From: Candidatus Calditenuis fumarioli
Lineage (GTDB): Archaea; Thermoproteota; Nitrososphaeria_A; Caldarchaeales; Calditenuaceae
NCBI GenBank assembly: GCA_030059665.1
Contig: JANVYR010000002.1
Coordinates: 257,441-321,440 of the forward strand
Direction: 5' to 3'
DNA length: 64,000 bases
Part shown: one piece after another, positions 1 to 64,000 of the stretch
How the letters are laid out: each line of letters begins with the position of its first letter
Position numbering within the stretch: position 1 is the first letter of the stretch
The notes under the pieces: generated by a model
Databases searched by the model: none
What the model saw: the letters and a program-made list of their open reading frames with translations, nothing else
What the model was told of the DNA's origin: nothing
Translations under genes and position numbers: made by a program

Positions 1-233
1 GGCAGTCGCAGAAGAGCTTCGTCCTAGTGTCCAGCTGCCGGTGGATCTCCAGGCCCACCCTCAGCCCCAGCTCCCGGTAGTTCAGGCCCAAATCGCGGCG
101 CCCCGCCATCGACGAACCGAGCCTGCCAAAAAAGTTCCGCCGGACCCGGAGGGCCTGCCGACGCGAATCGGACGCTCCTCGCACCCGGAGCCCAACAACA
201 ATTTATCAGAGAGATCCATGGGGTTGATCGAGG

Positions 234-863
234 ATGACCACCACGGTGGGGTTCGTCGTGGGGAACGTGGTCGTTCTGGCGACCGATACGAGGGCCACCG
301 CAGGCTTCTTCGTGGCCCACAGGAGGGCCAAGAAGATCCACAAGGTATCGGACTACATCGCGATGACGATCGCGGGGAGGGTCGCTGACGCGCAGGCGCT
401 GGTGGACCTGATGAGGGCTAACGTCAGGCACTACGAGGTCACGCAGGGCAGGAGGATGCAGGTGAGGGCGCTCGCGACGCTCCTCTCCACCTACATGTTC
501 TACTACCGGTTCTTCCCATATCAGACCCAGCTGCTGGTCGGCGGCGTCGACGACTCCGGTGCGCACCTCTTCAACGTTGACCCGCTCGGCGGCGTGACGG
601 AGGAGAAGGTGATCAGCACCGGCTCCGGCTCTCCGGTTGCGCTGGGCGTCCTCGAGTCGGAGTACAGGGAGGACCTCTCAATAGACCAGGCGGTGGAGCT
701 GGCATACAAGGCCGTGGCCGTCGCGACGAGGAGGGACATCGGGAGCGGCGACAGCATCGACGTCGCCTACATCTCGCCCGCAACGGGTTACGTTGAGCTT
801 TCGCCCTCGGAGAAGAAGGCGCTGTTCAATAAGTACGTCTATCCCCACATCATCCAGTACTGA
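234..863 (+). CDS. psmB: Proteasome subunit beta
   Basis: N-terminal MTTTVGF (Thr1 nucleophile directly after Met), GSG, conserved Ntn-hydrolase beta-subunit layout, 209 aa. Confidence 0.9.
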   Translation: MTTTVGFVVGNVVVLATDTRATAGFFVAHRRAKKIHKVSDYIAMTIAGRVADAQALVDLMRANVRHYEVTQGRRMQVRALATLLSTYMFYYRFFPYQTQLLVGGVDDSGAHLFNVDPLGGVTEEKVISTGSGSPVALGVLESEYREDLSIDQAVELAYKAVAVATRRDIGSGDSIDVAYISPATGYVELSPSEKKALFNKYVYPHIIQY

Positions 864-883
864 GCTCCATAAGAGAGATTCTA

Positions 884-2116
884 TCACTCGCCGAACATCT
901 CGACCCTTCCCGTGAGGTCCATAAGCGTGTTCATCAGGTCCAGGCCCCTGATCCTTCCGAGGCCGCCTCGGGCGCAGCTCACCTCATCGAACCTGACCAC
1001 CTCGTCCCTCCTCACGCCCTCGCCCCATATCAGCAGCGGGACCGGGTCACCGTGATGGCGTCCGTCGACGGAGCTCGTGGTGTGGTCTCCCGTGACGCAG
1101 ACGATCACGTCCCCCAGCTGGTCGATCCTGGCCCTCAGCTCCTTATCTATCCGCTCGATGAAGGCCGCCTTGGCCGATGGGTTCCGGTCGTGGGAGGCCG
1201 TGTCGGTGCCCTTGATGTGGAGGAAGACCAGGTCGTACGTCTTCAGCGACTCGAGGGCCGCGTTGAACTTCGCGTTCAGGTCCGTGTTCAGGGTCCCCGT
1301 CGCGGTCGGAACTATCCTGACGTCCATACCGGCGGCCTTGCAGACTCCCCTGTAGAGCGCGCCGCCTGCGATGACCACGCAACTCACGCCGTACCTCTCC
1401 CTCAATGAGGGAAGGCGAGGCATCTTGCCCGCACCGCGGGGAAGTATAGCGTTCGCGGGCCTAAGCCCCTTCCTGACGCGCTCCCGGTTGAGCGGGTGGG
1501 ACTCGAGGACCTCCCTCGCCTTGCGCAGGAACCTCTCCAGCTCCCTAGCGGTCCGCTCGGCCCCCGGCGACCTCGGTCTCGGCATCTCCGCCTTGACCCC
1601 CTCCATGTGCGGGTCGACGTCGGTGACCTCGTCCGATACCCCATCGCCCCTCATCACCAGGACGCCCCTGTGCTCGACGGTGGTGAGGAAGTCGAAGGCG
1701 AACTCCGAGTCGAACGCCGCGGCCATCTCCCTTATCGCCTCGCCCAGCGCCCTCGCCTCCTCCGTGGAGATCCTTCCGGCCCTCCTGTCGATGACGGTCC
1801 AGTCGTCGCCGACGGTGGCGAAGTTCACGCGGAACGCCACATCGCCGGGCCTCAGGTCCATCCCTGCGCCGAGCGCCTCGAGCGGCCCCCTCCCCGTGTA
1901 GAACTTGTAGGGGTCGTAACCGAGTATCGAGAGGTGTCCCGTGTCGCTCCCCACCGGAACTCCCGGAGCCACGGGATCCATGATGCCCGTGACGCCCTCC
2001 GCAGCCAGCTCGTCGAGCCCCGGCTTGTTGGCGCGCTGAAGCGGCGTCATCCCGTTCAGGGACCTGGAGGGCCTGTCGCCGAGCCCGTCGAGGAGGACGA
2101 TGAGGATTTTGCTCAT
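884..2116 (-). CDS. apgM: 2,3-bisphosphoglycerate-independent phosphoglycerate mutase, archaeal ApgM type
   Basis: MSKILIVLLDGLGD N-terminus, VTGDHTT metal-site motif, about 410 aa; start taken at internal Met of ORF 884..2134. Confidence 0.85.
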   Translation of the reverse strand: MSKILIVLLDGLGDRPSRSLNGMTPLQRANKPGLDELAAEGVTGIMDPVAPGVPVGSDTGHLSILGYDPYKFYTGRGPLEALGAGMDLRPGDVAFRVNFATVGDDWTVIDRRAGRISTEEARALGEAIREMAAAFDSEFAFDFLTTVEHRGVLVMRGDGVSDEVTDVDPHMEGVKAEMPRPRSPGAERTARELERFLRKAREVLESHPLNRERVRKGLRPANAILPRGAGKMPRLPSLRERYGVSCVVIAGGALYRGVCKAAGMDVRIVPTATGTLNTDLNAKFNAALESLKTYDLVFLHIKGTDTASHDRNPSAKAAFIERIDKELRARIDQLGDVIVCVTGDHTTSSVDGRHHGDPVPLLIWGEGVRRDEVVRFDEVSCARGGLGRIRGLDLMNTLMDLTGRVEMFGE

Positions 2117-2335
2117 GTGCTGAGAGTTGCGCACCCGAATTTAGCCTTCGTCCACCACCAAGCGACCTATAATAGCGATTCCGGACGATGGGGAGTGCAA
2201 CACATTTTAGCGACCATTGACGAACTAATTTGGCCAATGACATCGGTCACCTCGTCGTCAACGGCCGACCTGCGCGTGACAAAGGGAGGAGATAGCGTGA
2301 GCAGCGGCTTGAGCCACACGACGCTTTTGTCCACG

Positions 2336-2572
2336 ATGGTTACGACGCAATTCGATGTGACGTTGAGCACCGCATTCGTGAAGTTCGATCCAGTCGCGCG
2401 GTCACTCTACGTGTACCTGCAGCCGCTAGGCAGAAGGGCAGCCAGATCGATAGCCGCCGAAGGGACCACCGTGGTCCTCGATCTCGACGAGGAAGGGGCC
2501 CCGCTGGGGATCGAAGTCCTGCTGGACGACGAGCAGGCCGCCGCGTTCACGAAGGAGAGGAGACGTCCTTAG
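2336..2572 (+). CDS. DUF2283-like small protein (antitoxin-like)
   Basis: SLYVYLQ...VVLDLDEEGAPLGIEVL matches DUF2283 signature (alYIrl ... DyDenG.lVGIEIL); occupies 3' end of an otherwise antisense ORF 1496..2572; alternative start ATG 2237. Confidence 0.5.
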   Translation: MVTTQFDVTLSTAFVKFDPVARSLYVYLQPLGRRAARSIAAEGTTVVLDLDEEGAPLGIEVLLDDEQAAAFTKERRRP

Positions 2573-2858
2573 GGTACACCGTCACTAAGGTGAGCGAGCA
2601 ACCGGAACTCTTGTCCACAATGATCCAGATTTGACGACGCGAATCACCGGTCACACGTGAACTCACATCGATAGCTATTTTGTAGCGAAATTCTTTGACA
2701 GTTGGTTCAAACTTTCCCTCGGACCATAATTTCTCCACAAGTCTTACAAATTCGCTCATCTCTAACCCCATATGTTGCTCGATTCCCCTTTCCCTAAATC
2801 TGTCCATAAAATGATTGGATATTCTGCGAACTTTGCAGCTCTGTAGCGATTCTTTCAT
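2547..2858 (-). CDS. DUF4258-like protein (toxin-like)
   Basis: HFMDRFRERGI motif and C-terminal ...LTLVTVYP typical of DUF4258; low-GC (about 42%) islet. Confidence 0.5.
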   Translation of the reverse strand: MKESLQSCKVRRISNHFMDRFRERGIEQHMGLEMSEFVRLVEKLWSEGKFEPTVKEFRYKIAIDVSSRVTGDSRRQIWIIVDKSSGCSLTLVTVYPKDVSSPS

Positions 2859-2860
2859 AC

Positions 2861-3304
2861 CTAATCAGCCAGCTTCACGCTCAATCTCGTACTGTACCTA
2901 ATGTGATATATGGGTGACCCCATCTCATCTTTGTATTCGAGTGTTCTGCTAATAATATCTGGGTAAGCTTCCAACTCTATCAAATACTTCCGTCCATCCT
3001 CACAATCGTAATATACGCTATCGATACCTGGGGTCGATTCCTTTATGGGGATAATAGCCCATATGTCAGGGTTAAACCAGAAATTAGTACCTGTCGGTCT
3101 TGGTTTGTCTTTCACCACCTCCTTTAACTCTGGAGGCGTGATAACTGTCACGACGATCTGGTTTTGAGTCATGAAGCTGGGTCCAGTGGGATATTTAGGA
3201 CCGGTTTCAATCACGTTAACAATCACTGGCCTTATAAGAACAATCGTTCCGTCCTCCAAGTAAGCGTAACCGTACTCTGAACGCGCTACCTTGACCCTGA
3301 TCAT
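2861..3304 (-). CDS. Hypothetical protein, low-GC islet
   Basis: 147-aa ORF immediately upstream (same strand) of DUF4258 gene; AT-rich codon usage unlike flanking genes; no recognisable motif. Confidence 0.4.
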   Translation of the reverse strand: MIRVKVARSEYGYAYLEDGTIVLIRPVIVNVIETGPKYPTGPSFMTQNQIVVTVITPPELKEVVKDKPRPTGTNFWFNPDIWAIIPIKESTPGIDSVYYDCEDGRKYLIELEAYPDIISRTLEYKDEMGSPIYHIRYSTRLSVKLAD

Positions 3305-3461
3305 TTCGCCGCTATCTTTGGGTTCATGCTATAAGGCTTCTCAACTACTGGAGCGTTCTCGCTCGGTTAAACCGACTCGCGGACGCGAGCTGTTTGGAGG
3401 AGCATCGTACGACCGGTGAAGCCGGAATAGGCTAATCCGCAACGTTGCATCCCTCGGAGCG

Positions 3462-4559
3462 GTGAAGGTCGTCGCCTGCCTCGACCTGGACTACTTCTTC
3501 GCGCAGGCGGAGGAGCTCAGGAGACCTGAGATCAGGGGGAAGCCGGTGGTCGTATGCGTCTACTCGGGAAGAACGGAGGTCAGCGGTGCGGTCGCCTCCG
3601 CCAACTACCTAGCCAGGTCGTACGGCGTCAAGGCGGGCATGCCCATATCTCGGGCGATGAGGCTGCTGGAGGGGAAGGACGCGGTCTTCCTGCCGGTGGA
3701 CAAGCGGTACTACTCGGAGCTCTCTGCGAGAGTCTTCGAGGTCGTCGGCCGCTTCGACGTAACGGTCGAGGTGGTGAGCGTGGACGAGGCCTTCATCGAC
3801 CTGACCCGTGTCACCGGCGGCGACTTCGGGAGGGCCGGCGAGGTCGCGGCGTCGATCAAGAGGGAGGTGCTGCTCGAGACGGGGCTCAGGTGCACGGTCG
3901 GCGTCGGGCCCAACAAGGTGGTCGCGAAGATAGCGTGCGATCGCGCCAAGCCAGACGGTCTGCTCGTTGTGAGCCCGGAGCAGGTCAGGTCCTTCCTCAG
4001 CGATCTTCCGGTGGAGGAGATGCCCTACGTGGGCAGGAAGGTCGGCGAGAAGCTGAGGGAGATGGGGATCACCACAATAGGCCAGCTGGCGAGCGCGGAC
4101 CCCCAGGTCCTCGTGGCCAGGTTCGGGGAGGCGATGGGAAGGTACCTCCACCTGGCGAGCAGGGGCGAGTACGACGAGCCAGTTGCTCCGAGGGAGGGGA
4201 GGACGCAGCTCAGCAGGATCGTGACGCTGAAGAGGGACACGTCCGACCCTGAGGAGATACTCTCGCAGCTGGAGGGGCCCATGAGGGCGCTGCTCGATGA
4301 GGCGCGGAGGCAGGGTTACCTCTGCAGGGGCGTCGGGGTGATAGCGATCACGACCGACCTGAGGACCCTTACCAGGTCCAGAAAGCTGGGGAGCCCGGTG
4401 GAGGACCTGGAGGCGCTCAGGAGGAACGTCTCGGCGCTTCTGGAGGAGCTGCTGGGAGGCACCGGCGGGATCAGGCTGAGGAGGGCGGGCGTGAAGCTCT
4501 TCGACCTTGAGAGGGCCTCGGGCCAGAGGACGCTGGGGGAGTTCCTCGGTAGCGGCTAA
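3462..4559 (+). CDS. dinB: DNA polymerase IV (Y-family, Dpo4/Dbh-like)
   Basis: VACLDLDYFFAQ, SVDEAFIDLT catalytic motifs; GTG start; 365 aa. Confidence 0.9.
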   Translation: MKVVACLDLDYFFAQAEELRRPEIRGKPVVVCVYSGRTEVSGAVASANYLARSYGVKAGMPISRAMRLLEGKDAVFLPVDKRYYSELSARVFEVVGRFDVTVEVVSVDEAFIDLTRVTGGDFGRAGEVAASIKREVLLETGLRCTVGVGPNKVVAKIACDRAKPDGLLVVSPEQVRSFLSDLPVEEMPYVGRKVGEKLREMGITTIGQLASADPQVLVARFGEAMGRYLHLASRGEYDEPVAPREGRTQLSRIVTLKRDTSDPEEILSQLEGPMRALLDEARRQGYLCRGVGVIAITTDLRTLTRSRKLGSPVEDLEALRRNVSALLEELLGGTGGIRLRRAGVKLFDLERASGQRTLGEFLGSG

Positions 4560-4583
4560 ATCCACGACCTTCGAACGGCACAG

Positions 4584-5075
4584 GTGTCGGCCGAGGGATA
4601 TCACGTCAGCCTTAGGAAGGTGCGGTTCTCCGACACCGACTGCACCGGCAGGGTCTTCTTCCCCAGGTACGTCGAGTGGATCGACGAGGCCGTGGACGAC
4701 TACCTCGCCTCCCGAGGGTTCGTCTTCGACGAGAGGGGAGGCATGACCGTCAACGGATCCAGGGTCGACTGGACGCTCGTCACCGGCGAGTACTGGTGCA
4801 GGATGCTCAAGCCCCTGAGGCTGAACGACAGGCTCCTGATCAGGATCTGGGTCGAGCGGGTGGGCCGCAGCTCGCTCACCTTCGGAGGCGAGGTGCTGAG
4901 GGACGGCGAGGTGGTGGCGGTCGCGAGGATCACGTACGTCTCCGTCTCCACGTCTAGCCTGAGGTCCGTTCCGGTGCCGGAGGATCTGAGGAAGGTCCTC
5001 GCGGAGCTCGTCAGGGAAGGGAGCTCGCAGAGCGAAACAATATCACAAGCCAACCGGTCGGAAGGTCAGGAGTGA
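4584..5075 (+). CDS. Acyl-CoA thioesterase, hotdog fold (YbgC/4HBT-like)
   Basis: RFSDTDCTGRVFFPRYVEWIDEA motif typical of 4HBT thioesterases; GTG start. Confidence 0.6.
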   Translation: MSAEGYHVSLRKVRFSDTDCTGRVFFPRYVEWIDEAVDDYLASRGFVFDERGGMTVNGSRVDWTLVTGEYWCRMLKPLRLNDRLLIRIWVERVGRSSLTFGGEVLRDGEVVAVARITYVSVSTSSLRSVPVPEDLRKVLAELVREGSSQSETISQANRSEGQE

Positions 5076-5746
5076 GGCTGGTGGCGCTTTTCACGGGCGG
5101 AAAGGACTCGACGCTGGCGCTCGAGAGGGCGATCGAGGAGGGGCACTCGATAGCAGCGTGCCTGACAGTCGTTCCTGAGCCGAACTCCTGGGCCTTCCAC
5201 GAGATCTGCCTCGACGTCACGCCGCTCCAGGCCGAGGCGATGGGAATACCACACCTCATGCTCAGGGTCGGTGGCGGGAAGGTCAGGGAGATCGAGGAGC
5301 TCGGGAGGCACCTCGCCGCGCTGAAGGATAAGCTCGGGGTGGGAGGGTTCGTGACAGGGACCATCAGGAGCAGCTACCAGAAGACGAGGATGGACGAGCT
5401 GGCGGCGGAGCTGGGGATGAGGCACATGGCTCCCAACTGGGGTTCACCTCCGGGATCGGTGGTGCGGGAGGTGGTGAGGAGGGGATACGAGGTGCTCGTC
5501 TCCTCGGTGGCGGCCGCTGGGCTCGGGAGGGAGTGGATCGGGAGGAGGATCGACGCTCGGGCGCTGGAGGAGCTCCTGGACCTCTCGGAGCGATACGGGT
5601 TCGACCCCGACGGCGAGGGAGGGGACTACGAGACGCTCGTCCTCTGGGCCCCTCCCTTCAGGAGGAGGCTGAGGATCGACGAGTGGACCTCCACGTGGGA
5701 CGGCTACTCGGGAAGGCTCGTGCTCGGGAGCTTCAGGCTCGAGTGA
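5072..5746 (+). CDS. PP-loop ATPase, diphthine-ammonia ligase-like (MJ0570 family)
   Basis: ALFTGGKDST PP-loop and C-terminal EGGDYETLVL motif; 4-nt overlap with upstream gene. Confidence 0.65.
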   Translation: MRLVALFTGGKDSTLALERAIEEGHSIAACLTVVPEPNSWAFHEICLDVTPLQAEAMGIPHLMLRVGGGKVREIEELGRHLAALKDKLGVGGFVTGTIRSSYQKTRMDELAAELGMRHMAPNWGSPPGSVVREVVRRGYEVLVSSVAAAGLGREWIGRRIDARALEELLDLSERYGFDPDGEGGDYETLVLWAPPFRRRLRIDEWTSTWDGYSGRLVLGSFRLE

Positions 5747-5798
5747 GTCCCGTGGGGCGAGGCGACACGCTCATAACCCGCTGGCGGGATGGAGGGCC

Positions 5799-6425
5799 GT
5801 GCCGGAGCCTGTAAGGGTGGTCGAGGGCAAGGCGGCGCCGCTGGAGGTGGACGACGTAGACACCGACCAGATCATCCCGGCCGAGTTCCTGAAGGTGCTC
5901 GAGCGGAGGGGCCTCGGCAGGTACCTGTTCTACCGGTGGAGGTACGAGGGAGGGAAGCTCACGGGGAACTTCGTGCTGGACAGGCCCGAGTTCTCCGGCG
6001 CGAGGATCCTCGTCGCTGGTCGGAACTTCGGCATCGGCTCGAGCAGGGAGAACGCCGTCTGGGCCCTACTCGACTTCGGAATCAGGTGCGTGATCGCCTC
6101 CTCCTTCGGCGACATCTTCTACGGCAACGCCTCGAAGAACGGGCTGGTCTGCGTCAGGCTCAGCGACGAGGAGGTCAGGGAGATCAGGGAGAGGGCCAAG
6201 TCGGGAGAACTGGTGTTGAGGGTTGACGTGGAGAGGGGCGTCGTGGAGGCTCCCTACGGGAAGACCTACAGGTTCGAGATGGAGCCGCACGTGAGGGAGA
6301 GGCTGGTTAAGGGGCTGGACGACATAGAGATCACGCTCTCCAAGTACGGCGATGCCATACGGAGGTACGAGGAGAACATGCCGCGCTTCATGAGGCCGAG
6401 GCTGGAGGGCTTCACCGCCGACTGA
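5799..6425 (+). CDS. leuD: Aconitase-family small subunit (3-isopropylmalate/homoaconitate dehydratase LeuD-like)
   Basis: DVDTDQIIPAEFLK and GRNFGIGSSRE swivel-domain motifs; no large subunit adjacent. Confidence 0.8.
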   Translation: MPEPVRVVEGKAAPLEVDDVDTDQIIPAEFLKVLERRGLGRYLFYRWRYEGGKLTGNFVLDRPEFSGARILVAGRNFGIGSSRENAVWALLDFGIRCVIASSFGDIFYGNASKNGLVCVRLSDEEVREIRERAKSGELVLRVDVERGVVEAPYGKTYRFEMEPHVRERLVKGLDDIEITLSKYGDAIRRYEENMPRFMRPRLEGFTAD

Positions 6426-6428
6426 CGG

Positions 6429-6803
6429 ATGTCCTCCCAGTCGATCAGGGTGAAAATCGAGGTAGAGCGGCTCGGGTCGTTGAGGGCCGAGCTGAAGAGG
6501 TACTTGGCACCGCTGACCTACGACGAGGTCGTCAGGTCACTCCCCCTGAGCGGGCCGGCCGCGAGGTGGGAGCACGCCGTCTACTTCCCCATCGAGCTGA
6601 GGAGGGGAGCGGAGAAGACGATCTACTCCATAAGCCCCGGAGACGTCCTTTACTGGGCCTCAGGGCCCGCGATCGTCCTGGTGATCAGGAAGGGCCCGAT
6701 ACCTCCGCACTCGGTGAAGCTGGGCGTGATGCTGGACGACTGCACGGTCCTCGAGCGCGTCAGGCCCGGAGACCGGATAGCGATCCATCGGGAGCAGCAG
6801 TAG
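6429..6803 (+). CDS. Hypothetical conserved protein (possibly cyclophilin-like fold)
   Basis: 124-aa ORF in operon position after leuD-like; weak resemblance to TM1367-type small proteins. Confidence 0.35.
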   Translation: MSSQSIRVKIEVERLGSLRAELKRYLAPLTYDEVVRSLPLSGPAARWEHAVYFPIELRRGAEKTIYSISPGDVLYWASGPAIVLVIRKGPIPPHSVKLGVMLDDCTVLERVRPGDRIAIHREQQ

Positions 6804-6808
6804 GGTCT

Positions 6809-7165
6809 TCACTTCTTGGCGGCCTTCCTTCCCTTCTTCTTCGCCTTCGGCTCGGCGGACTCGGCGACCTCTGCCTCGGAGGCAGCGGACGAGGACGAGA
6901 CCTGAATGCCCGTGGGAGCCTTGCCGCCCACGACGGCGTAGATCCGGAGCCGGTTGGTTCCGTCGACGAGCCTGAGAAGGCCCTGGGAGGCCAGCTGGGA
7001 GAGGACGTCCTTCGCAACCGAGAGCCTCACCTTGAACTTCTCCGCGAGCATCGAGGGCGTCACGTAGCTCTGCGTCTTCAGGTAGGCCTCGATCTCCTTC
7101 ATCGGAGGCAGATCTATCCCCCTGATCGTCTTCTCCCGGACCTCCTTCTTGGCGGCCTTCGACAT
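6809..7165 (-). CDS. rps25e: 30S ribosomal protein S25e
   Basis: MSKAAKKEVREK...PPMKEIEAYL...VTPSMLAEKFKV signature; upstream ORF extension into CRISPR array is artefact. Confidence 0.8.
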   Translation of the reverse strand: MSKAAKKEVREKTIRGIDLPPMKEIEAYLKTQSYVTPSMLAEKFKVRLSVAKDVLSQLASQGLLRLVDGTNRLRIYAVVGGKAPTGIQVSSSSAASEAEVAESAEPKAKKKGRKAAKK

Positions 7166-7224
7166 CCTCCGGACCACCTGACCTGAACGTAATAAAAGTG
7201 ATGGTCTGTAGCTTGGTCCTCGTA

Positions 7225-8465
7225 CTTTCAACTCTCTTCTCGAGATTCATCGCTTACGAGGCGGGGTCCTGGACCTGCCCCTACTGCTTTCAACTCTCTT
7301 CGCGAGATTCGAGCGATGACGTGGGGGTAGAATGGAGCGATAACGTGACTTTCAACTCTCTTCGCGAGATTCGGAAGGCGAATCATAGATGAGGTGAAGA
7401 AGGGCAACATCACTTTCAACATTCTTCGCGAGATTCTTCATAAGCTCATCAGCATAGTCAGTCAGAACGTCTTTCTTTCAACTCTCTTCGCGAGATTCGT
7501 GTCCGACAGCAGCGTTCCGAGACCCGCTAACCCGCTTTCAACTCTCTTCGCGAGATTCGAGGCGCCTCGTCTCGCGCGACGAGATCGAGCGGCTCAAGGC
7601 TTTCAACTCTCTTCGCGAGATTCTCGAGCTGATACAAAAAGAACGCGATAGCGAGGATAACCGCGCTTTCAACTCTCTTCGCGAGATTCTGGTGGCATCG
7701 ATTACGAACACCAATTCAACTTATTCAACTTTCAACTCTCTTCGCGAGATTCGCGTGAAGCGGAGGGCCCTCGCCCGCCGGGGGCGGATGACGTGCTTTC
7801 AACTCTCTTCGCGAGATTCAGCATGCACATGGATGTGCACAAATATCATTTTATTAACACTTTCAACTCTCTTCGCGAGATTCCAGGAAGCGCCGCGTGC
7901 CCTCGTCCAGCTCCTCCCCCGGCTTTCAACTCTCTTCGCGAGATTCTTTTGGTCACGATGGACGGTTTGTCGACCGTTGGGGTTGCTTTCAACTCTCTTC
8001 GCGAGATTCGACCAGGAGGTCAAGGAGGTCTTGCGGTTCGGAGGCGCTTTCAACTCTCTTCGCGAGATTCTCCCAAAGGCTCCAACGGAGAGGTGGGAGT
8101 GAGGATCATGTACTTTCAACTCTCTTCGCGAGATTCGGGCAAATGGTCAATCACGATCGAGGGGGGATACCCATCTTTCAACTCTCTTCGCGAGATTCCT
8201 CAATATAAATTTGGGTCGAATGGGGAGCTACTCAATCCGGAAGCTTTCAACTCTCTTCGCGAGATTCCCAAATTCCTTAAGGGAGAAAAGGTTCGCCTAT
8301 TCCACCTTTCAACTCTCTTCGCGAGATTCCCGCTCGGCTCCCGGCGACGGGAGCACGATAAAACAGACGACACTTTCAACTCTCTTCGCGAGATTCGCGA
8401 GAGAGCTTGGCGGTCGGCGCTACCATATATCCTTTCAACTCTCTTCGCGAGATTCCGACCCCAAT
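7225..8465 (-). CRISPR. CRISPR array 1, 20 repeats of 24 bp (transcribed-strand repeat GAATCTCGCGAAGAGAGTTGAAAG), spacers 35-48 bp
   Basis: Repeat starts read at 7225(degenerate),7297,7359,7423(variant),7485,7545,7610,7676,7739,7806,7870,7933,7996,8057,8123,8185,8254,8316,8383,8442; leader at high-coordinate end; GTTGAAAG 3' handle fixes minus-strand orientation. Confidence 0.95.
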
Positions 8466-8655
8466 TTCCGGGAATCTCGCCTTAATTTTAGGATATTTTC
8501 AGCTCAACCTCCGCCTGCCCCCGTTTTTGCAAGTGGGTATATAAAGAGCAGACGGACCTACTTCATTACAGTTAAGTATTCCTGTAAAAGCTAATTATGC
8601 AGAACAAATGATTTCCGCGCGCTGAGGGCCGTCTTGAGAAGGCACGCAGGGCCAC
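8466..8655 (-). promoter_or_regulatory. CRISPR leader 1 with TATA box (minus-strand TTTATATA about 85 nt upstream of first repeat)
   Basis: About 190 bp, 92% identical to the sequence following array 2; contains gggtatataaagagcag on + strand. Confidence 0.6.
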
Positions 8656-8883
8656 TCCGATAGGCCGGTCGGGCGCTTCGGAGAAACGCGCACCCGTCTG
8701 ATGGTGGCAGAGAGGTCGACGGCGCCAGGGGGTCGATCAGGACCTCGGGCTTCCCCTCCACCCGTAGGCAGTCAGGAGCCGCCCCAACGTCGGAACGGTT
8801 CGTCATGGAGGGATCCTAACGTCATCGACCCCTTCCTTCGACGGTCTTCCCGAGGTCTGAGTCCGTCGGCGCTGTGTCCTCCG

Positions 8884-9543
8884 TCAGATTAGCTGCAACA
8901 TCCCCTTGAGCGTCACCGATACCCTGAGCCTCCGCTCGGCGAGCTCAAGCCTCACGAGGTTCATGTGCTCGAGCCTTCTGACGATCTTCCACGCGGTGGT
9001 TTTGGGAATACCGAGCCGTCTCACCACCTCACCGAGCTCGACTTCCTCTCCCCCTAGATCGACGATCTCCCTCAGCACCGACATCTCCCTTCTGGGCAAT
9101 GTCACCCGATCGATGTCGCCAGCGCTGAAGGCGAAGTAAGCGTCGCGGTACTCGAGGTCGACCTCCACCTGGACCTGACCGCTGACGTCCTGGGGCAAAA
9201 GGAGTGCCGCGAGCAGGGCCTCGATCACGAGCCCCCTCATCCCGCCGCCCAGAACGAGAACCACAGCACCGTGGTTCCCTACCGCGGAAATGAGCACGGA
9301 CTTGATCGCCCTCATCGCGTCCACGAATCTGGTGGGATCCACCCTATGGACTACGGGCTCTATCCCGACGAACTTCGCCAGGAACTGCCTTAGGCTCGAG
9401 AGCGCCGCCTCCCCCCTCTCGTCCCTGGTCCCGGTCTCAGGCATGATTGCGGCAACGCCTGACAACCCCTCAGCGTAGTGTCTCAGCACCGACCTCAGGA
9501 CCGGACGTTCTTCGAACCCCAACGTCGCCACGATGTACACCAT
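8884..9543 (-). CDS. csa3: CRISPR-associated regulator Csa3 (CARF + wHTH)
   Basis: MVYIVATLGFEERPVLRSV N-terminus typical of Csa3 CARF domain, C-terminal wHTH (LGIPKTTAWKIVRRLE); divergent from cas operon. Confidence 0.7.
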   Translation of the reverse strand: MVYIVATLGFEERPVLRSVLRHYAEGLSGVAAIMPETGTRDERGEAALSSLRQFLAKFVGIEPVVHRVDPTRFVDAMRAIKSVLISAVGNHGAVVLVLGGGMRGLVIEALLAALLLPQDVSGQVQVEVDLEYRDAYFAFSAGDIDRVTLPRREMSVLREIVDLGGEEVELGEVVRRLGIPKTTAWKIVRRLEHMNLVRLELAERRLRVSVTLKGMLQLI

Positions 9544-9640
9544 CCTTGTTCCCATCCTAGGCAACAATATTTAAACCAGGAGAGAAGCGACGATACAAAC
9601 TTCACGAAACTTTATTAACTGCTTTTGTTTTCTACGTTCC

Positions 9641-10105
9641 ATGGGCATGGAGTCAGTCTCAGGGATTGTGAATCTTCTGAGGTTCTTCGTCGAGAGCGAG
9701 AGGTACAGCGTGGTCGACAAGTTCGCGAACGCGCTCTCCCCAGAAACCGTGTCGCAAGCCCTGTACGAGGCTCTGAGGATCGCTCGGACGCTCGAGAAGC
9801 AGGAGGTGGTTGTGACCATCAAGGACGAAAGGACCGGAAAGACGTACACCATCCCCTGCTGGGAGATCGGGAGGGTAAGCGCCCCCGGCAGGTATCCTGG
9901 CATGGTGGGCAAACTCGTAGAGGTACTAAAGGGAGATGTGAGGATCGAGCCCGGCGCCACCGTTTACTGCGTACGGAGGGGCGAGATACCCAGTGAGGAC
10001 GAGGTGAACAGGCTCCTCTCACACGAGGATCCCGTTAAGCTAGCGAAGCTGATCGCCATTCAGGCCTATGCCGAGACCAGCAGGAGGAGGGGTGAGGGCG
10101 AATGA
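9641..10105 (+). CDS. csa5: Type I-A small subunit Csa5 (putative)
   Basis: 154-aa helical protein immediately upstream of cas7 with 4-nt overlap, the canonical csa5 position. Confidence 0.55.
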   Translation: MGMESVSGIVNLLRFFVESERYSVVDKFANALSPETVSQALYEALRIARTLEKQEVVVTIKDERTGKTYTIPCWEIGRVSAPGRYPGMVGKLVEVLKGDVRIEPGATVYCVRRGEIPSEDEVNRLLSHEDPVKLAKLIAIQAYAETSRRRGEGE

Positions 10106-11151
10106 CGGCTTACGTCAGCCTATCCGCTAGGGTCCTGGTCAACGTCGAGGCGCTCAATATGGCTGAGAGCGTCGGCAACTACATAAAACACAGGAGGGTC
10201 CCGGTCGTCGTCGAGGAGGACGGCTCGACGGTCGTGAAGTACGTCCCAGCGGTGAGCGGCGAGTCTGTAGGTCACGGATACCAGGCGATCCTTGGCCAGC
10301 TTGCGAGGCAGGCAGGCCTACCTGTCTGCGATAACTGCTACAAGGAGGTCTTCACGAAGCACGCCTCAAAGGAGATGTTCGGTACCTCAGACTGGGAGCG
10401 GAAGCTCAAGGAGCTCATCGGGAAGAAGGACGGGTTCAGCCCGACGCAATTCGAGGCGGAGGTGATTAGGAACTGCGTCGTTGAGGACTTGGGAGGCTTC
10501 CTTTACGCTGAGGAGCCTTTCCAGGTCAAGAGGTCGTCCCTCTTCTCAACAGGGTACCTCATACCAGCAGCGGACGCGCTGAGGTCGGTTGCAGTGGAAC
10601 CCCAGTTCCACGTGAGGTACTCGCCGGCCAGACCAGAGGAAGGACAGGCCATCTACTACGTAGAGATCGGATCCGCCGTCTACACTTTGAGCTTCGTCAT
10701 AGACGTTGCCAGGATCGGATGGACCAAGCTTGCAGAGGTCAAGGACGTGATAGGCGAGGCAGAGCGAAAGAAACGCGTTGAGGTAGCATTGAAGTCGCTC
10801 GCTGCGATGATCGTGGGTCCTCTCTTCGGAGCTAAGCGTACCAGATTCCTACCGAGCTGGGAAGTCAGGAGCATCGTCGCGGCCCTATCTGGGCCGATGC
10901 CCTTCATCACATCGCCCGGCCACACCAAGGCTTACCTCTCATCGACCGCGTTGAGGGCAAAGGAGTTCGTCAAGGCGATGAATCACGGCAACACGGACCT
11001 GAAGCAACAGGTGACGATATACTACTACAACGGCGAGGGGCTCACGACACCCTCAGAGGACGTCTCGCCAGCCGTCCTGAAGCCAGGTTTCGCGAGCCCA
11101 GAAGAGCTGTTCGCAACGCTCATCACCGACGTGGTGGGCGTCAGTGGTTAA
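10102..11151 (+). CDS. cas7: Cas7 (Csa2) type I-A backbone subunit
   Basis: YVSLSARVLVNVEALNMAESVGNYIKHRR hallmark N-terminus. Confidence 0.9.
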   Translation: MTAYVSLSARVLVNVEALNMAESVGNYIKHRRVPVVVEEDGSTVVKYVPAVSGESVGHGYQAILGQLARQAGLPVCDNCYKEVFTKHASKEMFGTSDWERKLKELIGKKDGFSPTQFEAEVIRNCVVEDLGGFLYAEEPFQVKRSSLFSTGYLIPAADALRSVAVEPQFHVRYSPARPEEGQAIYYVEIGSAVYTLSFVIDVARIGWTKLAEVKDVIGEAERKKRVEVALKSLAAMIVGPLFGAKRTRFLPSWEVRSIVAALSGPMPFITSPGHTKAYLSSTALRAKEFVKAMNHGNTDLKQQVTIYYYNGEGLTTPSEDVSPAVLKPGFASPEELFATLITDVVGVSG

Positions 11152-11965
11152 GGTCCTTCACGTGAAGGCTACAGCACCTTGGGGATGGTCCATTAAGGCT
11201 CCAGGACAGTCCGCTGCGCAGACACCGATCCCTGTACCTCCCCCGAGCACTCTGTTGGGGGCCCTCGCCTACCCGTACTTCACCTCCAAGGGATGGCCGG
11301 AGCTGATTTTCGAGGATGGGGCGTACTACAGCCCGGCCTATAAGCTGCTGGAGCAGGTTAGCTATGCAGCGTTCGGGATATCGACGTCCGTTGCGACCGT
11401 CCATCAGGACCTGACCAAGAACGTCATTGCCCCTTACCTTCGGCAACCTCATCGGAAGATCAGTTCTAACTGGTTCGGGGCGCAGGCAATGGGCAAAACC
11501 ATTAACCCTAACGGCAGAATAGAGATAGCGTATGTTTTGAGACCTGGAGCTGATGAAGCTGGCCTGTTAAAGGCAGCTTGGTCGATAACTAGGCTAGGAT
11601 CGAAAGAGGGAATTATAGCTGTGGAGGACGCATCGATTCAGGAAGTTGTCCCCGCAGAAATGAGGTTAGCGACCACGTCTTTCTACGCACCCTATTCCTG
11701 TGTTGAAGTTATTGAACCTGGTGGTGAAATAATCGAGTTCTGGGATTACAGGGATCCAAGGGCCTACATTTACGGCAACACAGAGAGGCGCAGGGGGAGG
11801 GGTGCGAAGCGCGAAGAAGAACGCATACCCTCAAGCACCATGAAGTTCGTCGTCCCAATGGAGAAAGGGCCATATGGCGGAAAGATGAGCGTTAGGGTAA
11901 AGGAGGAGGGGGTAATACTCAAACTCAGAGAGACGAGCTTGATTGTTCCTCGTGATATGTTATGA
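11144..11965 (+). CDS. cas5: Cas5a
   Basis: IPVPPPSTLLGALAYPYF Cas5 signature; GTG start. Confidence 0.85.
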   Translation: MVKVLHVKATAPWGWSIKAPGQSAAQTPIPVPPPSTLLGALAYPYFTSKGWPELIFEDGAYYSPAYKLLEQVSYAAFGISTSVATVHQDLTKNVIAPYLRQPHRKISSNWFGAQAMGKTINPNGRIEIAYVLRPGADEAGLLKAAWSITRLGSKEGIIAVEDASIQEVVPAEMRLATTSFYAPYSCVEVIEPGGEIIEFWDYRDPRAYIYGNTERRRGRGAKREEERIPSSTMKFVVPMEKGPYGGKMSVRVKEEGVILKLRETSLIVPRDML

Positions 11966-13050
11966 ACGGATTTACCATATCAATCCCACCACTCTCTACA
12001 TTCGCATACAAGCTAGCCGAGTTAGCAGCGGTTTACCTCGGATTAGATCGCGAGCCGGACCGGTTCGTCGTAACAGACCTCACGGCCTTCAAGGATCGTC
12101 TTAGACAGGTTGTCGAGACTGCCAGGGATATGCGGGTTAGGATCCAATTCACCGGGAACGACAACAGGTATTTTGTCAGCAGCTATTCTGACTGGCTAAG
12201 ATTGAACAAGTATTCTTCACCCCTTGATCTTTTATCCAAATATGCGGAAACTGTGGATACTCTTGTAAATGATAGGAGACTATTCTCCCCGCCGAGCATC
12301 TTAAAGATAAATTTCTATGAATACGAGAGAAGAATGGGCCTGAAGGACTCCAAAGCAGAGCTGCGATTAGACGGTCACCAAATTGCGCTCTGCCTCGCAG
12401 GAGCTCACATCGCCTTAACTAACAGGGTGGGTGATAACATCGCTGTGTTTTTATTGCTTCCTCGCACGCCTTCATTGATCGTCCTGAAGGAGGGCGAGAG
12501 GCTGAGGAGAACCCATGAGCGATTGAGGGAGGCCCTGCGGCATGTCATCCGGGGAAAGGAGATTCCACCTACGAGCGTTATGCTGCTCTACCTCTCAGCC
12601 TCGCTAATCTTGAAGGGTGATGTACACGACGATGGCGTCTTCGGGTCGATGGCGCTGGTACAGGAGAGTGGTAATAGAGCTTCGATATTATCCGTCGACG
12701 ACATCACTACTCATGGTTTGGTGCGGCTGCTTAGGGATAATGAGCGCCGTGCTGCAAGCGCCTGTCTGACCCTTATCGACGCTTACTTAGACGTCAGAAG
12801 CAGGAATATGGGAAGCGATTTCGTTAGGCTAATAGAGGGATCGAGCAGTAACCTCCTCGTCTATTCGATCTCGGGCTCGCTCGATGCCCTCTACAACGCT
12901 GTCTCGGGATTCGATAGGCTCGCGAGACTATTCCGCGACCCCCAGACTGTCAGCAAGCTGCGTATGAAAGCTGAAACCGCATCATGGGTAGCCCGTTCAG
13001 CCGATATCTTGTCGGCTCACCTAGCTGAGACGTACAAGGTCTCCATATGA
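11962..13050 (+). CDS. cas8a: Putative Cas8a' (Csa4-like large subunit)
   Basis: 362-aa ORF between cas5 and cas3' with overlapping stops/starts; no nuclease or helicase motif; assignment by position only. Confidence 0.4.
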   Translation: MNGFTISIPPLSTFAYKLAELAAVYLGLDREPDRFVVTDLTAFKDRLRQVVETARDMRVRIQFTGNDNRYFVSSYSDWLRLNKYSSPLDLLSKYAETVDTLVNDRRLFSPPSILKINFYEYERRMGLKDSKAELRLDGHQIALCLAGAHIALTNRVGDNIAVFLLLPRTPSLIVLKEGERLRRTHERLREALRHVIRGKEIPPTSVMLLYLSASLILKGDVHDDGVFGSMALVQESGNRASILSVDDITTHGLVRLLRDNERRAASACLTLIDAYLDVRSRNMGSDFVRLIEGSSSNLLVYSISGSLDALYNAVSGFDRLARLFRDPQTVSKLRMKAETASWVARSADILSAHLAETYKVSI

Positions 13051-14876
13051 GGCACCTCTTGCAGGTTGCGGTCTCGTTCTTCGAGAAGGAGATATCTGCG
13101 GGAAGGGTGCCCCTTGTGGTAGTTGACGCGCCGACGGGTTACGGCAAGACGAGTGCCGCTCCCAAGTTCTTTGAGGCCTCCATGGATCAGCTCTCCACAC
13201 GTCTTATTCACGTCCTCCCCATGAGGAGCCTAGTAAAGAGGGCGGTAAGCTACGCCGGGAAGCAAGGGCTTTTCCGCAGCCTGGGAATAGTGGATGAACA
13301 ACTCGGCTACCAAGCCTCAATTGAGCTCGGAGAGCTGAAGAGCCCACAATTCCTGAGCATGGTAATCTACTCGACCTTCGACAGCTTCGTCTACAATCTC
13401 TTCAAGCTGAACGTCGCCGAATCCATTTGGAAGGACTCAATTCATTACGAGGTACCGCGGGGGATGATATTCACAGCTACTGTTGGGCTCGATGAGGTCC
13501 ATCTCTATGGAGGCGACCCTGGAGCTCCCCAACCGAAGGGCTTCGATGCCCTCATTGCCTCAATTGCAGCCCTCGCGAAGGCACTCGTTCCAACTTACGT
13601 CTTGAGCGCGACGATGCCTCGCATGCTTATCGAAGAAATCAAGCGACGTATCGACGGGATATTCAGCTTGAAAGGAAGACTTTCGATTGGGGTCTTCGTC
13701 TTCGACGCTTATGCAAGAGATTTGGGCAATAACTTCATCCTTGACGAGGAATACTTGTCACAAGCTCTTAACACTCTGTGGAGAACCAGTCTCGTAGGAG
13801 ATGAGGAGGAGTTCGGGAGAATGATGCTAGAGGAGGTAGGGCGTTCAGACGAGAGGCGGAAAATGCTCGTCGTGCGGAACACGCCAGAGAAGGCCGCCGA
13901 AACGTACAACCTCCTCGTACAAAGAGCTGGACTTACACCGGGAAGGGACATAGTGTTGCTGCATGGGAGGATGTGCCAAGAGGATAGAGAAAAGGCGGAG
14001 GAGGTATTGGACAGATTGGACAGCGCTAGGGTCGTAGTTGCTACACAGGTCATAGAGGCAGGTGTAACGATCAGCGGGGCCTCTATATTATTCACTGATG
14101 CAGCGGCGCCCACCTCCCTTGCTCAGAGGGCAGGGAGACTAGCGAGGAATGGTGAGACGGAGGCAGACGTGGTCGTCCTTCAAGGGGACGGTGACGGCGT
14201 CTATGAGGAGAAGCTGGTAAGGAGGACATGTGAGCTTATTCGTGCGGTCACAGACGGAGGAAGGGGAATAGATTGGAGGGTGCCAACGGTCGGGCAGAGG
14301 GCGCTCCCAAACGGACTGACAAGTTACAAAACAATCATTGAAGAAGCCTATGCTGGCGAGGAGGTGCAATCGGAAGGACGGCTTCAAACTCATCTGGAAA
14401 TCCTTGATGAGGAAATACATCTAGGCGCGAGGGATGCGAAGATCGTTGAATCTCATTTCTGCGGTCTCGTAAGGGAATCGCTCTTGGTCCCCGTGTACGT
14501 CGGGCCGCTGGACGGCAACTCAGCTCCTGAAGACAAGGAGATCGAGCGATGGCTTGTTACCTGCAGCCTCGGTTGGCTCGCCAAAAGGTTTGATCGGATC
14601 ATCGAGAAAGGAGAGGATGGGTTCAAAGCCATTTTATCGATCAGACGCAAAGGGGAGACCTACAAAGCTGTGGGTCACGTAAAACTCGACGACTTCCTTT
14701 CAGCACGAGAGCAGGACTTCTGCGCGTTTTTCACCGAGCACATTAGGAGGCTTAAGCCGCTCGTCTCGCTGAAGGGAACGACAGGGGTGCCGCAGGACGC
14801 AAGTGTCTCCCTCGTCGCGTTCGTCTGCAGGGAAGGCGTTTACCTGAGGGGGCTGGGTCTCCTTGACCCGATATAG
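13047..14876 (+). CDS. cas3: Cas3' helicase (SF2)
   Basis: VVDAPTGYGKT Walker A, DEVH box, 609 aa. Confidence 0.9.
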   Translation: MRHLLQVAVSFFEKEISAGRVPLVVVDAPTGYGKTSAAPKFFEASMDQLSTRLIHVLPMRSLVKRAVSYAGKQGLFRSLGIVDEQLGYQASIELGELKSPQFLSMVIYSTFDSFVYNLFKLNVAESIWKDSIHYEVPRGMIFTATVGLDEVHLYGGDPGAPQPKGFDALIASIAALAKALVPTYVLSATMPRMLIEEIKRRIDGIFSLKGRLSIGVFVFDAYARDLGNNFILDEEYLSQALNTLWRTSLVGDEEEFGRMMLEEVGRSDERRKMLVVRNTPEKAAETYNLLVQRAGLTPGRDIVLLHGRMCQEDREKAEEVLDRLDSARVVVATQVIEAGVTISGASILFTDAAAPTSLAQRAGRLARNGETEADVVVLQGDGDGVYEEKLVRRTCELIRAVTDGGRGIDWRVPTVGQRALPNGLTSYKTIIEEAYAGEEVQSEGRLQTHLEILDEEIHLGARDAKIVESHFCGLVRESLLVPVYVGPLDGNSAPEDKEIERWLVTCSLGWLAKRFDRIIEKGEDGFKAILSIRRKGETYKAVGHVKLDDFLSAREQDFCAFFTEHIRRLKPLVSLKGTTGVPQDASVSLVAFVCREGVYLRGLGLLDPI

Positions 14877-15729
14877 AGTATATGCTTGGCACTCGGTCCT
14901 GCTATCCAAACACCTCCTGAACGTTTACAGGGTCTTTCGCTACCTCTTCGATCCTGAAACGCGGGTGATCGCCCGCAAGATCGCTCTCCTAAAAGCCATG
15001 AACCCTACTCCGGAATTAGAGGAGGAACTCGAAAAGGTCATTCACGTGGCAGTAATCCTTCACGACTCGGGTAAGGGTCTGGAGAAGTACCAAGAAAGGG
15101 TGAGGAACTGCATCTCTAAGGTGGGAGAACGTATCACGGATGATACGCGATGCTTCTGCAGCTTCAGATGGCACGAGACAGTTTCCGCCCAAATTTACGC
15201 GTCATATGTCCAGTACTACTTGTTGAAAAAGCTTGCAGGAGACCCGACACCCGCACACATATTTGCAGCGGTCGTGGGGCTCTTCTCGATCCTCCACCAT
15301 CACCATGCCATGCGGTTGATCTATCAAGGTCGTTGGAGGGAAGAGGTTAACGGTTGCGGGCTAGCGGATGGAGCGGTCGACGAGATATCTTTAGCGCTCA
15401 GAGGAGCAGGGTTCCCGCCGCTTCACGAGGTCATTCCGAACTTGGACTTGGACAACGTGAGGATGGCTGGTTCTACGGCCGCAAACCAGCTGCCCCGAAT
15501 CATCGAAGGTAAAGGGAAAGGGGTGGGTTTGCTGGTCGAAGAGGTGAATCGCAGCAGAAGCTCGCTCAAGTTCCACGAAATGGTCACTTCGCGGCTCGTG
15601 ATAGCAGACATAATCGCATCGAGTCTCGAGAGGAGAGGGGAGTTGAAGGGTTATGCCGCCGAGCTGGCCCGCGAGCTGAGGCTCAGTATAGACGATCTTA
15701 GGGCACTTGTGGAGGGTGCGAGAGAATGA
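14863..15729 (+). CDS. cas3HD: Cas3'' HD nuclease
   Basis: ILHDSGK HD motif, HHHH cluster, 288 aa, overlaps cas3' end. Confidence 0.8.
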   Translation: MTRYRVYAWHSVLLSKHLLNVYRVFRYLFDPETRVIARKIALLKAMNPTPELEEELEKVIHVAVILHDSGKGLEKYQERVRNCISKVGERITDDTRCFCSFRWHETVSAQIYASYVQYYLLKKLAGDPTPAHIFAAVVGLFSILHHHHAMRLIYQGRWREEVNGCGLADGAVDEISLALRGAGFPPLHEVIPNLDLDNVRMAGSTAANQLPRIIEGKGKGVGLLVEEVNRSRSSLKFHEMVTSRLVIADIIASSLERRGELKGYAAELARELRLSIDDLRALVEGARE

Positions 15730-16631
15730 TCTTCGAGCTCCAGGCGAGGATTCTAGTTGACAGGCCGATAAGGTTCCAGAGCTTCTCGGGCTTCGCTGTA
15801 AGAGGCGTCTTCTACGAGCTCCTCAACAAGGTAGACGTTAATTACTCTGACCTTCTCCACATGGGTAAGAGCCTGGCACCGTTTGCGGTGAAACCCCTCT
15901 CCTTCGACATGGCGGCAACGCGCTACGTCTTCAGGCACATATTTCCCCACTCGAACGTCTGGCTGAGGATCCTGACCTTTGACAGAAGGGTGTTCGAGGC
16001 CTGGAGGAAAATACTGACGGAGGGAATGCTCGAGAGGGTCAGGCTGGTGGGGCACGAGTTCACGGTGGTTGAAATCAGGCTGGTCATCCACGACCCGATG
16101 GCGCTTTTCCCCGAGAACACCGCTGAATCCGATGCGGGTTTCAGGGTGAAGTTCGAGACGCCCACGTTCTTCAGGATGTCGTCGAGCACCATTACATCAC
16201 AGGTCCCGAAGATATCAAAGGTATCGATCAGGAATCTCAAACCAGCATACCGCTACGTTCCTCTCCCCCTACCGAGCCTCATGTTCAGAAGCCTCGCGCG
16301 GCTCTGGACCACTTTCGTAGATCCCACGTTCAATTACCGTGAGTTCCTCGAATGGGTCGATGCAGGGGGAATCGCGATCTCCGGTTTCCCTAGCGGGATC
16401 TACACCCAAAGGCTCTACGAGCATCCCACGCTCAACAAGTGGGTGGTCGGATTCACGGGCACCGTTTACTACTCCATTCCGGAGGACCTCCGCCAAAAGC
16501 GGATGGTGAGGACGGCAATGGGGCTGCTCAAATTCGGTGAGCTCTCGAACGTCGGAGGGGGTCGAACAGCTGGCTTCGGTTCCATGAAGTTGATTCAAAA
16601 TCAGCGGGTGAAGGGAAGGTGTTCTTCCTGA
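15726..16631 (+). CDS. cas6: Cas6 (type I-A)
   Basis: C-terminal glycine-rich loop FGELSNVGGGRTAGFGSM. Confidence 0.85.
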   Translation: MIFELQARILVDRPIRFQSFSGFAVRGVFYELLNKVDVNYSDLLHMGKSLAPFAVKPLSFDMAATRYVFRHIFPHSNVWLRILTFDRRVFEAWRKILTEGMLERVRLVGHEFTVVEIRLVIHDPMALFPENTAESDAGFRVKFETPTFFRMSSSTITSQVPKISKVSIRNLKPAYRYVPLPLPSLMFRSLARLWTTFVDPTFNYREFLEWVDAGGIAISGFPSGIYTQRLYEHPTLNKWVVGFTGTVYYSIPEDLRQKRMVRTAMGLLKFGELSNVGGGRTAGFGSMKLIQNQRVKGRCSS

Positions 16632-17560
16632 GGAGAGAGGAGTTCGAACGACGGATCCGCATCCTACGTGACCAGGGAGACGCGTCCGCGATCAGCCCTG
16701 AGCTGAGGGGATGGAACAACTCCAGGCCACCTGTGAAGCCCATAGGTCGTCATCTCCTGTCGGTCAGCGAGCTGGCATCAAGGTACTGCCCGACGATGAG
16801 GGACATTTACCTCCGTAGGGTTGCAAGGATTCAACCACCACCTAACTTCAAGACGTTTAGGGGCCTGGTATACCACTTCATCATAAACCAGCTGACTGTA
16901 AGGTCAAAGAGGCACATATTCGAGAGGGGTAAGATCGCTGGACCGGAGCTCTTCGAACTCCTCCTCGAGGAGGAGCCTGTAGCCGTCGAGTCGGCGGTTC
17001 GCGATGCATACGCGAGAGTCCAAATCTCCGAGGACGAGGCGCGATCGTTGACACCTCTCGCCTCAAAATTATACCGCTTCCTGGCACTCCAGGTAGCCGC
17101 TAGCGTGGACCTGACCCACAGCAGGTTTCCGCACGCTGATGTAGACTCGCTGGTTAACGAATCGATCCCTGCGGTAAGCGAGATGAAGGTGGACGGGTCG
17201 CTGGTTGGGTTAAGCAGAGAGCTCTCGGTCGACATCTACACCCCATACAACACAGTTATCGACGTGAAGACCGGCGACGTCAGGTCATTTCACAGGTACG
17301 TTGGTGCCGGATACGCGCTCGCGATCGAGTCTGATAAGGGAGTTGAGGTGAACTTCGGCATCACGCTGTATATCTCGGTTCAACCGTCCGCACCCGCACC
17401 TGAAGTCAAGGCGGATTACTACGTGATTGGCGACGAGCTGAGGCGCGAGTTCCTTGAGCTCAGGGACGAGGCGCAGTTGCTCATAGAGAGGGGCAAAGAC
17501 CCTGGTATGCCCGTTAGATGCCCGGAGTTCTGCCCGTACTACACCATCTGTAACGGGTGA
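16619..17560 (+). CDS. csa1: Csa1 (Cas4-like RecB nuclease, type I-A associated)
   Basis: DVKTGD nuclease motif and C-terminal CPEFCPYYTIC cysteine cluster, 313 aa. Confidence 0.7.
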   Translation: MFFLRREEFERRIRILRDQGDASAISPELRGWNNSRPPVKPIGRHLLSVSELASRYCPTMRDIYLRRVARIQPPPNFKTFRGLVYHFIINQLTVRSKRHIFERGKIAGPELFELLLEEEPVAVESAVRDAYARVQISEDEARSLTPLASKLYRFLALQVAASVDLTHSRFPHADVDSLVNESIPAVSEMKVDGSLVGLSRELSVDIYTPYNTVIDVKTGDVRSFHRYVGAGYALAIESDKGVEVNFGITLYISVQPSAPAPEVKADYYVIGDELRREFLELRDEAQLLIERGKDPGMPVRCPEFCPYYTICNG

Positions 17561-17561
17561 C

Positions 17562-18575
17562 ATGAGGAAGCTGGTCATATCGGATCCAGGGTTCTTCCTC
17601 GGCGTGAAGGAGGAGCGGATAGTAGTCAAAAGGGGTCGTGAAGTGGTCGCAGAGGTCCCTGCGGCCCAGATAAGCCACGTCTTCGTCTCTACTAGGGGTG
17701 CAGCCCTTTCGAGCGCAGCCCTGTCCCTCCTACTGCGGCACGGAGCGCAGCTCGTGCTTCTGGACAGCAGGGGAAGGCCGCTGGGAAGGCTGCTGCCCCT
17801 GGTGAGGAGAGGCCTCAGGGCAGTGGAGGCGCAAATAGCGGCGCTTAACGACGAGAGGGGAGTCGTTCTCGCGAAGGCATTTGCGTCCTCGAAGGCATTG
17901 AACCAGGCAGCTCTGCTGAGGTCCGCCGCGCATAACAGGATGGAGTCAAACCCGCAGCTGGCACGCAAGCTCCTCGAGGCCTCGGCCGAGATCAAGGGCT
18001 ATGCGGGGTCAATAGTCAGGGTAGAAGGGAAGCTTGAGGAGGTAAGGCCCGAGATCGTAAGGATGGAGGCTGCGGCTGCGGAGGTCTACTGGAGGGCGGT
18101 CGCAGACCTCCTGAGGGGAGTGGTCGATTTTCCGGGAAGGCGGAAGCGGTTTGACGAGCCCACCGATCCAGTCAACCTGCTACTGAATTACGGGTACGGT
18201 ATACTCTCATCGATCTGTTTCCTCGCGATCGAGCTCTCCTCGCTCGACCCCTATAGGGGATTCCTCCACGTCAATTCCCCGAGGAGGCCAGCGCTGGTGA
18301 TGGACCTGATGGAGGAGTTCAGGCAGACCGTCGTCGACAGGGCAGTATTCAGACTTCTCAGGGAGATCGACCCCAAATCCGTGGTTGGTGCTGAGGGCCT
18401 CTCCAGGGAGGCCAGAAAGCTTCTAGCGCTGAGGGTTCTCGAGAGGGTGAAGGAGAGGACCACGTTCCGCGGCCGTTCCCTTCCCATAGAGGCGCACATT
18501 CACCTTCAGGCGCGGAGGATACGTGGCTTCCTCCTCGGACACGAACCCGAGTACAGGGGGTACGTCGAGAAGTGA
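17562..18575 (+). CDS. cas1: Cas1 integrase
   Basis: LLNYGYGIL, DPYRGFLH, ALVMDLMEEFR motifs. Confidence 0.95.
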   Translation: MRKLVISDPGFFLGVKEERIVVKRGREVVAEVPAAQISHVFVSTRGAALSSAALSLLLRHGAQLVLLDSRGRPLGRLLPLVRRGLRAVEAQIAALNDERGVVLAKAFASSKALNQAALLRSAAHNRMESNPQLARKLLEASAEIKGYAGSIVRVEGKLEEVRPEIVRMEAAAAEVYWRAVADLLRGVVDFPGRRKRFDEPTDPVNLLLNYGYGILSSICFLAIELSSLDPYRGFLHVNSPRRPALVMDLMEEFRQTVVDRAVFRLLREIDPKSVVGAEGLSREARKLLALRVLERVKERTTFRGRSLPIEAHIHLQARRIRGFLLGHEPEYRGYVEK

Positions 18576-18850
18576 GGGTCCTTGTGATTTACGACATATC
18601 ATCTGACAGCATCAGGAACGAGGTGAGCGAGACCTGCAAGAACTTCGGGCTCTCCAGGATACAGAGGAGCGCGTTTATGGGAATTTTGCCGCCTGGGAGG
18701 AGGAAGGAGCTCGCGGTTAGGCTCAGGAAGGTCCTGGGCGATAACGAGGGAAACATTCAGATCTTCGTCATCTGCGACGCAGACCTGGCACTTCGCGAGG
18801 TTATCGGGAAAGAGTACACGGAGAGCGGCGGCGAGGTCGTGATAGTTTGA
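18572..18850 (+). CDS. cas2: Cas2
   Basis: MRVLVIYDIS N-terminus, 92 aa, overlaps cas1 stop. Confidence 0.9.
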   Translation: MRVLVIYDISSDSIRNEVSETCKNFGLSRIQRSAFMGILPPGRRKELAVRLRKVLGDNEGNIQIFVICDADLALREVIGKEYTESGGEVVIV

Positions 18851-19437
18851 GCGAGGACGAGGGAGACCTCATACCCGTGGTCCTGGTGAAGCAGTACGTC
18901 TTCTGTCCAAGGATCGTCTACTTCTCAGAGGTCCTCGGATTGAGGGAGAGGGAGACGGATCTGATGCGTGAGGGGGAGGAGATGCAGCAGGTGGAGGACA
19001 GCCGCGATCAGAGGAGGAAATGGCTGCCCGGTAGAGGAATCGAGACTAAGTCGGCCAGGCACGGGAAGCTTTACGTCTCGAGGGAGCTCGGCCTGGTCGG
19101 CGTCGTCGACGTGATCGCGGAGAAGGGCGAGGTGGCTGTAATCGAGAGGAAGGCAGCGAGGAGACCGAGACGGGTGCACAGGAACCACGTCTACCAACTG
19201 GCCGCATACGCCCTGCTCGTAGAGGAGGCAACGGGCAGACCGGTTAGGCGCGGATACGTCCACTATCTGAAGTCAAATGATGTAGTCGAGGTCACCATAA
19301 CCGAGGAGGCTAAGCGGCATGTGCTCTGGATGGTTCAGCAAATCAGGAGGATAATATGGGAGGAGAGGCTTCCACCGTATGTTGAGAAACCTGCGTGTAA
19401 GAGTTGCGGGTACCGCTGGATCTGCAAGCAGATCTGA
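18847..19437 (+). CDS. cas4: Cas4 (RecB-like nuclease with Fe-S cluster)
   Basis: N-terminal YVFCPRIVYF, DVI..K, QLAAYALL, C-terminal CKSCGYRWIC. Confidence 0.9.
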   Translation: MSEDEGDLIPVVLVKQYVFCPRIVYFSEVLGLRERETDLMREGEEMQQVEDSRDQRRKWLPGRGIETKSARHGKLYVSRELGLVGVVDVIAEKGEVAVIERKAARRPRRVHRNHVYQLAAYALLVEEATGRPVRRGYVHYLKSNDVVEVTITEEAKRHVLWMVQQIRRIIWEERLPPYVEKPACKSCGYRWICKQI

Positions 19438-19514
19438 CCATTCAGAATCCATTAAACTTTCTTTGCTGGGTCCTCGGTCTGAACATCACCGCTATTATGG
19501 ACGCATTCGGTTTT

Positions 19515-20424
19515 CTTTCAACTCTCTTCGCGAGATTCCGGGGTGATGATACGGCCCGATGGGAACCCCGGCCAGTTCTGCTTTCAACTCTCTTCGCGAG
19601 ATTCGGGGGTGGTTGGCTCTGACCTCTCACGCGGCCGTTTATGACTTTCAACTCTCTTCGCGAGATTCGTTCGGGAAGGACGTCGTCGTTGCGATCTGCG
19701 AGTTCCATCCTTTCAACTCTCTTCGCGAGATTCAGGGTTCGGATTCGTTGAAGGCGCGCCGGAGCTGTTTGCTTTCAACTCTCTTCGCGAGATTCTTCGC
19801 GAAGGAGCTGGTAGCCTATTGGGTGTCCGAGAAGCTTTCAACTCTCTTCGCGAGATTCGCGGGACCTAGCGATAATAGGAGGCGCGCTGGTGGTCTTTCA
19901 ACTCTCTTCGCGAGATTCTTGGGAAGTGGGCAACTGGGTGTTCGGCTCGTTCGTGAGGGAGCTTTCAACTCTCTTCGCGAGATTCAATAAACAGGTTGCA
20001 GGATCTGTCGGCTCTATATGAGGCTTTCAACTCTCTTCGCGAGATTCTATTGCTCGGGAAATGCTGACGTCTGAGGAGATTGAACTTTCAACTCTCTTCG
20101 CGAGATTCATGTCTCTCGTGAGGGACGTTCTGAGCGGGAAGGTCAACTTTCAACTCTCTTCGCGAGATTCGAGCTTTTGGCTGCCGGTTATGCCGCTGTC
20201 GGCTATGAGCCTTTCAACTCTCTTCGCGAGATTCAGTCCATGGTGCCCCACCATGGATAGGCGGACTCCCTTACTTTCAACTCTCTTCGCGAGATTCTGC
20301 GTTGGGAGGTGAGGAAGCATCCGGAAGCTGACGCTACTTTCAACTCTCTTCGCGAGATTCGAGATACGCGGAGGCCGCCGAGATGCTCCAGGAAAAGATT
20401 CTTTCAACTCTCTTCGCGAGATTC
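19515..20424 (-). CRISPR. CRISPR array 2, 15 repeats of the same 24-bp repeat, spacers 36-43 bp
   Basis: Repeat starts at 19515,19581,19645,19710,19772,19835,19895,19962,20024,20085,20147,20211,20274,20337,20401; leader at high-coordinate end. Confidence 0.95.
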
Positions 20425-20615
20425 CGACCCCAATTTCCGGAAATCTCGCCTTAATTTTAGGATATTTTCAGCTCACCTCCGCCTGCCCACGTTTTTGCAA
20501 GTGGGTATATAAAGAGCAGGCGGACCTGCTTCATCGCAGTTAAGCATTCCTATAAAAGCTAATTATGCAGAACAAATGATTTCCGCGCGCTGAGGGCCGT
20601 CTTGAGGGGGCATGC
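20425..20615 (-). promoter_or_regulatory. CRISPR leader 2 with TATA box
   Basis: Near-duplicate of leader 1 (gggtatataaagagcag, gctaattatgcagaacaaatgatttccgcgcgctgagggccgtcttga). Confidence 0.6.
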
Positions 20616-20666
20616 GCAGAAGCCCTATGCCCACGGTTTTTATCTCGTCGATCCGGACGCAATCCG

Positions 20667-21443
20667 ATGGAGATCCACGTCCTCGTCAAGGAATCGGTCG
20701 ACGTCTCGACGCTGGAGTACGACCAGAGAACGCTCGAGCCGCTTCTGGAGAAGGCCCAGAGGAAGATCGGCGACTTCGAGATGAACGCGGTCGAGGAGGC
20801 CGTGAGGCTGAAGGAGAAACACGGAGGCGTCGTGAAGCTGCTCTCAGCAGGTCCCTCGGTCCAGCCGATAGTGCTGAGGGAGGCGCTCGCGATGGGGGCC
20901 GACGAGGCGTTCGCCGTCTCAGACCCGAGGCTCAAGGACGCGGACGCATGGGTCTACGCCAACGTGCTCGCGGCCCTCTCGAAAAAGGCGGGGAAGGCGG
21001 ACCTGATCATAGCTGGTGAGGCCTCCGTCGACGAGAGCAACTACCAGGTCGGCGCGAGGGTTGCGGAGGAGCTCGGGATACCGTCGCTGACGCACGTGAT
21101 CAAGCTCGAGGTCTCCGGCGACAGGGTCACGGCCCACAGGGCCCTCGAGGACGGGATAGAGGTGGTCGAGGCGACGCTCCCTGCGTTGGTGACGGTCGGG
21201 CTCGAGATCAACACGCCGAGGCTTCCGAGCCTTCTGATGATCAGGGCCTCCGCGAAGAAACCGATCCACCAGTTGAAGCTCGAGGAGCTCGGTCTGCCGG
21301 AGGAGAAGCTGAGGCCTAAGACGAGAAGGACCTCCGTCAGGGCGATGAGGACTGAGAGGAAGCGCGTGGTCGTCGAGGGGAGCCTGGAGGAGATGGCCGA
21401 GAAGCTTATCGCCTACCTAAGGAGCGAGGGCGTCCTCAGGTAG
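20667..21443 (+). CDS. etfB: Electron transfer flavoprotein beta subunit (EtfB/FixA-like)
   Basis: LLSAGPSVQPIVLREALAMGADEAF, DLIIAGEASVDESNYQVGARVAEELGIP, NTPRLPSLLMIRASAKKP motifs; no etfA adjacent. Confidence 0.8.
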   Translation: MEIHVLVKESVDVSTLEYDQRTLEPLLEKAQRKIGDFEMNAVEEAVRLKEKHGGVVKLLSAGPSVQPIVLREALAMGADEAFAVSDPRLKDADAWVYANVLAALSKKAGKADLIIAGEASVDESNYQVGARVAEELGIPSLTHVIKLEVSGDRVTAHRALEDGIEVVEATLPALVTVGLEINTPRLPSLLMIRASAKKPIHQLKLEELGLPEEKLRPKTRRTSVRAMRTERKRVVVEGSLEEMAEKLIAYLRSEGVLR

Positions 21444-21650
21444 AGCCGGCCCCGGTGGATCGCTGCCACTCGTATACCGCGTAGAGCACGAGGCCTATCA
21501 CGAAGCTCACGTAGGCGTAGACGTAGAACGCGTCGAAGAGCTGCTCCCAGCTCATCCTCGCCCCGAAGGCCATCTTGGACCGGACTAAAAAACGTGCCCG
21601 CCGTTTCCCCCGTCCGGGTCCTCGAATAACGTTTTTCAGAAGGTGGATCG

Positions 21651-22007
21651 ATGTGGTTGAGGCGCTTGAGCGGCGGAGCACCCTGGACCCTGAGCCGCGA
21701 CCCGACGCCGATCTGCAACCCCCTCTGCCGGTTCTTCAGGTGCCAGAAGTTCCTCGCACCGGGTAAGGCGGCGCTGGACTTCAGGAGGGACCCTCCGTGG
21801 TGCAACTGGGTCAACGGCCCCTGCATCGGGTTCAAGTGCGCATACGCCTCGTGCGCCCAGCTGAAGCTTCTGCCGGAGGGGAGGTGTGCGCTCTTCGTCA
21901 AGTCGCAGCAGGAGGGGAAGCAGGAGGAGCTGGAGGTCAAAGAGGAGCTCTCGATGCGGGTGAACCTCGGGCCGAGGGCCGGCAAGAGGGTCCGAGACCT
22001 CTTCTGA
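21651..22007 (+). CDS. Hypothetical Cys-rich small protein
   Basis: 8 Cys in 60 residues (CNPLCRFFRC...CNWVNGPCIGFKCAYASC...C); GC-rich region with competing antisense ORFs, so coding status uncertain. Confidence 0.3.
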   Translation: MWLRRLSGGAPWTLSRDPTPICNPLCRFFRCQKFLAPGKAALDFRRDPPWCNWVNGPCIGFKCAYASCAQLKLLPEGRCALFVKSQQEGKQEELEVKEELSMRVNLGPRAGKRVRDLF

Positions 22008-22073
22008 CCGTCTCACCTCCACGAAGAACAGGCGAACACCCTTTTTCCCTCACCGAATGGGAACGAACGGTGG

Positions 22074-22844
22074 ATGAGGACCGGGAAGGGAGGTGCCCGC
22101 AGGGTCGAGATCGTCGGCCTGAGGCTTCCGATGGTGAGGGAAGGCGACGACCTGGCACAGCTGATCGTGAGGGCCGCAGAGGAGTCGGGCGCGGGGATCG
22201 AGGACGGCGACGTGATCGTCGTCTCTCAGGTGATCGTCTCCAAAGCGGAGGGCAGGGTGGTGCCGCTGGACGCGTTCGAACCCTCCGAGGCCGCACGGTC
22301 GCTCGCGGAGAGGACGGGGAAGGACCCGAGGCACGTGGAGGCTATACTGCGCGAGGCCGTTGAGGTCGTGAGGGTCAGGGGTGAGGTGATAATCACAGAG
22401 ACGAGGCACGGCTTCGTCTGCGCCAACAGCGGCGTCGACCTCTCCAACGTCGGCGAGGGCATGGTCTCCCTTCTTCCCGCAGAACCGGACCTCTCCGCAA
22501 GGAGGATACGCGAGGGTATCAGGAGGCTGACGGGTAAGGAGGTCGCTGTGGTGGTGGCCGACAGCCACGGCAGGCCCTTCAGGAGGGGGGCCGTGAACGT
22601 GGCCATAGGGTCGTCCGGGATAGAGCCGCTGCTGGACTTGAGGGGGAGGCCGGACCTCTACGGGAGGCCCCTCAGGAGCAAGCAGATCTGCGTGGTCGAC
22701 GAGCTGGCGTCGGCCGCGGAGCTCGTGATGGGGAACGCCGACGAGGGGATCCCGGCAGCCATCGTCAGGGGATACCCCTACAGGAGGTCGGAGGAGGGCG
22801 TGAGGGCCGTCATCAGACCCCGGGAGGAGGACCTCTTCCGGTGA
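22074..22844 (+). CDS. cofE: Coenzyme F420-0:L-glutamate ligase (CofE)
   Basis: VREGDDLAQLI, GDVIVVSQVIVSKAEGR, GIPAAIVRGYPY closely match MJ0768-type CofE. Confidence 0.85.
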   Translation: MRTGKGGARRVEIVGLRLPMVREGDDLAQLIVRAAEESGAGIEDGDVIVVSQVIVSKAEGRVVPLDAFEPSEAARSLAERTGKDPRHVEAILREAVEVVRVRGEVIITETRHGFVCANSGVDLSNVGEGMVSLLPAEPDLSARRIREGIRRLTGKEVAVVVADSHGRPFRRGAVNVAIGSSGIEPLLDLRGRPDLYGRPLRSKQICVVDELASAAELVMGNADEGIPAAIVRGYPYRRSEEGVRAVIRPREEDLFR

Positions 22845-23644
22845 CGGGCTTGGCCTCCGTCGGGCCCCTCGTCAGGGCTCGGGTGCTGGGCGCGGTCATC
22901 AGGGCGCTGAGGGAGTCCCCGGAGCTCGACCCCTCGAGGATCTCGGAGCTCTCTGGCGTGGCGCGGGAGGTCGTTAGGGAGCTTCTGGAGGTCTGGAGCG
23001 GCGGGACTGGCCGGCTCGACCAGACGAGGGTCATAGAGCTGGCGGCGGAGGCGCTCGAGAGGTCAGGCGGATCTGTCGAGGTGCTGAGGGCCCTCGGATG
23101 GTCGCTCTTCGAGGACCTGATAGGAGCGCTGCTGGAGAGGATGGGGCTCGAAACGCTGAGGGACGTGAGGGTGAAGGTGGGGAGGAGGTGGTGCCAGATC
23201 GACGTGGTGGCGCTGAGGGGAGGCGACGTCTACGCACTGGAGTGCAAGCACTGGATGAGGAGCGTCACGTCCTCCCTGATGGCCTCGATAGCTTCCTCCC
23301 ATCTGAGGCGCGTTGAGCTGCTCGAGGAGGGCCTCAGGTCGTCCCTCGGTGAGGGAGACGTGACCGTCCGGGTGGTTCCGGTGGCGGTGGCGCTGTACGT
23401 TCCACCCTCGACCGGCGAGGTCCTCTTCGTCCCGGTCCGCGCGCTGGCGAGCTTCCTCTCCGAGCACCCCGCAGCTCTCCCTTCTCCCCCCGTCAGGAGG
23501 TTGAAGTTAGGCAGGAGGCCCGACGCGTCCACCTTCACAAGGCCTCCGTTCAGGGCATCGAGGGAAGCGACAAGGCTCGACGCAGGGTTGACGAGGCTCG
23601 AGGACCACGCTGCTCAGCAGGGCCCGATGACCTCCAGGAGGTGA
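22841..23644 (+). CDS. Mrr-like restriction-endonuclease (PD-(D/E)xK) domain protein with N-terminal wHTH-like region
   Basis: GRRWCQIDVVALRGGDVYALECKHW matches Mrr_cat core (D...E.K); start overlaps cofE stop (GTGA). Confidence 0.5.
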   Translation: MTGLASVGPLVRARVLGAVIRALRESPELDPSRISELSGVAREVVRELLEVWSGGTGRLDQTRVIELAAEALERSGGSVEVLRALGWSLFEDLIGALLERMGLETLRDVRVKVGRRWCQIDVVALRGGDVYALECKHWMRSVTSSLMASIASSHLRRVELLEEGLRSSLGEGDVTVRVVPVAVALYVPPSTGEVLFVPVRALASFLSEHPAALPSPPVRRLKLGRRPDASTFTRPPFRASREATRLDAGLTRLEDHAAQQGPMTSRR

Positions 23645-23865
23645 CCGAGACCGATCGAGGGGATCCTCGACCTCCACGCCTCCCACTCGGCCTCGAAGTC
23701 GGGTGAGACCCTGGGCCTCCGGACGACGTCGTAGTAGTCGTACGGTTTGATGTCCAGCACAGAAGAGCCGGGCCAGGCGTCGAGCCAGAGGACCTCCAGC
23801 CTCGGCGGCTCCACCCTCGACAGCTCCACCACGCTCACCGCGATGGGGTTCGGCCTGGGAGGGTG
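23614..23865 (-). pseudogene. tsaA: tsaA (YaeB/TrmO-family) C-terminal fragment, 5'-truncated
   Basis: RPNPIAVSVVEL and LDAWPGSSVLDIKPY match the conserved RPNPIG and LDGTPvLDIKPY motifs from the C-terminal half of TsaA; the N-terminal 80-90 aa are missing and replaced by the tRNA-like fragment. Confidence 0.55.
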
Positions 23866-23883
23866 GCGCGAAGTTGATAGGGA

Positions 23884-23916
23884 GAACCGGAGGTCCCGGG
23901 TTCGAGTCCCGGCGGG
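23884..23916 (+). other. Orphan tRNA 3'-half-like fragment (T-arm ccggg-ttcgagt-cccgg plus acceptor 3' strand cgggccc and discriminator g)
   Basis: Canonical T-loop and acceptor 3' strand but no complementary 5' acceptor strand (gggcccg) or D/anticodon arms within 300 nt upstream. Confidence 0.5.
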
Positions 23917-23999
23917 CCCGCGAATATAATAGCTTTCCAATTATGAACGATGATTGGGCCGTAAGCATGAAAACAGAAAAGGAAAGAAAGGGGAGGGGT

Positions 24000-24935
24000 T
24001 TACGTCGTCAGCGAGTTATTAGGAAGAAGCCCTCTCCTCTTCAAGTATTCCTCGAGTCTCTTCCTCTTCCGCTCGATCGTGAAACCGACTTTCTCGTAGA
24101 ACGTCAGATTTGACTTCATTCTCACGCTGACATAGTAGGCGTCTTTTCTCGCTCTATACACTTTATCCGTCTTCTTCGGGTCTCTAAACGGTCTTCCTGC
24201 TCGGTGATGTAGTATCGGCTTCTCCGAAGTCGTCTCTATCCCGATCTTTTTCAGCAGATATATCACGTACTCCAACATCTTATAGTTGGTGTTAACCACC
24301 CCAATTTCACCATCTTTATGAGCATATCCCTCACTGTCAAAGAACCCCCGAAGGAACATTGCTATACATCTCTCGCAGTGCTCAACGTACGGTCTGATCC
24401 TCTCGATGTCTATGGGTTTCTTGAGCAGCTCGTAGAGTGTTCTGGACTGAACTTCGACGACCCATAAACTGTATTTATTTTGCCTTGGTATCGGAGGTTC
24501 CCTTCCCAGAACCTTAGCTAATCTCCTGCCAAATTCTTCGGCGAATTCCTTGTCCTTGACCGTCAATCCGACAAAGAATTTGTCATATCTAGGCGCCGAA
24601 ATACTCATCTTATAGACAGTACCGTCTCCAACTATTGCGCCAGCGATGTAAGCCAGATCTTCTGAAGGTTTCAGGAATTCTAATGTCGGTATTCTGATTC
24701 CGTTATAGGGAGAGTGTTTCCTATTTTTCCACCCGCTGAGAGTTGACTTGCGGATAGTAACGTTATATCTTCTCTTTATCTCCTTGATTATTTTGTTATA
24801 GCTCAATCCCTGTTTCCGGAGTTCAAGGAAGTCCTCGTGGATCCTTATCCTCAGTTCTCCCGGAAGGATAGTTCTTCTGCGCTTCCGTTTCAACTGACTG
24901 TGTGCGGAGGCTTCCGCGCTCATGACATCACCCAT
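24000..24935 (-). CDS. Free-standing LAGLIDADG homing endonuclease with N-terminal HTH-like region
   Basis: LAYIAGAIVGDGTV and FLRGFFDSEGY double LAGLIDADG motifs; GC about 45% versus more than 60% in flanks; the GC-rich 5' extension of ORF 24000..25172 is probably not coding. Confidence 0.7.
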   Translation of the reverse strand: MGDVMSAEASAHSQLKRKRRRTILPGELRIRIHEDFLELRKQGLSYNKIIKEIKRRYNVTIRKSTLSGWKNRKHSPYNGIRIPTLEFLKPSEDLAYIAGAIVGDGTVYKMSISAPRYDKFFVGLTVKDKEFAEEFGRRLAKVLGREPPIPRQNKYSLWVVEVQSRTLYELLKKPIDIERIRPYVEHCERCIAMFLRGFFDSEGYAHKDGEIGVVNTNYKMLEYVIYLLKKIGIETTSEKPILHHRAGRPFRDPKKTDKVYRARKDAYYVSVRMKSNLTFYEKVGFTIERKRKRLEEYLKRRGLLPNNSLTT

Positions 24936-26734
24936 GTGAATGGCAGAGGCAACGATTTCGGTTCCCTCAGCATGACGTCTATCCTTCTCAGCGTGTTCTC
25001 TATGGCCTTTTCTCATATCATCACCCTCCCCCTCTGGCTCTGAGAGACGGGCAGGACGAAGATCCTGCCCGACCCCTGCATCGGCTGAGTCAGGGCTTAC
25101 GGCCGGGGCCAGCCGACCCCTTCTCCCGGGGTCCGGGCCGGGATCGGAGGGACCGATCATATCCCTCCCCATGATGTTGGGGAGGCCGGCCTTCTAGGCC
25201 GGGACATCCCTCCGACCGGCCCTCCCCGGGGAAGGGTTGCCACAGAGGGGGTGAGGCGCCGTCCGACGTCAGCCTGATCCGGTGAGGATGGTCAGCTGGT
25301 GATCGCGATGGGGGTGAGGGCTTCTCCGCGCCCGACACCCGACCCCTTCCTCACCCGGTGGCCATCCGGAAGAGGAAGGTACTGGGCGGACGCGCATCGA
25401 TCCGGTCAGACTCGCCTATCCTCCTGAGCGCCGTCACCCGATGGGAGGGACCCCTGCACGCCGCGCCCTTCGCCCGGGTATGCCTGTCCCTCCTTTGGAC
25501 CCGGAGGCCGGCCTTGCCCGGGGATCACCGGATGACGGCGTTCAGGAGGACTTCTGGGATCATCGTGTAATCATCAGGTGATCGTCCGGTCCGGGACCTT
25601 TGCCGACCCCGTGTATACAAATGTGCACAAATGCATACATCCGTTCCTACCCCCTCTCCCCCTCCCTTTCGGGAAGAGGTGGGGGTCCTCAGAATGCCCC
25701 CTGGGGGTCTCAGAGCACCCCCCGGGGGGCCTCTCCCCTCCCTCCCCCTACCCCTGGTTGCCCCCTTTGGGACTAGGGCGGGGGATCGGTGAACCCCCAG
25801 TACCCCCTCCCTTCGACGGAGGATAGGGGATCCCTGAGGGCCATGAGGGGAGCCCCCTTCGCGCATGGTGGGGTCTCCTCGACGGGGTTCTCGGCGGTCC
25901 CGGTATCCGTGCCCAGAGTTCCCACGGCCCCCCGGACGGGGTTTTGAGACGGCCGTGGTACCCCGGGCCATCTACCGGCGGACGGGCTTGGGAACCCTGA
26001 AGGGCCATCGCCCCGGGCTTGTCCCCTCATCGCCCGTTCCCCCCTCCATCCGGAGGGGGTTATGGCGGTTAGCCCTGCCCCCCGGACGGGAGGCGGTGCC
26101 CTCACAGCGGACGCTCAGGCCCTCACATCCCCTGCTGGAAGCGCGGGGGATGCGGGACACCCGCCGCCGCCGTCTCTACGTCCGGGGCCAGAGGTGCTGG
26201 GAGGCCCCGGCGCACCAACCCCTCCCCCAGGATCCCCAGCACCCATGAGTTTGGTGGGTGCTCCGGGATTTGATCCCGGGGTGAGAGGAATAGTTCTCCC
26301 TCGACTCGGCTGACTTCCTCTTCCTCCGCCCTTCGTCTGTCTTCCGGGAGGGCTTAGGGCGATCGCCCTTCCCGGGGAGCCCCTTCTGCCCCTCCCATCC
26401 GGGACTCCCCCGCCGCCCCGGCATCCTGGGGCTACGGGCGGGCTCCCACTTCCCGCCGCTCCCTTCAGGGAGGCGAGGAGACGCTCTCGTCGTCCCCTCG
26501 CCGGGGGCAGCTCCCTTCACCGGAGGAGGTCCAGGGCCGCAACCCCTTTCGGGGCCTCGGCGCCGCCCCGCCGGCTTTCGTCGGCGGCCCCAACTCCTCC
26601 TCCAGCGCCGCCACCTTTCCGTGGCGACCGGGCCCCTCACGTGGCGGGCCTCGGGACCCGTGAGGAGGACCTTGAACCCTCTGTAAAGTGTAGTTCTGTC
26701 GACTTTACTTAAGCATTAGCATTCAACTGGACGT

Positions 26735-27108
26735 GATAGTGTCCGGATAAGCATCTCTACCCACCTCCGTTCCTCATCACATGATAGTAGATCGCGAAGA
26801 GGTTTAGGAATTGGTCTCATCGACAGCTATGCACCTCCTATATCTCGGCTCTGAGGCCACTGTTACCATAGAAGACACCTTCCTGGCAAGATAATGTACT
26901 GTTGATTCGCTTATAGGCTCAATAGCTATGCTGAGTACCTTGGCGACCCTCCTGCAGCTGCCGTGGAACACGTACTCTAGGACAGCTAAGACCTTGACCT
27001 CACGGCTTTTTTGTTGCGCTCGAGACGGCTCGAGATCAGGGCTATGACGTCCACGAAGACGACCATCGAAGACAGGCCTTTAAATGTATTCACTTATCCG
27101 GACACTAC
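26735..27108. mobile_element. Candidate MITE-like element bounded by 15-17 bp inverted repeats (tagtgtccggataag / cttatccggacacta)
   Basis: Inverted repeat read directly at 26735-26752 and 27092-27108, 340 bp apart, in an ORF-free AT-rich stretch. Confidence 0.35.
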
Positions 27109-27870
27109 CGAGATAGTTTAGAAGGCATTGATATACAACCTGTTGCTTAACGCGGCATGAACTTAGGAAACTGAGGCACGAGCTGGAGAAGAGGTAATAG
27201 AACTAGAGGAATTATGCCACAAGGCATGAGGCTGCAGAGGTTCGTCAAGGATTTCGCTCGATCCTGCCGTTTGGGATGCGGCGGGCGCCCGGCTTTGATG
27301 GCCCCATGATGGATTGATTCCGAGGAGAATTGGAGACAATATTAACTCAGGCAGGAGAGTCCTACTACGACGACGTTTACCTCATGGCGAGCACGGACGA
27401 GGAGGGATGGGATGAGGGAAGTAAGGGCCCTTGAGGAGAGGGTTTCCGCAGTCACAGGGTCCACCGGGAATCGCCAGCCACACCCAAAGAGCAGGAAACG
27501 GTCGGGTCTAATGACAAATCTTAGAAGTGTTTACCGTGTGGGGAAGGACGAGGGACTTCAGGACGTGGAAGGCGCAGATGATGGCTTATCTCGTCCGTCA
27601 ACCGCCCTCAAAGGAGCTGGACTCCCTGATAGACCAGCTTGAGAAGCTCCGTAGCAGGTGGTTATCGAGTCTTTAGCCGGCATCAGCAAGCATGAGAGCG
27701 CATCAGGCATTAAGATTCCACCAGAATTGTTACCATCGCAAGAGTAGGTCGAGGCGTGGTCTCGGGAGAGGGAGTGAGGGATGTCGTATTAGCAGTTTAT
27801 TAGGAGCTATGGCGTCGAGGTTTTCAGAATAAACAAGATCAATATCCCGCGCTGAACCCTATCCGGCGGC

Positions 27871-28386
27871 ATGGTGGGGCAGGTCACGGAGCTGATCAGG
27901 ACCAAGCTGGACTGGAGGAGCTTCTCGGAGAGGCCGGTGAGCAGGGAGGACGTGATCGCGATCCTCGACGCCGCGAGGTGGGCGGGCAGCGGCAAGAACA
28001 CCCAGCACTGGCGCTTCGTCCTGATAGAGGACAGAGAAGAGCTGAGGTGGCTGGCGGAGCACACGACGACGGGCCGGTGGCTCGAGGGCGCGGCCTTCGC
28101 GGTGATCGTCACCACAGACTCCAACATACCCTACCACATGCTCGACGCCGGCAGGGCGATAGCGAACATGCAGCTGGAGGCCTGGAGCAGGGGCATAACC
28201 TCCTGCATAACAACGGGCTACGACCAGTCGGTGATCAGGCAGAGGTACGGCATACCCGAGAAGAGGTCCGTCGACGCGATCGTCGGCTTCGGGTACCCCG
28301 ACAGGCCCCTGAAGGGGAAGAAGACGAGGAGGCCGCTGAGCGAGCTGGTCTACGTCGGACGGTACGGCAACCCGCTGAAGGTCTGA
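27871..28386 (+). CDS. Nitroreductase family protein
   Basis: SFSERPVSREDVIAILDAARWAGSGKNTQHWRFVLI and C-terminal nitroreductase fold motifs. Confidence 0.85.
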   Translation: MVGQVTELIRTKLDWRSFSERPVSREDVIAILDAARWAGSGKNTQHWRFVLIEDREELRWLAEHTTTGRWLEGAAFAVIVTTDSNIPYHMLDAGRAIANMQLEAWSRGITSCITTGYDQSVIRQRYGIPEKRSVDAIVGFGYPDRPLKGKKTRRPLSELVYVGRYGNPLKV

Positions 28387-28391
28387 CGGCC

Positions 28392-29969
28392 TTGACGTCC
28401 GAGCGGACGGTGCTGGCCGAGCTCGTCGAGGAGGTCCTCGCCAGGAGGCCGGCGACCAAGGAGGAGCTGAACAGGATCAAGCTGGAGCTCGCCAAGAGGC
28501 TCAGGCTCGAGAGGGTGCCATCCGACGCGGAGCTGGCCGGCGCGCTGCTCGAGAAAGGCGCTGACCCGGAGCTGGTGAGGGTTGTGAGGAAGAAGCCAGT
28601 CAAGACGAGGTCCGGCGTAACGGTGATCACGGTCGTCCTGCCGATCTTCAGGTGCCCCCACGGCAGATGCGTTTACTGCCCCGGAGGCGGAAGCACCGGG
28701 ATACCACAGAGCTACACCGGCAGGGAGGCCTGGGTCTCGGCAGCGAGGGAGATGGGTTACGAGGTGGAGGCGCAGGTCAGGACGCAGGTCGATCGGCTCA
28801 GGAGGATGGGTCACGAGGTCGACAAGGTCGAGCTGATCTTCATAGGAGGGACCTTCACCGCGGAGCCCCTCGAGCTGCAGCGTGACCGTATCAGGAGGGC
28901 GCTCTCCGCGCTTCACGGGCCCTCGGCGACCCTCGAGGAGGCCCTTGAGAAAGCCGAGCGCTCCCTTCCCTCCGTCTCGGGGATAACCGTCGAGACGAAG
29001 CCCGACTGGGCGAAGGCTCCCGTGGCGGACGAGCTGCTCCGGATGGGCATCACGAGGGTGGAGCTGGGCGTTCAGGCGCTCGACGACGTGGTCTATCGGA
29101 TCGTCAACAGGGGCCACACGGTCAGGGACGTGGCCGAGGCCACGGCCGACCTAAGGCAGAGGGCCTTCAAGGTCTGCTACCACCTGATGCCGGGCCTTCC
29201 GGGGAGCGACCCGCACCGCGACCGGGAGTGGTTCAGGCGCCTCTTCGAGGACCCGAGCTTCAGGCCCGACATGCTGAAGGTCTACCCGACGATGGTGATC
29301 CCCGGGACTCCGCTCTTCGAGATGTGGCGGCGCGGGCTCTACGAGCCCTACCCTCTGGAGGAGATGGTGGAGCTGCTGGTGGACTGGCTCAGCATCGTCC
29401 CTCCGTACGTGAGGGTGATGCGGATCAGGCGGGAGATACCGAGCGAAGCCGTCGCCGCCGGTGCCTGGCCCGGAAACCTGAGGGAGCTGGTGGAGGGGGA
29501 GATGAGGAGGAGGGGCCTCAGGTGCAGGTGCGTCAGGTGCCGCGAGATCGGGAACCCCGAGGTCCTCAGGCGGGTCGAGCCTTCCCGCCTGAACTTCGAG
29601 GTGAGGGAGCTCCGGTACGAGGCCTCCGGCGGTACCGAGGTCTTCATCTCCTACGAGGACCCGGAGAGCGACGTCCTCGCAGGGCTTCTCAGGCTGAGGT
29701 TGCAGCGTGAACCCGTCGAGGGGCTCACGGAGGAGGCGGCGCTGGTGAGGGAGCTGCACGTCTACGGTCCGATGGTGCCGGTGGGGAGGGATCACGTCGG
29801 GGGATGGCAGCACAGGGGGATAGGCGCGCTGCTGCTGAGGAGGGCCGAGGAGATAGCCGCATCGGAGGGCTACAGGAGGATCCTGGTCATCAGCGGCGTC
29901 GGCGTCAGGAGGTACTACTACAGGCTCGGATACGTGAGGGCTCTGCCGTACGTCGCCAAGCGGCTCTGA
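28392..29969 (+). CDS. elp3: Elongator complex protein 3 homologue (radical-SAM + GNAT tRNA acetyltransferase)
   Basis: CPHGRCVYCPGG radical-SAM cluster, C-terminal QHRGIGALLL GNAT motif; the 5' part of ORF 27978..29969 overlaps the nitroreductase and is not coding; start TTG 28392 or GTG 28410. Confidence 0.9.
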   Translation: MTSERTVLAELVEEVLARRPATKEELNRIKLELAKRLRLERVPSDAELAGALLEKGADPELVRVVRKKPVKTRSGVTVITVVLPIFRCPHGRCVYCPGGGSTGIPQSYTGREAWVSAAREMGYEVEAQVRTQVDRLRRMGHEVDKVELIFIGGTFTAEPLELQRDRIRRALSALHGPSATLEEALEKAERSLPSVSGITVETKPDWAKAPVADELLRMGITRVELGVQALDDVVYRIVNRGHTVRDVAEATADLRQRAFKVCYHLMPGLPGSDPHRDREWFRRLFEDPSFRPDMLKVYPTMVIPGTPLFEMWRRGLYEPYPLEEMVELLVDWLSIVPPYVRVMRIRREIPSEAVAAGAWPGNLRELVEGEMRRRGLRCRCVRCREIGNPEVLRRVEPSRLNFEVRELRYEASGGTEVFISYEDPESDVLAGLLRLRLQREPVEGLTEEAALVRELHVYGPMVPVGRDHVGGWQHRGIGALLLRRAEEIAASEGYRRILVISGVGVRRYYYRLGYVRALPYVAKRL

Positions 29970-29970
29970 C

Positions 29971-31212
29971 TCAGAAGAGCCTGACCCTGCCCTCGAGTAT
30001 CAGCCTGGTCAGCTCGGTTATCCTGCTCAGCTCCTCGTCGACTATCGAGCGGGCCTCCTGGACGTCACCTGACCTGATCTGCCTGGCGGGGATGTAGCTG
30101 ACCGTGACGGAGAGCGGCTGGTCTATCCTCCGACCGATCTGGGAGAGGACCTTGACGTAGACCTCCTCGAAGGCGTCGGTGCTGTTGTAGATCCTCCCGG
30201 CCATGCGGAAGGCGAGCACGTTGTAGAGCTTGCCCACATGCGAGACCGGGTTCTTGCCAGCCGTTGCCTCCATCGACATGTACCTGAACGGCGTTATCAG
30301 ACCGGAGGCCCTGTTGCCGCGGCCCGTGTTGCCGTCGTCGCCGTGCTCCGCGGAGGTGCCAGTGACGGTGAGGTAGACCGTGCTCCTGTCCGGCTGACCA
30401 GGGAAGATCCTGTCGGCGGTGTTGACGTCGACCTTGACCTCGTACTCCGGCGTGATCTTGGCCGCCAGGTCCCGAACCGCGTCGGCGATCTCTTCCTTCA
30501 CCGAGATGTAGTGGTCCAGGTCGTAGGTCAGGTGGGAGACGATGCCGTTGGCGACGGTGAGCCTGACGGTGTTGTTCGTCCTGAGGCCCATGACCTTGCA
30601 GTCCTCCCCGCTCTCCTTGACCCTCGACTTGAACTGGGGCGAGTTGATCGTGGCCTCGACCTCGTAGACCAGCCTCTCCAGCGGCGAGAATGGCGCGAAG
30701 CCGACGCCGAAGGACGTGTCGTTCGCGAGCGGGACCTCCTCCTCCGCCTCCACGACGCTCACTAGATCCGCGCTCCCCGGCTTGACCTTGTAGTCGAAGA
30801 CGATGTGCCGATCCGGGTCGAGGAACCTGAACTTGTTCCGGATGAACTCCCTGCCGGCCTCGAGTATCAGCTCGCCCACCGGAACCTCCTCCCGCATCCC
30901 TCCCCGCTCAACCGAGGTGGTGGCCCTGCCAGCGACGATGATCTGGATCGACTCCAGCAGCTCCCCTCCGCCGAACCTCGGTGCTGCCCTCCCTCCCACC
31001 AGCAGCCCCTTGTCGAGGTTGTGGTGGAGGATCTTCCCGAAACGCTCGAGGTAGTGCCTAGAGAGCTTGACGCTCGCCAGCTCGCAGATGGCGTCTATGA
31101 TGTAGTCCGGATGGCCGAGGCCCTTCCGCTCGACGATCTCCACGTCCCTCTTCGCGACCGGAACCTGCCTGAACTCCTCGAGGACCACGTTGCCCTGACG
31201 AGAGGAGACCAT
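29971..31212 (-). CDS. mat: Archaeal-type S-adenosylmethionine synthetase
   Basis: [19 protein letters not shown] and overall archaeal MAT architecture, 413 aa. Confidence 0.9.
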
Positions 31213-31294
31213 CGCGCTCCCATCAACCCCCTCCCCCCTCTATTTTGCGGTTGCGCGCCTTCCGGGACGTTGGGTCGGAAACGCAGCGACGGCC

Positions 31295-31534
31295 TCAGAT
31301 CGGCTCGGTGAGGGCTATGTAGACTATGTTGTTGCCCCTGATCAGCAGGTACGGGTAGGAGGCCCGCTTGTTGCCGCCGTGGTACTCGTCAACCTCCGTG
31401 AGGACGAGGTTCATGTGCATGTCCACCTCCACCAGCTTGCCGACGTACTCGACGTCGTTCTTCAGGACGACCTTCACCTCCTTGTTGAGCGCGCTCCTCA
31501 GCATCTCAACGGGCCGCATCGTCTCCGCGGTCAA
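31295..31534 (-). CDS. Sm-like archaeal protein (LSm)
   Basis: Sm1/Sm2 motifs (VKVVLKNDVEYVGKLVEVDMHMNLVL...LIRGNNIVYI). Confidence 0.85.
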   Translation of the reverse strand: MTAETMRPVEMLRSALNKEVKVVLKNDVEYVGKLVEVDMHMNLVLTEVDEYHGGNKRASYPYLLIRGNNIVYIALTEPI

Positions 31535-31604
31535 GCCCTTTCCCCTGGGGATGCCTGATCCTCGATGATAAACGTTGGCGCCCGAAGGTCCGGGAAGAAA
31601 CGCC

Positions 31605-32261
31605 TCACCTCTGACCTGTACCGGGGACGGTCACGCGCTCCAGCTCGCTGAAGCATATGCCGCAGACGAAGAGGTCGCCCGAGAGGCGGCTGAGCCTGCT
31701 GAGGGGGGCTCCGCAGACGGGACAGCCGGAGTCGCGGTCGATCGTGAACCTGAAGCCGCAGGACGGACAGATCTCGGCAGCTACCTCGACCGAGCCGCCG
31801 CAGGAAGGACAGACCTTCGAGTCGCTCCTCGTCCTCACCCTCAGGGCAAGTTCCCTCCTCGGCTGGGGTGGCTGCGGCTGGACACGACCGGTGCCTGTGG
31901 TGGCCTGCTGCTGAACCCGGACGCCGGGTTCCGACGAGGCCTGCTGGGTTCGCACCCCGGTCGCTGCGCGGGCCTGCTGGACCCCCGATCCTGCCTGAGG
32001 GGCCGCACCGGTCCTGCTGGAGAGGACCTGCGACGCCACCAGCTCCCTCACGCCCCTTCTGAAGGTCACAGCTCCTACGATCGACGGAGGAACGCCGACC
32101 ATGGAGAGCATCAGGTAGAGAGGTATCGAGGGGAGCACCTCAGCTCCGAGCGCGTCGCCCATCGGCGTCCCCAGCGTGGCGAGATACAGCATCGTCGGCA
32201 GCAGCGCGACCGCGAGTCCGGCCGCCGATAAGATGAGGCCGAGCGTGATCTTGCTGACCAT
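31605..32261 (-). CDS. Membrane-anchored protein with C-terminal double zinc-ribbon
   Basis: Two N-terminal TM helices, Q/T/G-rich linker, CPSCG...CPSCG and CPVCG...CGIC pairs. Confidence 0.5.
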   Translation of the reverse strand: MVSKITLGLILSAAGLAVALLPTMLYLATLGTPMGDALGAEVLPSIPLYLMLSMVGVPPSIVGAVTFRRGVRELVASQVLSSRTGAAPQAGSGVQQARAATGVRTQQASSEPGVRVQQQATTGTGRVQPQPPQPRRELALRVRTRSDSKVCPSCGGSVEVAAEICPSCGFRFTIDRDSGCPVCGAPLSRLSRLSGDLFVCGICFSELERVTVPGTGQR

Positions 32262-32339
32262 GAAGCCAGTTCCCCCGCGTTACGCCCATCGAGCCCCCGC
32301 GCCACATATCAACGTTTTTCCGAGCCGGTTGCGAGGTGG

Positions 32340-33227
32340 TCAGACCTGGAGGAGCGAAGCGATGACCCGCTCCGAGTCCTCGTCGGGGTCTACATCCACG
32401 TGGAACCTCCTCCGGAAGAAGTCGAGGACGTTCCTTACGTCCCTCCTCAGGTAGTCCTTGGCGTTCGGGTGGTCCGGCCGGACCCACTGGGGCCAGTCGA
32501 TCACCCAGACCCTCTCCTCCTGATCGACCATGACGTTGTAGGCGCTCAGGTCGCAGTGCACCACACCTGACCTGAATGCGGCTCCCACCGCTTTCAGCAG
32601 CTCCTCCATCACGATCTCCGGTCGCCGGAGGGACCTGACCTTGGCGAGGATGCGGCCCTCTATCCGCTGCATGACCACCGCGTGCCTGTTCCTGTACACC
32701 GGCTGGGGCACCGGAACCTCGGTCAGGCTCAGCCTCCGGAGCGCATCGATCTCGCTGGAAGCGAAGGCCTTGGAGGCGCCGAGGTAGAAGGACACGTCGG
32801 AGGGGAGCGACCTAGTCCTGCGGTACTTCGTCATGCTCTGACGGCCCACCCTGTAGAACTTCACCATCACCTCCATGCCCTCGGGCGTCAAGGCGGAGTA
32901 GACGTCGGCCTCCTTCCCCACGCCGACCCTGTTCCCAAGGCTCTTCAGTATGCCCCTAGAGGCCATGGTCCTGAGGGCCAGTGCGTCGAGCCCCGCGTAG
33001 TTCAGCACGTAGCCCGACGGTCTGCCGCGGGGAGCCCAGATCAGTCCGTACCTGTGCAGCTCGGTCAGAATCCTCGCCACGTACTCCTCGGAGAGACCGG
33101 TGGAAGAGGAGAGCTCCCTCGAGGTCACGAGCAGGCCCTTCTCGGAGAAGGACTCGATGGCCCTGAGGACGTTGAAGTGCCTGTCGGAGAGCTCCCTCAC
33201 CGCGGCCGCTACGCGCTCGATCCTCAT
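32340..33227 (-). CDS. rio2: Serine/threonine protein kinase Rio2
   Basis: N-terminal wHTH (HFNVLRAIE...YGLI), kinase motifs VVHCDLSAYNVMV and IDWPQ; start at internal Met. Confidence 0.8.
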   Translation of the reverse strand: MRIERVAAAVRELSDRHFNVLRAIESFSEKGLLVTSRELSSSTGLSEEYVARILTELHRYGLIWAPRGRPSGYVLNYAGLDALALRTMASRGILKSLGNRVGVGKEADVYSALTPEGMEVMVKFYRVGRQSMTKYRRTRSLPSDVSFYLGASKAFASSEIDALRRLSLTEVPVPQPVYRNRHAVVMQRIEGRILAKVRSLRRPEIVMEELLKAVGAAFRSGVVHCDLSAYNVMVDQEERVWVIDWPQWVRPDHPNAKDYLRRDVRNVLDFFRRRFHVDVDPDEDSERVIASLLQV

Positions 33228-36200
33228 GAGCCCCTGCCGACGGTCCTCTTCAGACCAACGACGAGCCTCTTGCCGCCGACCTCCCACTCCCTCACCGCGT
33301 CGTTCTCCTCCGGTCTCGGAGGCGCTCCGAGTATCTCGAGCCTCGACCTCGTCTCCTCCTCGAAGTGCTCGGAGAGCGTCTTGAGGGCCTCAACCCAGCC
33401 GCTGTCGTCGACGTAGACCCTGCAGTCCACGAGCTCCGTGACCTCGAGGTTCAGCTCCTTCCTCAGGACCTGGACGCGCCTGATCACCTCGTTCACCGCG
33501 GAGAGGGCCTTGACGCTCTCGTCCTCCTTCAGGTCGACGTAGACCCTCGCGAACCTCCCCTCGTGCTCCCTCAGCCACTCGGGGAGCCTGGTGACGACCT
33601 GAACGTGCTCCTGCGTGAGGGTGAAGAGGGTGCCGTCGGGGAGCCTCAGCACGTACTCTCCCTCGCTCTCCAGCGACTCTATCACCTCCATCGGCCTGAG
33701 CGACCTCAGCGCGGAGATCACTTCGTTCAGCCGCTTCCCCGCAGCCGGTCCCAGAGACCTCAGCACGGGCTCCAGGTCCTTCACCGCCTCCCTCGGCTCC
33801 TGGCCGACGTCGAGCACCTCAACGCGTAGCGAGTTCGTCATCCTAGCGATGTAGTCCAGCAGCCTGATCACCGCGTCCTTGGCCCTGGCCGACTTCGGGG
33901 ATATTATCAGCCTGGCAACGGGCCACCTGAGCTTGTACCCCGCCTTCTGACGGGCTGCGAGGGAGGAGGAAATCACGTCGTCGGCCACCTCCATCGCGTC
34001 CTCCAGGTCAGGGTCTATCCTGTGCTCCTCCACCTTCGGCCACCTGGTCAGGCAGACGCTCTCGGGCATCGAGGGAGACCGGATGCGTTGGTAGAGGTAC
34101 TCGGCGATGTGCGGCGCGAAGACGGAGAGGACAGTGAGGTACCTGGTGAGGACGTAGTGGGTGGCTGCGTAGGCCGCTATCTTCTTCGGCGTCCTCTTCT
34201 CGTCCCAGAACCTCCTCCTGACGGCCCTGATGTACTTCCTGCTGAGGTCCTCCGTAGCGAACCGGAGCAGCGCCCTGACCGCATCGGTGAGCTCGTAACG
34301 CTCGAGGGAGGAGGTGACCGACCTTATCAGGGAGTTCACCCTGGAGACGATCCACCTGTCCTCAGGCTCCGCGAACCTCTCGTAGGCGTCGTACCCCTCC
34401 CTCTCGGGATCGTACCTGTCCAGGTCGAAGTAGGTCTTGGCGAAGGAGACCACGTTCCAGAGGACGTTGAGGTCCGACCTGACGACCCTGATCTCCTCCG
34501 GATCGAAGTTCATGGTCTCCCAGACCTGGGCCTTCGTGAGCAGGTACAGCCTCACGTTGTCCACCCCGAGCTCCCTGAAGGCGTCAGAGGCCCAGATGAC
34601 GTTCCCCCTGCTCTTGGACATCTTCTTCCCCTCCCGGTCGAGGACGTGGCTCTGCGTCAGCACGGTCTTGTAGGGGGCCTTCCCGAAGAGCAGGACCGAG
34701 GTGAAGAGGAGCGTGTAGAACCAGCCCCTGGTCTGGTCTATGGCCTCCGTTATGAAGTCGTACGGGAAGAGGCGCTCGAACAGCGAGGGGTTGGAGAGGT
34801 AATCAACGCTGGCGAAGTGGGCCACGCCCGAGTCGAGCCACGTGTCCAGCACGAAGGGCTCCCTCCTCATCAGGCCGCCGCACCTGTCGCACCTGAAGAC
34901 GACCATGTCGATCCAGGGCCTGTGCATTCTGAGGGGCTGGGGCTTCTCGATCGCGTCGCGCTCAATCTCGGCCTTGGAACCGACGACCCTCCTCGCGCCG
35001 CAGGACTCGCAGGTCCAGACGTTCAGGGGAGTGCCCCAGACCTTGGTCCTGGAGATGCACCAGTCCTCTGCGTTCTCGAGCCACTCCCGGAACCTCGCCG
35101 ACCCCGCCCACGCGGGTATCCACCTGACCCTGCTGTTCTCCTCCAGCATCAGCCTCTTGATCCGGTCGACGCGGAGGAACCACTGCCTGCTGAGCAGGTA
35201 AACCAGGGGAGTCTGGCACCTCCAGCAGAGCGGGTACGTGTGAACCACCTTACCCTTGTGGAGGAGCAGTCCCTTCCTCTCCAGCGCCGCGATCACGTCC
35301 TCCGCCGCCTCCCGGTGGTTCTTCCCGGCGAAGGCTCCCGCCTCCTCGGTGAAGACGCCCGTCGTGGAGATCGGACACGGAGCCGGCAGCCCTAACCTCT
35401 TCCCCAGCTCGAAGTCCTCCGGACCGTGACCGGGAGCTATGTGGACCAGACCGGTGCCCTCCTCCATCGAGACGAACTCGGCCTCGACGATCGTGTGGGC
35501 CGGTGGCGCGTGATCTGCGTGGATCCCGACCTCCTCTGCCAGCGGATGGGAATACCTGAGGCCCACGAGCTCCGATCCGGAAAGGCGTCTCACTACGCTC
35601 ACCTGGCCGAGCCCTGTCTCAGCCGCGACGCGGTCCAGCAGCTTCTCGGCGATCAGGAGGTTCCCCTTCCCGGTGGCCACCTCCACGTACGTCTCCTCGG
35701 GGTTCACCGCCACGGCCTCGTTGGCCGGCAGAGTCCACGGCGTCGTCGTCCAGATCACGGCGTACGTTCCGGGCATCGACTCGATCGGGAACTTCACGTA
35801 CAGCGAGTAGTCCTCGACCTCCTCGTACCCCAGCGAGACCTCGTGGGAGGAGAGGGGAGTCTCGCAGCGAGGGCAGAAGGGCACGACCTTGTTGCTCACG
35901 ATCAGGTCGCCGTTCTCGTAGGCTCTCTTGAGGAGGTACCATATGTGCTCCATGTAACGCTCGTTCCTGGTCTCGTACGCCGTGTCGTAATCGAGCCAGA
36001 GTCCGAGGGTCTCCGAGTCCTTACGCCAGTGCTGGATGTAGTGGTCCACGAGCCTGTTCGCCTCCTCGACGAACCTCTCCATCCCGATCGCCTCGACGTC
36101 CTTCTTCGTCCTTATGCCGAGGATGCGCTCGACCTCCAGCTCCGTCGGCAGTCCCTGACAGTCCCATCCGGCCCTCCGCCAGACCCAGAAGCCCTGCATC

Positions 36201-36415
36201 GTCGCGAACCTGAGCACCACGTCCTTGCAGACCCTGCCCCTGACGTGGCCGACGTGCATGTAGCCGTTGACCGTCGGAGGCCCCTCCAGGAAGGAGAAGA
36301 TCGGGCCGCCTCTGTTGAGCTCCAGGAACTTCTTGGGTATCCCCCGCTCGGCCCAGAACCTCCTCACCTCCTCCTCGACGGTCCTGAAGTCGTACACCGG
36401 TGGCAGCGCGTACAT
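33224..36415 (-). CDS. ileS: Isoleucyl-tRNA synthetase
   Basis: PPTVNGYMHVGH (HIGH), WDCQGLP, CPRCETPL zinc knuckle, KMSKSRGN; 1063 aa; 4-nt overlap with rio2. Confidence 0.9.
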   Translation of the reverse strand: MYALPPVYDFRTVEEEVRRFWAERGIPKKFLELNRGGPIFSFLEGPPTVNGYMHVGHVRGRVCKDVVLRFATMQGFWVWRRAGWDCQGLPTELEVERILGIRTKKDVEAIGMERFVEEANRLVDHYIQHWRKDSETLGLWLDYDTAYETRNERYMEHIWYLLKRAYENGDLIVSNKVVPFCPRCETPLSSHEVSLGYEEVEDYSLYVKFPIESMPGTYAVIWTTTPWTLPANEAVAVNPEETYVEVATGKGNLLIAEKLLDRVAAETGLGQVSVVRRLSGSELVGLRYSHPLAEEVGIHADHAPPAHTIVEAEFVSMEEGTGLVHIAPGHGPEDFELGKRLGLPAPCPISTTGVFTEEAGAFAGKNHREAAEDVIAALERKGLLLHKGKVVHTYPLCWRCQTPLVYLLSRQWFLRVDRIKRLMLEENSRVRWIPAWAGSARFREWLENAEDWCISRTKVWGTPLNVWTCESCGARRVVGSKAEIERDAIEKPQPLRMHRPWIDMVVFRCDRCGGLMRREPFVLDTWLDSGVAHFASVDYLSNPSLFERLFPYDFITEAIDQTRGWFYTLLFTSVLLFGKAPYKTVLTQSHVLDREGKKMSKSRGNVIWASDAFRELGVDNVRLYLLTKAQVWETMNFDPEEIRVVRSDLNVLWNVVSFAKTYFDLDRYDPEREGYDAYERFAEPEDRWIVSRVNSLIRSVTSSLERYELTDAVRALLRFATEDLSRKYIRAVRRRFWDEKRTPKKIAAYAATHYVLTRYLTVLSVFAPHIAEYLYQRIRSPSMPESVCLTRWPKVEEHRIDPDLEDAMEVADDVISSSLAARQKAGYKLRWPVARLIISPKSARAKDAVIRLLDYIARMTNSLRVEVLDVGQEPREAVKDLEPVLRSLGPAAGKRLNEVISALRSLRPMEVIESLESEGEYVLRLPDGTLFTLTQEHVQVVTRLPEWLREHEGRFARVYVDLKEDESVKALSAVNEVIRRVQVLRKELNLEVTELVDCRVYVDDSGWVEALKTLSEHFEEETRSRLEILGAPPRPEENDAVREWEVGGKRLVVGLKRTVGRGS

Positions 36416-36670
36416 GAGTCCGGTCTGTGCACCGATGCCGAGTTATAAAACCCCTATCGGCAGAAGGCCCCAAGGTTAACTGCTTGCTGCCCAGCCCTTT
36501 TGTTCGACGGGACCAGTCCCATCGATTCCAACCGTGACGACCCGCATTCCCACACTTCGAGAGGGTTGCTATGCGCGTTGGAGCGAGGAACCGGAGGCAG
36601 GAGGGGCAGAGGTGTGCAGCGACACCGCGTGTGTCGGAACCATTTTAGGACGAGAAATCGACGGAGGACC

Positions 36671-37417
36671 GTGGACCCCCTCGCTGCCTTCAACCTGGCC
36701 TTCTCGATCGCGATGCTCTTTGTTGCCTCGCTGATGGACCTCCTCCGGAGGGAGGTGGACGACTGGGTTTGGCTGCTGATGGCATCGGTCTGCGGTCCGG
36801 TGACCCTCTTCAGGGCCCTGCTCTCGATGGGCAGCTCCTTTCCGACGACGGCGGCGCTCTCGGTGGCGATCTCCTCCTCCATCGCCTACCTGTTCTACCG
36901 GCTCGAGCTTTACGGCGGTGCCGACGCTAAGGCGCTGATCGCCCTCTCCCTGGCATATCCGGTCAACCTACACGGCAGAGCCCTCCACCCGATAGCGCCG
37001 GTCAGCGTCCTGCTCAACGCCCTGATCCTATCGCTGGTCGTGCCCCTCGGCCTGCTGCTGCTCAACGCCTTCAGGCTGCTCGTGAGGCGTGAAAACATCC
37101 TCTCCGACCTCTCGGGAGCTCCAGCCCACGTGAAGGTCGCTGCGCTCTTCCTCGGAACCCGAATCAGGTACCCGAAGAGGTTCTGGGCTCCAATGATCGC
37201 TTTCGGTGAGGACGGATCCGTCAGGATATCGCTGTCCCCGCCGTTCCACAGCTATTTCGAGGATCGGAAAAGCGGAGAGAGGAGGGAGGTCTGGGCTACC
37301 CCCGGCATCCCGCTCGTGGTCTTCATCGCAATCGGTCTGCTCTCCTATCTTGCGGTGGGCGACTTCCTGTACCTTCTGATCACCTGGCTGACTGGAGCTC
37401 CTTCACTATCTCCTTGA
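36671..37417 (+). CDS. pibD: Type IV prepilin/preflagellin peptidase (A24 family, PibD/FlaK-like)
   Basis: Polytopic membrane protein with LYGGADAKAL (GxGDxK) catalytic motif and N-terminal Asp; GTG start chosen inside ORF 36500..37417. Confidence 0.65.
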   Translation: MDPLAAFNLAFSIAMLFVASLMDLLRREVDDWVWLLMASVCGPVTLFRALLSMGSSFPTTAALSVAISSSIAYLFYRLELYGGADAKALIALSLAYPVNLHGRALHPIAPVSVLLNALILSLVVPLGLLLLNAFRLLVRRENILSDLSGAPAHVKVAALFLGTRIRYPKRFWAPMIAFGEDGSVRISLSPPFHSYFEDRKSGERREVWATPGIPLVVFIAIGLLSYLAVGDFLYLLITWLTGAPSLSP

Positions 37418-37724
37418 TCGATATGCCGAGCTTCACCGCCTGCTTCAGGTCCCTCATCACCCTCTGCAGGATCCTCTCCGCCTTCATCCTGTTCATGGCG
37501 ACCTTCTTTCCCGCCGGTGTGAGGTAGAACTTCCTGTTACGTCTGGCCTTGTCGCTCCGGACGTAGCCCAGCTTGGAGAGCCTGTTGAGGGAGAGGTAGA
37601 TCGTCGGCTTCTTGATCTTCGTCACCTTCTCGAGCTGAGAGACCGTCAATGCGTTCTTCAGCAAGGCCCTCATTATAATTGGCTCGGAATAGCCCTTGGG
37701 ATTTCTTTTCCTGCCTCCCTTCAT
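37380..37724 (-). CDS. PadR-family transcriptional regulator
   Basis: wHTH pattern GYSEPIIMRALLKN...KPTIYLSLNRLSKLGYV. Confidence 0.55.
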   Translation of the reverse strand: MKGGRKRNPKGYSEPIIMRALLKNALTVSQLEKVTKIKKPTIYLSLNRLSKLGYVRSDKARRNRKFYLTPAGKKVAMNRMKAERILQRVMRDLKQAVKLGISIKEIVKELQSAR

Positions 37725-37793
37725 CGATTATAAGTTGCATATGGCCCTATATATTTTTAATTTCGGGGTCCAATTCCAATGGAGTGACCGGCC

Positions 37794-38330
37794 TCACCTA
37801 ATAACAGATTGGGGAATGAAGTTTGAGACCGCTTCCAGCAGCAGATATTCGAGGAGCGCCGCGGAGAGGAGAACTATTGCCCCTACTGCAATCATGAAAA
37901 GCGCAGGTCTCAGCTCCTCGCGGAAACGTCTCCTTAGCAGCGTGTAGGAGAACCTGAGGCCGTGATGGAAGAAGAAACCGTAGGCAACGAACTCGAGCGC
38001 TCCGTAGATCGTGATCAGAGGCGTTACGATTGCGACGATGGGTGGAACGTTGTTGGTGATCGAGAGCGCTGAGAAGAAAAGGCCTGTGTTGTAGATCACG
38101 AAGGCTCCCGCAGGGGGGCCGACGAAAGGGACGAGCATCAGGAGGGAGACGAGGAGGTTGTTGGCGAAGATCTGCAGCGGCGAGTTTATGCTGCTCGTAA
38201 GTTCGTTGAGCGTGCGCATCCTTTCCTCGGCCTCTGACCTGCTCAGGGGCGTGAAGGCTCCCGCTACCAGGATCAGGTACAGCAGCACCGAGGTCAGAAG
38301 GGACCTGAAGAACCTCCGCTCGTAGTCCAA
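37794..38330 (-). CDS. Integral membrane protein (DUF95/SpoIIM-like)
   Basis: 4-5 TM helices, 178 aa. Confidence 0.45.
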   Translation of the reverse strand: MDYERRFFRSLLTSVLLYLILVAGAFTPLSRSEAEERMRTLNELTSSINSPLQIFANNLLVSLLMLVPFVGPPAGAFVIYNTGLFFSALSITNNVPPIVAIVTPLITIYGALEFVAYGFFFHHGLRFSYTLLRRRFREELRPALFMIAVGAIVLLSAALLEYLLLEAVSNFIPQSVIR

Positions 38331-39380
38331 TCACCTGACACCTTTCGCGACTGAGCTGACGGACTCCCTGATCTTAGGGATTATCCTCAGCTTCACCGGA
38401 TCCACCCCGAGGAGGTAGGAGGCGTAGAGGCTGACCAGATCGGCCCACATCACCGCGGAGAGCATCTCGAACACCGCGCCGCCTGAGAATGAGACCTCGA
38501 GACCGACGCTAATCGTTCCCTTCAGAGCGTCGAACTGCGCCGAGACGTCCCTGCTCTCGAGCCTGCTCCTCAGGAGAACTGCCGAGTGGTCCGGAAGGGA
38601 GTTGACCCCCTCGATGATGTTGTGCAGGTCTTCCGGGACCCTGAGGACGACCGATCCGCGCTTGGCGTTCTCGGCGAGCTGGTTCCTCAGCCTCAGCGCT
38701 GCGACTGCCATGTGGGACCATCCGACGGCCACCGGGAGGCGGTTGACCGCGAGCTCGGCGCACCTCATCGCGGAGTTCTCCTCGACCTTCGCCTCAGGGG
38801 AGACGACCGACCAGTAAGTGGGCAACCTGTCCGCTGCCTCCGAGACGGAACGGGGAGAGATGGCGGGGCTTCCGGAGACCCTGTGGTAGAGAGCTGCGAG
38901 GACGCCGAACATCTCCGGAACCGCCATGCGAGGCGTCAGTCCCTGCTCGACTTGGATCCAGGGTACGCCGAGCTCAGCGGACCTCCTCTGCAGAGCTCCG
39001 CCGCTGGAGATCGCGACAGCCCTCAGCGACCTCGAGGAGGCCTCCTCCAGCGCGAGCACGCACTCCGTCGTCTCACCCGAGTAGCTCACGATCACCAGCA
39101 GGTCCTGAGGGCCGACCCACCGGGGAAGCCTCGAACCGTCGCAGACGTGTACCGGAAACTCGGCCAGCATCTCCGCGAGGCACTCGAGCATCCTCCCTGC
39201 CATACCGGACCCTCCGAGGCCGTAAACCACCATGGACCTGAAACCATCTCCGGGGAGATCAGCCCTCGAACCGCTCACGAGGCCTGCCTTGTACATCAGG
39301 TGCTGGCGCTCGACCTGCTCGAGCATCGCCGCGTAACGCGGGTCCTTTCTGATCTGCGACGGATCAGGGCCTCCGCTCAT
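38331..39380 (-). CDS. pgi: Bifunctional phosphoglucose/phosphomannose isomerase (SIS domain, crenarchaeal PGI/PMI)
   Basis: VSYSGETTE SIS motif and two-SIS architecture of about 330 aa. Confidence 0.7.
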   Translation of the reverse strand: MSGGPDPSQIRKDPRYAAMLEQVERQHLMYKAGLVSGSRADLPGDGFRSMVVYGLGGSGMAGRMLECLAEMLAEFPVHVCDGSRLPRWVGPQDLLVIVSYSGETTECVLALEEASSRSLRAVAISSGGALQRRSAELGVPWIQVEQGLTPRMAVPEMFGVLAALYHRVSGSPAISPRSVSEAADRLPTYWSVVSPEAKVEENSAMRCAELAVNRLPVAVGWSHMAVAALRLRNQLAENAKRGSVVLRVPEDLHNIIEGVNSLPDHSAVLLRSRLESRDVSAQFDALKGTISVGLEVSFSGGAVFEMLSAVMWADLVSLYASYLLGVDPVKLRIIPKIRESVSSVAKGVR

Positions 39381-40239
39381 CGCCGAGAACCTCCTCCATG
39401 CTCATCCTCCTCAGCTCCACCGGTTGAAAAGCCCTCAGCCGCTCCTCGAGGGATCCGATGAGAGATTCGACCGCATCCTTGACCTTCTCCGGATCCTGGC
39501 CCTCGCCGTGAACGACGACCTCCACCACCGAGACGCCCTCCTCGAGGCCCTTCGGGTGGGACTTGACGTACAGCTCCGGCCTCTCCGATGCGAGCTCCCT
39601 GAGGACAGGGGCCATCGAGGACTCCGGGACTCCCCTCACCAGCAACCCGGCCGCGTAGCGGAAGACCCTCCTCGCCTCGGCCTTGATCAGCGGTACCACC
39701 TCGTTCAGGAAGATGTCCTTCAGCTCCCTCGGCACACCGGGAAGCGAAACGATCCTGGAGCCCTTGTACCTGAGGAGGGACCCGGGAGCGGAGCCGGCCC
39801 TGTTCCGGAGGGCCTTCGCACCCCGGGGGAGCATCGCCATCTTCAGCCTCGAGGGCGTCAGCTCGGCCTCCTTCACCACGCCCATCTCGTACAGCCTGGC
39901 GTACCTCTCCTTCAGCATCTCGAGGGCCTCCGGGTTAAGGACCGTTTTCCTGTTGGTGGCCAGAGCGACCGCCTCCAGGGTCATGTCGTCGTGCGTCGGC
40001 CCGAGGCCTCCGCTGGTTATGATCCACTCGGCCCTTCTCCTGATCGCGTCCCTCACGGCTCCAGCGATCTCCCTGAGGTCATCGCGCACCACCGTCACCC
40101 TCCTCAGCTCCAGTCCGAGGAAGTAGAGCTGCTTGGCGAGCCAGTTGCTGTTGGTGTCCAGAACCTCTCCGTTCAGCACCTCGTTCCCAACCACGATGAT
40201 CTCGGCCGTCGAGGGCCTGACCTTCCTCCTGGACGCCAT
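39364..40239 (-). CDS. CinA-like molybdopterin-binding (MoCF-biosynthesis domain) protein
   Basis: IIVVGNEVLNGEVLDTNSNWLAKQL...ITSGGLGPTHDD; this is the real 3' part of the giant antisense ORF 39364..42657. Confidence 0.6.
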   Translation of the reverse strand: MASRRKVRPSTAEIIVVGNEVLNGEVLDTNSNWLAKQLYFLGLELRRVTVVRDDLREIAGAVRDAIRRRAEWIITSGGLGPTHDDMTLEAVALATNRKTVLNPEALEMLKERYARLYEMGVVKEAELTPSRLKMAMLPRGAKALRNRAGSAPGSLLRYKGSRIVSLPGVPRELKDIFLNEVVPLIKAEARRVFRYAAGLLVRGVPESSMAPVLRELASERPELYVKSHPKGLEEGVSVVEVVVHGEGQDPEKVKDAVESLIGSLEERLRAFQPVELRRMSMEEVLGDERRP

Positions 40240-40341
40240 GCCGGAACCTCTTGGATCTGCGACCTGAAAAGATTGGAGCGGCCCCGCATTCGTCGGAGTT
40301 GATGATACAAATATTGCCTCCGCGGTGGGGATGCGGCGCTC

Positions 40342-42390
40342 ATGGGCGTAGTCGGCCTTCTCAGGGCGAGGGTGGTGGTTCCGAGGAGCAGGGTCGGTGA
40401 GGTGCTGAACGACCTTTACCGCTTCGGCGAGTTCCACGTGACGGAGCAGGACGGAGAGCGCCTGAGGGACGTCGAGGAGCTCTACGCCAGGGCCAGGTCC
40501 CTCTACCTCGAGCTGGAGGCCACCGTCAGGGAGCTCGACGTGACCGTGGAGAGGGGGCCGCTGCAGGTGCTTCTCAGCGGCGACCTGCCCGACCCCGAGG
40601 AGGTGAAGGTCTCGAACGTGGCCGAGGCGCTGGACCTGATCGAGCGGGAGGCGAGGCCGGTTCTCGAGGAGCTGAGGGCCCTGAGGCAGGAGCTCTCGTC
40701 CGTCTCCGAGAGGCTGAAGTCGCTCGAGTCGAGGGCCGAGGTCCTGGAGGCCCTGAGGGGGCTGGGAAGCGTTGGCGCGGAGCTCCGGCAGCTGAGGCGC
40801 TTCCACGTCTCGCTCTTCACGCTCCCCGCTTCGGCCGTCGAGGAGGCCAGAAGGGCCCTCCAGGACTTCGTGGTAGTCCACGAGCGGATAGGGGAGGGGA
40901 GGGCGCTGCTGGCGGTCGTCTGCAGGCCGAGGGACTCGGACCGCGTGATGAGGATCGCGAGGGGGCTCAACCTGACGCCGGTGCAGCTGGATCAGGTGCC
41001 TCAGGACGTCGAGGCGGCCCTTGCCTCCGTGAGGGAGGAGCTCGGCGAGCTGAGGAGGAGGGAGGGTGAGCTGAGGGCGAGGCTCGCGGCGATCAGGGAG
41101 GAGAAGGGCCCGAGGCTCGCGGCCCTGAGGGACCTGGCATCGGAGCTGAGGGAGAGCCTGGACAGGTTCAGGGAAGCGGGCATCAGGAGGGCCGCGGTGA
41201 TCGAGGGTTACCTGCCGGAGGAGATGAAGGACGAGTTCCTCTCGGCGATCGGGAGGAGGGCGTACGTCGAGCTCGAGGAGGTGGAGCACCACACCGGTCA
41301 CGGCGGTGAGGGGCATCAGGAGGAGGCGCCGCCGACGCTGCTGAGGCACAACAGCTTCTCCGAGGCCTTCAGGCCCATCACATCGATGCAGGGCATTCCG
41401 GGCTACGGCGAGATAGACCCGACACCGTACGTCTCCGTCTTCCTCATGGTCTTCTACGGGATAATGTTCGCGGACCTGGGGCAGGGCCTGGTGATAGCCG
41501 CCGTGGGGTTCCTGCTGATGCGGAGGGCAAGGGGCTACCTGAGGGTCTGGGGGAAGCTGCTGTTGCTGCTGGGGATCTCGGCCGCCACCGTCGGGTTCGC
41601 GATACAGGAGGCCTTCGGCTTCGGGATATACAACCTGACGGGCCTGAAACCGGTCATAGAGCTGGTGGAGCACCACGGTGAGGCGAAGGTGCTGAGCCAG
41701 AGTGCGGTGCTGACGCTCTTCAGCTTCGCCCCCCTCCTCGGGTTCGTGCACATCACGCTCGGCATGCTGCTCGGAGCCGTGAAGTACGCCAAGGCCGGAG
41801 AGCTGGGAGAGGCCATCTTCTCCAAGGGAGTCTCGATCGCGATGTACGTGTTCGGCCTGCTGTTCGCCATCGCGTTCATCGGCGCCGGAGGCTTCGACAG
41901 GATGTTCGTCTCGCAGGACCCCGCGCCTCTGATAGGCGTGCCCATAGCGCAGCTCGGAACCATCTCGGTATACGGCGTCCTGGCGTCGCTGGTGCTGCTG
42001 GTGCTCGGGAGACCGATTTCGGGAGCGCTGGGAATAGGTCACAGGACCTCGATCGTCGCGGGGATCGGTGCGGGGCTCCTCGAGGTTCTTGAGAACATAA
42101 TCCACTTCATGTCCAACACGCTCAGCTACCTCCGCGTCCCGATACTGATGGTGATCCACGTGGCCCTGATGATGCTGGTCAACGCCGCCTGGGAGGGCCT
42201 CAGCTGGGCCTCCCTTCCAATACTGTTCATAGGTAACGTGGGGATAATGGCGCTCGAGGGGACGCTCGCCTTCATCCAGGCGCTCAGGCTCCACCTCTAC
42301 GAGTTCTTCAGCAAGTTCTACGAGGGGACCGGTTCGCCCTTCAGGCCCCTGAGGCTCGAGTCGAGGCTGCTCCGTCTGGTCTTCCGGTGA
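40342..42390 (+). CDS. atpI: A/V-type ATP synthase subunit I
   Basis: N-terminal coiled-coil, 7-8 C-terminal TM helices, LSYLRVPILMVIH proton-channel motif. Confidence 0.85.
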   Translation: MGVVGLLRARVVVPRSRVGEVLNDLYRFGEFHVTEQDGERLRDVEELYARARSLYLELEATVRELDVTVERGPLQVLLSGDLPDPEEVKVSNVAEALDLIEREARPVLEELRALRQELSSVSERLKSLESRAEVLEALRGLGSVGAELRQLRRFHVSLFTLPASAVEEARRALQDFVVVHERIGEGRALLAVVCRPRDSDRVMRIARGLNLTPVQLDQVPQDVEAALASVREELGELRRREGELRARLAAIREEKGPRLAALRDLASELRESLDRFREAGIRRAAVIEGYLPEEMKDEFLSAIGRRAYVELEEVEHHTGHGGEGHQEEAPPTLLRHNSFSEAFRPITSMQGIPGYGEIDPTPYVSVFLMVFYGIMFADLGQGLVIAAVGFLLMRRARGYLRVWGKLLLLLGISAATVGFAIQEAFGFGIYNLTGLKPVIELVEHHGEAKVLSQSAVLTLFSFAPLLGFVHITLGMLLGAVKYAKAGELGEAIFSKGVSIAMYVFGLLFAIAFIGAGGFDRMFVSQDPAPLIGVPIAQLGTISVYGVLASLVLLVLGRPISGALGIGHRTSIVAGIGAGLLEVLENIIHFMSNTLSYLRVPILMVIHVALMMLVNAAWEGLSWASLPILFIGNVGIMALEGTLAFIQALRLHLYEFFSKFYEGTGSPFRPLRLESRLLRLVFR

Positions 42391-42433
42391 TGGGAGCATC
42401 ACCCTTTTCAGATGAGAGGACACCGGCCACTCG

Positions 42434-43630
42434 GTGAGCGAGGTCCCCGCGATTAGGGGTGGAAGGCCCGTCAGGACCAGACCTTTCCCCAGCTGGCCCC
42501 AGTGGGGCGAGGAGGAGGAGAGGAACCTGCTCGAGGTGCTGAGGTCGGGCGTCTGGGGGATAGGAGGGAGGAGGGCCTTCGAGTTCGCGGCGGAGTTCGC
42601 CAAATACTCGGGGTGCAGATACGGCGTTCCGTGCGCCAACGGCACGGTGGCCCTCAAGGTGGCCCTCAGGGCGGTCGGTGTGGGCGAGGGGGACCTCGTG
42701 GTGACGTCTCCCTACACCTTCATCGCCACCGCGTCAGTCCTCCTGGAGCTCGGAGCCGTCCCCGTGTTCGCCGACCTGATGGAGGGCGGTCTCCACATGG
42801 ACGTGACGACCGTCCGGGACGGACTTGAGGTGAAGGCGCTTCTACCCGTTCACATAGCAGGCATGCCGAACCCGATGGACGCTATCTGGGAGGTCTCGAG
42901 GGAGCGCGGGATACCTGTGGTGGAGGACGCGGCACAGGCCCACGGCTCCGAGTGGAGGGGGCGGAGGGCCGGATCGCTCGGGAACGCGGGCTGCTTCAGC
43001 TTCCAGTCGAGCAAGGTGATGACGAGCGGTGAGGGAGGGTGCATCACGACCGACTCGGAGGAGCTCGCGGACCTCTGCTGGTCCCTCATCAACTGCGGCA
43101 GGACGAGGACCGCCGACTGGTACGAGCACGAGCTGATAGGGTACAACTACAGGATGACCGAGTTCCAGGCTGCGGTGCTGCAGGCGCAGCTAACCCGACT
43201 CGACGCGCAGATCGAGAGGAGGCAGAGGAACTATGGGATCCTCCTCGAGGAGTCCTCGTCCCTCAGGGCGCTGGAGGTGCTCCGGCCGCCGGAGGGCACG
43301 ACCCGGTTCAACGGGTACCTGGTGCCAGTCAGGATCGACAGGTCCAGGGCCGGTGACGTGGACAAGAGGAGGGTCGTGGAGGCGCTGAGGGCTGAGGGGA
43401 TCCCGGCGAGCCCCGGCTACACGGTCCCGCTCAACAGGCATCCCGGCATCGCGAGGTACTTCCTCTCCAAGCTTCCCGACCGGTCCCTGCTGGGCCCGCT
43501 GCCGAACGCCGAGGCCGCGGTGAGGGACGTCTTCTGGCTGCCCCATGTAGTGCTGCTCGGAGATCAGGAGGACGTTCTGGACGTCGTTAAGGCGCTGGTG
43601 AAGGTCGATGCAGAAATAGAGAATCTATAG
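42434..43630 (+). CDS. DegT/DnrJ/EryC1/StrS-family PLP-dependent sugar aminotransferase
   Basis: CANGTVALKVAL and SFQSSKVMTSGEGG (Lys-PLP) motifs. Confidence 0.85.
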   Translation: MSEVPAIRGGRPVRTRPFPSWPQWGEEEERNLLEVLRSGVWGIGGRRAFEFAAEFAKYSGCRYGVPCANGTVALKVALRAVGVGEGDLVVTSPYTFIATASVLLELGAVPVFADLMEGGLHMDVTTVRDGLEVKALLPVHIAGMPNPMDAIWEVSRERGIPVVEDAAQAHGSEWRGRRAGSLGNAGCFSFQSSKVMTSGEGGCITTDSEELADLCWSLINCGRTRTADWYEHELIGYNYRMTEFQAAVLQAQLTRLDAQIERRQRNYGILLEESSSLRALEVLRPPEGTTRFNGYLVPVRIDRSRAGDVDKRRVVEALRAEGIPASPGYTVPLNRHPGIARYFLSKLPDRSLLGPLPNAEAAVRDVFWLPHVVLLGDQEDVLDVVKALVKVDAEIENL

Positions 43631-43861
43631 ATGCCATCTAAGACCGGAGGAAATAGACGGCGGTTCTGGCCAAAAGGGTCATTGTAGCTCAAAGTTTAAT
43701 AATAAGCGACGTGAACCTGCGCCAGGTGTTGGGAAAGGTTAAAATTTTAAAGATTTTATGTGAATCCCCGTGAGGTATAGACAGTCTAGAGATCATGGAG
43801 GTTACGTGTCGTGGACGACGATGGGACCCGGAGTGCGCGGTTCCGTTGGAGGTGGTAACGG

Positions 43862-44455
43862 GTGATGGTGGAGAGCTCTGAGCAGAGGAACGAGGGCAGG
43901 ATCGACCGGCTCCTGAAGGAGATCAGCGAGCTGAAGGGGCCGATCGAGAGGACGCTGATGGACGTCAGGGAGATACTCGCGGCCGTGGACTCTCCCCTCA
44001 GGGCCGTGCCGACGGTACAGCCGCAGCAGAGGTCCGAGCGGACGGGAAAGGAAGCTCCAGCCAAGCCCCAGGAGGCGACGAGGGACCAGAACAACCGCGC
44101 ACCGGCAGCCGAGGCGTCGGTACCTGCGTCCACGGGGTTCGACGTGCTGACCTTCAACGCGTTCGCGATGACCGAGCTTCTGGTCAAGTTGCTGGGTAAG
44201 TGGCACCTCGAGCGGCTGATCATGTCGCTGGGGAGGGACGAGGCCGTCAAGGAGTCGCTGAGGAAGGCCCTCGAGTCGATAACCGCGACCGAGCCGATAC
44301 CGGATCACCCTCCCCTGGGCGTGGCGCCGAGGGACGCGGTTCAGGCAGGGGTCGTCCTGCTCAGCCTCCTCTTCGAGAACCCGAGGAACCCAGCGATAGG
44401 GATACTGGCGCAGTCGCTCGACAAGCTGCTCTCCCCTTACCTGGTCAAGAGGTGA
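43862..44455 (+). CDS. Hypothetical coiled-coil protein, first gene of archaellum cluster
   Basis: Preceded by AT-rich promoter-like region (aaagtttaataataag, aaaattttaaag); N-terminal coiled coil; no TM. Confidence 0.35.
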   Translation: MMVESSEQRNEGRIDRLLKEISELKGPIERTLMDVREILAAVDSPLRAVPTVQPQQRSERTGKEAPAKPQEATRDQNNRAPAAEASVPASTGFDVLTFNAFAMTELLVKLLGKWHLERLIMSLGRDEAVKESLRKALESITATEPIPDHPPLGVAPRDAVQAGVVLLSLLFENPRNPAIGILAQSLDKLLSPYLVKR

Positions 44456-44460
44456 GGGCC

Positions 44461-44937
44461 GTGGGGTCGTCGATCATCTCGGAGGGGCTCGTCCTGATCG
44501 CTGCGGTGATCGCGGCGACCTCGATGGCGATGGCCGTGATCAGCAACCTGAACCAGCTCCAGGAGCTCCAGACCTCGGTGGTGCGCGACCTGAGGGACAG
44601 GGCAATGACCAACCTCGCGGTCGTTGCGGTCCTCTACGAACCCTCTGGCCCGGAGCTCAGGGTCTACCTGAAGAACGTCGGCACCAGGGCGCTCACGCCA
44701 TCAGACATACAGGGGATGACCGTGATGCTCGTCTCCAGCAGCTGGTCAGGAGCCCTGAGGTACTCGGCCGACGGATCGCCGGGGACGTGGAGCGTCAGCG
44801 GTTCGCTGAAGACGGTCCTCAGGGGAGACACCTTCCTCATCAGGCTTCACCTTCCGACATCGCTCGGCAGGGGGGAGCACGTGCTGAGGCTGGTCCTCCC
44901 CAACGGCTCGGTCTTCGAGGACGTGTTCTCCCTGTGA
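44461..44937 (+). CDS. flaG: Archaellum protein FlaG-like
   Basis: N-terminal hydrophobic helix followed by beta-rich domain; position before FlaF/FlaH. Confidence 0.45.
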   Translation: MGSSIISEGLVLIAAVIAATSMAMAVISNLNQLQELQTSVVRDLRDRAMTNLAVVAVLYEPSGPELRVYLKNVGTRALTPSDIQGMTVMLVSSSWSGALRYSADGSPGTWSVSGSLKTVLRGDTFLIRLHLPTSLGRGEHVLRLVLPNGSVFEDVFSL

Positions 44938-44946
44938 GGTGGGAGG

Positions 44947-45456
44947 TTGGGAGGGCTGGGTGCGATCTACGCGGCCTCGCTCGTCCTGACGGTCCTGATG
45001 ATAGTATCCTTCGGCGTCGTCCACTCGCTCGTCACGTCGTACGGCTCGCTGCTGCACGAGGTAAGGCGGGTTGGGGATCCTCGGGTGAGGCTCGAGGGCA
45101 CGGGCCTCCGGTTCAACGGGACCCACGTCCTCGCGGACTTCCGGAACGCCGGGACCGGCAGGATCAGGGCGAGCGAGTTCCTCCTGTCGGACGTTGTGCT
45201 GCGCTACAGGACGGATAGCGGTGGGGTCGCGACGCTGGTCCTCTCCTGCTGCGACGGCTGGTCGCTTGCCAACGTCTCCCTCAACGGAGGCCCGGAGCTG
45301 CTCAACCCCGTCGACGTGAGAACCGGGAAGGGGGTGATCGACCCCACCGAGACGGTCACCATCGCAATTCCCGTGCCGGCGGACCTGGACCCCACGGGGC
45401 CGTTGATGGTGGAGGTGGTAACGCCCGAGGGGGCGAGGGGGGTGGTTTCCGGATGA
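44947..45456 (+). CDS. flaF: Archaellum protein FlaF-like
   Basis: N-terminal TM then beta-sandwich-like domain; position immediately upstream of flaH. Confidence 0.45.
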   Translation: MGGLGAIYAASLVLTVLMIVSFGVVHSLVTSYGSLLHEVRRVGDPRVRLEGTGLRFNGTHVLADFRNAGTGRIRASEFLLSDVVLRYRTDSGGVATLVLSCCDGWSLANVSLNGGPELLNPVDVRTGKGVIDPTETVTIAIPVPADLDPTGPLMVEVVTPEGARGVVSG

Positions 45457-46175
45457 ATGGGGAGTCGGGGGCGAAGGTCCTGCTCAGGACCTACAACGAG
45501 GAGCTGGACAGGAAGCTCGGCGGCATACCGCTGCCCTCTGTGACGCTGATAGAGGGGCCGAACGACTCCGGCAAGAGCGTCCTCCTCTACCACTTCGTCC
45601 ACGGATGCATCAAGGCCGGCCTCAGGACGTGCCTCCTCTCCAGCGAGGGAGGTGGGAAGGTGATCGTCGAGTCGGTGGAGAACCTGGGTCTGGACCTGAA
45701 GAGGGCCTTCCTGATGGGCGATCTGGTGGTGGTGCAGCTGAGGGTCGAGCCCAGCGAGCAGACCGCTGAGGAGAGGAGGTCGATGCTCCACGCGCTCCTC
45801 GCGTACTTCGAGCGGAAACGTGAGAGGTTCGGGGTCTTCGCGGTGGACTCGCTGACGGCGCTGACCATAGGCCTGGACGAGGGAGACCTGCTCGGCTTCT
45901 TCTCGCGGCTGAGGGAGATGAGGGAGAAGGACGGGCTGAGCTTCTTCGTCACGGTCCACACCTACTCGTTCCCTCAGGACCTCCTGGTCAGGATCAGGGC
46001 GATGGCCGACACGCACCTCTCGCTGAGCATAAGGGAGGTCTCGGGGCAGCTGCTGAAGACGCTGCAGGTCCTGAAGATCAGGGGAGCGTCGAAGTCGACC
46101 GGCGACGTGATCACCTTCGAGGTCGAGCCGGGCTTCGGGATCAAGGTGCTTCCGTACACGCAGGTGAAGGTCTGA
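45453..46175 (+). CDS. flaH: Archaellum ATP-binding protein FlaH (RecA/KaiC-like)
   Basis: Walker A GPNDSGKS, 240 aa. Confidence 0.8.
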   Translation: MNGESGAKVLLRTYNEELDRKLGGIPLPSVTLIEGPNDSGKSVLLYHFVHGCIKAGLRTCLLSSEGGGKVIVESVENLGLDLKRAFLMGDLVVVQLRVEPSEQTAEERRSMLHALLAYFERKRERFGVFAVDSLTALTIGLDEGDLLGFFSRLREMREKDGLSFFVTVHTYSFPQDLLVRIRAMADTHLSLSIREVSGQLLKTLQVLKIRGASKSTGDVITFEVEPGFGIKVLPYTQVKV

Positions 46176-49135
46176 TGTCGTCGCAGCAGGGCCTCAGGCA
46201 GAGCGACCTCCTCGCCCGGTACCCGCACCTCAGGGATTACCTCACCGAGCTTCAGCGGAGGGGTTTCAGGCCTCCGACGTTCGCGGTCCAGCTCTCGAGG
46301 GAGATGAGGGACCTGAACGAGGTGAACGTACTCTACCCGATAGGCGACCCCTACTTCGTGCACGTCTACTCGGTTCCCGGCGAGAAGTGGAGGAGGTACG
46401 TGGTCGTCCAGCCGGAGATCGAGGGAGAGGCCTGGAAGGCGCTGCAGTACGTCGACGAGGCCCTCGCCTACCGCCTGCTGAAGGTCGACGAGCAGGAGGT
46501 GAAGGAGGACAGGGCGAAGGTCCTCGAGCGCCTCCTCTCCGAGGTCGTGAGGCCCGACCCGTCCCTCAAGCGCGGCGAGTTCAGGCCCCTGAGGCGCAGA
46601 GGGGTTGTGGTGCAGATACTCGCGGAGCCGAGGCTTGCGGAGGGGATAAGGCACTACGTCCTGATGGAGAAGACCGCCCACGGCGCAATAGAGCCACTGA
46701 TCAGGGACCCCTACATCGAGGACATCAGCTGCACCGGCATCGGGCCGGTCTTCATAGTCCACAAGGTCTTCGAGTCCTGCGTCACCAGCATCGAGTTCAG
46801 GGACGAGAAGGAGCTGGACGAGTTCGTGGTGAGGCTCTCCATCAAGTGCGGTAGGCCCGTTAGCTTCAGGAACCCGATCGTGGACGCCCAGCTCCCCGAC
46901 GGATCGAGGGTCAACATCGTCTACGGCTCCGACGTGAGCAGGAGGGGGTCCAACTTCACCATCAGGAAGTTCTCCGACAAACCGATCAGCATAACGCAGC
47001 TCGTGAAGTGGAACGTCCTCAGCGCGGAGATGGCCGCCTACCTCTGGATGCTCCTCGAGTCGAACATGAACGTCTGGTTCTGTGGCGAGACCGCGTCGGG
47101 CAAGACGACGCTCCTCAGGGCCGCGGCCGTCTTCATCAGGCCGACGTACAAGATAGTGTCGATAGAGGACGTTCCGGAGATAGTCGTGCCTCACGAGAAC
47201 TGGGTCAGCGAGGTGACGAAGAGGTCCGAGACCGGTGTGGGTGGGGTCGAGCTCTTCGACCTGCTCAAGGCGGCGCTGAGGCAGAGGCCGAACTACATCA
47301 TCGTGGGCGAGATACGCGGTGCCGAGGCCTCGGTCGCGTTCCAGGCGATGCAGTGCGTCGACGACGCCCTCCTCCACACCTACAGGGGTCCGGTGTGGAT
47401 CTCGGAGCTCTACAGGGCATACGCGCACCTTGCGGAGCTCGACGGTGACGGCTCGGCTCTGGTCAGGCTCCCCTCAGGGATCAGGGTGCCCGTGACGACG
47501 CCGGGGAGGAGCGAGGCCTGGGTCGGAGAGGTGGTGGGGCTGAAGAGGATGGAGGCTGGGGCGACGGTGAGGGTCGAGCTGCCCAACGGCCTCTCGATGA
47601 GGGTGACGCCGAACCACCGCTTCGTGGTCAGGTCCAACGGAGGCGAGGAGGAGGTGACCGCGGCCGAGCTCCTCGAGCTCTGGAGGTCGGGCATGAGGTC
47701 CGTCAAGCTTTCCCTCAGGAGGCCTGCGGTCCTGGCCCCACGACAGAACCTCCCGATGCCCAGAAGGTACGCGATCCCAGCCAGCGGAGGGACGCTTAGC
47801 TACCTCATCGGCCGCCTGATCGGAGGCGACTACCTCGTCAGGGAGGACGGAGGGTACGCGCTGGTCTCGAGGGTCAGAACGGGGTCGGAGGCGGGGAGGC
47901 TCGAGGGCCTGCTGGGGTCGATCACCGACTGCGAGCTGAGGTTCAGGTCCAAATCGCTCAAGGGCTCGGTGAAGGTCCTGGCGCGCGGCATCCCTGCGAG
48001 GCTCGTCCACTGGGCGGCGAGCAGGGGCCTCCTGGTGGGAGACGGCAGGACGTTCTGGGCGGTGGCCGATCGGGAGGCACGGCTGAGGTGGGACGCCCTC
48101 GCGGCGGGCCTGGTAGACGCACTGGAGGGATGGGAAGGGAAACCGCAGGGTCCGGACCCGGTCAGGAGGGCGCTGGACCTCCTCTGGTCGATCCGGGAGC
48201 TGGGCCTCGGGGACTGCGCCGAGCTCAGGGTGGGGTACGGGTTCCATGGGTCGGCGGAGCTGGAGAGGGCAGCGGGGAACCTCGGGATCCGGGTCAGGAG
48301 AGTCGGCGGGAGGTCGTTCTCGGTCTCGGTGGAGCGCGGCGTCGACTGGGAGGCCTCCGGAGGATCGCTCGAGGTGCTGGAGCACTTCAGGGTTCCGGCG
48401 GACGAGTGGAGCTGGGCCGTGCACGACCTCTGGAGGGCCGGGATCAACGTCCTCTCCTTCAGGGAGGGAGACCAGGTCTTCCTCCAGCCCGCACAGGACT
48501 GGGTCAGGGTCTCCGACGTCTCGCCGTCCGGGCCGGCGACGGTCTACGACCTCGTGCTCGAGGGAGGGAGCTACTACATGGCCGGGACGGGGCCGGTTCT
48601 CCCGGTGATGGACACGGGCCACGGCGTGATCTCGACCTTCCACGCGGGAAGCGTCCAGAAGCTGATCCAGCGGCTGGTCAGCGATCCGATCAACGTCCCG
48701 AAGACGTTCATAGACAACCTGAACTGCGTCGTCCTCCAGAGCGCTGTCATCCACCCCCAGACGGGGAAACTCGAGAGGAGGGTGCTGAGCTTCAACGAGA
48801 TCCTCGGCGTGGACTCCGAGACGGGAGGGGTCAACTACGTCGAGGTCTTCAGCTGGAACCCCGTGACCGACATGCACGAGTTCAGGGGCGAGGGCACGAG
48901 CTACCTCCTCGAGGAGAAGGTGGGAAGAATGCGCGGTATACCCCGGAGGGAGATGAGGAAAATCTACAGGGAGCTGTACACCAGGGCCGAGTTCATCAGG
49001 AAACTGATCGCGCTCGGCGTCTTCGAGTACAAGGACGTCTTCAACGCCGTGGCCCGGGCCTACTCGGTCGGCGTCGAGAGGGCTCTGGAGGAGGTGGAGG
49101 TGGTTGCTCGGCAGAGGGCGGAGCAGCGACGCTGA
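46175..49135 (+). CDS. flaI: Archaellum assembly ATPase FlaI, intein-containing precursor
   Basis: Walker A GETASGKTT, IIVGEIRGAEA Walker B, TGHGVISTFHAG; 986 aa versus about 560 aa typical because of 420-aa insertion. Confidence 0.85.
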   Translation: MSSQQGLRQSDLLARYPHLRDYLTELQRRGFRPPTFAVQLSREMRDLNEVNVLYPIGDPYFVHVYSVPGEKWRRYVVVQPEIEGEAWKALQYVDEALAYRLLKVDEQEVKEDRAKVLERLLSEVVRPDPSLKRGEFRPLRRRGVVVQILAEPRLAEGIRHYVLMEKTAHGAIEPLIRDPYIEDISCTGIGPVFIVHKVFESCVTSIEFRDEKELDEFVVRLSIKCGRPVSFRNPIVDAQLPDGSRVNIVYGSDVSRRGSNFTIRKFSDKPISITQLVKWNVLSAEMAAYLWMLLESNMNVWFCGETASGKTTLLRAAAVFIRPTYKIVSIEDVPEIVVPHENWVSEVTKRSETGVGGVELFDLLKAALRQRPNYIIVGEIRGAEASVAFQAMQCVDDALLHTYRGPVWISELYRAYAHLAELDGDGSALVRLPSGIRVPVTTPGRSEAWVGEVVGLKRMEAGATVRVELPNGLSMRVTPNHRFVVRSNGGEEEVTAAELLELWRSGMRSVKLSLRRPAVLAPRQNLPMPRRYAIPASGGTLSYLIGRLIGGDYLVREDGGYALVSRVRTGSEAGRLEGLLGSITDCELRFRSKSLKGSVKVLARGIPARLVHWAASRGLLVGDGRTFWAVADREARLRWDALAAGLVDALEGWEGKPQGPDPVRRALDLLWSIRELGLGDCAELRVGYGFHGSAELERAAGNLGIRVRRVGGRSFSVSVERGVDWEASGGSLEVLEHFRVPADEWSWAVHDLWRAGINVLSFREGDQVFLQPAQDWVRVSDVSPSGPATVYDLVLEGGSYYMAGTGPVLPVMDTGHGVISTFHAGSVQKLIQRLVSDPINVPKTFIDNLNCVVLQSAVIHPQTGKLERRVLSFNEILGVDSETGGVNYVEVFSWNPVTDMHEFRGEGTSYLLEEKVGRMRGIPRREMRKIYRELYTRAEFIRKLIALGVFEYKDVFNAVARAYSVGVERALEEVEVVARQRAEQRR
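47354..48613 (+). mobile_element. Intein with LAGLIDADG endonuclease domain inside FlaI (between AMQ and TGHG)
   Basis: Starts with Cys (CVDDALL), block B TPNHRF, LAGLIDADG-like LSYLIGRLIGGDY and LLVGDGR, block G-like VYDLVLEGGSYYMAG; ends ...VLPVMD before Thr (+1). Confidence 0.7.
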
Positions 49136-49139
49136 GCTG

Positions 49140-50561
49140 ATGATGGCCTACCTGAGGGCCCTCGCCACCGAGGACCTGGACGACCTGACGTACCTGGACC
49201 TGGTGGCCTCCACCTCGGGCCGCATGGGATCCGTTGTGAGACCGCTGGCCCAGGCGAGGAACCTCTTCCGTAACTGGGGATTCGGGCTGGGGAAGGCCCT
49301 CAGGTCAGTTGCATCGACCGTGGCCGACGTGAGGGTGAGGGGCCTGGTGGAGAGGATGGGGAAGTCGGTGGAGGCCGGGATGAGGTCGGTCGCCTACGTC
49401 AGGATGGAGTACGAGCGGATGAGGGACATAGGAAGGAGGGAGATGGAGAACGCGCTGGAGCACGCCAAAACGCTCGGCGACCTCTACATGACCCTGATCA
49501 GCACCTTCACCTTCCTGATAGCGGCCTTCGTCATCGCCTCGAGCACCTTCAGCGGCATCAGCGGATCTACCGTGCTCTCGGCCGTCCTCGCCGGGATCTG
49601 CGCCTCCTCGGTCTTCGTCGTCATCCTCACCTGGAGGTACGTGGGCACGGACTCGATCGTCTCAACCGGGCCCTTCGCGCCTCCGTGGATCAGGACGGTG
49701 GAGTGGGTGGCGCCCTACGCGGTGGTCGGATCGCTGGTCGCATCGCTCCTCTCCGCGCTACTCCTCGGCCCCGGTACCGGGAGCCTGCTCAACGCTTTCA
49801 TCGGCGGAGCCCTCGCATCCCTCGGCCTCTCCAGCTGGATCAGATCCAGGAAAATACCGGCGCTCGACGCAGACCTGCCGATCCTCTTCAGGGCGCTCTC
49901 CGAGGTGATCTCCCACTTCAAGGACCCGGTCGAGGCGATAGGCGTGGTGTCGGAGGGCCAGTCGAAACCGCTCCGTCGGCTGCTCGAAAAGGTCAGGTCG
50001 CTCCTCAGGGGAGGGGTGGAGCTGGGGGCCGCGATGAGGTCGGCCTTCTCCGCCACCGGCAGCAGGCTCGCCTCAGACGCGTCCGAAGTTTTGGTGGAGG
50101 GGATAAGGTTGGGGGTTCCGTCGTCCGGGGTCGGTGGGGTCATCTACCTCTACCTGAACGACAAGCTCTCGCTGAGGAGGAAGAGGTCCCAGGTCGCCGG
50201 TTACCTCAAGGGCGTCGCTTACCCCTCGGTGGCCACCTCGGCAGCCATCATGGGAGTCGTCGGGTCGCTCTACTCGCTGCTCCTCGACGCGGTAACCATG
50301 GTGAGGAACTTCCTGCCCCTGAGCCCCGACCTGCCGCTGGAGCTGATGTGGCGAGTGATGGCCGTCTCCCTCGTTGCGATCTCCCTCACCTGCGCCATGT
50401 TGGTCTACCTGATCGAGGGCTCCTCCAGGGCCCACCTCCTCCTCCACCTCGGGCTTATGCTGCTGACCTCCATGGTCCTGTTCTACGCCACGGCGACCGG
50501 GACGAAGGCGCTGCTGGAGTCGATGACCTCGCACCTGTCGCGCATAAGGTCGATGTGGTGA
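49140..50561 (+). CDS. flaJ: Archaellum membrane protein FlaJ (TadB/GspF-like)
   Basis: Polytopic membrane protein with two cytoplasmic domains, directly after flaI stop. Confidence 0.8.
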   Translation: MMAYLRALATEDLDDLTYLDLVASTSGRMGSVVRPLAQARNLFRNWGFGLGKALRSVASTVADVRVRGLVERMGKSVEAGMRSVAYVRMEYERMRDIGRREMENALEHAKTLGDLYMTLISTFTFLIAAFVIASSTFSGISGSTVLSAVLAGICASSVFVVILTWRYVGTDSIVSTGPFAPPWIRTVEWVAPYAVVGSLVASLLSALLLGPGTGSLLNAFIGGALASLGLSSWIRSRKIPALDADLPILFRALSEVISHFKDPVEAIGVVSEGQSKPLRRLLEKVRSLLRGGVELGAAMRSAFSATGSRLASDASEVLVEGIRLGVPSSGVGGVIYLYLNDKLSLRRKRSQVAGYLKGVAYPSVATSAAIMGVVGSLYSLLLDAVTMVRNFLPLSPDLPLELMWRVMAVSLVAISLTCAMLVYLIEGSSRAHLLLHLGLMLLTSMVLFYATATGTKALLESMTSHLSRIRSMW

Positions 50562-50565
50562 GAGC

Positions 50566-51012
50566 TTGCAGGAGCTGCTCGGCGCCCTTAGCATCGCCTC
50601 CGCGCTTGTGGTGCTGGTGCTGATCTGGGTTACCGCGAAACCCGTTAGGAGGCACGGTACGCCGACGGCCGCCTGGAGGGCTGAGGAGAGGGTTGCGGTG
50701 ACGCGTCAGGCCCACCGCGAACCGGAGGCGAAAGGTCTGCCGGAGGAGAGGGCCGAGGCCGTGGAAATGGGGAAGGAGGCCGCAGAGGAGAAGCCGGCAA
50801 CGGAGCAGCAACCCACATCCGTCGAGGGCGGGTCGCGGCAGCAGGGATCGGAAACCCAGGAGGTCGCGGCGGACGCCGGTCAGCAGGAGACGGTAAGCAG
50901 CGACGAGGAGGTCGAGGAGGAGCTGGTGAGGGAGCTCTCGGAGACGCTGAGCCTCTACCGGCAGCTGCTGGAGGAGCTGAACAAGCTGAAATCAGGAGGT
51001 GGTTCGAAGTAG
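50566..51012 (+). CDS. Hypothetical membrane-anchored coiled-coil protein
   Basis: Single N-terminal TM, acidic linker, C-terminal coiled coil; last gene of archaellum cluster. Confidence 0.4.
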   Translation: MQELLGALSIASALVVLVLIWVTAKPVRRHGTPTAAWRAEERVAVTRQAHREPEAKGLPEERAEAVEMGKEAAEEKPATEQQPTSVEGGSRQQGSETQEVAADAGQQETVSSDEEVEEELVRELSETLSLYRQLLEELNKLKSGGGSK

Positions 51013-51519
51013 CTCCAGAGCCCTCATCCCGAGCTCGTGGTACTTGTCGCCGTGGCGCTGAACGTTCGCTATCACCCTGCCCTTCGACGCGGACAGCATC
51101 TCCTCGGAGCTGAGGAGGGCCTCTCCGATCGCGATGGCCTGAGATCCCCTCTCCTCCCTCACCACCACCACGTCGCCCCGCGAGAAGGTGCCCTCGATCC
51201 GGACGATGCCGGGCCTCATCACGGCGGCGCCGTTGAGCACGTGCGGCACCGCTCCGAGGTCCACGTAGACGGCCGGGTACCTTGAGAGCAGGGGACCGTT
51301 GACCCTCTCGGCGGCTATCGGCAGCAGAAGACCCCTGTGTTCGAAGAGGACGAAACCGTCGAGGACCAGTACCCTCCGCTCCTCGGCCTCCATCACAGCG
51401 CCGGTCCTGCACTCAAGCTCCAGGCCCTGAGACCTCAGCTTCTCCCGCAGCGCCCTCAGGTCGGACTTGCTCAGCCGGTGGAAGCGCAACGCCTGCCCGG
51501 TCAAGGTGTGCGGAGCCAA
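50992..51519 (-). CDS. PUA-domain RNA-binding protein
   Basis: GAAVMRPGIVRIEGTFSRGDVVVVREERGSQAIAIGEAL PUA motif; true start may be the internal Met at 51393. Confidence 0.6.
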   Translation of the reverse strand: MAPHTLTGQALRFHRLSKSDLRALREKLRSQGLELECRTGAVMEAEERRVLVLDGFVLFEHRGLLLPIAAERVNGPLLSRYPAVYVDLGAVPHVLNGAAVMRPGIVRIEGTFSRGDVVVVREERGSQAIAIGEALLSSEEMLSASKGRVIANVQRHGDKYHELGMRALELLRTTS

Positions 51520-51550
51520 GCCTTATCTCCTATCCGACGGTGAACGGAGC

Positions 51551-51844
51551 GTGAGGAGGCTCAGCGAGAGGGCCGTCAGGAAGGCGCTGGAGGGTCTCCC
51601 CAAGTGGAGGCTTGCGGGGAAGAGGATCGTCAGGGTCGTGAGGTACGAGGGCTTCATGCCCGGCGTGGAGCTGCTGAACGAGATCGCGAGGCTGGCGGAG
51701 CAGATGGAGCACCACCCCGACGTTACCGTCTCTTACGGAAGGATGAGGATCTCGGTAACGACGCACGACGTCGGAGGCCTGACCGAGCTGGACTTCCGGC
51801 TGGCGGAAAGGATCGAGGAGCTCCTGAGATCTAAAGGGCTCTGA
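51551..51844 (+). CDS. Pterin-4a-carbinolamine dehydratase
   Basis: EHHPD signature; the ATG at 51467 would overlap the divergent PUA gene, so the in-frame GTG at 51551 is preferred. Confidence 0.65.
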   Translation: MRRLSERAVRKALEGLPKWRLAGKRIVRVVRYEGFMPGVELLNEIARLAEQMEHHPDVTVSYGRMRISVTTHDVGGLTELDFRLAERIEELLRSKGL

Positions 51845-52916
51845 GGGCACCCTCCGCGTCGAGGACCACCGCGATCCCCAGCCTCACCACGGCCTCGAGG
51901 TCCCTCAGGTCCAGCATGAGGTTCGGCGAGTGGAGGTACCTGCAGGGCGTGGCCAGCACCACCGTCGGTATCCCCCTCCTCTGGAGGTGTATCCTGCCGG
52001 CATCAGTCCCGCCGCCCGTCATCACCTGGACCTGGTACGGGATGCCCCTCGACTCGGCGAGGCCGATGAGCCACCTGACGAGGCCCGGGTTGGTCAGCAT
52101 GGTGGAGTCCATGGCCCGTATGGCGGCGCCCGCACCGAGCCGCGTGACGTGGTCCTGCGGAGGGACTCCCGGAACGTCGGCCGCGACCGTGCACTCCAGG
52201 ACGACAGCGAGGTCCGGATCCACCTGCTCCACCACCACGGAGGCCCCTCTCAGGCCCAGCTCCTCCTGCACCGTGAAGACGGCGTAGAGCTCTGGACGCT
52301 CGGAAGAGGACGCCAGCTCCCGGGCTATGGCGACCTCCGCAGCGCACCCGGCCCTGTCGTCGAGGGCCTTCGAGATGACCCTGTTGCCGGAGAGGTGAAA
52401 GTTGGGAGGGAAGGTGACGTAGCTCCCGACCCTGATCCCCATCGCCTCAGCCTCGGCCCTCGAGGACGCTCCAACGTCGACGTACAGGTCCTTAACGTTC
52501 GGGACGGTCTTCATCTCCTCGGGCGTCATGACGTGCGGCGGCTTCACGCCGATGCATCCATCTACCGGGGAGGAGCCGTGGACGACGACCCTCTGGCCGA
52601 TCAGCACCCTCGGGTCCAGCCCGCCGAGCGGCGCTATGTGGAGGAACCCGGACTCGTCGACGTGCCTGACGATCATGGCCACCTCGTCCATGTGGGCCAC
52701 CAGCATCACCCTCGGTCCCCTGCCCCGGCCTATGCGGAAGAAGAGGTTGCCGAGGTTGTCCCTCCACCTCTCGGAGGAGATTGGTGCGAGGGCCTCCTCG
52801 ATCCTCGAGGCGACGTCTTTCTCCCACGCAGGAGGGCCGTATGCCGATGCGAGCGCCTTCAGGGTTCCCAGAAGCTCCTGCCCCTCGACCACCACGTACG
52901 TGACGTGACGCCTCAT
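51831..52916 (-). CDS. M42-family aminopeptidase (TET/FrvX-like)
   Basis: VMLVAHMDEV, KALDDRAG, FTVQEELGLRGA metal-ligand motifs. Confidence 0.85.
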   Translation of the reverse strand: MRRHVTYVVVEGQELLGTLKALASAYGPPAWEKDVASRIEEALAPISSERWRDNLGNLFFRIGRGRGPRVMLVAHMDEVAMIVRHVDESGFLHIAPLGGLDPRVLIGQRVVVHGSSPVDGCIGVKPPHVMTPEEMKTVPNVKDLYVDVGASSRAEAEAMGIRVGSYVTFPPNFHLSGNRVISKALDDRAGCAAEVAIARELASSSERPELYAVFTVQEELGLRGASVVVEQVDPDLAVVLECTVAADVPGVPPQDHVTRLGAGAAIRAMDSTMLTNPGLVRWLIGLAESRGIPYQVQVMTGGGTDAGRIHLQRRGIPTVVLATPCRYLHSPNLMLDLRDLEAVVRLGIAVVLDAEGALRAL

Positions 52917-52948
52917 TGCTATAAGCCCGATGCGTTGGTGGATGTCGG

Positions 52949-53749
52949 ATGGAGAGGCTCCAGGTCCTGAAGATCGGAGGCTCGGTCCTCACCGATAAGA
53001 GGGCCGGAAGGGGCGAGCTGAGGGAGGAACTCCTCAGGGAGATCTTCAGGCGCATCAGGGAGGAGGTGAGGGGGCCGCTGGTACTGGTCCACGGAGGAGG
53101 CAGCGAGGTCCACAGGGTGGCGGTCGAGCACAACGTCTCGAGGGGGATCGGGCACAGCACGCCGGAGGGCTTCGTCAGGACCGCGATCGAGGTCAGGAGG
53201 GTCAACCTCAGGGTCACGGAGCTGATGCTCTCGTCGGGCCTTCTGCCGTTCTCCGTCCCAGCATCCCTGGCCTTCAGGACCTCGGGTGGAGCGATAAGGT
53301 CCGCGAACCTCGAGCCCTTCCTCGCTTCGTTGGAGCTCGGCATGACGCCGGTGACCTGCGGCGACGTCGTCTTCGACAGGGAGCTGGGCTTCACGGTCCT
53401 CTCGGGGGACGCGATAGCGGTCCACCTGGCAATCAAGCTGAGGGCCGCGAGGATAGTCCACGCAACCGACGTGGACGGCGTTCTGGTCAGGGACCCGGAC
53501 GGAGGAACGAGGGTGCTGCCCGCGATGGACTACGAGACCCACCGCAGGACCATCTACACGGAGGTGCCCGACGCGACAGGTGGGATGGCCACGAAGGTCG
53601 AGGAGGCCTTCGAGGCCGTCAACGCCGGCGTCGAGGTAGTCATCGTCAACGGCCTCAAGCCCGAGCGGGTGATCGGAGCCCTGAGGGGCGACCGCGTCGA
53701 GGGGACCTACCTGGTCAAGGACCTGACCTCCTTCAGGCCGAGGGTCTGA
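52949..53749 (+). CDS. ipk: Isopentenyl phosphate kinase (amino-acid-kinase fold)
   Basis: VLKIGGSVLT, LVHGGGS, CGDVVFD...LSGDAIA motifs. Confidence 0.75.
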   Translation: MERLQVLKIGGSVLTDKRAGRGELREELLREIFRRIREEVRGPLVLVHGGGSEVHRVAVEHNVSRGIGHSTPEGFVRTAIEVRRVNLRVTELMLSSGLLPFSVPASLAFRTSGGAIRSANLEPFLASLELGMTPVTCGDVVFDRELGFTVLSGDAIAVHLAIKLRAARIVHATDVDGVLVRDPDGGTRVLPAMDYETHRRTIYTEVPDATGGMATKVEEAFEAVNAGVEVVIVNGLKPERVIGALRGDRVEGTYLVKDLTSFRPRV

Positions 53750-53887
53750 GTCGGCGTCTTCCAACGATGCCGCAAAACTCCATCGCTCCGTGACGGGTGC
53801 CCCTCGCCTGGCGCGGAGAACCGGTAGCCTGGTCCCGATAACGTTTTCTAAGGCCGAGTCGGAGAGCGATCGGCGCCCTTGAAGGCG

Positions 53888-54556
53888 ATGCTCCTGAGGG
53901 TCCGCGGAAGGGTGCAGCGCGTGGGATACAGGAGGTACGTCCTGGACAGGGCGCAGGAGCTCGGCGTCAGCGGTTACGTGGAGAACCTCGAGGACGGCTC
54001 GGTTAGGGTTTTCGTCCAGGCAGAGGACGAGGAGGCCCTGGAGCAGTTCCTGAGGGCCCTGAGGGAGCCGCCGCCCCCGGCCCTCGTCAGATCCGTCGAG
54101 GAGAGGCCGGCCAGGCCCAACCGGAAGCTCAAAACCTTCAGGATAAAGTACGGCAGGCTTGCGGACGAGCTGCAGGAGGGGTTCGGCGCTATGCAGGCGG
54201 TCTTCATGAGGTACTGGGACGAGTTCCGCGACTACAGGAGCGAGTTCCGCGAGTACAGGGAGGAGTTCAGGGAGTTCTCCCGGAGGACCGACGAGAACTT
54301 CAGGCAGATCCTCGAGAGGTACGGCGAGATATCCGCGAAGCTGACCGAGATCTCCGAGCGGCTGACGAGGCTGATGGAGGCCTTTGCGGAGGAGACGAAG
54401 AGGAGCAGGGAGAACTTCGAGGCGCTGATGAGGGAGTCGGCGGAGACCCGGCAGAGGCTCTCGACCGCCCTCGAGCTGCTGAGGCTCACCGTAGAGAAGC
54501 TCGGCATCAGGACTCAGGGTTCCTCGAGCTTGGGGACCGAGCGGGAAGCGACCTGA
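53888..54556 (+). CDS. Acylphosphatase-like domain fused to C-terminal heptad-repeat coiled coil
   Basis: N-terminal LRVRGRVQRVGYRRYV...GYVENLEDGSV acylphosphatase fold; EFRDYRS-EFREYRE-EFREFSR tandem heptads. Confidence 0.6.
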   Translation: MLLRVRGRVQRVGYRRYVLDRAQELGVSGYVENLEDGSVRVFVQAEDEEALEQFLRALREPPPPALVRSVEERPARPNRKLKTFRIKYGRLADELQEGFGAMQAVFMRYWDEFRDYRSEFREYREEFREFSRRTDENFRQILERYGEISAKLTEISERLTRLMEAFAEETKRSRENFEALMRESAETRQRLSTALELLRLTVEKLGIRTQGSSSLGTEREAT

Positions 54557-54611
54557 CGCGCTATCCTATCGCCAGCGCTCCATGATGCCTGCCTGCCGTG
54601 CGGGCTCCTTG

Positions 54612-54720
54612 GTTCAGGCACCGATCGGCGTCAGCTCAGCCGACCTTTCCCTGACACTTGTCGCATACCCTCTTTCCCTTCACCATGAAGAGCTTCTCGG
54701 TCTTGCGGCCGCAGAGCTCG
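54612..54720 (-). CDS. Candidate small zinc-ribbon protein (about 35 aa)
   Basis: Minus-strand reading VVGVPRCELCGRKTEKLFMVKGKRVCDKCQGKVG* with two CxxC pairs; below the ORF-track size cutoff. Confidence 0.25.
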
Positions 54721-54956
54721 CACCGGGGCACGCCCACCACCCCACCAGTCGACGTCGGCCGCGGTTATTTGGCTTTACCCGTCCTGGATGTGGTCCAGTT
54801 AACTCCCACGAACCCTTTGCTGGTCCGGCCCGGGTCAGATGCACCGCATTCGATGCATGGTCCGCTATCGCAACGAACGATCAACACGTCTGCACATCAC
54901 GAAACATGATGTTATACCATCACCATATTATGGAAACTGCCAGAAGGTGAAATACA

Positions 54957-55030
54957 TGGGCCCGGTGGGATTCGAACCCACGACCTCCCGGTTATCAGCC
55001 GGGCGCTCCGCCAGGCTGAGCTACGGGCCC
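54957..55030 (-). tRNA. tRNA-Ile (anticodon GAU), no intron, CCA not encoded
   Basis: Reverse complement folds as GGGCCCG-TAGCTCAGCCTGGCGGAGCG-CCCGG CTGATAA CCGGG-AGGTC-GTGGGTTCGAATCCCAC-CGGGCCC-A. Confidence 0.9.
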
Positions 55031-55194
55031 AACCAAGGTTACGCCAATCGCGTCGTTAATTTAGCTTACTAGGGAAGTCGGCGTTACTGAAGCGATGGAT
55101 GCTAATTGACCCACCGTACACACCCGATAGCTGGGCTCGACGGACTCCGTAATGACCGAGAGCCTTTTGTCCTCCGGAGGATGAGAGCATCAGG

Positions 55195-55581
55195 ATGCAG
55201 CCGGGCGAGAACGAACGGGTCAGGCGGATCGCCGCCGCGATAAAGTCGGGAGCCAAGCTCAGGACAGAAGTCTGTCCGGTCTGCGGAAGCCCACTCGTCG
55301 AGATGAGGGGCGAGGTAAGGTGCGTCGTCTGCGACAGGCCGGTGGTGATCGTGCGGGACGAGGCCGAGGCGGGGAGGGCGATGTACCCCTACGTGCTGAG
55401 CGCGCTGGAGGAGGTGGTGGTCGCAAAGCTGGAGGAGCTCACGAGGGTGCTCGCAGGCGCAGCGGAGCCGGAAGAGGTCGGCAGGGTCTCCGATGCCATC
55501 GACAGGCTGCTGGCGGTGCTCAGGAAGGGGATAGAGCTGGAGGAGCTGGTGAGGAAACGGGAGGAGCAGGGGAAGGGGTGA
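55195..55581 (+). CDS. UPF0148-like zinc-ribbon / coiled-coil protein
   Basis: CPVCGSPL...RCVVCD zinc ribbon followed by helical region. Confidence 0.5.
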   Translation: MQPGENERVRRIAAAIKSGAKLRTEVCPVCGSPLVEMRGEVRCVVCDRPVVIVRDEAEAGRAMYPYVLSALEEVVVAKLEELTRVLAGAAEPEEVGRVSDAIDRLLAVLRKGIELEELVRKREEQGKG

Positions 55582-55586
55582 GGGAC

Positions 55587-56618
55587 TCAGAGGTCCAGCC
55601 AGAGGCCCACGCCCTCGCGCTCCGCCTTCCGCAGGACCAGCTCGCCCGTGGCCACGTCCAGTATGGACAGACCCGTCGAGTCGTAGACCGTGATCTCGGC
55701 GTCCGAGGTCCTCCCGGGCTTCTTACCCGCCACCACCTCGCCGATCTCGCCCCTCACGTCGGAGAGGCTGATGATCCCCTGTCGGAGGGGGACGTTGATC
55801 TCGCCGCTGTGGGAGGCCTGCTCGAGGTCGTCGACGAATATCGTCGCTGATTTGAGGATCGCGGGGTCCAGCTCCTGCTTCCCCGGTGCATCGGCGCCGA
55901 TAGCGTTGATGTGCGTTCCAGGAGAGATCCAGTCCCTCATCACTACCGGTGACCTCGAAGGGGTTGTGGTGCACACGACGTCCGCCCCTTTCACGCACTC
56001 CTCGATGTTCGGGACGGGTCTGATCTCGACGCCCAGGCTGCGGGCCATCTCCTCCGCGAATTTCCGTGCGACCTCGGGCTTCCTGTCGTAGACCCGGATC
56101 TCCCTCAGCTCCCTGAGCACCTCGACCATCGCCATGGCCTGCGTCCTCGCCTGCGTTCCTGCGCCGACGATGCCGACGACGGCCGAACCCTTCCTCGCGA
56201 GGTACTTCGTTGCGACACCGCTCCCCGCACCGGTCCTCATGGCCGTGAGCCAGGTGGCACCCATCACGCAGAGCGGCCTCCCGTCGGGCGGGTTTACCAG
56301 AACCAAGAGAGCCATCACCGTGGGAAGCCCGTACCTCTCTGGGTTCAGCGGATGCGAGTTGACGACCTTCACGCCCGCCACCTCAAGCGACTCGATATAC
56401 GAAGGCATGACCCTGAGATCGCCGTCATACTTGGTGAAGTAGAGGTAGCTCTTCGGTGGCATCTGGACCCTGCTCAGCCCCTTCTCCCGGTAGGCGGCCT
56501 CGACGGCCTCTATCGCCTCCCTCATCGTGAGCAGCTCCCTGACTTCGTCGTCCCTGAGGAAGAGGACCCTCACGGAGGTCCATCGGACTCTGACCGTATA
56601 AGCTGTGCGGCGGGTCAA
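55587..56618 (-). CDS. Ornithine cyclodeaminase / mu-crystallin family protein
   Basis: Rossmann GIVGAGTQAR and family-wide motifs; true start probably 15-16 codons downstream of the ORF start. Confidence 0.8.
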   Translation of the reverse strand: MTRRTAYTVRVRWTSVRVLFLRDDEVRELLTMREAIEAVEAAYREKGLSRVQMPPKSYLYFTKYDGDLRVMPSYIESLEVAGVKVVNSHPLNPERYGLPTVMALLVLVNPPDGRPLCVMGATWLTAMRTGAGSGVATKYLARKGSAVVGIVGAGTQARTQAMAMVEVLRELREIRVYDRKPEVARKFAEEMARSLGVEIRPVPNIEECVKGADVVCTTTPSRSPVVMRDWISPGTHINAIGADAPGKQELDPAILKSATIFVDDLEQASHSGEINVPLRQGIISLSDVRGEIGEVVAGKKPGRTSDAEITVYDSTGLSILDVATGELVLRKAEREGVGLWLDL

Positions 56619-56666
56619 TACGTGAGCGAGCAGTCGACCTTCAAAGGTCTTCCGGCCCGGAGGAAC

Positions 56667-56894
56667 TCAATCGCCCTCGGGCCTCGTGTAGTTGAAGCGA
56701 TCCTCGAGCAGGTTGATGACCTGTTTCATCACACCCCTTGACAACTCTCGATCACAGTGAACGGGCAGCGTCACCTTCTCGCCCGTTGATCTGCCCAGCG
56801 TGAGGTGCGATCCCTTCTGCCGCTCTTTTTTGAAACAGAGTTTGTGAAGTCTTTTGGCAACATCTCTTGCCGACAGATTCGGCAATCTGCTCAT
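56667..56894 (-). CDS. hicA: HicA-family toxin (mRNA interferase)
   Basis: KRLHKLCFKKERQKGSHLTL...TLPVHCDRELSRGVMKQV matches YcfA/HicA pattern. Confidence 0.7.
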   Translation of the reverse strand: MSRLPNLSARDVAKRLHKLCFKKERQKGSHLTLGRSTGEKVTLPVHCDRELSRGVMKQVINLLEDRFNYTRPEGD

Positions 56895-56897
56895 TTC

Positions 56898-57635
56898 TCA
56901 ATTTCCGGTCTCCAGGTGGAGTTCAATCGCCTCCTCAGCGTTCCTCATCGCCTCCTCTGCCGTGAGTCCCTGGGTGAAGCAACCGGGAAGGCTGGGAACG
57001 ACGGCTGAAACCCAGCGATCGCCGCGCACCTTGAACAGGACAACTTCCCTCCCCTTGACCTCCCGAACTTCGTAGTGCTCCGTCTCCGGGTCCATCAACA
57101 CCCTGAGCTTCGTCAGTTCCTCAACGGTCACTTCGACTCGATTCTCAAATCTGTAAGGGATCAAAATAGGATGCCTCATGGGGAGCTCAGCGATTGTGAC
57201 GTTCTGTCCCCTCAGGCGGCTCTTTAGACCGTAAACGTGCTGAAGAAGCTCCTCTAGCGGCTTCCCACCGAACTCCACGACGACGTTCTGAAGTATTCTG
57301 ACCTGCCCTGCGTTCCTTTCGAAGAACGCCTTGAAGGAATCCAGCACCTCTACGCCAGAGTCCGCGATGCGAGGTGGGAGTTCGATGTAACCCCTCAGTA
57401 CGAGCGCGTTCAGGTCACGTGCGAGGCTCGGCGAATACGGACCATGCTTTGCCTTGACGTACTGGTGATGAAAGCACTCGACTCTCTCAATTATGCCCTC
57501 CCTTTCAGCTAAGAAGACGAGCTTCTGCAGTTTGGTGAAGCCCGTTGACCAGCCCGCCTCGCGAAGGAGCCAAAGCATCTTCAGGAGCAGTAGCCTATCG
57601 ATGCACTCCTCCCGGGAGCCGCGACGGCGATGCAT
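56898..57635 (-). CDS. Panacea (DUF4065) domain fused to HicB-like antitoxin domain
   Basis: N-terminal TKLQKLVFLAEREG...KHGPYSP (Panacea pattern) and C-terminal AVVPSLPGCFTQGLTAEEAMRNAEEAIELHLE (HicB/UPF0150 pattern); 4-nt gap to hicA. Confidence 0.55.
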   Translation of the reverse strand: MHRRRGSREECIDRLLLLKMLWLLREAGWSTGFTKLQKLVFLAEREGIIERVECFHHQYVKAKHGPYSPSLARDLNALVLRGYIELPPRIADSGVEVLDSFKAFFERNAGQVRILQNVVVEFGGKPLEELLQHVYGLKSRLRGQNVTIAELPMRHPILIPYRFENRVEVTVEELTKLRVLMDPETEHYEVREVKGREVVLFKVRGDRWVSAVVPSLPGCFTQGLTAEEAMRNAEEAIELHLETGN

Positions 57636-57872
57636 GACCGAGTTGCCGTTCAGCAGAGTTGCAGATCACATAAAATAGTTTAAGGGACTACGTTTGTCCA
57701 GGGTTCAGCCGCTCTCGTGGGTGGCGTCGCTGCGCCCTCAGACCCTTTAAGTGCAGTAAAACCACCGGGCTCTGGGTGCTGGAGGTCCACGAGTACGCGT
57801 TCGGCTTAGGCGAGCTTTGGAAATGCTGTCCGCCCCCGCATAGGATTAAATTGTCATTGTGGACGCTAAACG

Positions 57873-57994
57873 CGGGGTCCGGTCATAGGGCAGGGGCCAC
57901 ACCCGGACTCATTCCGAACCCGGAAGTTAAGCCCTGCCCGCACGGCGAGTAGTGGGGTGGGCGACCACCCGCGAAAGCCGTGTGCTGGACCCCC
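57873..57994 (+). rRNA. rrf: 5S ribosomal RNA
   Basis: CCCGGACTCATTCCGAACCCGGAAGTTAAGCC loop C/helix III signature; terminal helix GGGGTCCGG/CTGGACCCC; followed by CCCCTTTT terminator; AT-rich box (attaaat) about 25 nt upstream. Confidence 0.9.
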
Positions 57995-58653
57995 TTTTCG
58001 CGCTCATTTTTGCGCCGACAGGGCGCGACCTTTCCGACCCCCGAGTTCGAGGTCCGAGTTCGAGGACAGATCGCGCTATCTGCGAGCTAAAGATAAAAAA
58101 CAAAAAATAGATTTTGGGGAGAGGTTGCGTTCGCTTCTCCCGTCTTCTGCGCCATCCCGCTTCACCGACGGTTGCCCCGCTTCGCCAGCCACCTCTTGCG
58201 AGCCCTTCCAGACCTGTCCCTCAGGCAGGGCACACCCGGATCCCTGTCGCCCGGTGGGGTCCTGGCCGGGCGAGCCTGGTCCTACGGCACATCATCGGAG
58301 GAAGGTTCATTAGCGCCCTCTCCCACATCTCCCTGGCCCTGCCCGGGCTCCGGGGAGGGTTCTGGGGAAGGGATGGAGAGAAAGGTACCCACTAACACGC
58401 CATGCAATCCCCAGCAACGCAGTAATGGTATAGGTTCTGCGCAACGAGCATGAGGTGAAAAATTATTGTGATGATACGATAGTAGACTAGTTCGGGAACA
58501 AGAATAGACCTCTCTTAGAAAGTCCTCTAAACACTACCATTTACCTTCTCTCCTGCATGCATGAGAGTGAGTCTCGTTCACCGTAACCGTCCTATGTTGG
58601 AAGGGATAAATATACCCCTAGAGATGCTATGAACAGCGGGTCAGTGGTCTGCA

Positions 58654-59349
58654 ATGATTCCAGTAATAAAGGTATTGGTAAATAATGTTGTCATAGGTAA
58701 TGTCATCGCTGATGACTTCTTTAACAAATATGGAAATTGCGATGGGCATAATATCGTCGGTTTAGTAGCTGAAGCTTACCTCGTGAAAAAGCTGAGAAGC
58801 ACGGGCTATGAAGTGATGCTAGTGTTGAGTCACAATGTCGAAATAAGGAGCATTAAGCGACATGGTTTTTCTTACGATTGTGTAGGTGAGTATGGTGAAG
58901 TCTTGGAAAAGATGCCTGCTGAGTTAAAGGCTGTAGTCGATGAGATGTGCGAGAGAGGGGTTGATATCAGGATAGAGAATGATGGTGATGTGCCGGTGTA
59001 CCTAGAGGATAGAATGCTGTTTAAAACTAGTTTCAAAAGAACGCTCTTAAAAATCATAGCTGCGCACGGAGACAGATATCTCTCACCTCTAATAATATTT
59101 AATTCGGAATTCGAGCCTTTCCTGACGGCTCTTAGCTACAAATTGGTCCTCATGCTAGAATATGGGGCTAATATCCCCATAAAGAGATTACCTCTCAGCA
59201 GAGTTGAAAACCTTCTTGATGATATCGAGAGTATACTTGCGGAGAAAGGTCTTAAGCTTGAAAGTGATTACTGTGACGGTTTGAAAATCTCTAATGAGAG
59301 CGAGTTAATCGAAGACCTTCGTGGATTATGGAGAGTCTTTGAGGGATGA
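58654..59349 (+). CDS. Hypothetical protein on low-GC island
   Basis: 231-aa ORF, about 40% GC, no recognisable motifs. Confidence 0.4.
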   Translation: MIPVIKVLVNNVVIGNVIADDFFNKYGNCDGHNIVGLVAEAYLVKKLRSTGYEVMLVLSHNVEIRSIKRHGFSYDCVGEYGEVLEKMPAELKAVVDEMCERGVDIRIENDGDVPVYLEDRMLFKTSFKRTLLKIIAAHGDRYLSPLIIFNSEFEPFLTALSYKLVLMLEYGANIPIKRLPLSRVENLLDDIESILAEKGLKLESDYCDGLKISNESELIEDLRGLWRVFEG

Positions 59350-60309
59350 AGACCGTTTTCGAATAGGAGCGTGTCCCAGGAATTCCATTATGGTCTTCCT
59401 TATCCTTATCAGCATTTTACTGCGTGTGCTACCAGACTTGCTATTATCACTGATGGCACTGTCAACTAGGTATTACACCCCTTTTCCAAATATGTTCAGG
59501 AGTGAGTTGTAAGTCAGAGCTATAGCACTTACTAGCTCTTCTATGCTCTTCAACGTCTTACCGTTAAAGTTATTGTAGAATTATCTTAGTTGCGTCCTTA
59601 CAACTTCCTGAACCACCTCCCCATTCTGTATCTGTTGCCGAGGTTCTCGTTTACTTATTCTAATCCCATCTCATTCAAAGCCCATGGATACCACGCCCCT
59701 TTATCAATTACTGCCAACGGCCTGTTCTCGCAAATCTCGAGGGTTGTCATCAGAACCTCAGAGCGTTCAGGATCGATTTACCTCTAGAGGCGCAAATAGC
59801 CAAAATCGCGTCGGAATCCACGTCTATTGCAGACCATATGAAGCATCTGTGTCCGCTCGAGCACATCACGGTCACGTCAGCGGCCATAATTCTCCTGGAC
59901 TTCCTTAAAGGATTGAACAGCATTGATGTCCTGTGAACCCTTATCCTGACTCTCCCATAGCTGCATTGACCAGGGAATATCCCTGAGAAATGCCGCTCAG
60001 GCTTAGCCTTGCTATGTATAGGGTGACTGCGCAGACCTTATCGAAGGGATGGTAGTTATAGAACCTAACAGGGAAGACAACCTCTCGATAAGACAATCGA
60101 ATAAATGCACGAAGGATTTAGGATGAACAACACCATAAGCGGTTCTTTGAAAGGATCAAGCAAAAGTTGACAGTACTTATGTCAGGAATTTTTAACTCAT
60201 TTTCAATCTTGAAATATTGAACGGAGTAGCGAGGACAGTTTCCGGATCGATCACGAACGTGACGATAAGAAGAATAAGAATTATAATCCTGAAGAGAGTG
60301 GGATGAACG

Positions 60310-61311
60310 ATGAGGGTAGATCTCGGATTCTCTCTCCCCGTAGGGCAGTTGAGGGTCGGAGAACTCGTGCATGCAGCAAGGATTGCGGAATCAGCGGGAA
60401 TTAGCTCTATCTGGCTGCACGAAAACCCAGCTTACGGGGACAGTCTGATAGCATGCCACGCTATTCTATCGTCCACAACCTCAATCAAGGTTTGCACGGG
60501 AGCAGTAAGCGTGGTGACTAGACACCCTGTTATGCTGGCAGCAAGTGCAGCGACTTTACAAAACGAGAGCAACGGTCGGTTCGTTCTGGGTGTGTCCTTG
60601 GGTGGATTCCCATGGCTACCCCTCATCGGATATTCAATCCATCCCTTGTCTGAGTCCAAACCGCTGGTGAGGATTTTCGAAGCAATTTCTATTATAAGAG
60701 ATCTGCATGAGAACGGAATAACAAATCGCAAAGGGCGATTCTACAACGTGAATGGTTTCAGAATAGTAGTTAAGCCATATGTGAAGGTACCAATTTACGT
60801 AGCAAGCATGGGGCCAAGGATTTTGAGGAAGGCGCCAATGATCGCAGATGGTGTGATAACATCGCCAGGCGTAATGACCGTTAAATCCGTTGAGGAGTTG
60901 CTGAAAGCCGTCAAGAGCGGTGAGGCTATGTGCAATAGGGCCATCGACAAGGCGGCCTATGTGCTCAGCTCGGTCGCTAAAGACCGCGCTGAAGCGTATA
61001 AATCGGTTAAGAGGGACCCATTCTTCATTTATCAGCTTTCGGAGGTCGTCTCAGAGGAATCGCTTTTGGAGTGTGGTGTGGGGGTTGAGAGGCTGCCAGA
61101 TATAAGGAATGCGTGGAGGAACAGGGACCTGTTGAGGGCCTCTGAACTGATTACGGACGAGATGGTCCATCATTTGACGGCCACGGGGAAGCCTGAGGAC
61201 GTCATGAACCGGCTTGAGGAGTATTGGTCTACCGGTCACGATAGGCTGATCGCGGCAGCGGTAGGGGACTGGAGGTCGCTCATAGATGTCATCGGCACGC
61301 TTAACCAGTGA
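60310..61311 (+). CDS. LLM-class flavin/F420-dependent oxidoreductase (luciferase-like)
   Basis: TIM-barrel luciferase-like pattern (SIWLHENP, GVSLGGFPW, VASMGPRIL). Confidence 0.8.
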   Translation: MRVDLGFSLPVGQLRVGELVHAARIAESAGISSIWLHENPAYGDSLIACHAILSSTTSIKVCTGAVSVVTRHPVMLAASAATLQNESNGRFVLGVSLGGFPWLPLIGYSIHPLSESKPLVRIFEAISIIRDLHENGITNRKGRFYNVNGFRIVVKPYVKVPIYVASMGPRILRKAPMIADGVITSPGVMTVKSVEELLKAVKSGEAMCNRAIDKAAYVLSSVAKDRAEAYKSVKRDPFFIYQLSEVVSEESLLECGVGVERLPDIRNAWRNRDLLRASELITDEMVHHLTATGKPEDVMNRLEEYWSTGHDRLIAAAVGDWRSLIDVIGTLNQ

Positions 61312-61918
61312 AAAACCCATCAACGCACTGATCGTCACGGTAGCCGTAGCTTACATCCTGTGGTACTTCGCATTCATGATCGAGTTCTCGAGTTTCTGGA
61401 CTCGACTGGCGATAAGTTCAACCGTCCTGCTCTTCATGTGCGCAGCGCTTGCCTGGAATGGGTCGTTTCCGGGAAAGGTGGGGCTCAATTGGAGAGCCTT
61501 GATCATAGGTATCTGCTGGGGCCTCGGGATGTACGTCGCTACACTCATGAGCTACAAGGCTGTGGAGAACTACGTCAGGGATGATGCGGGAGCCGTGTAT
61601 GCTCTCATGGGAGACGTTGACGTAGGGTTGGTGGTCCTCACACTGCTGTACGTCAGTTTCACCGAGGAGCTCTACTGGCGTGGCTTCGTCTTCGAGACAT
61701 TGAGTTGCGGTTTGGGGGTTACTAAGGCGCTCCTCCTCACCACACTATTCTACTCCACGATCCATATCTGGACGTCAAATCTACCATTGATGCTCGTCGC
61801 CGCAGTCGCTGGCCTCCTGTGGGGCGTCCTATACAGACTGACTCGATCAGTCTTTTCTGCGTGGGCGTCCCATGCTTTGTGGGACCTGATGGTTTTCGTC
61901 TTTCTCCCATTGCGCTGA
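61286..61918 (+). CDS. CPBP-family intramembrane metalloprotease (CAAX protease/Abi)
   Basis: EELYWRGF and HALWD motifs in polytopic membrane protein. Confidence 0.8.
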   Translation: MSSARLTSEKPINALIVTVAVAYILWYFAFMIEFSSFWTRLAISSTVLLFMCAALAWNGSFPGKVGLNWRALIIGICWGLGMYVATLMSYKAVENYVRDDAGAVYALMGDVDVGLVVLTLLYVSFTEELYWRGFVFETLSCGLGVTKALLLTTLFYSTIHIWTSNLPLMLVAAVAGLLWGVLYRLTRSVFSAWASHALWDLMVFVFLPLR

Positions 61919-62138
61919 AGTCTTCCAACTGTTCGAATTATTCTCTGCAATTAGGGGCACCATGATAGCGTGCTGATCGGATCTGCGCGGGGTATGTGGA
62001 TGAAATCAACGCCCGATTTCGTTCGTGAAACCTTAGAGCTCTATGCGATAGGCGAAAAGACGCGATTGAGGTTCATAGATCGCATGTGGTTTGCTGTGCC
62101 GGAATATGAGGAGATACTGATAGCCCCAACAAACACGC

Positions 62139-63014
62139 TCAACCCAAAAGAATTCCAATTATCAGTGCGGCTCCGAAGAACATCGTTAGGCCCGCGACCC
62201 TAGCATCTGAGTCCACAGGAAGTGACCTCCTGAAATGCGACAGCATCTTGACAGCCATCGGGACTGTCACCAGAATCGCCAATGACGTGGGTGGCAGAAG
62301 CCTGAAAGCCACCTGGATCAGTACTATCAGGTACGAGACAGCTAGCAGGGCAGCGAAGATGACGAAGCCCCACCTGAGGCCAAGAACCGTGGCGACTGTC
62401 CTGATGTTGGCGCTCCTATCGTACTCGATGTCCCTGAGGTTGTTGGCTAAAAGGACGGCCCCGACTAGGCATCCCACGGGAATGGAGGTCAGCAGAACGC
62501 CCGCCTCCAACCGACCCGTCAAAACCAAATAGGTTCCTCCGACCATCAGAGGTCCCCAAGTAGCTATGACGCTCGCTTCACCGAAGGCCCTGTACTTCAG
62601 AGTCAGGGGAGGTGCCGTATAGAAAACGCTCAAGAAGGTCCCAGCCAGCGCGAACGCGATGACCAGAGGCCCCCTCAGCAGGCTTAGGTAGGTTGCTATC
62701 CCGAGAGACACAGTATACAGCGAGGCTGTGACCAAGGCGTAGGTCTTTTTCGTCGTCACCCCATAGGCTAAAGGATGAGGCCTGTACCTCGTCGTAGGGG
62801 CGCCTGCGACATCAACTCTGAAGTTGACGTCGTAGATGTCATTGGCTAGGTTCGTCGCTGCATGCAACACGACTAGCCCAGCAAGGACTAGAACGAAGAG
62901 GACGGCATCGAAGGAACCGGACTTAAAGGCTAGCACGCCACCAAGAGAGGACGAAATCAGCGTCATCACGAAGGACCAGGGTCTGCTTGCAAGAAACCAT
63001 TCGGCGACCCTCAT
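62139..63014 (-). CDS. UbiA-family prenyltransferase (MenA-like)
   Basis: NDIYDVNFD aspartate-rich motif, 8-9 TM helices; start at internal Met. Confidence 0.8.
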   Translation of the reverse strand: MRVAEWFLASRPWSFVMTLISSSLGGVLAFKSGSFDAVLFVLVLAGLVVLHAATNLANDIYDVNFRVDVAGAPTTRYRPHPLAYGVTTKKTYALVTASLYTVSLGIATYLSLLRGPLVIAFALAGTFLSVFYTAPPLTLKYRAFGEASVIATWGPLMVGGTYLVLTGRLEAGVLLTSIPVGCLVGAVLLANNLRDIEYDRSANIRTVATVLGLRWGFVIFAALLAVSYLIVLIQVAFRLLPPTSLAILVTVPMAVKMLSHFRRSLPVDSDARVAGLTMFFGAALIIGILLG

Positions 63015-63509
63015 ATGATTCCCCTTTGATGATCGTACAGCCCAAATTAAAAACCTCCAAGGGGGTTTTCCAATCACCAGTCAGTGTTTTTGTGGCTTAA
63101 TTCTCTGATTCTGGAAACTATTGACGAAGTGTTGGCAAGGTCATCCACGACGCCTAGGCCTTTCGGACTGATCAGGGGGTCGGAACGGGGAATTTGTCCC
63201 GAACCATCCCGGCAAGGCGCTTAAGTCGCTGCTGCACGTGTTGTTGTAGACGAGGGCGTTCGTACCGGGTCCACGGACCTGGACGCACGGGATGCATAAC
63301 CTCGTTTGCTCTGACCTCCTCCCCGCCCTAGAGGACGGGGATTCCCTTTGGAGCAGGATGTTCTGGTCCACATCCCCAGCTTTGTAGCCGTCGGTAGTCG
63401 TACATTTGGTTGGTTCTATTGGCTCCTCCCCCTACAATGCCAGGCCAGCGTCAACGTTTAACCCGTTCACCGTCTGCTTTTATCACGACAATGCGGATGT
63501 TGTATCGCC

Positions 63510-64000
63510 TTGGGCGGAAAGTTTGGCGTCCTGAAGGGGGCGTGCCTCGCTGGTGCGCTTATCCTGATCCTCGCGGCAGCGTTGCTGGCCGTCCCCGTGC
63601 CTGCCTCAGCCATAGTCTACGCTCAGGGCGTTCCAGGCAACCCTCCTCCGAACGCAATTCCGAACAAGAGGTTCACACTCATCGCTTCTGAGACCGACGT
63701 GGTAATAGACGAGGGGGTTGTTTTCAAGGCATTCGTCTTCAACGGCACCTCCCCTGGTCCCCTGATAGTCGTTGAGGAGGGGGACGTCGTGGAGATCGTC
63801 GTCAAGAACGCCGGCCGATACACGCACGGTTTATCGATTCACGCCGCTAACACGCAGACCTCGAAGTTCGTCGGCAACATACCGCCTGGCGGAGAGGGGA
63901 GGCTGGTGTTCAAGGCAGACTTTCAGGGCGTCTACATGTACCACTGCGCCCCGGGAGGACATGGGATATTGACCCACACGATGGCCGGCATGTACGGGAT
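63510..64000 (+). CDS. Copper-containing nitrite reductase / multicopper oxidase N-terminal part (continues beyond window)
   Basis: Signal peptide (LILILAAALLAVPVPASA), HGLSIHAA and type-1 Cu site YMYHCAPGGHGILTHTMAGMYG; read in frame 0, not listed in ORF track. Confidence 0.6.
   Translation, partial: MGGKFGVLKGACLAGALILILAAALLAVPVPASAIVYAQGVPGNPPPNAIPNKRFTLIASETDVVIDEGVVFKAFVFNGTSPGPLIVVEEGDVVEIVVKNAGRYTHGLSIHAANTQTSKFVGNIPPGGEGRLVFKADFQGVYMYHCAPGGHGILTHTMAGMYG

Follow-up and report, generated by a model that had tools for sequence, protein, structure and literature searches.

The window analyzed here is a 64-kb stretch of DNA (mean GC content 60.5%) from a metagenome-assembled genome (MAG) of a hot-spring archaeon, an Aigarchaeota-type member of the Nitrososphaerota. 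The initial annotation of this DNA had singled out an anomalous island, and every feature that it listed was present at or near the position it gave. Seven NCBI MAGs carry the island at 99.87%–99.93% identity across 4.5 kb, and independent JGI/ENA contigs contain portions of it, so it is not an assembly artefact. The sequence is MAG-derived and contigs of the species often end inside or beside the element, several of them within the island, ahead of the nitroreductase gene (window positions 26085, 26556 and 27152), as could occur if mis-assembly or chimeric binning had made an artificial junction; however, the trmO/tRNA junction described below forms part of the same 4.5 kb, which was found again at 99.9% identity both in independent JGI contigs and in the seven NCBI MAGs, and the likelihood of such an artefact is negligible. 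A search of Rfam 15 with both strands of 23500–28000 returned nothing at or above the gathering threshold, the best matches being at chance level.

At the left of the island is a C-terminal remnant of a trmO/tsaA gene (tRNA m6t6A37 methyltransferase family) at 23614–23874 on the minus strand, identified by Pfam TrmO_N and by homologue alignment. The open reading frame (ORF) containing it (23614–23940, minus strand) covers only positions 65–111 of the 116-position TrmO_N profile and, when aligned to a 154-aa homologue (homologues P0123–P0125), lacks approximately the first 78 residues, with homology beginning at codon ACT (23874–23872). This agrees with the earlier claim that tsaA was truncated and kept its C-terminal half. 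With an overlap of 4 nt (AAGT), the trmO remnant is followed by a tRNA-Arg(UCU)-like gene remnant on the plus strand (23871–23920), made up of an intron remnant (23871–23884) and exon 2 (23885–23920), which begins at tRNA position 38 and ends with the discriminator base at 23920. The search for a matching full-length tRNA which the initial annotation had proposed found a 29-nt T-arm/acceptor string of the piece to be exact in 92 metagenome contigs, nearly all of them in tRNA-Arg genes. The best match which included the intron was the tRNA-Arg(TCT) gene of locus L145, and the tRNA-Arg(UCU) identity of the piece rests on this match of 16/18 over intron and exon 2. Neither Rfam nor ARAGORN called a tRNA at 23871–23920, where only a weak tRNA-like match was obtained, and a complete cloverleaf with anticodon is absent, the piece consisting of the intron remnant and positions 38–73. 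As had been described, a real tRNA remnant without a 5′ partner lies at the breakpoint, although its limits are 23871–23920 and not 23884–23916. The alternative raised earlier, that it belongs to a full intron-containing tRNA, was correct as to an intron-containing tRNA-Arg origin but not as to completeness, since the 5′ exon is absent.

Another reading of the piece is that it still functions, encoding the 3′ half of a tRNA-Arg split as in Nanoarchaeum or Caldivirga, with the intron remnant as the leader which pairs with a 5′-half transcript from another locus. A gene of this kind would be driven by a promoter of its own, carry a leader whose sequence is complementary to a separate 5′-half gene's trailer, and form a bulge-helix-bulge at the junction. 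The break does lie at the canonical intron position with 14 nt of intron-like sequence kept 5′ of exon 2, rearrangements of this sort have been proposed by Sugahara et al. as a route to split tRNAs, and no intact tRNA-Arg(UCU) with the same 3′ half was found in the metagenomes holding the species (80 of the 92 matches examined), a search that would miss an intact gene whose 3′ half differed slightly. However, the 50 nt upstream of the piece are trmO coding remnant with no AT-rich promoter-like stretch, position 39 is A where intact relatives have G, and neither the window nor the related loci examined contained a 5′ half. We consider a split tRNA very unlikely here.

The tRNA end is joined to the conserved 3′ tail of the element (23921–23999, minus strand), which contains a pyrimidine/oligo-T run (ACCCCTCCCCTTTCTTTCCTTTTCTGTTTTC) before the junction and may act as a terminator. 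This tail motif occurs once in the window and also follows the stop codon in HR02 and in other copies. Next to the tail is a LAGLIDADG endonuclease gene of 386 aa (24000–25160, minus strand; PF14528, E = 1e-17) whose product is 99% identical to P0001. It is composed of a low-complexity N-terminal extension (24931–25160), a helix-turn-helix (HTH)-like region and two LAGLIDADG motifs, ..GAIVGDG.. and ..GFFDSEG.., and by sequence it is a single-chain double-motif LAGLIDADG endonuclease. The GDG and DSEG columns were invariant or nearly so among 17 relatives (G95 and D96 invariant, E194 nearly), and weak matches to I-DmoI, PI-PfuI and I-MsoI were obtained (E 1e-3 to 1e-5).

At least four or five paralogues of this gene are present in the species, and the island is referred to here as copy A. 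In copies B and C, which come from the same MAGs, all three parts of copy A (leader, ORF and tail) are present (82% identity over 2.2 kb for B, 79% over 1.77 kb for C); copies D and E have only the ORF and tail in common with it. The tail was 91%–95% identical among copies A, B and C compared to 67%–84% inside the ORF. Substitutions in the ORF between copies were distributed by codon phase as 97/43/53 with indels in multiples of three. Among five paralogues dN/dS was 0.13–0.36, demonstrating that the paralogues are under purifying selection. With both catalytic motifs kept as well, the enzyme looks active.

The context of the gene is not that of an intron- or intein-encoded endonuclease: no host gene, intron or intein surrounds the ORF, no Rfam intron or rRNA match was obtained at E ≤ 10, a bulge-helix-bulge scan gave only low-complexity purine/pyrimidine pairings, and the ORF has its own Shine-Dalgarno sequence and AUG. 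The gene had been described initially as a free-standing double-motif LAGLIDADG gene of about 45% GC with no integrase, rRNA or host gene to account for it; the ORF core was 45.8% GC and no integrase was found among the island ORFs, in keeping with that description.

Upstream of the gene lies a GC-rich tract (25020–26660, mean GC 69.7%). The initial annotation had called it ORF-free, which holds from 25161 upward, where between-copy substitutions by phase were 25/21/30 and indels were not multiples of three; the first approximately 230 nt (24931–25160) are instead the coding N-terminal extension. We interpret the tract as the conserved structured 5′ leader of the endonuclease mRNA, presumably transcribed together with the gene and common to two paralogues. 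Around the start codon (25131–25241, minus strand) a three-way-junction RNA motif was predicted, in which the 3′ strand of hairpin 2 is a Shine-Dalgarno-like GGGGAGG and the AUG and first codons fall within the junction and its closing stem. Covariance model R1 found this motif in copies A, B and C and also the Candidatus Caldiarchaeum subterraneum locus L086 at the start of its ORF (33.5 bits, E 3e-4). The same architecture with different stem sequences was seen in L029 and at the second LAGLIDADG gene of L014. The predicted junction recurs in other genera. In an alignment fitted to the model, with two antisense echo rows included, 21 of 28 pairs were changed on both sides, against 2–7 in slid controls. 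In the modelled junction the AUG and the ribosome-binding site are both hidden, and the endonuclease is therefore probably translated only weakly or conditionally. ARAGORN calls this junction a tRNA-Ser, which is false.

The proximal leader core (25161–25600, minus strand) is non-coding and was 86%–99% identical in 100-nt bins among copies A, B and C, against an ORF dS of 0.46–0.77. It contains a hairpin with 25-nt arms (25419–25443/25526–25550, inverted repeat I2) and has a minimum free energy (MFE) z-score of −3.3. Beyond it lies an AT-rich palindromic island, TGTATACAAATGTGCACAAATGCATACA (25605–25642, palindrome I7), of 45% GC inside the GC-rich tract, which is present in copies A and B and absent from C and is possibly an internal promoter. 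The distal leader (25643–26665, minus strand, 71.6% GC) is structured, with many GNRA-capped minus-strand hairpins; A and B were 84%–100% identical along it while A and C were alignable at the 5′ 430 nt only. Within these 430 nt, 22 of 104 predicted pairs were compensatory compared to 0–4 in slid controls, the comparison being made on two sequences with a structure predicted from them. Alifold energy was −140 for the sense strand, −117 for antisense and −65 ± 6 for column shuffles, and the MFE was lower for the minus strand (−620) than for the plus strand (−567). Conservation of the leader could also reflect gene conversion, to which the mosaic identity blocks would point, rather than function.

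These properties raise the possibility that the GC-rich RNA is itself the primary entity, a new RNA, large and structured and resembling a ribozyme, an intron or a scaffold, with the LAGLIDADG protein as its maturase or homing-factor partner, in the manner of group I/II introns or the rRNA introns of archaea. Its length of approximately 1.5 kb, strong covariation, GNRA loops and minus-strand preference would be in keeping with this, as would a core conserved far above the ORF synonymous sites; LAGLIDADG genes are classically intron-borne (I-DmoI relatives), and homing endonucleases are encoded in C. subterraneum rRNA introns. However, no Rfam family, group I/II models included, matched at E ≤ 10, flanking exons are absent just as a host gene is, and the bulge-helix-bulge scan was equally unproductive. 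Most family members do not have the RNA: sequence searches found the large leader in three paralogues of one species only, and for this reason it is not a general part of the family. We therefore think it unlikely that the RNA came first and continue to treat it as a leader of the endonuclease gene.

On the leader side of copy A the sequence falls to 51% GC (26666–27870). This segment had been described as an AT-rich desert with no credible ORF; a six-frame Pfam search gave no match, in line with that view, but at 51% GC it is AT-rich relative to its surroundings only. It contains a MITE-like element of 371 bp (26737–27107) with perfect 15-bp terminal inverted repeats, TAGTGTCCGGATAAG (inverted repeat I1). 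No ORF with a Pfam match was found in this element and reading of its flanks revealed no clear target-site duplication. Related blocks occur in three other genomes; homologous blocks lie in HR02 loci L019 and L020, and the 15-mer is also found upstream of the LAGLIDADG genes in L020 and L065. After it comes an unassigned spacer (27108–27870, 53% GC) of which 27110–27227 gave a partial blastn match to HR02 L019 4962–5078 and which precedes the nitroreductase gene (27871–28386, plus strand). The noncoding cargo that the initial annotation had left without explanation is thus largely accounted for, the GC-rich tract as structured leader and part of the AT-rich stretch as the MITE-like element.

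Comparison of the loci revealed a nearly constant relationship with tRNA genes. In this species an intact tRNA gene lies downstream of copy B (Asn-like), of copy C (Thr GGU) and of copy E (Ser GGA), each convergent with the element; the same holds for another LAGLIDADG gene in L014, where the tRNA is Pro. A reverse-complement T-loop motif was found within 700 nt downstream of the gene in 41 of 52 loci, where approximately 2 would be expected by chance; five of the 11 negative loci had less than 200 nt of sequence, so that 41 of 47 assessable Nitrososphaerota loci were positive. ARAGORN confirmed approximately 30 of these, and the tRNAs span many isoacceptors. In the 41 positive loci the gene ends 4–110 nt from the 3′ end of the convergent tRNA gene. 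The niche of the family throughout the Nitrososphaerota is immediately 3′ of a tRNA gene and convergent to it. This range of stop-to-tRNA-end distances is looser than in strictly site-specific insertion. Decayed copies were found in HR02, as fits the life cycle of a homing endonuclease, and the mobile unit common to the copies there is the ORF with short flanks only. No empty-site (element-free) allele was found.

The initial annotation had read the tRNA piece as an SSV/pNOB8-type att site. On this view the island would be the scar of an integrated plasmid or virus that used the tRNA gene as attB; the piece would be one of the att repeats, and the cargo left behind would be the endonuclease together with the non-coding DNA. 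Such an element is expected to carry a tyrosine-recombinase integrase, intact or split, and an att direct repeat at both borders. A tRNA fragment does lie at the edge of foreign-looking DNA with IS/MITE debris nearby, and recombination between attP and attB has been modelled for a similar C. subterraneum tRNA-Thr locus (PMC3293823). However, neither the island ORFs nor those at the paralogous loci included an integrase, the tRNA piece has no second copy in the 64-kb window at up to 3 mismatches, and in 0 of 28 related loci was the tRNA end directly repeated (≥12 nt, within 3.9 kb) upstream of the gene. The tRNA piece also stands on the wrong side for a displaced 3′ repeat of an element to its right, the HR02 mobile unit has ORF and short flanks only, and the virus and plasmid comparison suggested earlier found no relatives in viral or plasmid collections. 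We consider an integrase-mediated scar quite improbable and the att reading was not upheld. The broader view of the island as a mobile element does stand, given a multi-copy element, a tRNA remnant at the breakpoint and a free-standing endonuclease.

The reading that we consider probable is a composite island built around one copy of a chromosomal multi-copy selfish LAGLIDADG element which homes beside tRNA genes. The element would consist of the minus-strand free-standing gene, its structured 5′ leader of approximately 1.5 kb and the short conserved 3′ tail. Its endonuclease would recognize the 3′ end that tRNA genes have in common, together with the adjoining flank; element-free alleles would be cut, repair would copy the element in, and insertion would destroy the recognition site. 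Loose reading of the T-arm/acceptor part would allow spread to different tRNAs. Homing is supported indirectly, by the multiple copies, the coexistence of purifying selection with decayed copies and the fixed niche. On its leader side copy A has the MITE-like element and spacer. At the other end, the element sits 3′ of the tRNA position just as it does beside the intact tRNAs of its paralogues, which suggests that the tRNA 5′ half was lost by later deletion or rearrangement. In the most plausible order of events, the neighboring tRNA-Arg(UCU) gene was later broken at the intron/anticodon and joined to mid-trmO through the 4-nt microhomology, with loss of the tRNA's 5′ exon and of trmO's N-terminal half. 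Strains L013 and L014 also diverge inside the tRNA-Thr(GGU) beside copy C, a locus which is heterogeneous in C. subterraneum too (PMC3293823), and tRNA genes adjoining elements of this family are thus rearrangement breakpoints. A more far-reaching proposal, which we regard as doubtful, is that these genes form a new archaeal class of mobile element, free-standing LAGLIDADG genes homing to tRNA 3′ flanks across the Nitrososphaerota and directly causing tRNA breakage, intron gain and tRNA splitting, with a new structured RNA of approximately 1.5 kb in this lineage that acts beyond translational control (in stability, targeting or catalysis).

The enzyme resembles I-DmoI, I-PorI and PI-PfuI in superfamily, in its single-chain double-motif form and in the acidic residue ending each motif. 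It differs in that similarity is weak (E 1e-3 to 1e-5), in having no intron, bulge-helix-bulge, rRNA or intein context, and in its extra N-terminal HTH-like region and low-complexity extension. With SSV1 and pNOB8 the element shares tRNA genes as landing site and tRNA fragments at borders, whereas integrase, att direct repeats and viral or plasmid cargo are all absent here. The transposase mRNAs of IS10 and IS50 have leader structures which occlude the ribosome-binding site. Here too, in the gene of a selfish element, a predicted stem hides both the start codon and the Shine-Dalgarno sequence, and limited translation would be expected, especially from read-through transcripts; unlike IS10/IS50 the structure is an archaeal three-way junction at the end of a folded leader of approximately 1.5 kb, and its function is predicted. 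Phage T4 carries, within its cluster of tRNA genes, the free-standing GIY-YIG homing endonuclease SegB, which, during co-infection, cuts the tRNA region of genomes without SegB and so promotes inheritance of itself and its neighbors. Like SegB, the endonuclease gene stands free among tRNA genes and is neither intron- nor intein-borne; unlike SegB, a GIY-YIG phage enzyme, it is a LAGLIDADG gene of archaeal chromosomes; a genome has several such copies, which have diverged and lie next to different tRNAs, and the gene has a long structured leader.

The closest published parallel is the disruption of tRNA-Thr(GGU) in C. subterraneum, where Sugahara et al. (2012) described an ‘a-b’ insertion (PMC3293823). 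Their ‘a’ is a non-coding block of 545 bp, conserved at the nucleotide level in 6 copies, and ‘b’ is a divergent ORF in 7 copies which they label a putative recombinase and never LAGLIDADG (PMC3293823); at least two C. subterraneum LAGLIDADG paralogues were among the best 120 matches listed to our gene. The mechanism put forward there is integrase/att recombination, which the present data do not support, and ‘b’ is co-directional with and 5′ of its tRNA whereas the gene described here is convergent and 3′. The likeness is drawn from the architecture as described: the archaeal group is shared, a conserved block is followed by a divergent ORF (leader core 86%–99%, ORF 67%–84%), both insertions lie beside a tRNA gene with tRNA fragments and intron gain at the breakpoint (PMC3293823), and tRNA-Thr(GGU) heterogeneity recurs beside copy C.

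The window derives from a MAG of an Aigarchaeota-type "Nitrososphaerota archaeon", and all the features listed in the initial annotation were recovered. The LAGLIDADG gene at 24000-25160 on the minus strand (PF14528, E 1e-17), designated copy A together with its leader and 3' tail, has a core of 45.8% GC against a window average of 60.5%, as the initial annotation had recognised when it described a low-GC gene in GC-rich DNA. At least four paralogues were identified. Copy B (protein P0002, loci L011/L012) and copy C (P0003, L013-L017) have about 70% amino acid identity and occur in the same MAGs as copy A; copy D (P0005, L079) was present in one of the MAGs carrying copies A-C, and copy E (P0007, L080) was found on metagenome contigs only, one of them from a metagenome which also contained copy A, its genome of origin being putative. 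Nucleotide alignments of copy A with copy B (82% over 2.2 kb) and with copy C (79% over 1.77 kb) spanned the GC-rich tract, the ORF and a conserved tail of about 75 nt, the GC-rich tract being common to copies A, B and C only. The dN/dS among the five paralogues was 0.13-0.36, substitutions in the ORF showed codon periodicity and indels were multiples of three, indicating that the proteins are maintained. Both catalytic motifs were conserved in 17 relatives. In the archaeon HR02 the part common to the copies was the ORF, about 150 nt upstream and the tail only, and some of these copies were frameshifted, as expected of homing-endonuclease genes in their phase of decay. Some family members (P0106, P0139, P0147, P0149, P0153, P0160) fuse a transposase-type HTH domain (PF13565, PF13276) to the LAGLIDADG domain, and relatives were also found in MAGs labelled Nezhaarchaeales and Jordarchaeales.

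To define the niche of the family, 60 loci were surveyed using one genome per species, 52 of them from Nitrososphaerota. A reverse-complement T-loop motif was present within 700 nt after the gene in 41 of these 52 loci, where about 2 would be expected by chance, and five of the 11 negatives had less than 200 nt of sequence. Adjacency to a tRNA 3' end was thus observed in approximately 87% of assessable loci, in both Aigarchaeota and Thaumarchaeota, with about 30 of the adjacent tRNAs, which represent many isoacceptors, confirmed by ARAGORN and with mostly 4-110 nt between the stop codon and the 3' end of the tRNA. Intact tRNA genes lie downstream on the opposite strand of copies B (Asn-like), C (Thr GGU) and E (Ser GGA), and an intact tRNA-Pro is placed in the same way beside a further LAGLIDADG gene in L014.

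The tRNA 3'-half lying alone at the breakpoint had been interpreted as an SSV/pNOB8-type att site, which would make the island the scar of an integrase. We found no direct repeat of the tRNA end (at least 12 nt) within 3.9 kb upstream in 28 loci, no second copy of the tRNA piece in the 64-kb window and no integrase in any of the loci, and we consider this explanation quite improbable. A viral or plasmid origin, which the initial annotation had suggested pursuing by database search, was also rejected when no relatives of the family were found in IMG/VR or in phage or plasmid collections. Given the tRNA niche of the paralogues and the lack of an att repeat or integrase, the "orphan" half is therefore the leftover of the tRNA which copy A adjoins rather than an att repeat. 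A CRISPR spacer match to the island was a 12-nt coincidence at about chance level. Two CRISPR arrays are present in the window (7193-8506 and 19483-20475; about 35 repeats in total, 24-nt repeat CTTTCAACTCTCTTCGCGAGATTC), each followed by a near-identical flank of about 220 nt (8429-8647 and 20398-20615), and they bracket a gene cluster at 9641-18575. The window also contains a stand-alone 5S rRNA gene (57875-57993) and a tRNA-Ile(GAT) without an adjoining LAGLIDADG element (54956-55031).

The trmO remnant ORF (23614-23940, minus strand) matched Pfam TrmO_N at positions 65-111 only, and alignment with full-length relatives indicated that approximately the first 78 residues are missing, in agreement with the earlier description of a TsaA-family gene reduced to its C-terminal half. 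A search of its relatives for an intact gene gave five matches only, including one of 70% identity (L088, 1-255) which begins 30 nt from the contig end and was called as a 74-aa fragment. On the plus strand a tRNA-Arg(UCU)-like remnant with its discriminator at 23920 is the 3' portion of a gene which contained an intron and was broken where anticodon and intron meet. Neither Rfam nor ARAGORN called a tRNA at the junction. The 29-nt 3' string of the piece was recovered from 92 contigs in a metagenome scan, overwhelmingly in tRNA-Arg genes of hot-spring archaea and many of them with an intron at 37/38. The string AAGTTGATAGGGAGA-ACCGGA aligned at 16 of 18 positions with the intron and exon 2 of the tRNA-Arg(UCU) gene of locus L145, and since the match continues upstream of exon 2 into the intron the remnant extends over 23871-23920. 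A 3'-half without a 5' partner had thus been correctly noted, its extent requiring revision to include an intron remnant. TrmO homology begins at 23874 on the other strand, so that the overlap with the tRNA remnant is 4 nt (AAGT), and the boundary is a microhomology junction.

The T arm and acceptor strand of the piece are perfect. The 5' exon is absent and the upstream sequence has no promoter-like AT-rich box, and we regard a function as the working half of a split tRNA as very unlikely. A complete tRNA with an odd intron (23851-23919, a weak mascRNA-like match) was rejected as its upstream portion is trmO coding sequence. That the junction is an artefact is barely conceivable, as the 4.5-kb region was 99.87%-99.93% identical in seven MAGs and recurred in independent JGI/ENA contigs, and it is therefore not a product of assembly.

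The GC-rich tract (25020-26660, mean 69.7% GC) had been described as ORF-free, and this holds from 25161 upward. The segment 24931-25160 is translated and forms a low-complexity N-terminal extension, its frame being kept across 15- and 18-nt indels. From 25161 upward the differences between copies were distributed 25/21/30 over the three phases and indel lengths were 14, 1, 4, 10, 20 and so on; without codon periodicity, indels in multiples of three or Pfam matches to its ORFs, a protein-coding tract was rejected. An rRNA fragment, group I/II intron or other known RNA (no Rfam match at E ≤ 10) and bulge-helix-bulge excision of leader and ORF (low-complexity pairings only) were likewise discarded. 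No leader homologues were found outside the species by nhmmer, the three-way junction alone being detectable there.

The proximal 440 nt of the leader are 86%-99% identical among copies A, B and C, compared with 67%-84% for the ORF interior (dS 0.46-0.77). Gene conversion may contribute to this conservation alongside constraint because leader identity is mosaic, with some blocks 100% identical between particular pairs of copies. In the distal leader a 430-nt stretch was alignable between copies A and C (about 55%-75% identity), with compensatory changes in 22 of 104 predicted pairs (0-4 in slid controls). The consensus fold was -140 kcal/mol on the endonuclease strand and -117 on the other, against -65 ± 6 for column-shuffled alignments; single-sequence folding also favoured the minus strand (-620 vs -567), on which the hairpin loops read as GNRA. 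We consider the tract to be a large structured leader, presumably transcribed with the endonuclease gene, and an independent large functional RNA to be unlikely. In the C. subterraneum leader at L086 4300-4800 a hairpin motif around CGTGCTTA(T/G)(G/C)CATG(G/A)C occurs four times; the motif was not seen in the window leader.

The leader ends in a predicted three-way junction (about 110 nt; 25131-25241, minus strand) made up of a closing stem and two hairpins. In hairpin 2 CCUCCCC is paired with GGGGAGG, a Shine-Dalgarno-like sequence located 5 nt before the AUG, and the closing stem takes its 3' strand from the first codons of the ORF. A covariance model derived from copies A, B and C recognised this structure in a C. 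subterraneum paralogue as well, again at the start codon (33.5 bits, E 3e-4), and the same architecture with wholly different stem sequences was present in Ca. Geocrenenecus (L029) and at the second LAGLIDADG gene of L014. Pairs changed on both sides numbered 21 of 28 against 2-7 in slid controls, in an alignment which was model-fitted and included two antisense echo rows. By likeness to transposase leaders, we read this junction as a putative translational occlusion device. In hairpin 1 (25172-25188, minus strand) the string CCGGCCUAGAAGGCCGG matches the complement of the tRNA-Arg(UCU) anticodon arm at 12 of 12 positions. This tRNA is the one broken at its anticodon next to copy A, and no other such match between a leader and a neighbouring tRNA was seen. 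The match is probably chance because nothing similar links copies B and C to their own tRNAs, and the idea of the leader as a complement of neighbouring tRNAs was not relied on.

The AT-rich part (26666-27870, 51% GC) gave no Pfam match in six frames, in keeping with the initial view that it has no credible ORF; a hidden N-terminal half of trmO or integrase was rejected on the same result. Within it, perfect 15-bp inverted repeats enclose a segment (26737-27107) that resembles a MITE or an IS deletion derivative and to which blocks in two HR02 loci are homologous; the 760 nt left over are unassigned spacer. The 15-mer end TAGTGTCCGGATAAG (26737-26751 and 27093-27107; L020 3297-3311; L065 3894-3908) was located upstream of LAGLIDADG genes in three different genomes, at distances of 0.1-1.6 kb. 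Either the small element is abundant in such places or it has a preference for these leaders. In HR02 (L019 1668-5078) the homologues of window 26743-27107 and 27110-27227 stand 2.8 kb apart, and the interval contains ORFs, one with a RuvC-like 'VVIEDLD' stretch recalling TnpB. The MITE-like element may have its full-length parent in this interval and its flanking blocks.

The best-supported reading makes copy A a free-standing homing-endonuclease element that would target a tRNA 3' end and its flank. It would have inserted beside tRNA-Arg(UCU), which later broke at the intron/anticodon position, possibly through the action of the enzyme, and was repaired via microhomology to trmO with deletion of the intervening DNA. 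The origin of interrupted, split or permuted tRNA genes in archaea is a long-standing question, with virus and plasmid integrases as the usual suspects; the agent adjoining the tRNA damage here is a homing-endonuclease family rather than an integrase, a concrete and testable hypothesis. For annotation, the family accounts for MAG breaks at these sites as well as the "orphan" tRNA halves and truncated genes there. LAGLIDADG enzymes, and free-standing endonuclease genes near tRNA genes such as T4 SegB, are already known. In the literature searched there appears to be no description of a family-wide, cross-phylum archaeal LAGLIDADG placement at tRNA 3' ends without att repeats, nor of the conserved three-way-junction leader or a 1.5-kb structured RNA. 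Two RNA elements absent from Rfam are defined, the cross-genus three-way junction, predicted to occlude the RBS, and the large GC-rich structured leader.

In three cases a breakpoint fell within the adjoining tRNA, at the position of an intron: the window tRNA-Arg, tRNA-Thr(GGU) in two strains and a published C. subterraneum locus. The two strains (L013 and L014) belong to the species of the window; their sequences agree at 99.9% across copy C and the 3' two-thirds of tRNA-Thr(GGU), and divergence starts within the tRNA, near position 24-26 (L013 9288-9362, L014 9286-9386). L014 has a D-arm intron of about 30 nt, its upstream genes differ from those of L013, and 5' of the intron-bearing tRNA it carries a LAGLIDADG 3'-tail remnant of about 40 nt without ORF (~9440-9490; CTAACCCCTCCCCTCTCTTTTTCAATGCC, tRNA strand). 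In the published heterogeneity of C. subterraneum tRNA-Thr(GGU) a conserved non-coding block 'a' and a divergent ORF 'b' separate a tRNA fragment from an intron-bearing tRNA (PMC3293823). Only two C. subterraneum paralogues were among the best 120 matches to the LAGLIDADG protein, and 'b' is a candidate member of the family. The orientation stated for that locus also differs from that of the present element (PMC3293823). The tRNA-Thr(GGU) heterogeneity described there is reproduced at L013/L014 beside copy C.

Follow-up and report, generated by a model that had tools for sequence, protein, structure and literature searches.

What does a stretch of about 1.65 kb encode in an archaeal genome when it contains no credible gene and matches no catalogued RNA? 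The question is raised by a tract within a 64-kb stretch of the Candidatus Calditenuis fumarioli genome (hereafter the window), which was originally predicted from its letters to be a structured RNA or a G4/i-motif-prone element. Archaea have, to our knowledge, so far yielded few large structured RNAs without a known function, and where homing-endonuclease genes in other systems are joined to structured RNA, this has meant introns. What we describe here is a putative 1.65-kb covarying RNA fused to free-standing LAGLIDADG genes that are set systematically against tRNA genes. Our preferred explanation, to which we assign a probability of roughly 0.6, is that the tract gives rise to a base-paired leader RNA on the minus strand, which forms one unit with the LAGLIDADG gene, acts in cis and belongs to a multi-copy selfish cassette. 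The features of the locus are listed in Table 1; loci in paralogous copies and relatives are designated by L numbers.

Table 1. Predicted and observed features of the cassette and its flanks (window coordinates).
Feature	Position	Strand	Remarks
IS6-family-derived MITE-like remnant	26733-27112		15-bp terminal inverted repeats TAGTGTCCGGATAAG; just upstream of cassette
TATA-like element	26704-26713	minus	TTAAGTAAAG; putative transcription start ~26680
Leader RNA region	26680 to 25033 (~1.65 kb)	minus	hairpin-rich; runs on into ORF at 25015
Leader 5' domain	26010-26680	minus	three GAAA-capped hairpins and long-range helices (predicted); most conserved part across lineages
Variable hairpin region	25640-26009	minus	holds 21-nt tandem hairpin units at 25680-25733 (TRF)
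AT-rich cluster	25612-25639		TGTATACA-AA-TGTGCACA-AA-TGCATACA; three 8-mers, 10 bp spacing
Conserved module adjoining ORF	25033-25597	minus	domain 1, then middle domain, then Y-shaped domain
Module domain 1	~25551-25412	minus	long closing helix enclosing invariant core CCCCGGGCAAGGCCGGCCUCC...GGCGCGGCGUGCAGGGGUCCC
Module Y-shaped domain	25222-25134	minus	predicted to fold as three-way junction
Shine-Dalgarno region	25016-25027	minus	AGAGGGGGAGGG, then UGAU
LAGLIDADG homing-endonuclease ORF	24000-25015	minus	N-terminal helix-turn-helix region
3' untranslated tail	23935-23999	minus	T-rich runs CCCCUCCCCUUUCUUUCCUUUUCUGUUUUC; near-identical in window, L007, L009
Orphan tRNA 3' half	23887-23920	plus	post-anticodon-loop to acceptor end; antisense to cassette
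Truncated TrmO-like fragment	23740-23885 (approximate; inside ORF 23614-23940)	minus	Pfam TrmO_N

Coding capacity and composition

The tract had been described as free of ORFs, and this description holds: the longest ORF in any of the six frames of 25030-26666 does not exceed 154 aa, and the ten pseudo-ORFs of at least 60 aa gave no match in a Pfam search. Mismatches fall evenly on the three codon phases, both when the tract is compared with its counterpart at L019 (15:15:15) and when the leader is compared with that of the distant relative L090 (54:62:62). Leader indels have lengths of 1, 2, 4, 5, 7, 12, 14 nt and so on, and are not multiples of three. The tract from 25033 to 26680 is non-coding. 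These data bear on the reading of the tract as a decayed or frameshifted protein gene, or as a functionless remnant carried by a mobile element. The locus is indeed rearranged (truncated TrmO, orphan tRNA half, MITE), and in some assemblies predicted genes reach into the tract, where ORFs are rarely called, but the lack of a Pfam match in any frame, the absence of codon periodicity and the indels of all lengths speak against such an origin, as do the covariation, the strong fold z-scores and a degree of conservation above that of the functional neighboring ORF. This reading is largely refuted already and we regard it as hardly credible. The original prediction had named lack of conservation, or a frameshifted protein gene, as evidence against an RNA; conservation was found and a protein gene was not, and the RNA reading survives.

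The claims about composition were less accurate. The tract was called extremely GC-rich and above the genome average, which is overstated: its GC content of 69.7% is the highest of any 1637-nt stretch in the window, but the runner-up reaches 69.2% and coding kilobases typically lie at 63-67% (~65%). The contrast arises mainly because the flanks are GC-poor, at 46% in the LAGLIDADG gene and 51% in the IS-derived stretch. High GC as a hallmark of RNA is therefore a weak argument in a 65%-GC genome, but a sound one in L090, where a leader of 60-72% GC lies in a flank of ~40%; the heuristic led to a correct conclusion on grounds that were partly mistaken. Both the C-tracts and the G-runs described earlier are present, and the minus strand is purine-rich. 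The label of low complexity applies to one short tandem array (the 21-nt unit, 2.5 copies), the remainder being unique hairpin-rich sequence. Finally, the proposed boundaries of 25000-26660 need revision, since the feature reaches from ~26680 down to 25033 and then runs on into the ORF.

As predicted, the tract matches no known non-coding RNA family. At the gathering threshold, Rfam 15 returned only 5S rRNA and tRNA-Ile in the window, both outside the tract, and a search of 23000-28500 at E<=10 gave chance-level matches only, with relatives likewise negative. Curated models of GOLLD, ROOL, OLE, HEARO, RNase P, SRP and rRNA found no match in the tract. A C/D-box sRNA suggested by UGAUGA...CUGA motifs near 25570 was dropped, as the boxes are not kept in L009. 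An ARAGORN 'tRNA-Ser' at 25134-25222 on the minus strand, with its anticodon at the odd position 28, was judged a false positive; the Rfam tRNA model has no match there at E<=10. Spacers from two CRISPR arrays gave nothing significant against the tract and loci L001-L023, and one spacer shares 12 nt (ATGTGCACAAAT) with the AT-rich cluster, which was taken as chance.

Conserved base-pairing of the leader

Across 638-666 nt, the 5' domain and L090:1749-2383 agree at 72% of positions. Alifold predicts 171 pairs for the two sequences together; in 28 of them both sides have changed, no pair is broken, and the covariation term is -17.75. A non-circular version of this comparison, in which pairs were predicted from the window only and then scored in L090, gave 20 compensatory changes in the minimum free energy structure against 1-4 in slid controls. 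The region 26526-26632 is 75% identical to the L009 and L001 copies and also carries compensatory changes; 12 compensatory pairs were counted in the 5' segment between the window and these two loci.

The module adjoining the ORF is 88-91% identical among five variants (window, L007, L009, L019, L089), as against 77-78% for the ORF. Folding the region had been proposed as a check, and this module (566 nt) is more stable than its shuffled versions, with z-scores of -6.7 (minus strand) and -6.1 (plus strand). The core of domain 1 is 85% identical in L090; the outer helix around it appears to be rebuilt there from other sequence, with 14 bp including 2 G-U pairs as read from the sequences. Overall the leader is 72-85% identical to that of L090 and the ORF 54.5% at the nucleotide level. 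By these identities, the leader is conserved more strongly than the adjoining ORF.

The middle of the leader is variable. From 26096 downward, ~85% of alignment columns are identical between the window and its paralog L007, and alifold of the two gives 3 compensatory and 7 consistent pairs. In L009 and L019 the variable region is replaced by an unrelated array of five hairpins of the loop-E type, defined by an internal loop 5'-AGUA-3' / 5'-GAA-3' between helices (model R1). Alifold of L009 against L019 yields 6 compensatory and 13 consistent pairs with 0 broken, and among the ten loop-E units of these two loci 7/7 outer-helix pairs covary with 94% of cells paired, a result reached by 0/500 shuffles. 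The model also matches the 5S rRNA of the same genome (57935-57988); it finds no loop-E unit in the tract of the window itself. In these structure models, the base-pairing of the leader is conserved through compensatory changes, most comparisons being of two to five sequences, and the leader appears to be a previously undescribed, highly folded RNA. The core of the original prediction, a stable structured RNA, is thus upheld by covariation, by conservation above that of the ORF and by the absence of codon periodicity; its strand was wrong, and the genetic context was missed.

The AT-rich palindromic cluster lies where it had been noticed. Its first two 8-mers, TGTATACA and TGTGCACA, are perfect palindromes, and the cluster is identical in L007 and absent in L009, L019 and L090, which have another AT-rich linker with GAUGAUUAC motifs instead. 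It may be a candidate internal promoter, protein operator or RNA self-pairing site.

The cluster also raises the possibility that the tract acts as DNA, as a recombination or homing region, a G4/i-motif or R-loop tract, or a protein-binding array. Palindromic 8-mers at 10-bp spacing resemble sites for dimeric proteins, strain-level rearrangement breakpoints lie at the tract edge (~26669), and contig ends are frequent in or at the tract. By the criterion of at least four runs of at least three G (or C) with loops of 1-7 nt, the tract also has G4/i-motif sequences: 5 of the 15 G4 motifs of the window fall within 25000-26700, 4 of them on the minus (non-template) strand. Formation of such structures would compete with the predicted helices, in which most G-runs are paired with C-runs. 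Compensatory double substitutions over hundreds of nucleotides are unexpected for a G4 or protein array, and neither the G-U pairs nor the folding advantage of one strand, described below, fits a DNA element. We consider a role as DNA quite improbable. The suggested G4/i-motif element is accordingly borne out as an enrichment of motifs and is not needed as an explanation, being at best a by-product of hairpins built from G- and C-runs.

Strand and probable transcription unit

The tract had been described on the plus strand, but the evidence favors the minus strand. In every comparison the sense orientation gives a more stable fold than its complement (sense/antisense: -401.9/-361.5 for the 5' domain, -267.5/-242.9 for the module, -250.4/-218.3 for the window with L007, and -384.5/-349.8 and -316.5/-273.8), an advantage of 25-43 kcal/mol. 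GAAA and GUAA tetraloops and AGUA/GAA loop-E motifs occur on the sense (minus) strand only. The ratio of G-U to A-C changes in shared helices is only 7:3, which counts as a weakness of the strand assignment. The folding advantage of one strand together with the G-U pairs points to a single-stranded transcript.

A promoter role for the TATA-like element upstream of the leader is suggested by its position. In the window it is a weak match. Strain variants L001/L003/L004 keep it as GTTTAAGTAAAG, with a flank that diverges from ~26669 outward, and L090 has clearer TATA boxes, TTTATATA and ATTATATC, directly before the GC-rich start. TATA boxes occupy the same relative position in L009 (TTATAT) and L091 (CTTATATG), so that such elements mark the leader 5' edge in four lineages. 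Scans for sigma-70 promoters and intrinsic terminators are inapplicable to archaea.

At the other end, no T-run can be read in the sequence between the leader and the Shine-Dalgarno site. Alifold places this site in a helix with a CCUCACCCC-type element ~230 nt upstream (columns 406-415 / 654-661), and the site has an unpaired probability of 0.03-0.38 across the five variants; the pairing is weak evidence because G-runs easily find partners in sequence of such composition. Archaeal transcription terminates at oligo-T, and the T-rich 3' tail beyond the ORF is likely to be a terminator by this analogy. The order of TATA-like element, leader, Shine-Dalgarno site, ORF and T-rich tail suggests that leader and LAGLIDADG gene probably form one transcription unit. 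Neither this unit nor the multi-copy mobile cassette beside tRNA genes had been recognized in the original prediction.

The endonuclease gene and its insertion site

The ORF downstream of the leader starts at ATG 25015, or at a family-wide ATG at 24923 (MSAEAS...). Residues 269-363 of the 390-aa ORF match Pfam LAGLIDADG_3 (E = 1.1e-17), and a second LAGLIDADG motif, LAYIAGAIVGDG, is seen upstream of the profile match. We found 318 homologues of the endonuclease, mostly in Aigarchaeota. Differences between paralogs are distributed over codon positions as 0.19/0.15/0.33, which indicates, at the level of sequence comparison, that the ORF is under purifying selection.

An orphan tRNA half lies antisense to the cassette at its 3' end. 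Neither a matching 5' half nor a full copy of it (attachment site) is present in the 64-kb window; in paralogs and relatives the same position is occupied by complete tRNA genes. The adjacent TrmO_N match (E = 1.8e-12) covers only profile positions 65-111 of 116, and the point where this fragment breaks off, at the tRNA half, is the left boundary of the inserted block. A search to the right of the insertion for the missing TrmO N-terminus found nothing. Two stretches of the MITE-like remnant are 93-97% identical to DNA that adjoins DDE_Tnp_IS240 genes in L010. For the neighboring proteins in L009, L019 and L001, PHROG and Pfam searches gave no useful information.

Paralogs, relatives and distribution

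The host genome, an Aigarchaeota-like MAG, carries several paralogous copies of the cassette, and L090 has the same layout with a leader of ~1.65 kb, as in the window. Leader and ORF are not always combined in this way. L092 has an endonuclease gene of the L090 type in the same place and no leader block; in L019 the module precedes unrelated small ORFs; and in L001 the first ~320 nt of an L009-type leader run into a 548-aa ORF. Structured leaders of elevated GC also precede other members of the endonuclease family. In L031, L032, L033, L040, L047, L009, L090 and the window, the 300 nt before the ORF fold with z-scores of -3 to -11, and many other family members have an unstructured upstream region.

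Other homing-endonuclease loci of the family carry unrelated structured leaders. A second type (type B) is represented by model R2, which matches 7 loci, and a third occurs in C. subterraneum. Model R2 has no significant match to the leader of the window, and deep homology between leader types is therefore unproven. Repeated hairpin units with CAUG or AUGCAU are present in L091 and L031, and hairpins of the L009 type have palindromic GAUC apical loops.

The leader type of the window has a very narrow distribution. A 22-mer invariant in the window, L007 and L009 was found in 0 of 185,579 species-representative genomes; it has 5 matches in JGI metagenomes and 0 in IMG/VR, where motifs of the module likewise had 0 matches. 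An nhmmer profile of the module found nothing among 65 LAGLIDADG loci of other genomes.

Comparison with introns and other structured RNAs

Introns are the usual home of LAGLIDADG genes, whose proteins can serve as RNA maturases. In Aigarchaeota, the LSU rRNA has group I introns that carry LAGLIDADG_3 ORFs (PMC6125680). The cassette resembles these in joining a structured RNA to a faster-evolving ORF, in the LAGLIDADG_3 domain and in being mobile and multi-copy. A degenerate intron RNA, or an atypical one, of the group I, group II or archaeal bulge-helix-bulge kind and with a 3' endonuclease ORF would account for the usual lodging of such genes, for their known presence in Aigarchaeota and for the pattern of a conserved structured RNA beside a fast-evolving ORF. 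However, Rfam intron models gave nothing at E<=10; in particular, Intron_gpI has no match at E<=10 in 23000-28500 and none at E<=1 in relatives, so that an Rfam group I core is lacking. Unlike a group I intron, the cassette has its own promoter-like TATA element and neither a host gene nor exons, the ORF follows the complete RNA and is not set in a peripheral loop, and the RNA is 3-5 times the size of an intron core. No host gene lies in register and no interrupted host RNA gene is evident at the locus. The flanks are an AT-rich promoter-like stretch with the MITE (intergenic/IS) and the antisense tRNA half; in L090 they are AT-rich with TATA boxes. As for group II, no Rfam match was obtained, the ORF is a LAGLIDADG gene and not a reverse transcriptase, no GUGYG start is visible, and the 3' tail shows no domain V-like hairpin. 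Co-folding of the segments flanking the ORF, the check made for a bulge-helix-bulge, gave a duplex of -40.2 against a shuffled mean of -44.5, so that pairing across the ORF is no better than in shuffled sequence. We regard an intron origin as very improbable.

The GIR1 lariat-capping ribozyme (RF01807), a eukaryotic RNA of ~190 nt, lies upstream of the I-DirI ORF in twin-ribozyme introns. Like the leader, it is a structured RNA directly 5' of a homing-endonuclease ORF, where it conditions expression of that mRNA; unlike the leader it is nested in a group I intron, and no Rfam match links the two. The likeness implies no catalysis by the leader. GOLLD and ROOL are large ornate bacterial RNAs of mobile elements, often near tRNA genes in prophages. 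They share with the leader a very large, multi-domain architecture, mobile DNA, proximity to tRNA genes and repeated or palindromic loops that possibly self-associate, but the leader matches neither in sequence or structure, is archaeal and co-linear with a downstream ORF, and has an extremely narrow distribution. Hgc RNAs are non-coding and were recognized in AT-rich hyperthermophiles by their high GC content; the same logic fits L090 but not the genome of the window, and there is no homology.

Omega RNA of IscB (HEARO) and ToxIN are structured or repetitive RNAs upstream of, and co-transcribed with, a nuclease gene of a mobile element. The cassette is alike in having a conserved RNA directly upstream of a nuclease gene on a mobile element, and any functional analogy is speculative: a LAGLIDADG nuclease recognizes DNA via protein contacts, and no guide segment, processing repeats or Rfam match was found for the leader. 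A type III toxin-antitoxin system is not indicated, since the downstream protein is a LAGLIDADG DNA endonuclease and the repeat amounts to 2.5 copies of one 21-nt unit.

Possible roles of the leader

The cassette sits tail-to-tail against tRNA genes in Aigarchaeota, and the leader would act chiefly in cis on its own mRNA. In this proposed mechanism, the ORF-adjoining module would enclose the ribosome-binding site in a long-range helix, and this masking may limit how much of a potentially toxic nuclease is translated. Further upstream, the large domains may form a stable 5' body of the mRNA, and the repeated hairpins with invariant or palindromic loops could bind a protein or other copies of the RNA. 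Its absence at L092, together with the many family members with unstructured upstream regions, argues against an obligatory role for the leader. A length of 1.65 kb far exceeds the RNA needed for masking a ribosome-binding site, an observation that counts against the cis reading, as do the very narrow distribution and the different ORFs that follow leader sequence in L019 and L001.

The leader could instead be an independent large RNA that works in trans, as a ribozyme, a self-assembling RNA or the scaffold of an RNP. Perhaps cut from the mRNA, it would be the true cargo of the cassette, with the endonuclease serving as a mobility or maintenance module. The leader is far better conserved than the ORF, has a length of ~1.65 kb in the window and L090 alike and a multi-domain architecture with covariation, and is followed by different downstream genes. 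Each leader type contains repeated hairpins whose loops do not vary, the loop-E units matching the 5S rRNA loop of the genome, and the palindromic GAUC loops of the L009 type or the palindromic 8-mers of the window could support RNA-RNA pairing. Against these stand the absence of a terminator or recognizable processing site before the ORF, the lack of a match to a ribozyme or large-RNA family, the very narrow distribution, the free swapping of the middle part between paralogs, and L092, where the endonuclease gene is intact without a leader. We hold a trans-acting RNA to be possible but rather unlikely. More speculative, and in our view unlikely, is a new class of very large archaeal RNA, itself the conserved core of the cassette, that partners the LAGLIDADG nuclease by restraining or directing it in the manner of an antitoxin or cofactor, or that serves as a self-assembling scaffold.

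If the RNA is functional, it would offer a new handle on the control of selfish nucleases at high temperature and a large new RNA fold for structural study. It would also account for the assembly breaks at these loci: assembly contigs often end within the tract or at its edge.

Evidence for a large structured RNA upstream of the endonuclease gene

The GC-rich, gene-free tract that directly adjoins a LAGLIDADG homing endonuclease ORF on its upstream side, on the same minus strand, is best explained as encoding a large structured RNA that forms the 5' leader of a cassette with a homing-endonuclease gene. The original prediction had described an extremely GC-rich plus-strand tract, a candidate structured RNA or G4/i-motif element. 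Its C-tracts and G-runs, a 21-nt tandem unit (25680-25733, by TRF) and an AT-rich palindromic cluster (25612-25639) are present. The proposed lack of coding capacity and of known ncRNA matches also holds: the longest ORF in the tract has at most 154 aa, none of ten pseudo-ORFs matches Pfam, and an Rfam search of the tract is empty even at E<=10. The GC contrast is marginal: positions 25030-26666 (69.7% GC) rank first among equal-sized stretches of the window, the runner-up has 69.2%, and coding kilobases typically have 63-67%. The value is striking mainly because the flanks, a 46%-GC gene (24000-25015, minus strand) and a 51%-GC stretch with an IS6-derived MITE-like remnant, are low in GC. Overall, the initial observation is confirmed in part, and the structured-RNA reading was partly supported, with its strand, context and GC argument in need of correction.

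L090, a JGI metagenome contig whose endonuclease has 48% protein and 54.5% nucleotide identity to that of the window, shares the layout of the window: canonical TATA boxes, then a leader of ~1.65 kb (60-72% GC, with a flank of ~40%), then the endonuclease gene and an antisense tRNA. The window from 26648 to 26023 is 72% identical to the L090 leader over more than 630 nt, and the core of the first domain of the ORF-adjacent module (25597 to 25033) reaches 85%; this conservation contradicts the poorly supported view of the tract as junk DNA. Alifold predicts 171 pairs for the two 5' domains, with 28 altered on both sides and none broken. In order to avoid circularity, the structure was also predicted on the window sequence alone and its pairs were then checked in L090: 20 changed pairs are compensatory, against 1-4 in controls with partners slid by 1-2 columns. 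As read from the sequences, the long helix closing domain 1 is rebuilt in L090 with a different sequence, including two G-U pairs. Mismatches lack a three-base phase (54:62:62) and indels have every size, which together with the covariation rules out a frameshifted gene. The comparison argues for selection on base-pairing in the tract.

The endonuclease-sense strand is predicted to fold better than its complement in all five comparisons: the 5' domains of the window (-401.9 vs -361.5) and L090 (-384.5 vs -349.8), the variable regions of the paralogous copies L009/L019 (-316.5 vs -273.8) and of the window/L007 (-250.4 vs -218.3), and the four-variant module (-267.5 vs -242.9). This strand is purine-rich and is the only one to carry GNRA tetraloops and loop-E motifs. 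G-U-compatible versus A-C-giving changes in helices common to both strands add weak evidence, since the ratio is only 7:3. Overall, we read the RNA as lying on the minus strand and not on the plus strand as first described. A role of the tract as DNA (G4, i-motif or R-loop) fits neither the covariation nor this strand asymmetry and is poorly supported.

Putative transcription unit and function of the leader

Features of the endonuclease locus and related elements
Feature	Position	Strand	Remarks
TrmO-like gene	23740-23885	minus	truncated at profile position 65 of 116; abuts tRNA 3' half
Orphan tRNA 3' half	23887-23920	plus	begins right after anticodon loop
LAGLIDADG homing endonuclease ORF	24000-25172	minus	Pfam LAGLIDADG_3, E = 1.1e-17
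TATA-like element TTAAGTAAAG	26713-26704	minus	kept in strain variants; flank otherwise replaced from ~26669 outward
IS6-derived MITE-like element	26733-27112		15-bp inverted repeats
tRNA-Ile (GAT)	54956-55031	minus	Rfam gathering threshold
5S rRNA gene	57875-57993	plus	Rfam gathering threshold
Five tandem loop-E-type hairpins	L009 9149-9482; L019 194-531		paralogous leader type

Clearer TATA boxes occupy the equivalent relative position in L090, L009 and C. subterraneum. There is no T-rich terminator or AT-rich promoter in the sequence between the tract and the ORF, which plausibly starts at ATG 25015, just preceded by GGAGGGUGAU, or at ATG 24923, common to the wider family. A conserved T-rich tail 3' of the stop codon is likely a terminator. 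We infer that TATA-like element, leader, ORF and tail form one transcription unit. Differences among paralogous ORFs by codon position (0.19/0.15/0.33) indicate purifying selection on the endonuclease gene.

We favor a leader acting in cis, which would hide the ribosome-binding site for a nuclease that may be toxic and, at high temperature, would supply a stable 5' body that binds protein. All five module variants have a Shine-Dalgarno region that is predicted to pair (probability unpaired 0.03-0.38), and in most of them the partner is a CCUCACCCC-type element ~230 nt upstream; in a sequence so rich in G and C runs, this is only modest evidence for masking. The main competing view takes the RNA to be an independent product that acts in trans. 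Its size, its repeated invariant loops and its slower evolution than the ORF speak for this view: five variants share 88-91% identity in the module (~550 nt, minus strand) but only 77-78% in the ORF.

Paralogous and replaceable leaders

The NCBI MAGs that share the neighboring F420-ligase protein also contain additional pairs of tract and endonuclease gene (L007/L008, L009-L011 and L089). L007 matches the window in ~85% of alignment columns from 26096 down. Upstream of the module the paralogs diverge, and L009/L019 instead have a hairpin repeated five times, its GAGUA/GAAA internal loop being invariant; 7/7 of its outer-helix pairs covary and 94% of cells are paired, a result reached by 0/500 shuffles. 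The model of this unit also matches the window's own 5S rRNA at its loop-E arm (window 57935-57988), which has the same internal loop as the hairpins (GCGAGUAG / CGAAAGC); such hairpins could imitate a site bound by 5S proteins. At its extreme 5' end the leader is again common to paralogs over ~110 nt (26632-26526; 75% identity, with compensatory changes).

Leader and endonuclease gene can occur apart. L092 has an L090-type gene at the same locus but lacks a 2.9-kb block (L090 187-3078 vs L092 1153-1163) that contains an AT-rich 247-aa ORF, a promoter and the GC-rich leader; the junctions show short stretches of G-rich microhomology, which suggests a deletion in L092. The L019 module is followed by unrelated small ORFs, with a Shine-Dalgarno site and ATG once more ~30 nt downstream, and the 5'-most ~320 nt of the L009-type leader continue into a 548-aa ORF in L001-type strains. 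A structured upstream region is absent from many family members, and a subset have structured leaders of other, unrelated types: a second type, for which a model was built, is present in seven loci, and a third, in C. subterraneum and archaeon HR01, has repeated hairpins with CAUG or AUGCAU. Given these absences, swaps and other ORFs, long structured leaders are an accessory that recurs in this endonuclease family but can be replaced. The window's type is very rare: none of 185,579 species-representative genomes contains its invariant 22-mer, JGI metagenomes give five matches, and an invariant-motif search of IMG/VR found none.

Right of ~26669, the strain variants L001 (6468-12000), L003 and L004 instead carry two large ORFs (1117/921 aa and 548 aa) with no Pfam or PHROG matches and with numerous N-x-S/T sites. 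A second, L009-type leader 5' segment lies upstream of them.

Mobility and tRNA neighborhood

The cassette is a mobile one, located next to tRNA genes. Of 60 related loci scanned, at least 22 have an opposite-strand tRNA gene ~25-300 nt from where the endonuclease match ends on its 3' side, as do L007, L009, L010, L012 and L090, where an antisense, intron-containing tRNA lies ~45 nt downstream; the tRNAs are of many isotypes. In the window, only the 3' half of a tRNA is present, fused to a TrmO-like gene truncated at that point, in what resembles the left border of an inserted block; the block was therefore copied in with a piece of a former tRNA neighbor. A search of the window for the remainder of either gene found nothing. 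Contigs often stop inside or at the edge of the leader, as expected of a repeat. The tract is best read as encoding a large structured RNA joined to a mobile nuclease gene, and a literature search found no account of such leaders or of the family's tRNA-flanking habit. Archaeal rRNA-gene group I introns with LAGLIDADG_3 ORFs (PMC6125680) differ in arrangement, and a degenerate intron, which would call for exons and model matches that are both absent, is poorly supported.

The tail-to-tail arrangement is very frequent among related loci (L024-L082, L007, L009, L010, L012 and L090). In C. subterraneum (L012) the two genes overlap by 18 nt, and several flanking tRNAs have non-canonical introns. 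Aigarchaeota and related MAGs have multiple copies of this LAGLIDADG_3 family, archaeon HR02 at least six. Source-labelled homologs of the adjoining protein are from Nitrososphaerota, Caldarchaeum or Calditenuis, and several NCBI MAGs have an identical copy of the neighboring F420-ligase protein; the source is an Aigarchaeota-like archaeon.

Other observations in the window

Between the MITE-like element and a nitroreductase gene, ~750 nt (27113-27870) hold only ORFs of at most 76 aa. The 5S rRNA and tRNA-Ile are the only matches in the window at Rfam gathering thresholds. Low-GC islands lie at 58000-61000 and 2000-3000. Two CRISPR arrays (7224-8464 and 19514-20449; repeat CTTTCAACTCTCTTCGCGAGATTC; 35 repeat copies in total) bracket ~11 kb and have near-identical leader-side flanks (8429-8647 vs 20398-20615, 93-97%). 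Their spacers have no match in the tract or loci L001-L023. The AT-rich palindromic cluster and a first-array spacer at ~7820-7858 have a 12-nt string, ATGTGCACAAAT, in common, which is probably due to chance; it could also be an operator-like motif common to local mobile elements.

Follow-up and report, generated by a model that had tools for sequence, protein, structure and literature searches.

The archaellum locus and its interrupted ATPase gene

The locus lies in a 64,000-nucleotide stretch of DNA from the hot-spring archaeon Candidatus Calditenuis fumarioli, hereafter the window, and all features given below are on its plus strand unless stated otherwise. Two archaellin-fold genes resembling flaG or flaF (44200..44937, PF01917 32.9 bits, E 1e-07, cut-off 29.5; and 44947..45456, PF01917 19.4 bits, E 0.0014, below the cut-off) precede flaH, as they do at the locus L002. 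flaH, coding for a KaiC-like ATPase (45453..46175; Pfam PF06745, E 2.7e-20), is directly followed by flaI (arlI; 46175..49135), whose ATG start codon overlaps the flaH stop codon, and this gene order is repeated in L002 and L003. Directly downstream is flaJ, coding for a T2SSF-type membrane protein (49104..50561; Pfam PF00482). Its start is ambiguous, a TTG at 49104 giving a 32-nt overlap with flaI, whereas the gene call in L002 begins just past the flaI stop codon.

flaI is an uninterrupted open reading frame of 986 codons, insert included. The precursor matched the NCBIfam equivalog NF058587 in two stretches, scoring 604.4 bits (cut-off 550), as well as Pfam T2SSE. Judged by the equivalog model and the intact flaG/F-flaH-flaI-flaJ operon, the host gene is that of the archaellum ATPase FlaI/ArlI, which bears out the identification made in an earlier, sequence-only reading of this DNA. 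The precursor is identical to a public protein from an Aigarchaeota metagenome-assembled genome (P0005), recorded as 'ATPase, T2SS/T4P/T4SS family' with Pfam PF00437 as its sole annotation.

The N-extein (aa 1-393; 46175..47353) contains the Walker A motif GETASGKTT (47084..47110) and the Walker B region NYIIVGEIRG (47291..47320), ends in FQAMQ and aligns to the solved Sulfolobus acidocaldarius FlaI (4ii7) up to Q350. The C-extein (aa 814-986; 48614..49135) opens with the His box TGHGVISTFHA (48614..48646) and aligns to 4ii7 from T351 on. Between FQAMQ and TGHGV lies an intein of 420 residues (precursor residues 394-813; 47354..48613; 1260 bp). It begins with Cys1 (TGC, 47354..47356) and ends, after ...LPVM, with Asp420 (GAC, 48611..48613), and the first C-extein residue is Thr814, the +1 nucleophile (ACG, 48614..48616). 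These residues and the position of the insert agree to the base with what had been proposed. Splicing in silico yielded a sequence that aligns to 4ii7 without a gap across Q350|T351 (FQAMQTGH), with Walker A, the VGEIRG of Walker B and the His box all intact; the predicted splice-junction peptide is GAEASVAFQAMQTGHGVISTFHAGSVQK. The insertion point, Gln393/Thr814, lies 14 residues past the glutamate of Walker B and abuts the His box on its N-terminal side, and therefore the unspliced precursor should be inactive as an ATPase.

The same junction exists in nature. An intein-free orthologue, P0007 (566 aa, locus L001), reads ...FQAMQTGHGV... and lacks exactly these 420 residues, that is 1260 bp in frame, and its exteins are 89% identical to the present FlaI. 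As a shift by one residue would fail to give the P0007 junction, the boundaries of the insert are unambiguous. At the nucleotide level, the L001 exteins are 96.5% identical to those of the intein carrier L002. Five protein clusters, drawn from separate assemblies, share the 986-residue architecture with an intein of exactly 420 residues, so that an error of frame or assembly does not account for the insert.

An antisense frame of 467 codons (47474..48877, minus strand), Pro/Arg-rich in translation, is a shadow of the sense frame and not a gene, as had been suspected. Its GC content by codon position (0.91/0.49/0.64) mirrors that of the sense frame (0.66/0.51/0.90), and a Pfam search with it returned no family.

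Fold and conserved residues of the insert

We modeled the insert with AlphaFold2 (pLDDT 93.1, pTM 0.91) and compared the model with known structures using Foldseek. The PhoVMA, TliVMA, PI-PfuI and PI-TkoII inteins were retrieved with E values of 5e-15 to 1e-11, and 25 intein structures with a probability of 1.00. The best PDB matches were endonuclease-containing inteins (7qst, 7qsu, 1dq3, 2cw7 and 1um2), along with mini-inteins. For the endonuclease fold, the matches were 2dch (I-Tsp061I; E 2.8e-4), I-DmoI entries (E ~1e-2) and the full-length PI-PfuI and PI-TkoII. Model and sequence together thus identify the insert as an intein with a HINT splicing domain and a two-motif LAGLIDADG homing-endonuclease domain.

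The N-terminal HINT half, beta-rich in the model, spans approximately intein residues 1-125 (47354..47728) and contains block B, TPNH, at residues 85-88 (T85, P86, N87, H88; 47606..47617). The endonuclease domain follows, again within approximate limits (residues 126-365; 47729..48448). Its motif 1, LSYLIGRLIGGD (residues 148-159; 47795..47830), ends in Asp159 and sits on model helix H146-157; motif 2, LAAGLVDALEG (residues 249-259; 48098..48130), sits on helix H246-259 and carries the acidic residue Glu258. Block B and the LAGLIDADG-like blocks expected from the sequence were thereby located. The C-terminal HINT part, from about residue 366 to 420 (48449..48613), contains block F, VYDL (48542..48553), a Tyr-Tyr motif (Y407, Y408; 48572..48577) and the terminal PVMD (48602..48613). 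Asp399 is presumably the block F:4 acidic residue, since other inteins carry a comparable FDL or YDL motif. The penultimate residue is Met419 rather than His, and the block F His position is occupied by Ser.

Sixteen family members, with identities down to 27%, were aligned (alignment A1). Invariant residues in the N-terminal HINT half are C1, P86, N87, H88 and F90, position 85 being Thr or Ser; those around endonuclease motif 1 are G153, R154, L155, G157, G158 and D159; and those of the C-terminal part are V397, Y398, D399, L400, Y407, Y408, G411, P417 and D420. The acidic residue of motif 2 is kept only in the subgroup with inteins of 416-420 residues. A candidate homing target, taken from the intein-free L001, is GCCTTCCAGGCGATGCAG|ACGGGCCACGGCGTG.

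Curated intein models hardly recognize this insert. The N-terminal models PF14890 (17.8 bits against 35.8) and TIGR01445 (16.9 against 24.5) remained below their thresholds, the C-terminal models of Pfam and NCBIfam, including TIGR01443, gave no match, and a phmmer search of the PDB with the insert returned only a marginal match to 4o1s. As its public annotation is generic and the standard intein models miss the insert, such a 110-kDa Aigarchaeota 'FlaI' is easily misread.

The sequence-only reading had itself raised the formal possibility that the 420 residues form a lineage-specific accessory domain kept in mature FlaI. We found nothing specific in its favor. Against it speak the HINT and LAGLIDADG fold, the nucleophile present at each junction and the position inside the ATPase core, between Walker B and the His box. 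A close orthologue, with 97.5% extein identity to the carrier P0009, lacks precisely this insert, and lengths at the one insertion point range from 162 to 690 residues, as is usual for inteins that may or may not carry an endonuclease module. We regard this explanation as extremely improbable.

A second LAGLIDADG open reading frame is present at about 24 kb of the window. We considered that it might code for an rRNA-intron endonuclease and rejected this idea, as an rRNA gene is absent there.

A family of Asp-ended inteins at one FlaI site

A word-indexed homologue search with the insert alone returned four clusters and missed its own protein. Relatives were found by an extein-based homologue search combined with an exhaustive profile search, the latter yielding 60 proteins at E <= 0.001. 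All 25 intein relatives at the same FlaI site, including those below 30% identity, end in Asp. The family spans three phyla, with carriers in Aigarchaeota, Caldisphaera and Methanosalsum. The penultimate position holds M, E, Q, Y or F, and never His (0/25), while the Tyr-Tyr motif occurs in every member (25/25) and a Pro at -4 is conserved in the Aigarchaeal group. The Asp codon GAC is a single transition away from the Asn codon AAC, yet Asp was kept in all 25. By these comparisons the Asp ending characterizes the family and does not signal decay. The Met-Asp end noted from the sequence is real; what does not hold is its standing as the oddity of a single gene, given the 25 family members and the acceptance of Asp-ended inteins in the literature (PMC4031507).

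Copies can decay nonetheless, as in the family member P0124 Tyr replaces Cys1 and TGAG replaces TGHG. This example, the non-canonical block G and the subthreshold scores of the curated intein models would be consistent with a degenerate intein, in which the replacement of Asn by Asp and of His by Met abolished step 3 of splicing, leaving flaI effectively a pseudogene and the archaellum non-working. We regard this as very improbable. Against it stand the invariance of Asp in 25/25 members across three phyla and below 30% identity, the intact reading frame with exactly 420 residues in five clusters, the whole flaG/F-flaH-flaI-flaJ operon and the selection acting on the host protein. Between two intein-bearing lineages, dN/dS was 0.32 for the intein (0.21-0.34 per part; 0.33 for the endonuclease domain and 0.21 for the C-terminal HINT part) and 0.09-0.10 for both exteins, at a dS of approximately 0.65-0.8. 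The low extein values between carriers indicate that FlaI was kept functional by strong selection with the intein in place, which would require the intein to splice.

As to the history of the insertion, the identities of the inteins run parallel to those of the exteins in a comparison of five relatives. Around the junction, L001 and L002 differ by no more than a marginal excess of substitutions (p 0.03-0.09, depending on the size of the interval), and we do not build on this as a sign of co-conversion. The conserved endonuclease of the 420-residue subgroup and the intein-free allele nested among carriers fit a cycle of gain by homing and precise loss.

One member belongs to Methanosalsum natronophilum, which we take to be a soda-lake mesophile. 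If so, the family occurs in more than one kind of environment, and the idea that heat alone makes Asp workable is weakened. The same member bears on whether splicing might be conditional, with the intein serving as a post-translational switch, responsive to temperature, pH or redox, on archaellum assembly or rotation. On general chemical grounds, cleavage at an Asp should respond to pH and temperature. Vertical retention with the host over a dS of about 0.7 would also suit a switch, and conditional splicing has been described for archaeal inteins such as that of RadA (PMC11409957). Nevertheless, a selfish homing cycle explains long retention equally well, the family spans environments if the Methanosalsum host is indeed mesophilic, and the intein is dispensable, since a near-identical lineage has an intein-free allele. 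We therefore consider such a switch quite improbable.

Proposed splicing route and comparison with known inteins

Taken together, the sequence comparisons and the model make it very probable that FlaI is interrupted, at the site equivalent to Q350|T351, by a working intein that follows the standard four-step (class 1) scheme and includes a LAGLIDADG endonuclease. Class 2 (KlbA-type, with Ala1 and Cys+1 attacking the N-junction) is ruled out by Cys1 and Thr+1, and class 3 (Cys at block F:4, WCT triplet) by Asp399 at F:4. In step 1, Cys1 would convert the Gln-Cys bond to a thioester by an N-S acyl shift, helped by Thr85 and His88 of block B and Asp399 of block F. The Thr+1 hydroxyl would then attack the thioester to form a branched ester (step 2). 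Cyclization of Asp420, presumably to a succinic anhydride where Asn would give a succinimide, would release the intein (step 3), and an O-N shift would produce FQAMQ-TGHG and active FlaI (step 4). The position of the insert, its fold, its conserved catalytic residues, the purifying selection and the empty site are observed, and from them we infer splicing itself, the chemistry of step 3 and the endonuclease activity.

As the penultimate His and the block F His are both missing, other residues must assist step 3, a role that the invariant Tyr-Tyr motif might fill. In the Asp-ended RIR1 intein of Carboxydothermus hydrogenoformans (Chy), cyclization reportedly could not fully account for C-terminal cleavage, and an Asp-to-Ala mutant is said to have still cleaved C-terminally. 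These reports, the missing cyclization-promoting histidines and the conserved Tyr-Tyr (25/25) and Pro -4 (Aigarchaeal group) could point to splicing with a different chemistry at the C-junction, through assisted hydrolysis or aminolysis or through reordered steps, in place of simple Asp cyclization. For inteins ending in Asp, Gln or Glu, cyclization of these residues is accepted for step 3, and 'other mechanisms are possible'; among inteins at large, the penultimate His (G:6) is common without being obligatory (PMC4031507). Asp is chemically capable of cyclizing, and as it is strictly invariant its side chain as the nucleophile is the simplest reading; we find another chemistry rather unlikely. 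A further proposal is that the FlaI-site inteins form a distinct mechanistic subclass, in which the invariant Asp with Tyr-Tyr replaces Asn/His/His and conditional splicing gates motor assembly, given that Asp cyclization depends on protonation and temperature. It too seems unlikely.

Under the standard four-step route, FlaI activity in carrier lineages would depend on post-translational splicing, which is relevant to heterologous expression, and the splicing step could, speculatively, regulate the archaellum. The interest for splicing chemistry is moderate, and intein biochemistry stands to gain more from the family than from the single gene. Its 25 natural Asp-ended sequences devoid of the penultimate His form a comparative set for step 3 without Asn and the usual histidines. 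The 162-residue mini-intein of the family (P0132) is suited to structural and kinetic work.

The precedent for an Asp end compatible with protein splicing is the Chy RIR1 intein, which by description has a natural C-terminal Asp and reportedly splices. It is a single, bacterial case in a ribonucleotide reductase, whereas the FlaI family is archaeal and Asp is invariant in its 25 members. The best structural matches, PhoVMA (7qst), TliVMA (7qsu/7qss), PI-PfuI (1dq3), PI-TkoII (2cw7) and PI-SceI (1um2/1ef0), with E values of 5e-15 to 2e-06, share with the FlaI intein a two-part HINT domain split by a two-motif LAGLIDADG endonuclease, Cys1, the TxxH of block B and an insertion point within a conserved nucleotide-binding motif, the host being an ATPase or an enzyme of replication. 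They differ in sequence (9-14% identity), in ending in His-Asn rather than Met-Asp, and in their hosts.

Closest by host are the class 2 KlbA inteins (Mja KlbA, 2jmz), which reside in the same VirB11/FlaI ATPase superfamily (COG0630). The HINT fold of 2jmz matches that of the FlaI intein (Foldseek E 3.8e-4), and KlbA likewise has no penultimate His, G:6 being Ser (PMC7765530). However, KlbA is a mini-intein with Ala1, a Cys+1 that attacks the N-junction directly and an Asn end, whereas the FlaI intein has Cys1, Thr+1, an Asp end and an endonuclease domain. 2jmz was not among the matches of a sequence search aimed at its flanking residues. An 830-residue metagenomic FlaI, P0097, carries a canonical intein at the identical point (FQAMQ|...|TGH), also with Thr+1 and YD in block F. 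Unlike the Asp-ended family, this intein has 260 residues, Ser1 and a His-Asn end and is recognized by PF14890. As it falls outside the 60 proteins (E <= 0.001) of the Asp-family profile search, it represents a separate lineage.

Novikova et al. (2016, PMC4760082) count 21 inteins in archaeal VirB11/COG0630 ATPases, from Crenarchaeota, Euryarchaeota and other Archaea; their text gives neither insertion sites nor terminal residues. With this set, the Asp-ended family in three phyla and the canonical intein of P0097, the archaellum ATPase had been overstated as an unusual host. In the literature searched on FlaI, ArlI or archaellum in combination with intein, the present one was not described. 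This intein is new and unannotated, and both its host family and its Asp ending have precedents.

The flaI gene and its insert

flaI lies at 46175..49135 (+) as an uninterrupted ORF of 986 aa. The FlaI equivalog model NF058587 (NCBIfam) matched it in two stretches with 604 bits (cut-off, 550 bits), and the Pfam T2SSE match was limited to residues 167-394. The last residue of FQAMQ is 393, and the first of TGHGV is 814. The 420 residues between them, encoded at 47354..48613 (+), begin with CVDDALL and end with LPVMD, the junction codons being TGC for Cys1, GAC for Asp420, and ACG for Thr+1, the first C-extein residue. The sequence-only reading had described the ORF and its insert with these same boundaries and terminal residues and was borne out throughout.

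The surrounding archaellum operon, whose order is also found in relatives, comprises two archaellin-fold genes (44200..45456), the KaiC-like flaH (45453..46175), flaI, and flaJ (T2SSF; 49104..50561). The start of flaJ is ambiguous (49104..49135): TTG at 49104 gives 485 aa and a 32-nt overlap with the end of flaI, as called in the related locus L003, and the call in the intein-carrying locus L002 starts 5 nt past the flaI stop, giving 473 aa. The GC content by codon position of an antisense ORF at 47474..48877 (0.91/0.49/0.64) mirrored that of the sense frame (0.66/0.51/0.90), and no Pfam family matched it; it is thus a shadow ORF, in keeping with its earlier dismissal as an artefact. Other long shadow ORFs, at 39364..42657 (-) and 45974..47428 (-), run antisense to GC3-rich genes. 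Only the C-terminal ~280 aa of the former (1097 aa), with a MoCF_biosynth domain, look real, the rest being antisense to the V-ATPase subunit I gene (40342..42390).

Intein sequence models scored the insert below their cut-offs (PF14890, 17.8 bits against 35.8; TIGR01445, 16.9 against 24.5), and curated C-terminal intein models did not match it. A search with the FlaI sequence spliced in silico retrieved the window's own public protein P0005 (Aigarchaeota MAG), four more 986-aa relatives, and a 566-aa orthologue, P0007. The last reads ...FQAMQTGHGV... with nothing inserted at the junction, which speaks against the alternative, raised earlier, of a lineage-specific FlaI domain retained in orthologues. 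Its locus, L001, and the carrier locus L002 have exteins 96.5% identical in DNA and differ by a precise 1260-bp block; the empty site reads GCCTTCCAGGCGATGCAG followed directly by ACGGGCCACGGCGTG. The spliced sequence aligned without gaps, across VAFQAMQTGH, to the sequence of the S. acidocaldarius FlaI crystal structure 4ii7. The junction corresponds to Q350 and T351 of 4ii7, 14 residues past the Walker B Glu336, with the His box directly after.

AlphaFold2, given an alignment of 16 sequences, modelled the insert with a mean pLDDT of 93.1 and a pTM of 0.91. The best PDB matches of the model were the endonuclease-containing inteins PhoVMA, TliVMA, PI-PfuI, and PI-TkoII (E 5e-15 to 1e-11), with PI-SceI at ~2e-06; many mini-inteins came next, then the free LAGLIDADG enzymes I-Tsp061I and I-DmoI. 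In the 16-sequence alignment, which extends down to 27% identity, Cys1, Pro86-Asn87-His88 of block B (TxxH; Thr or Ser at position 85), Gly153-Arg154-Leu155, Gly157, Gly158, and Asp159 of the first LAGLIDADG motif, Val397-Tyr398-Asp399-Leu400 of block F, Tyr407-Tyr408, and Asp420 were invariant. We regard the empty site, the restored host, the fold, and the catalytic positions as decisive for an intein with a LAGLIDADG domain, as first proposed. It is very probably competent for splicing. Both acidic motif residues, Asp159 and Glu258, are present in the subgroup of 416-420 aa; in that of 375-428 aa the second varies and is mostly Arg. Judging from these residues, the endonuclease is plausibly active in the former subgroup and decayed in the latter.

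Asp-ended inteins at one FlaI site

An exhaustive profile search with the intein over 1.84 billion representative proteins yielded 13 matches at E <= 1e-10, and all complete ones were FlaI-type ATPases with the insert between FQAMQ and TGH. The C-terminal Asp was found in 25/25 tabulated family members (162 to 690 aa). The non-canonical end singled out by the sequence-only reading is thus a conserved family trait. The penultimate residue is Met in 14 members, Glu in 5, Gln in 3, Tyr in 2, and Phe in 1, and never His. Block B ([TS]xNH[RK]F) and block F ([VT]YD[LI]...YY) occur in all 25, with Ser, Gly, Lys, or similar at the usual block F His position. By source names, the hosts are Aigarchaeota/Caldarchaeales, Caldisphaera (Thermoproteota), and Methanosalsum natronophilum (Halobacteriota). 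As the Asp codon GAC is one transition from the Asn codon AAC, the invariance of Asp over such divergence indicates selection for Asp itself.

Several members depart from the window's architecture. P0132 (711 aa) carries an Asp-ended mini-intein of 162 aa without endonuclease, the obvious experimental object for the family, and P0129-P0131 and P0133 (942-1200 aa) carry Asp-ended inteins of 575-690 aa with large extra inserts. In P0124 (767 aa, Logan assembly), also of this family, Tyr replaces Cys1, TGAG replaces TGHG, and the N-terminus is scrambled; this flaI/intein copy is probably decaying. At the identical site, the 830-aa FlaI P0097 (Logan assembly) contains a 260-aa intein unrelated to this family, which starts with the canonical Ser1 and ends in His-Asn. 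Thus, at least two intein lineages have invaded this site.

Selection, residence, and other elements of the window

The case for splicing is an indirect one. Between the window and L002, both carriers (dS ~0.65-0.8), dN/dS was 0.098 for the N-extein, 0.085 for the C-extein, and 0.32 for the intein overall (N-terminal HINT part, 0.34; endonuclease region, 0.33; C-terminal HINT part, 0.21). The strong purifying selection on a FlaI split inside its ATPase core implies that the halves must be joined. Purifying selection also acts on the intein, its endonuclease region included, and argues that splicing and endonuclease activities have both mattered. Across five close relatives, intein identity tracked extein identity (extein/intein, 93%/84%, ~92%/~80%, and ~89%/~68% in pairs), and the intein has thus co-diverged with its host. 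GC3 was 0.90 in the intein and 0.91 in the host, consistent with long residence. Substitutions near the junction showed a marginal excess only (p 0.03-0.09). The intein-free P0007 is nested beside the carrier P0009, with exteins 97.5% identical. This suggests that the intein was lost precisely, or that its presence is polymorphic, as a homing cycle would predict. Past flaJ, the L001 contig diverges in gene order (L001 3986..4909 compared with window 50992..51850 and L002 7254..8114). L001 has a PUA gene that is truncated and then an opposite-strand archaellin gene; the window and L002 have PUA, pterin-4a dehydratase, and M42 peptidase genes. This loss of synteny reflects rearrangement of the DNA or a join made during assembly.

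The C-terminal ~220 aa of a 390-aa ORF at 24000..25172 (-) match LAGLIDADG_3 (PF14528, E 1e-17), and both motifs, LAYIAGAIVGDGT and IAMFLRGFFDSEGY, are intact. We saw no HINT blocks in this ORF and no rRNA gene nearby, which suggests a homing-endonuclease gene that stands alone and was acquired recently. The ORF sits in a ~1-kb low-GC island (~23900..25000; 42-48% GC versus 65-70% in the flanks), unlike the compositionally ameliorated FlaI intein. A Cas3-like helicase (PF22590, DEAD, Helicase_C) at 13047..14876 (+) points to a type I CRISPR-Cas module within the window's first quarter. The Rfam gathering-level matches across the 64 kb were a lone 5S rRNA gene (57875..57993, +) and one tRNA (54957..55030, -), with no others.

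Proposed splicing route and comparison with known inteins

On the pattern of class 1 inteins (PMC4031507), Cys1 would perform an N-S acyl shift assisted by Thr85/His88 and Asp399, and the N-extein would be transferred to Thr+1. Asp420 would then cyclise, presumably to an anhydride, releasing the intein, and an O-N shift would leave a native Gln-Thr bond. [quoted passage not shown] The invariant Tyr-Tyr pair is a candidate replacement for the two missing histidines. The junction tryptic peptide expected from spliced FlaI, GAEASVAFQAMQTGHGVISTFHAGSVQK, would arise solely by splicing.

In a 2004 paper, an Asp-terminated intein was reportedly able to splice. Our literature search found no description of an intein in FlaI/ArlI, and the public annotation of P0005 does not mention one; what is new is thus an unannotated FlaI intein, the kind of element being already known. 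The sequence-only reading overstated how unusual the host site is, as 21 inteins are on record in archaeal VirB11/COG0630 ATPases (PMC4760082). The class 2 KlbA inteins have hosts in the same ATPase superfamily as FlaI; the window intein lacks Ala1 and so differs from class 2, and lacks Cys at F:4 and so differs from class 3. Relative to these systems, a terminal Asp that is invariant family-wide without the assisting histidines is a useful, not a revolutionary, addition.
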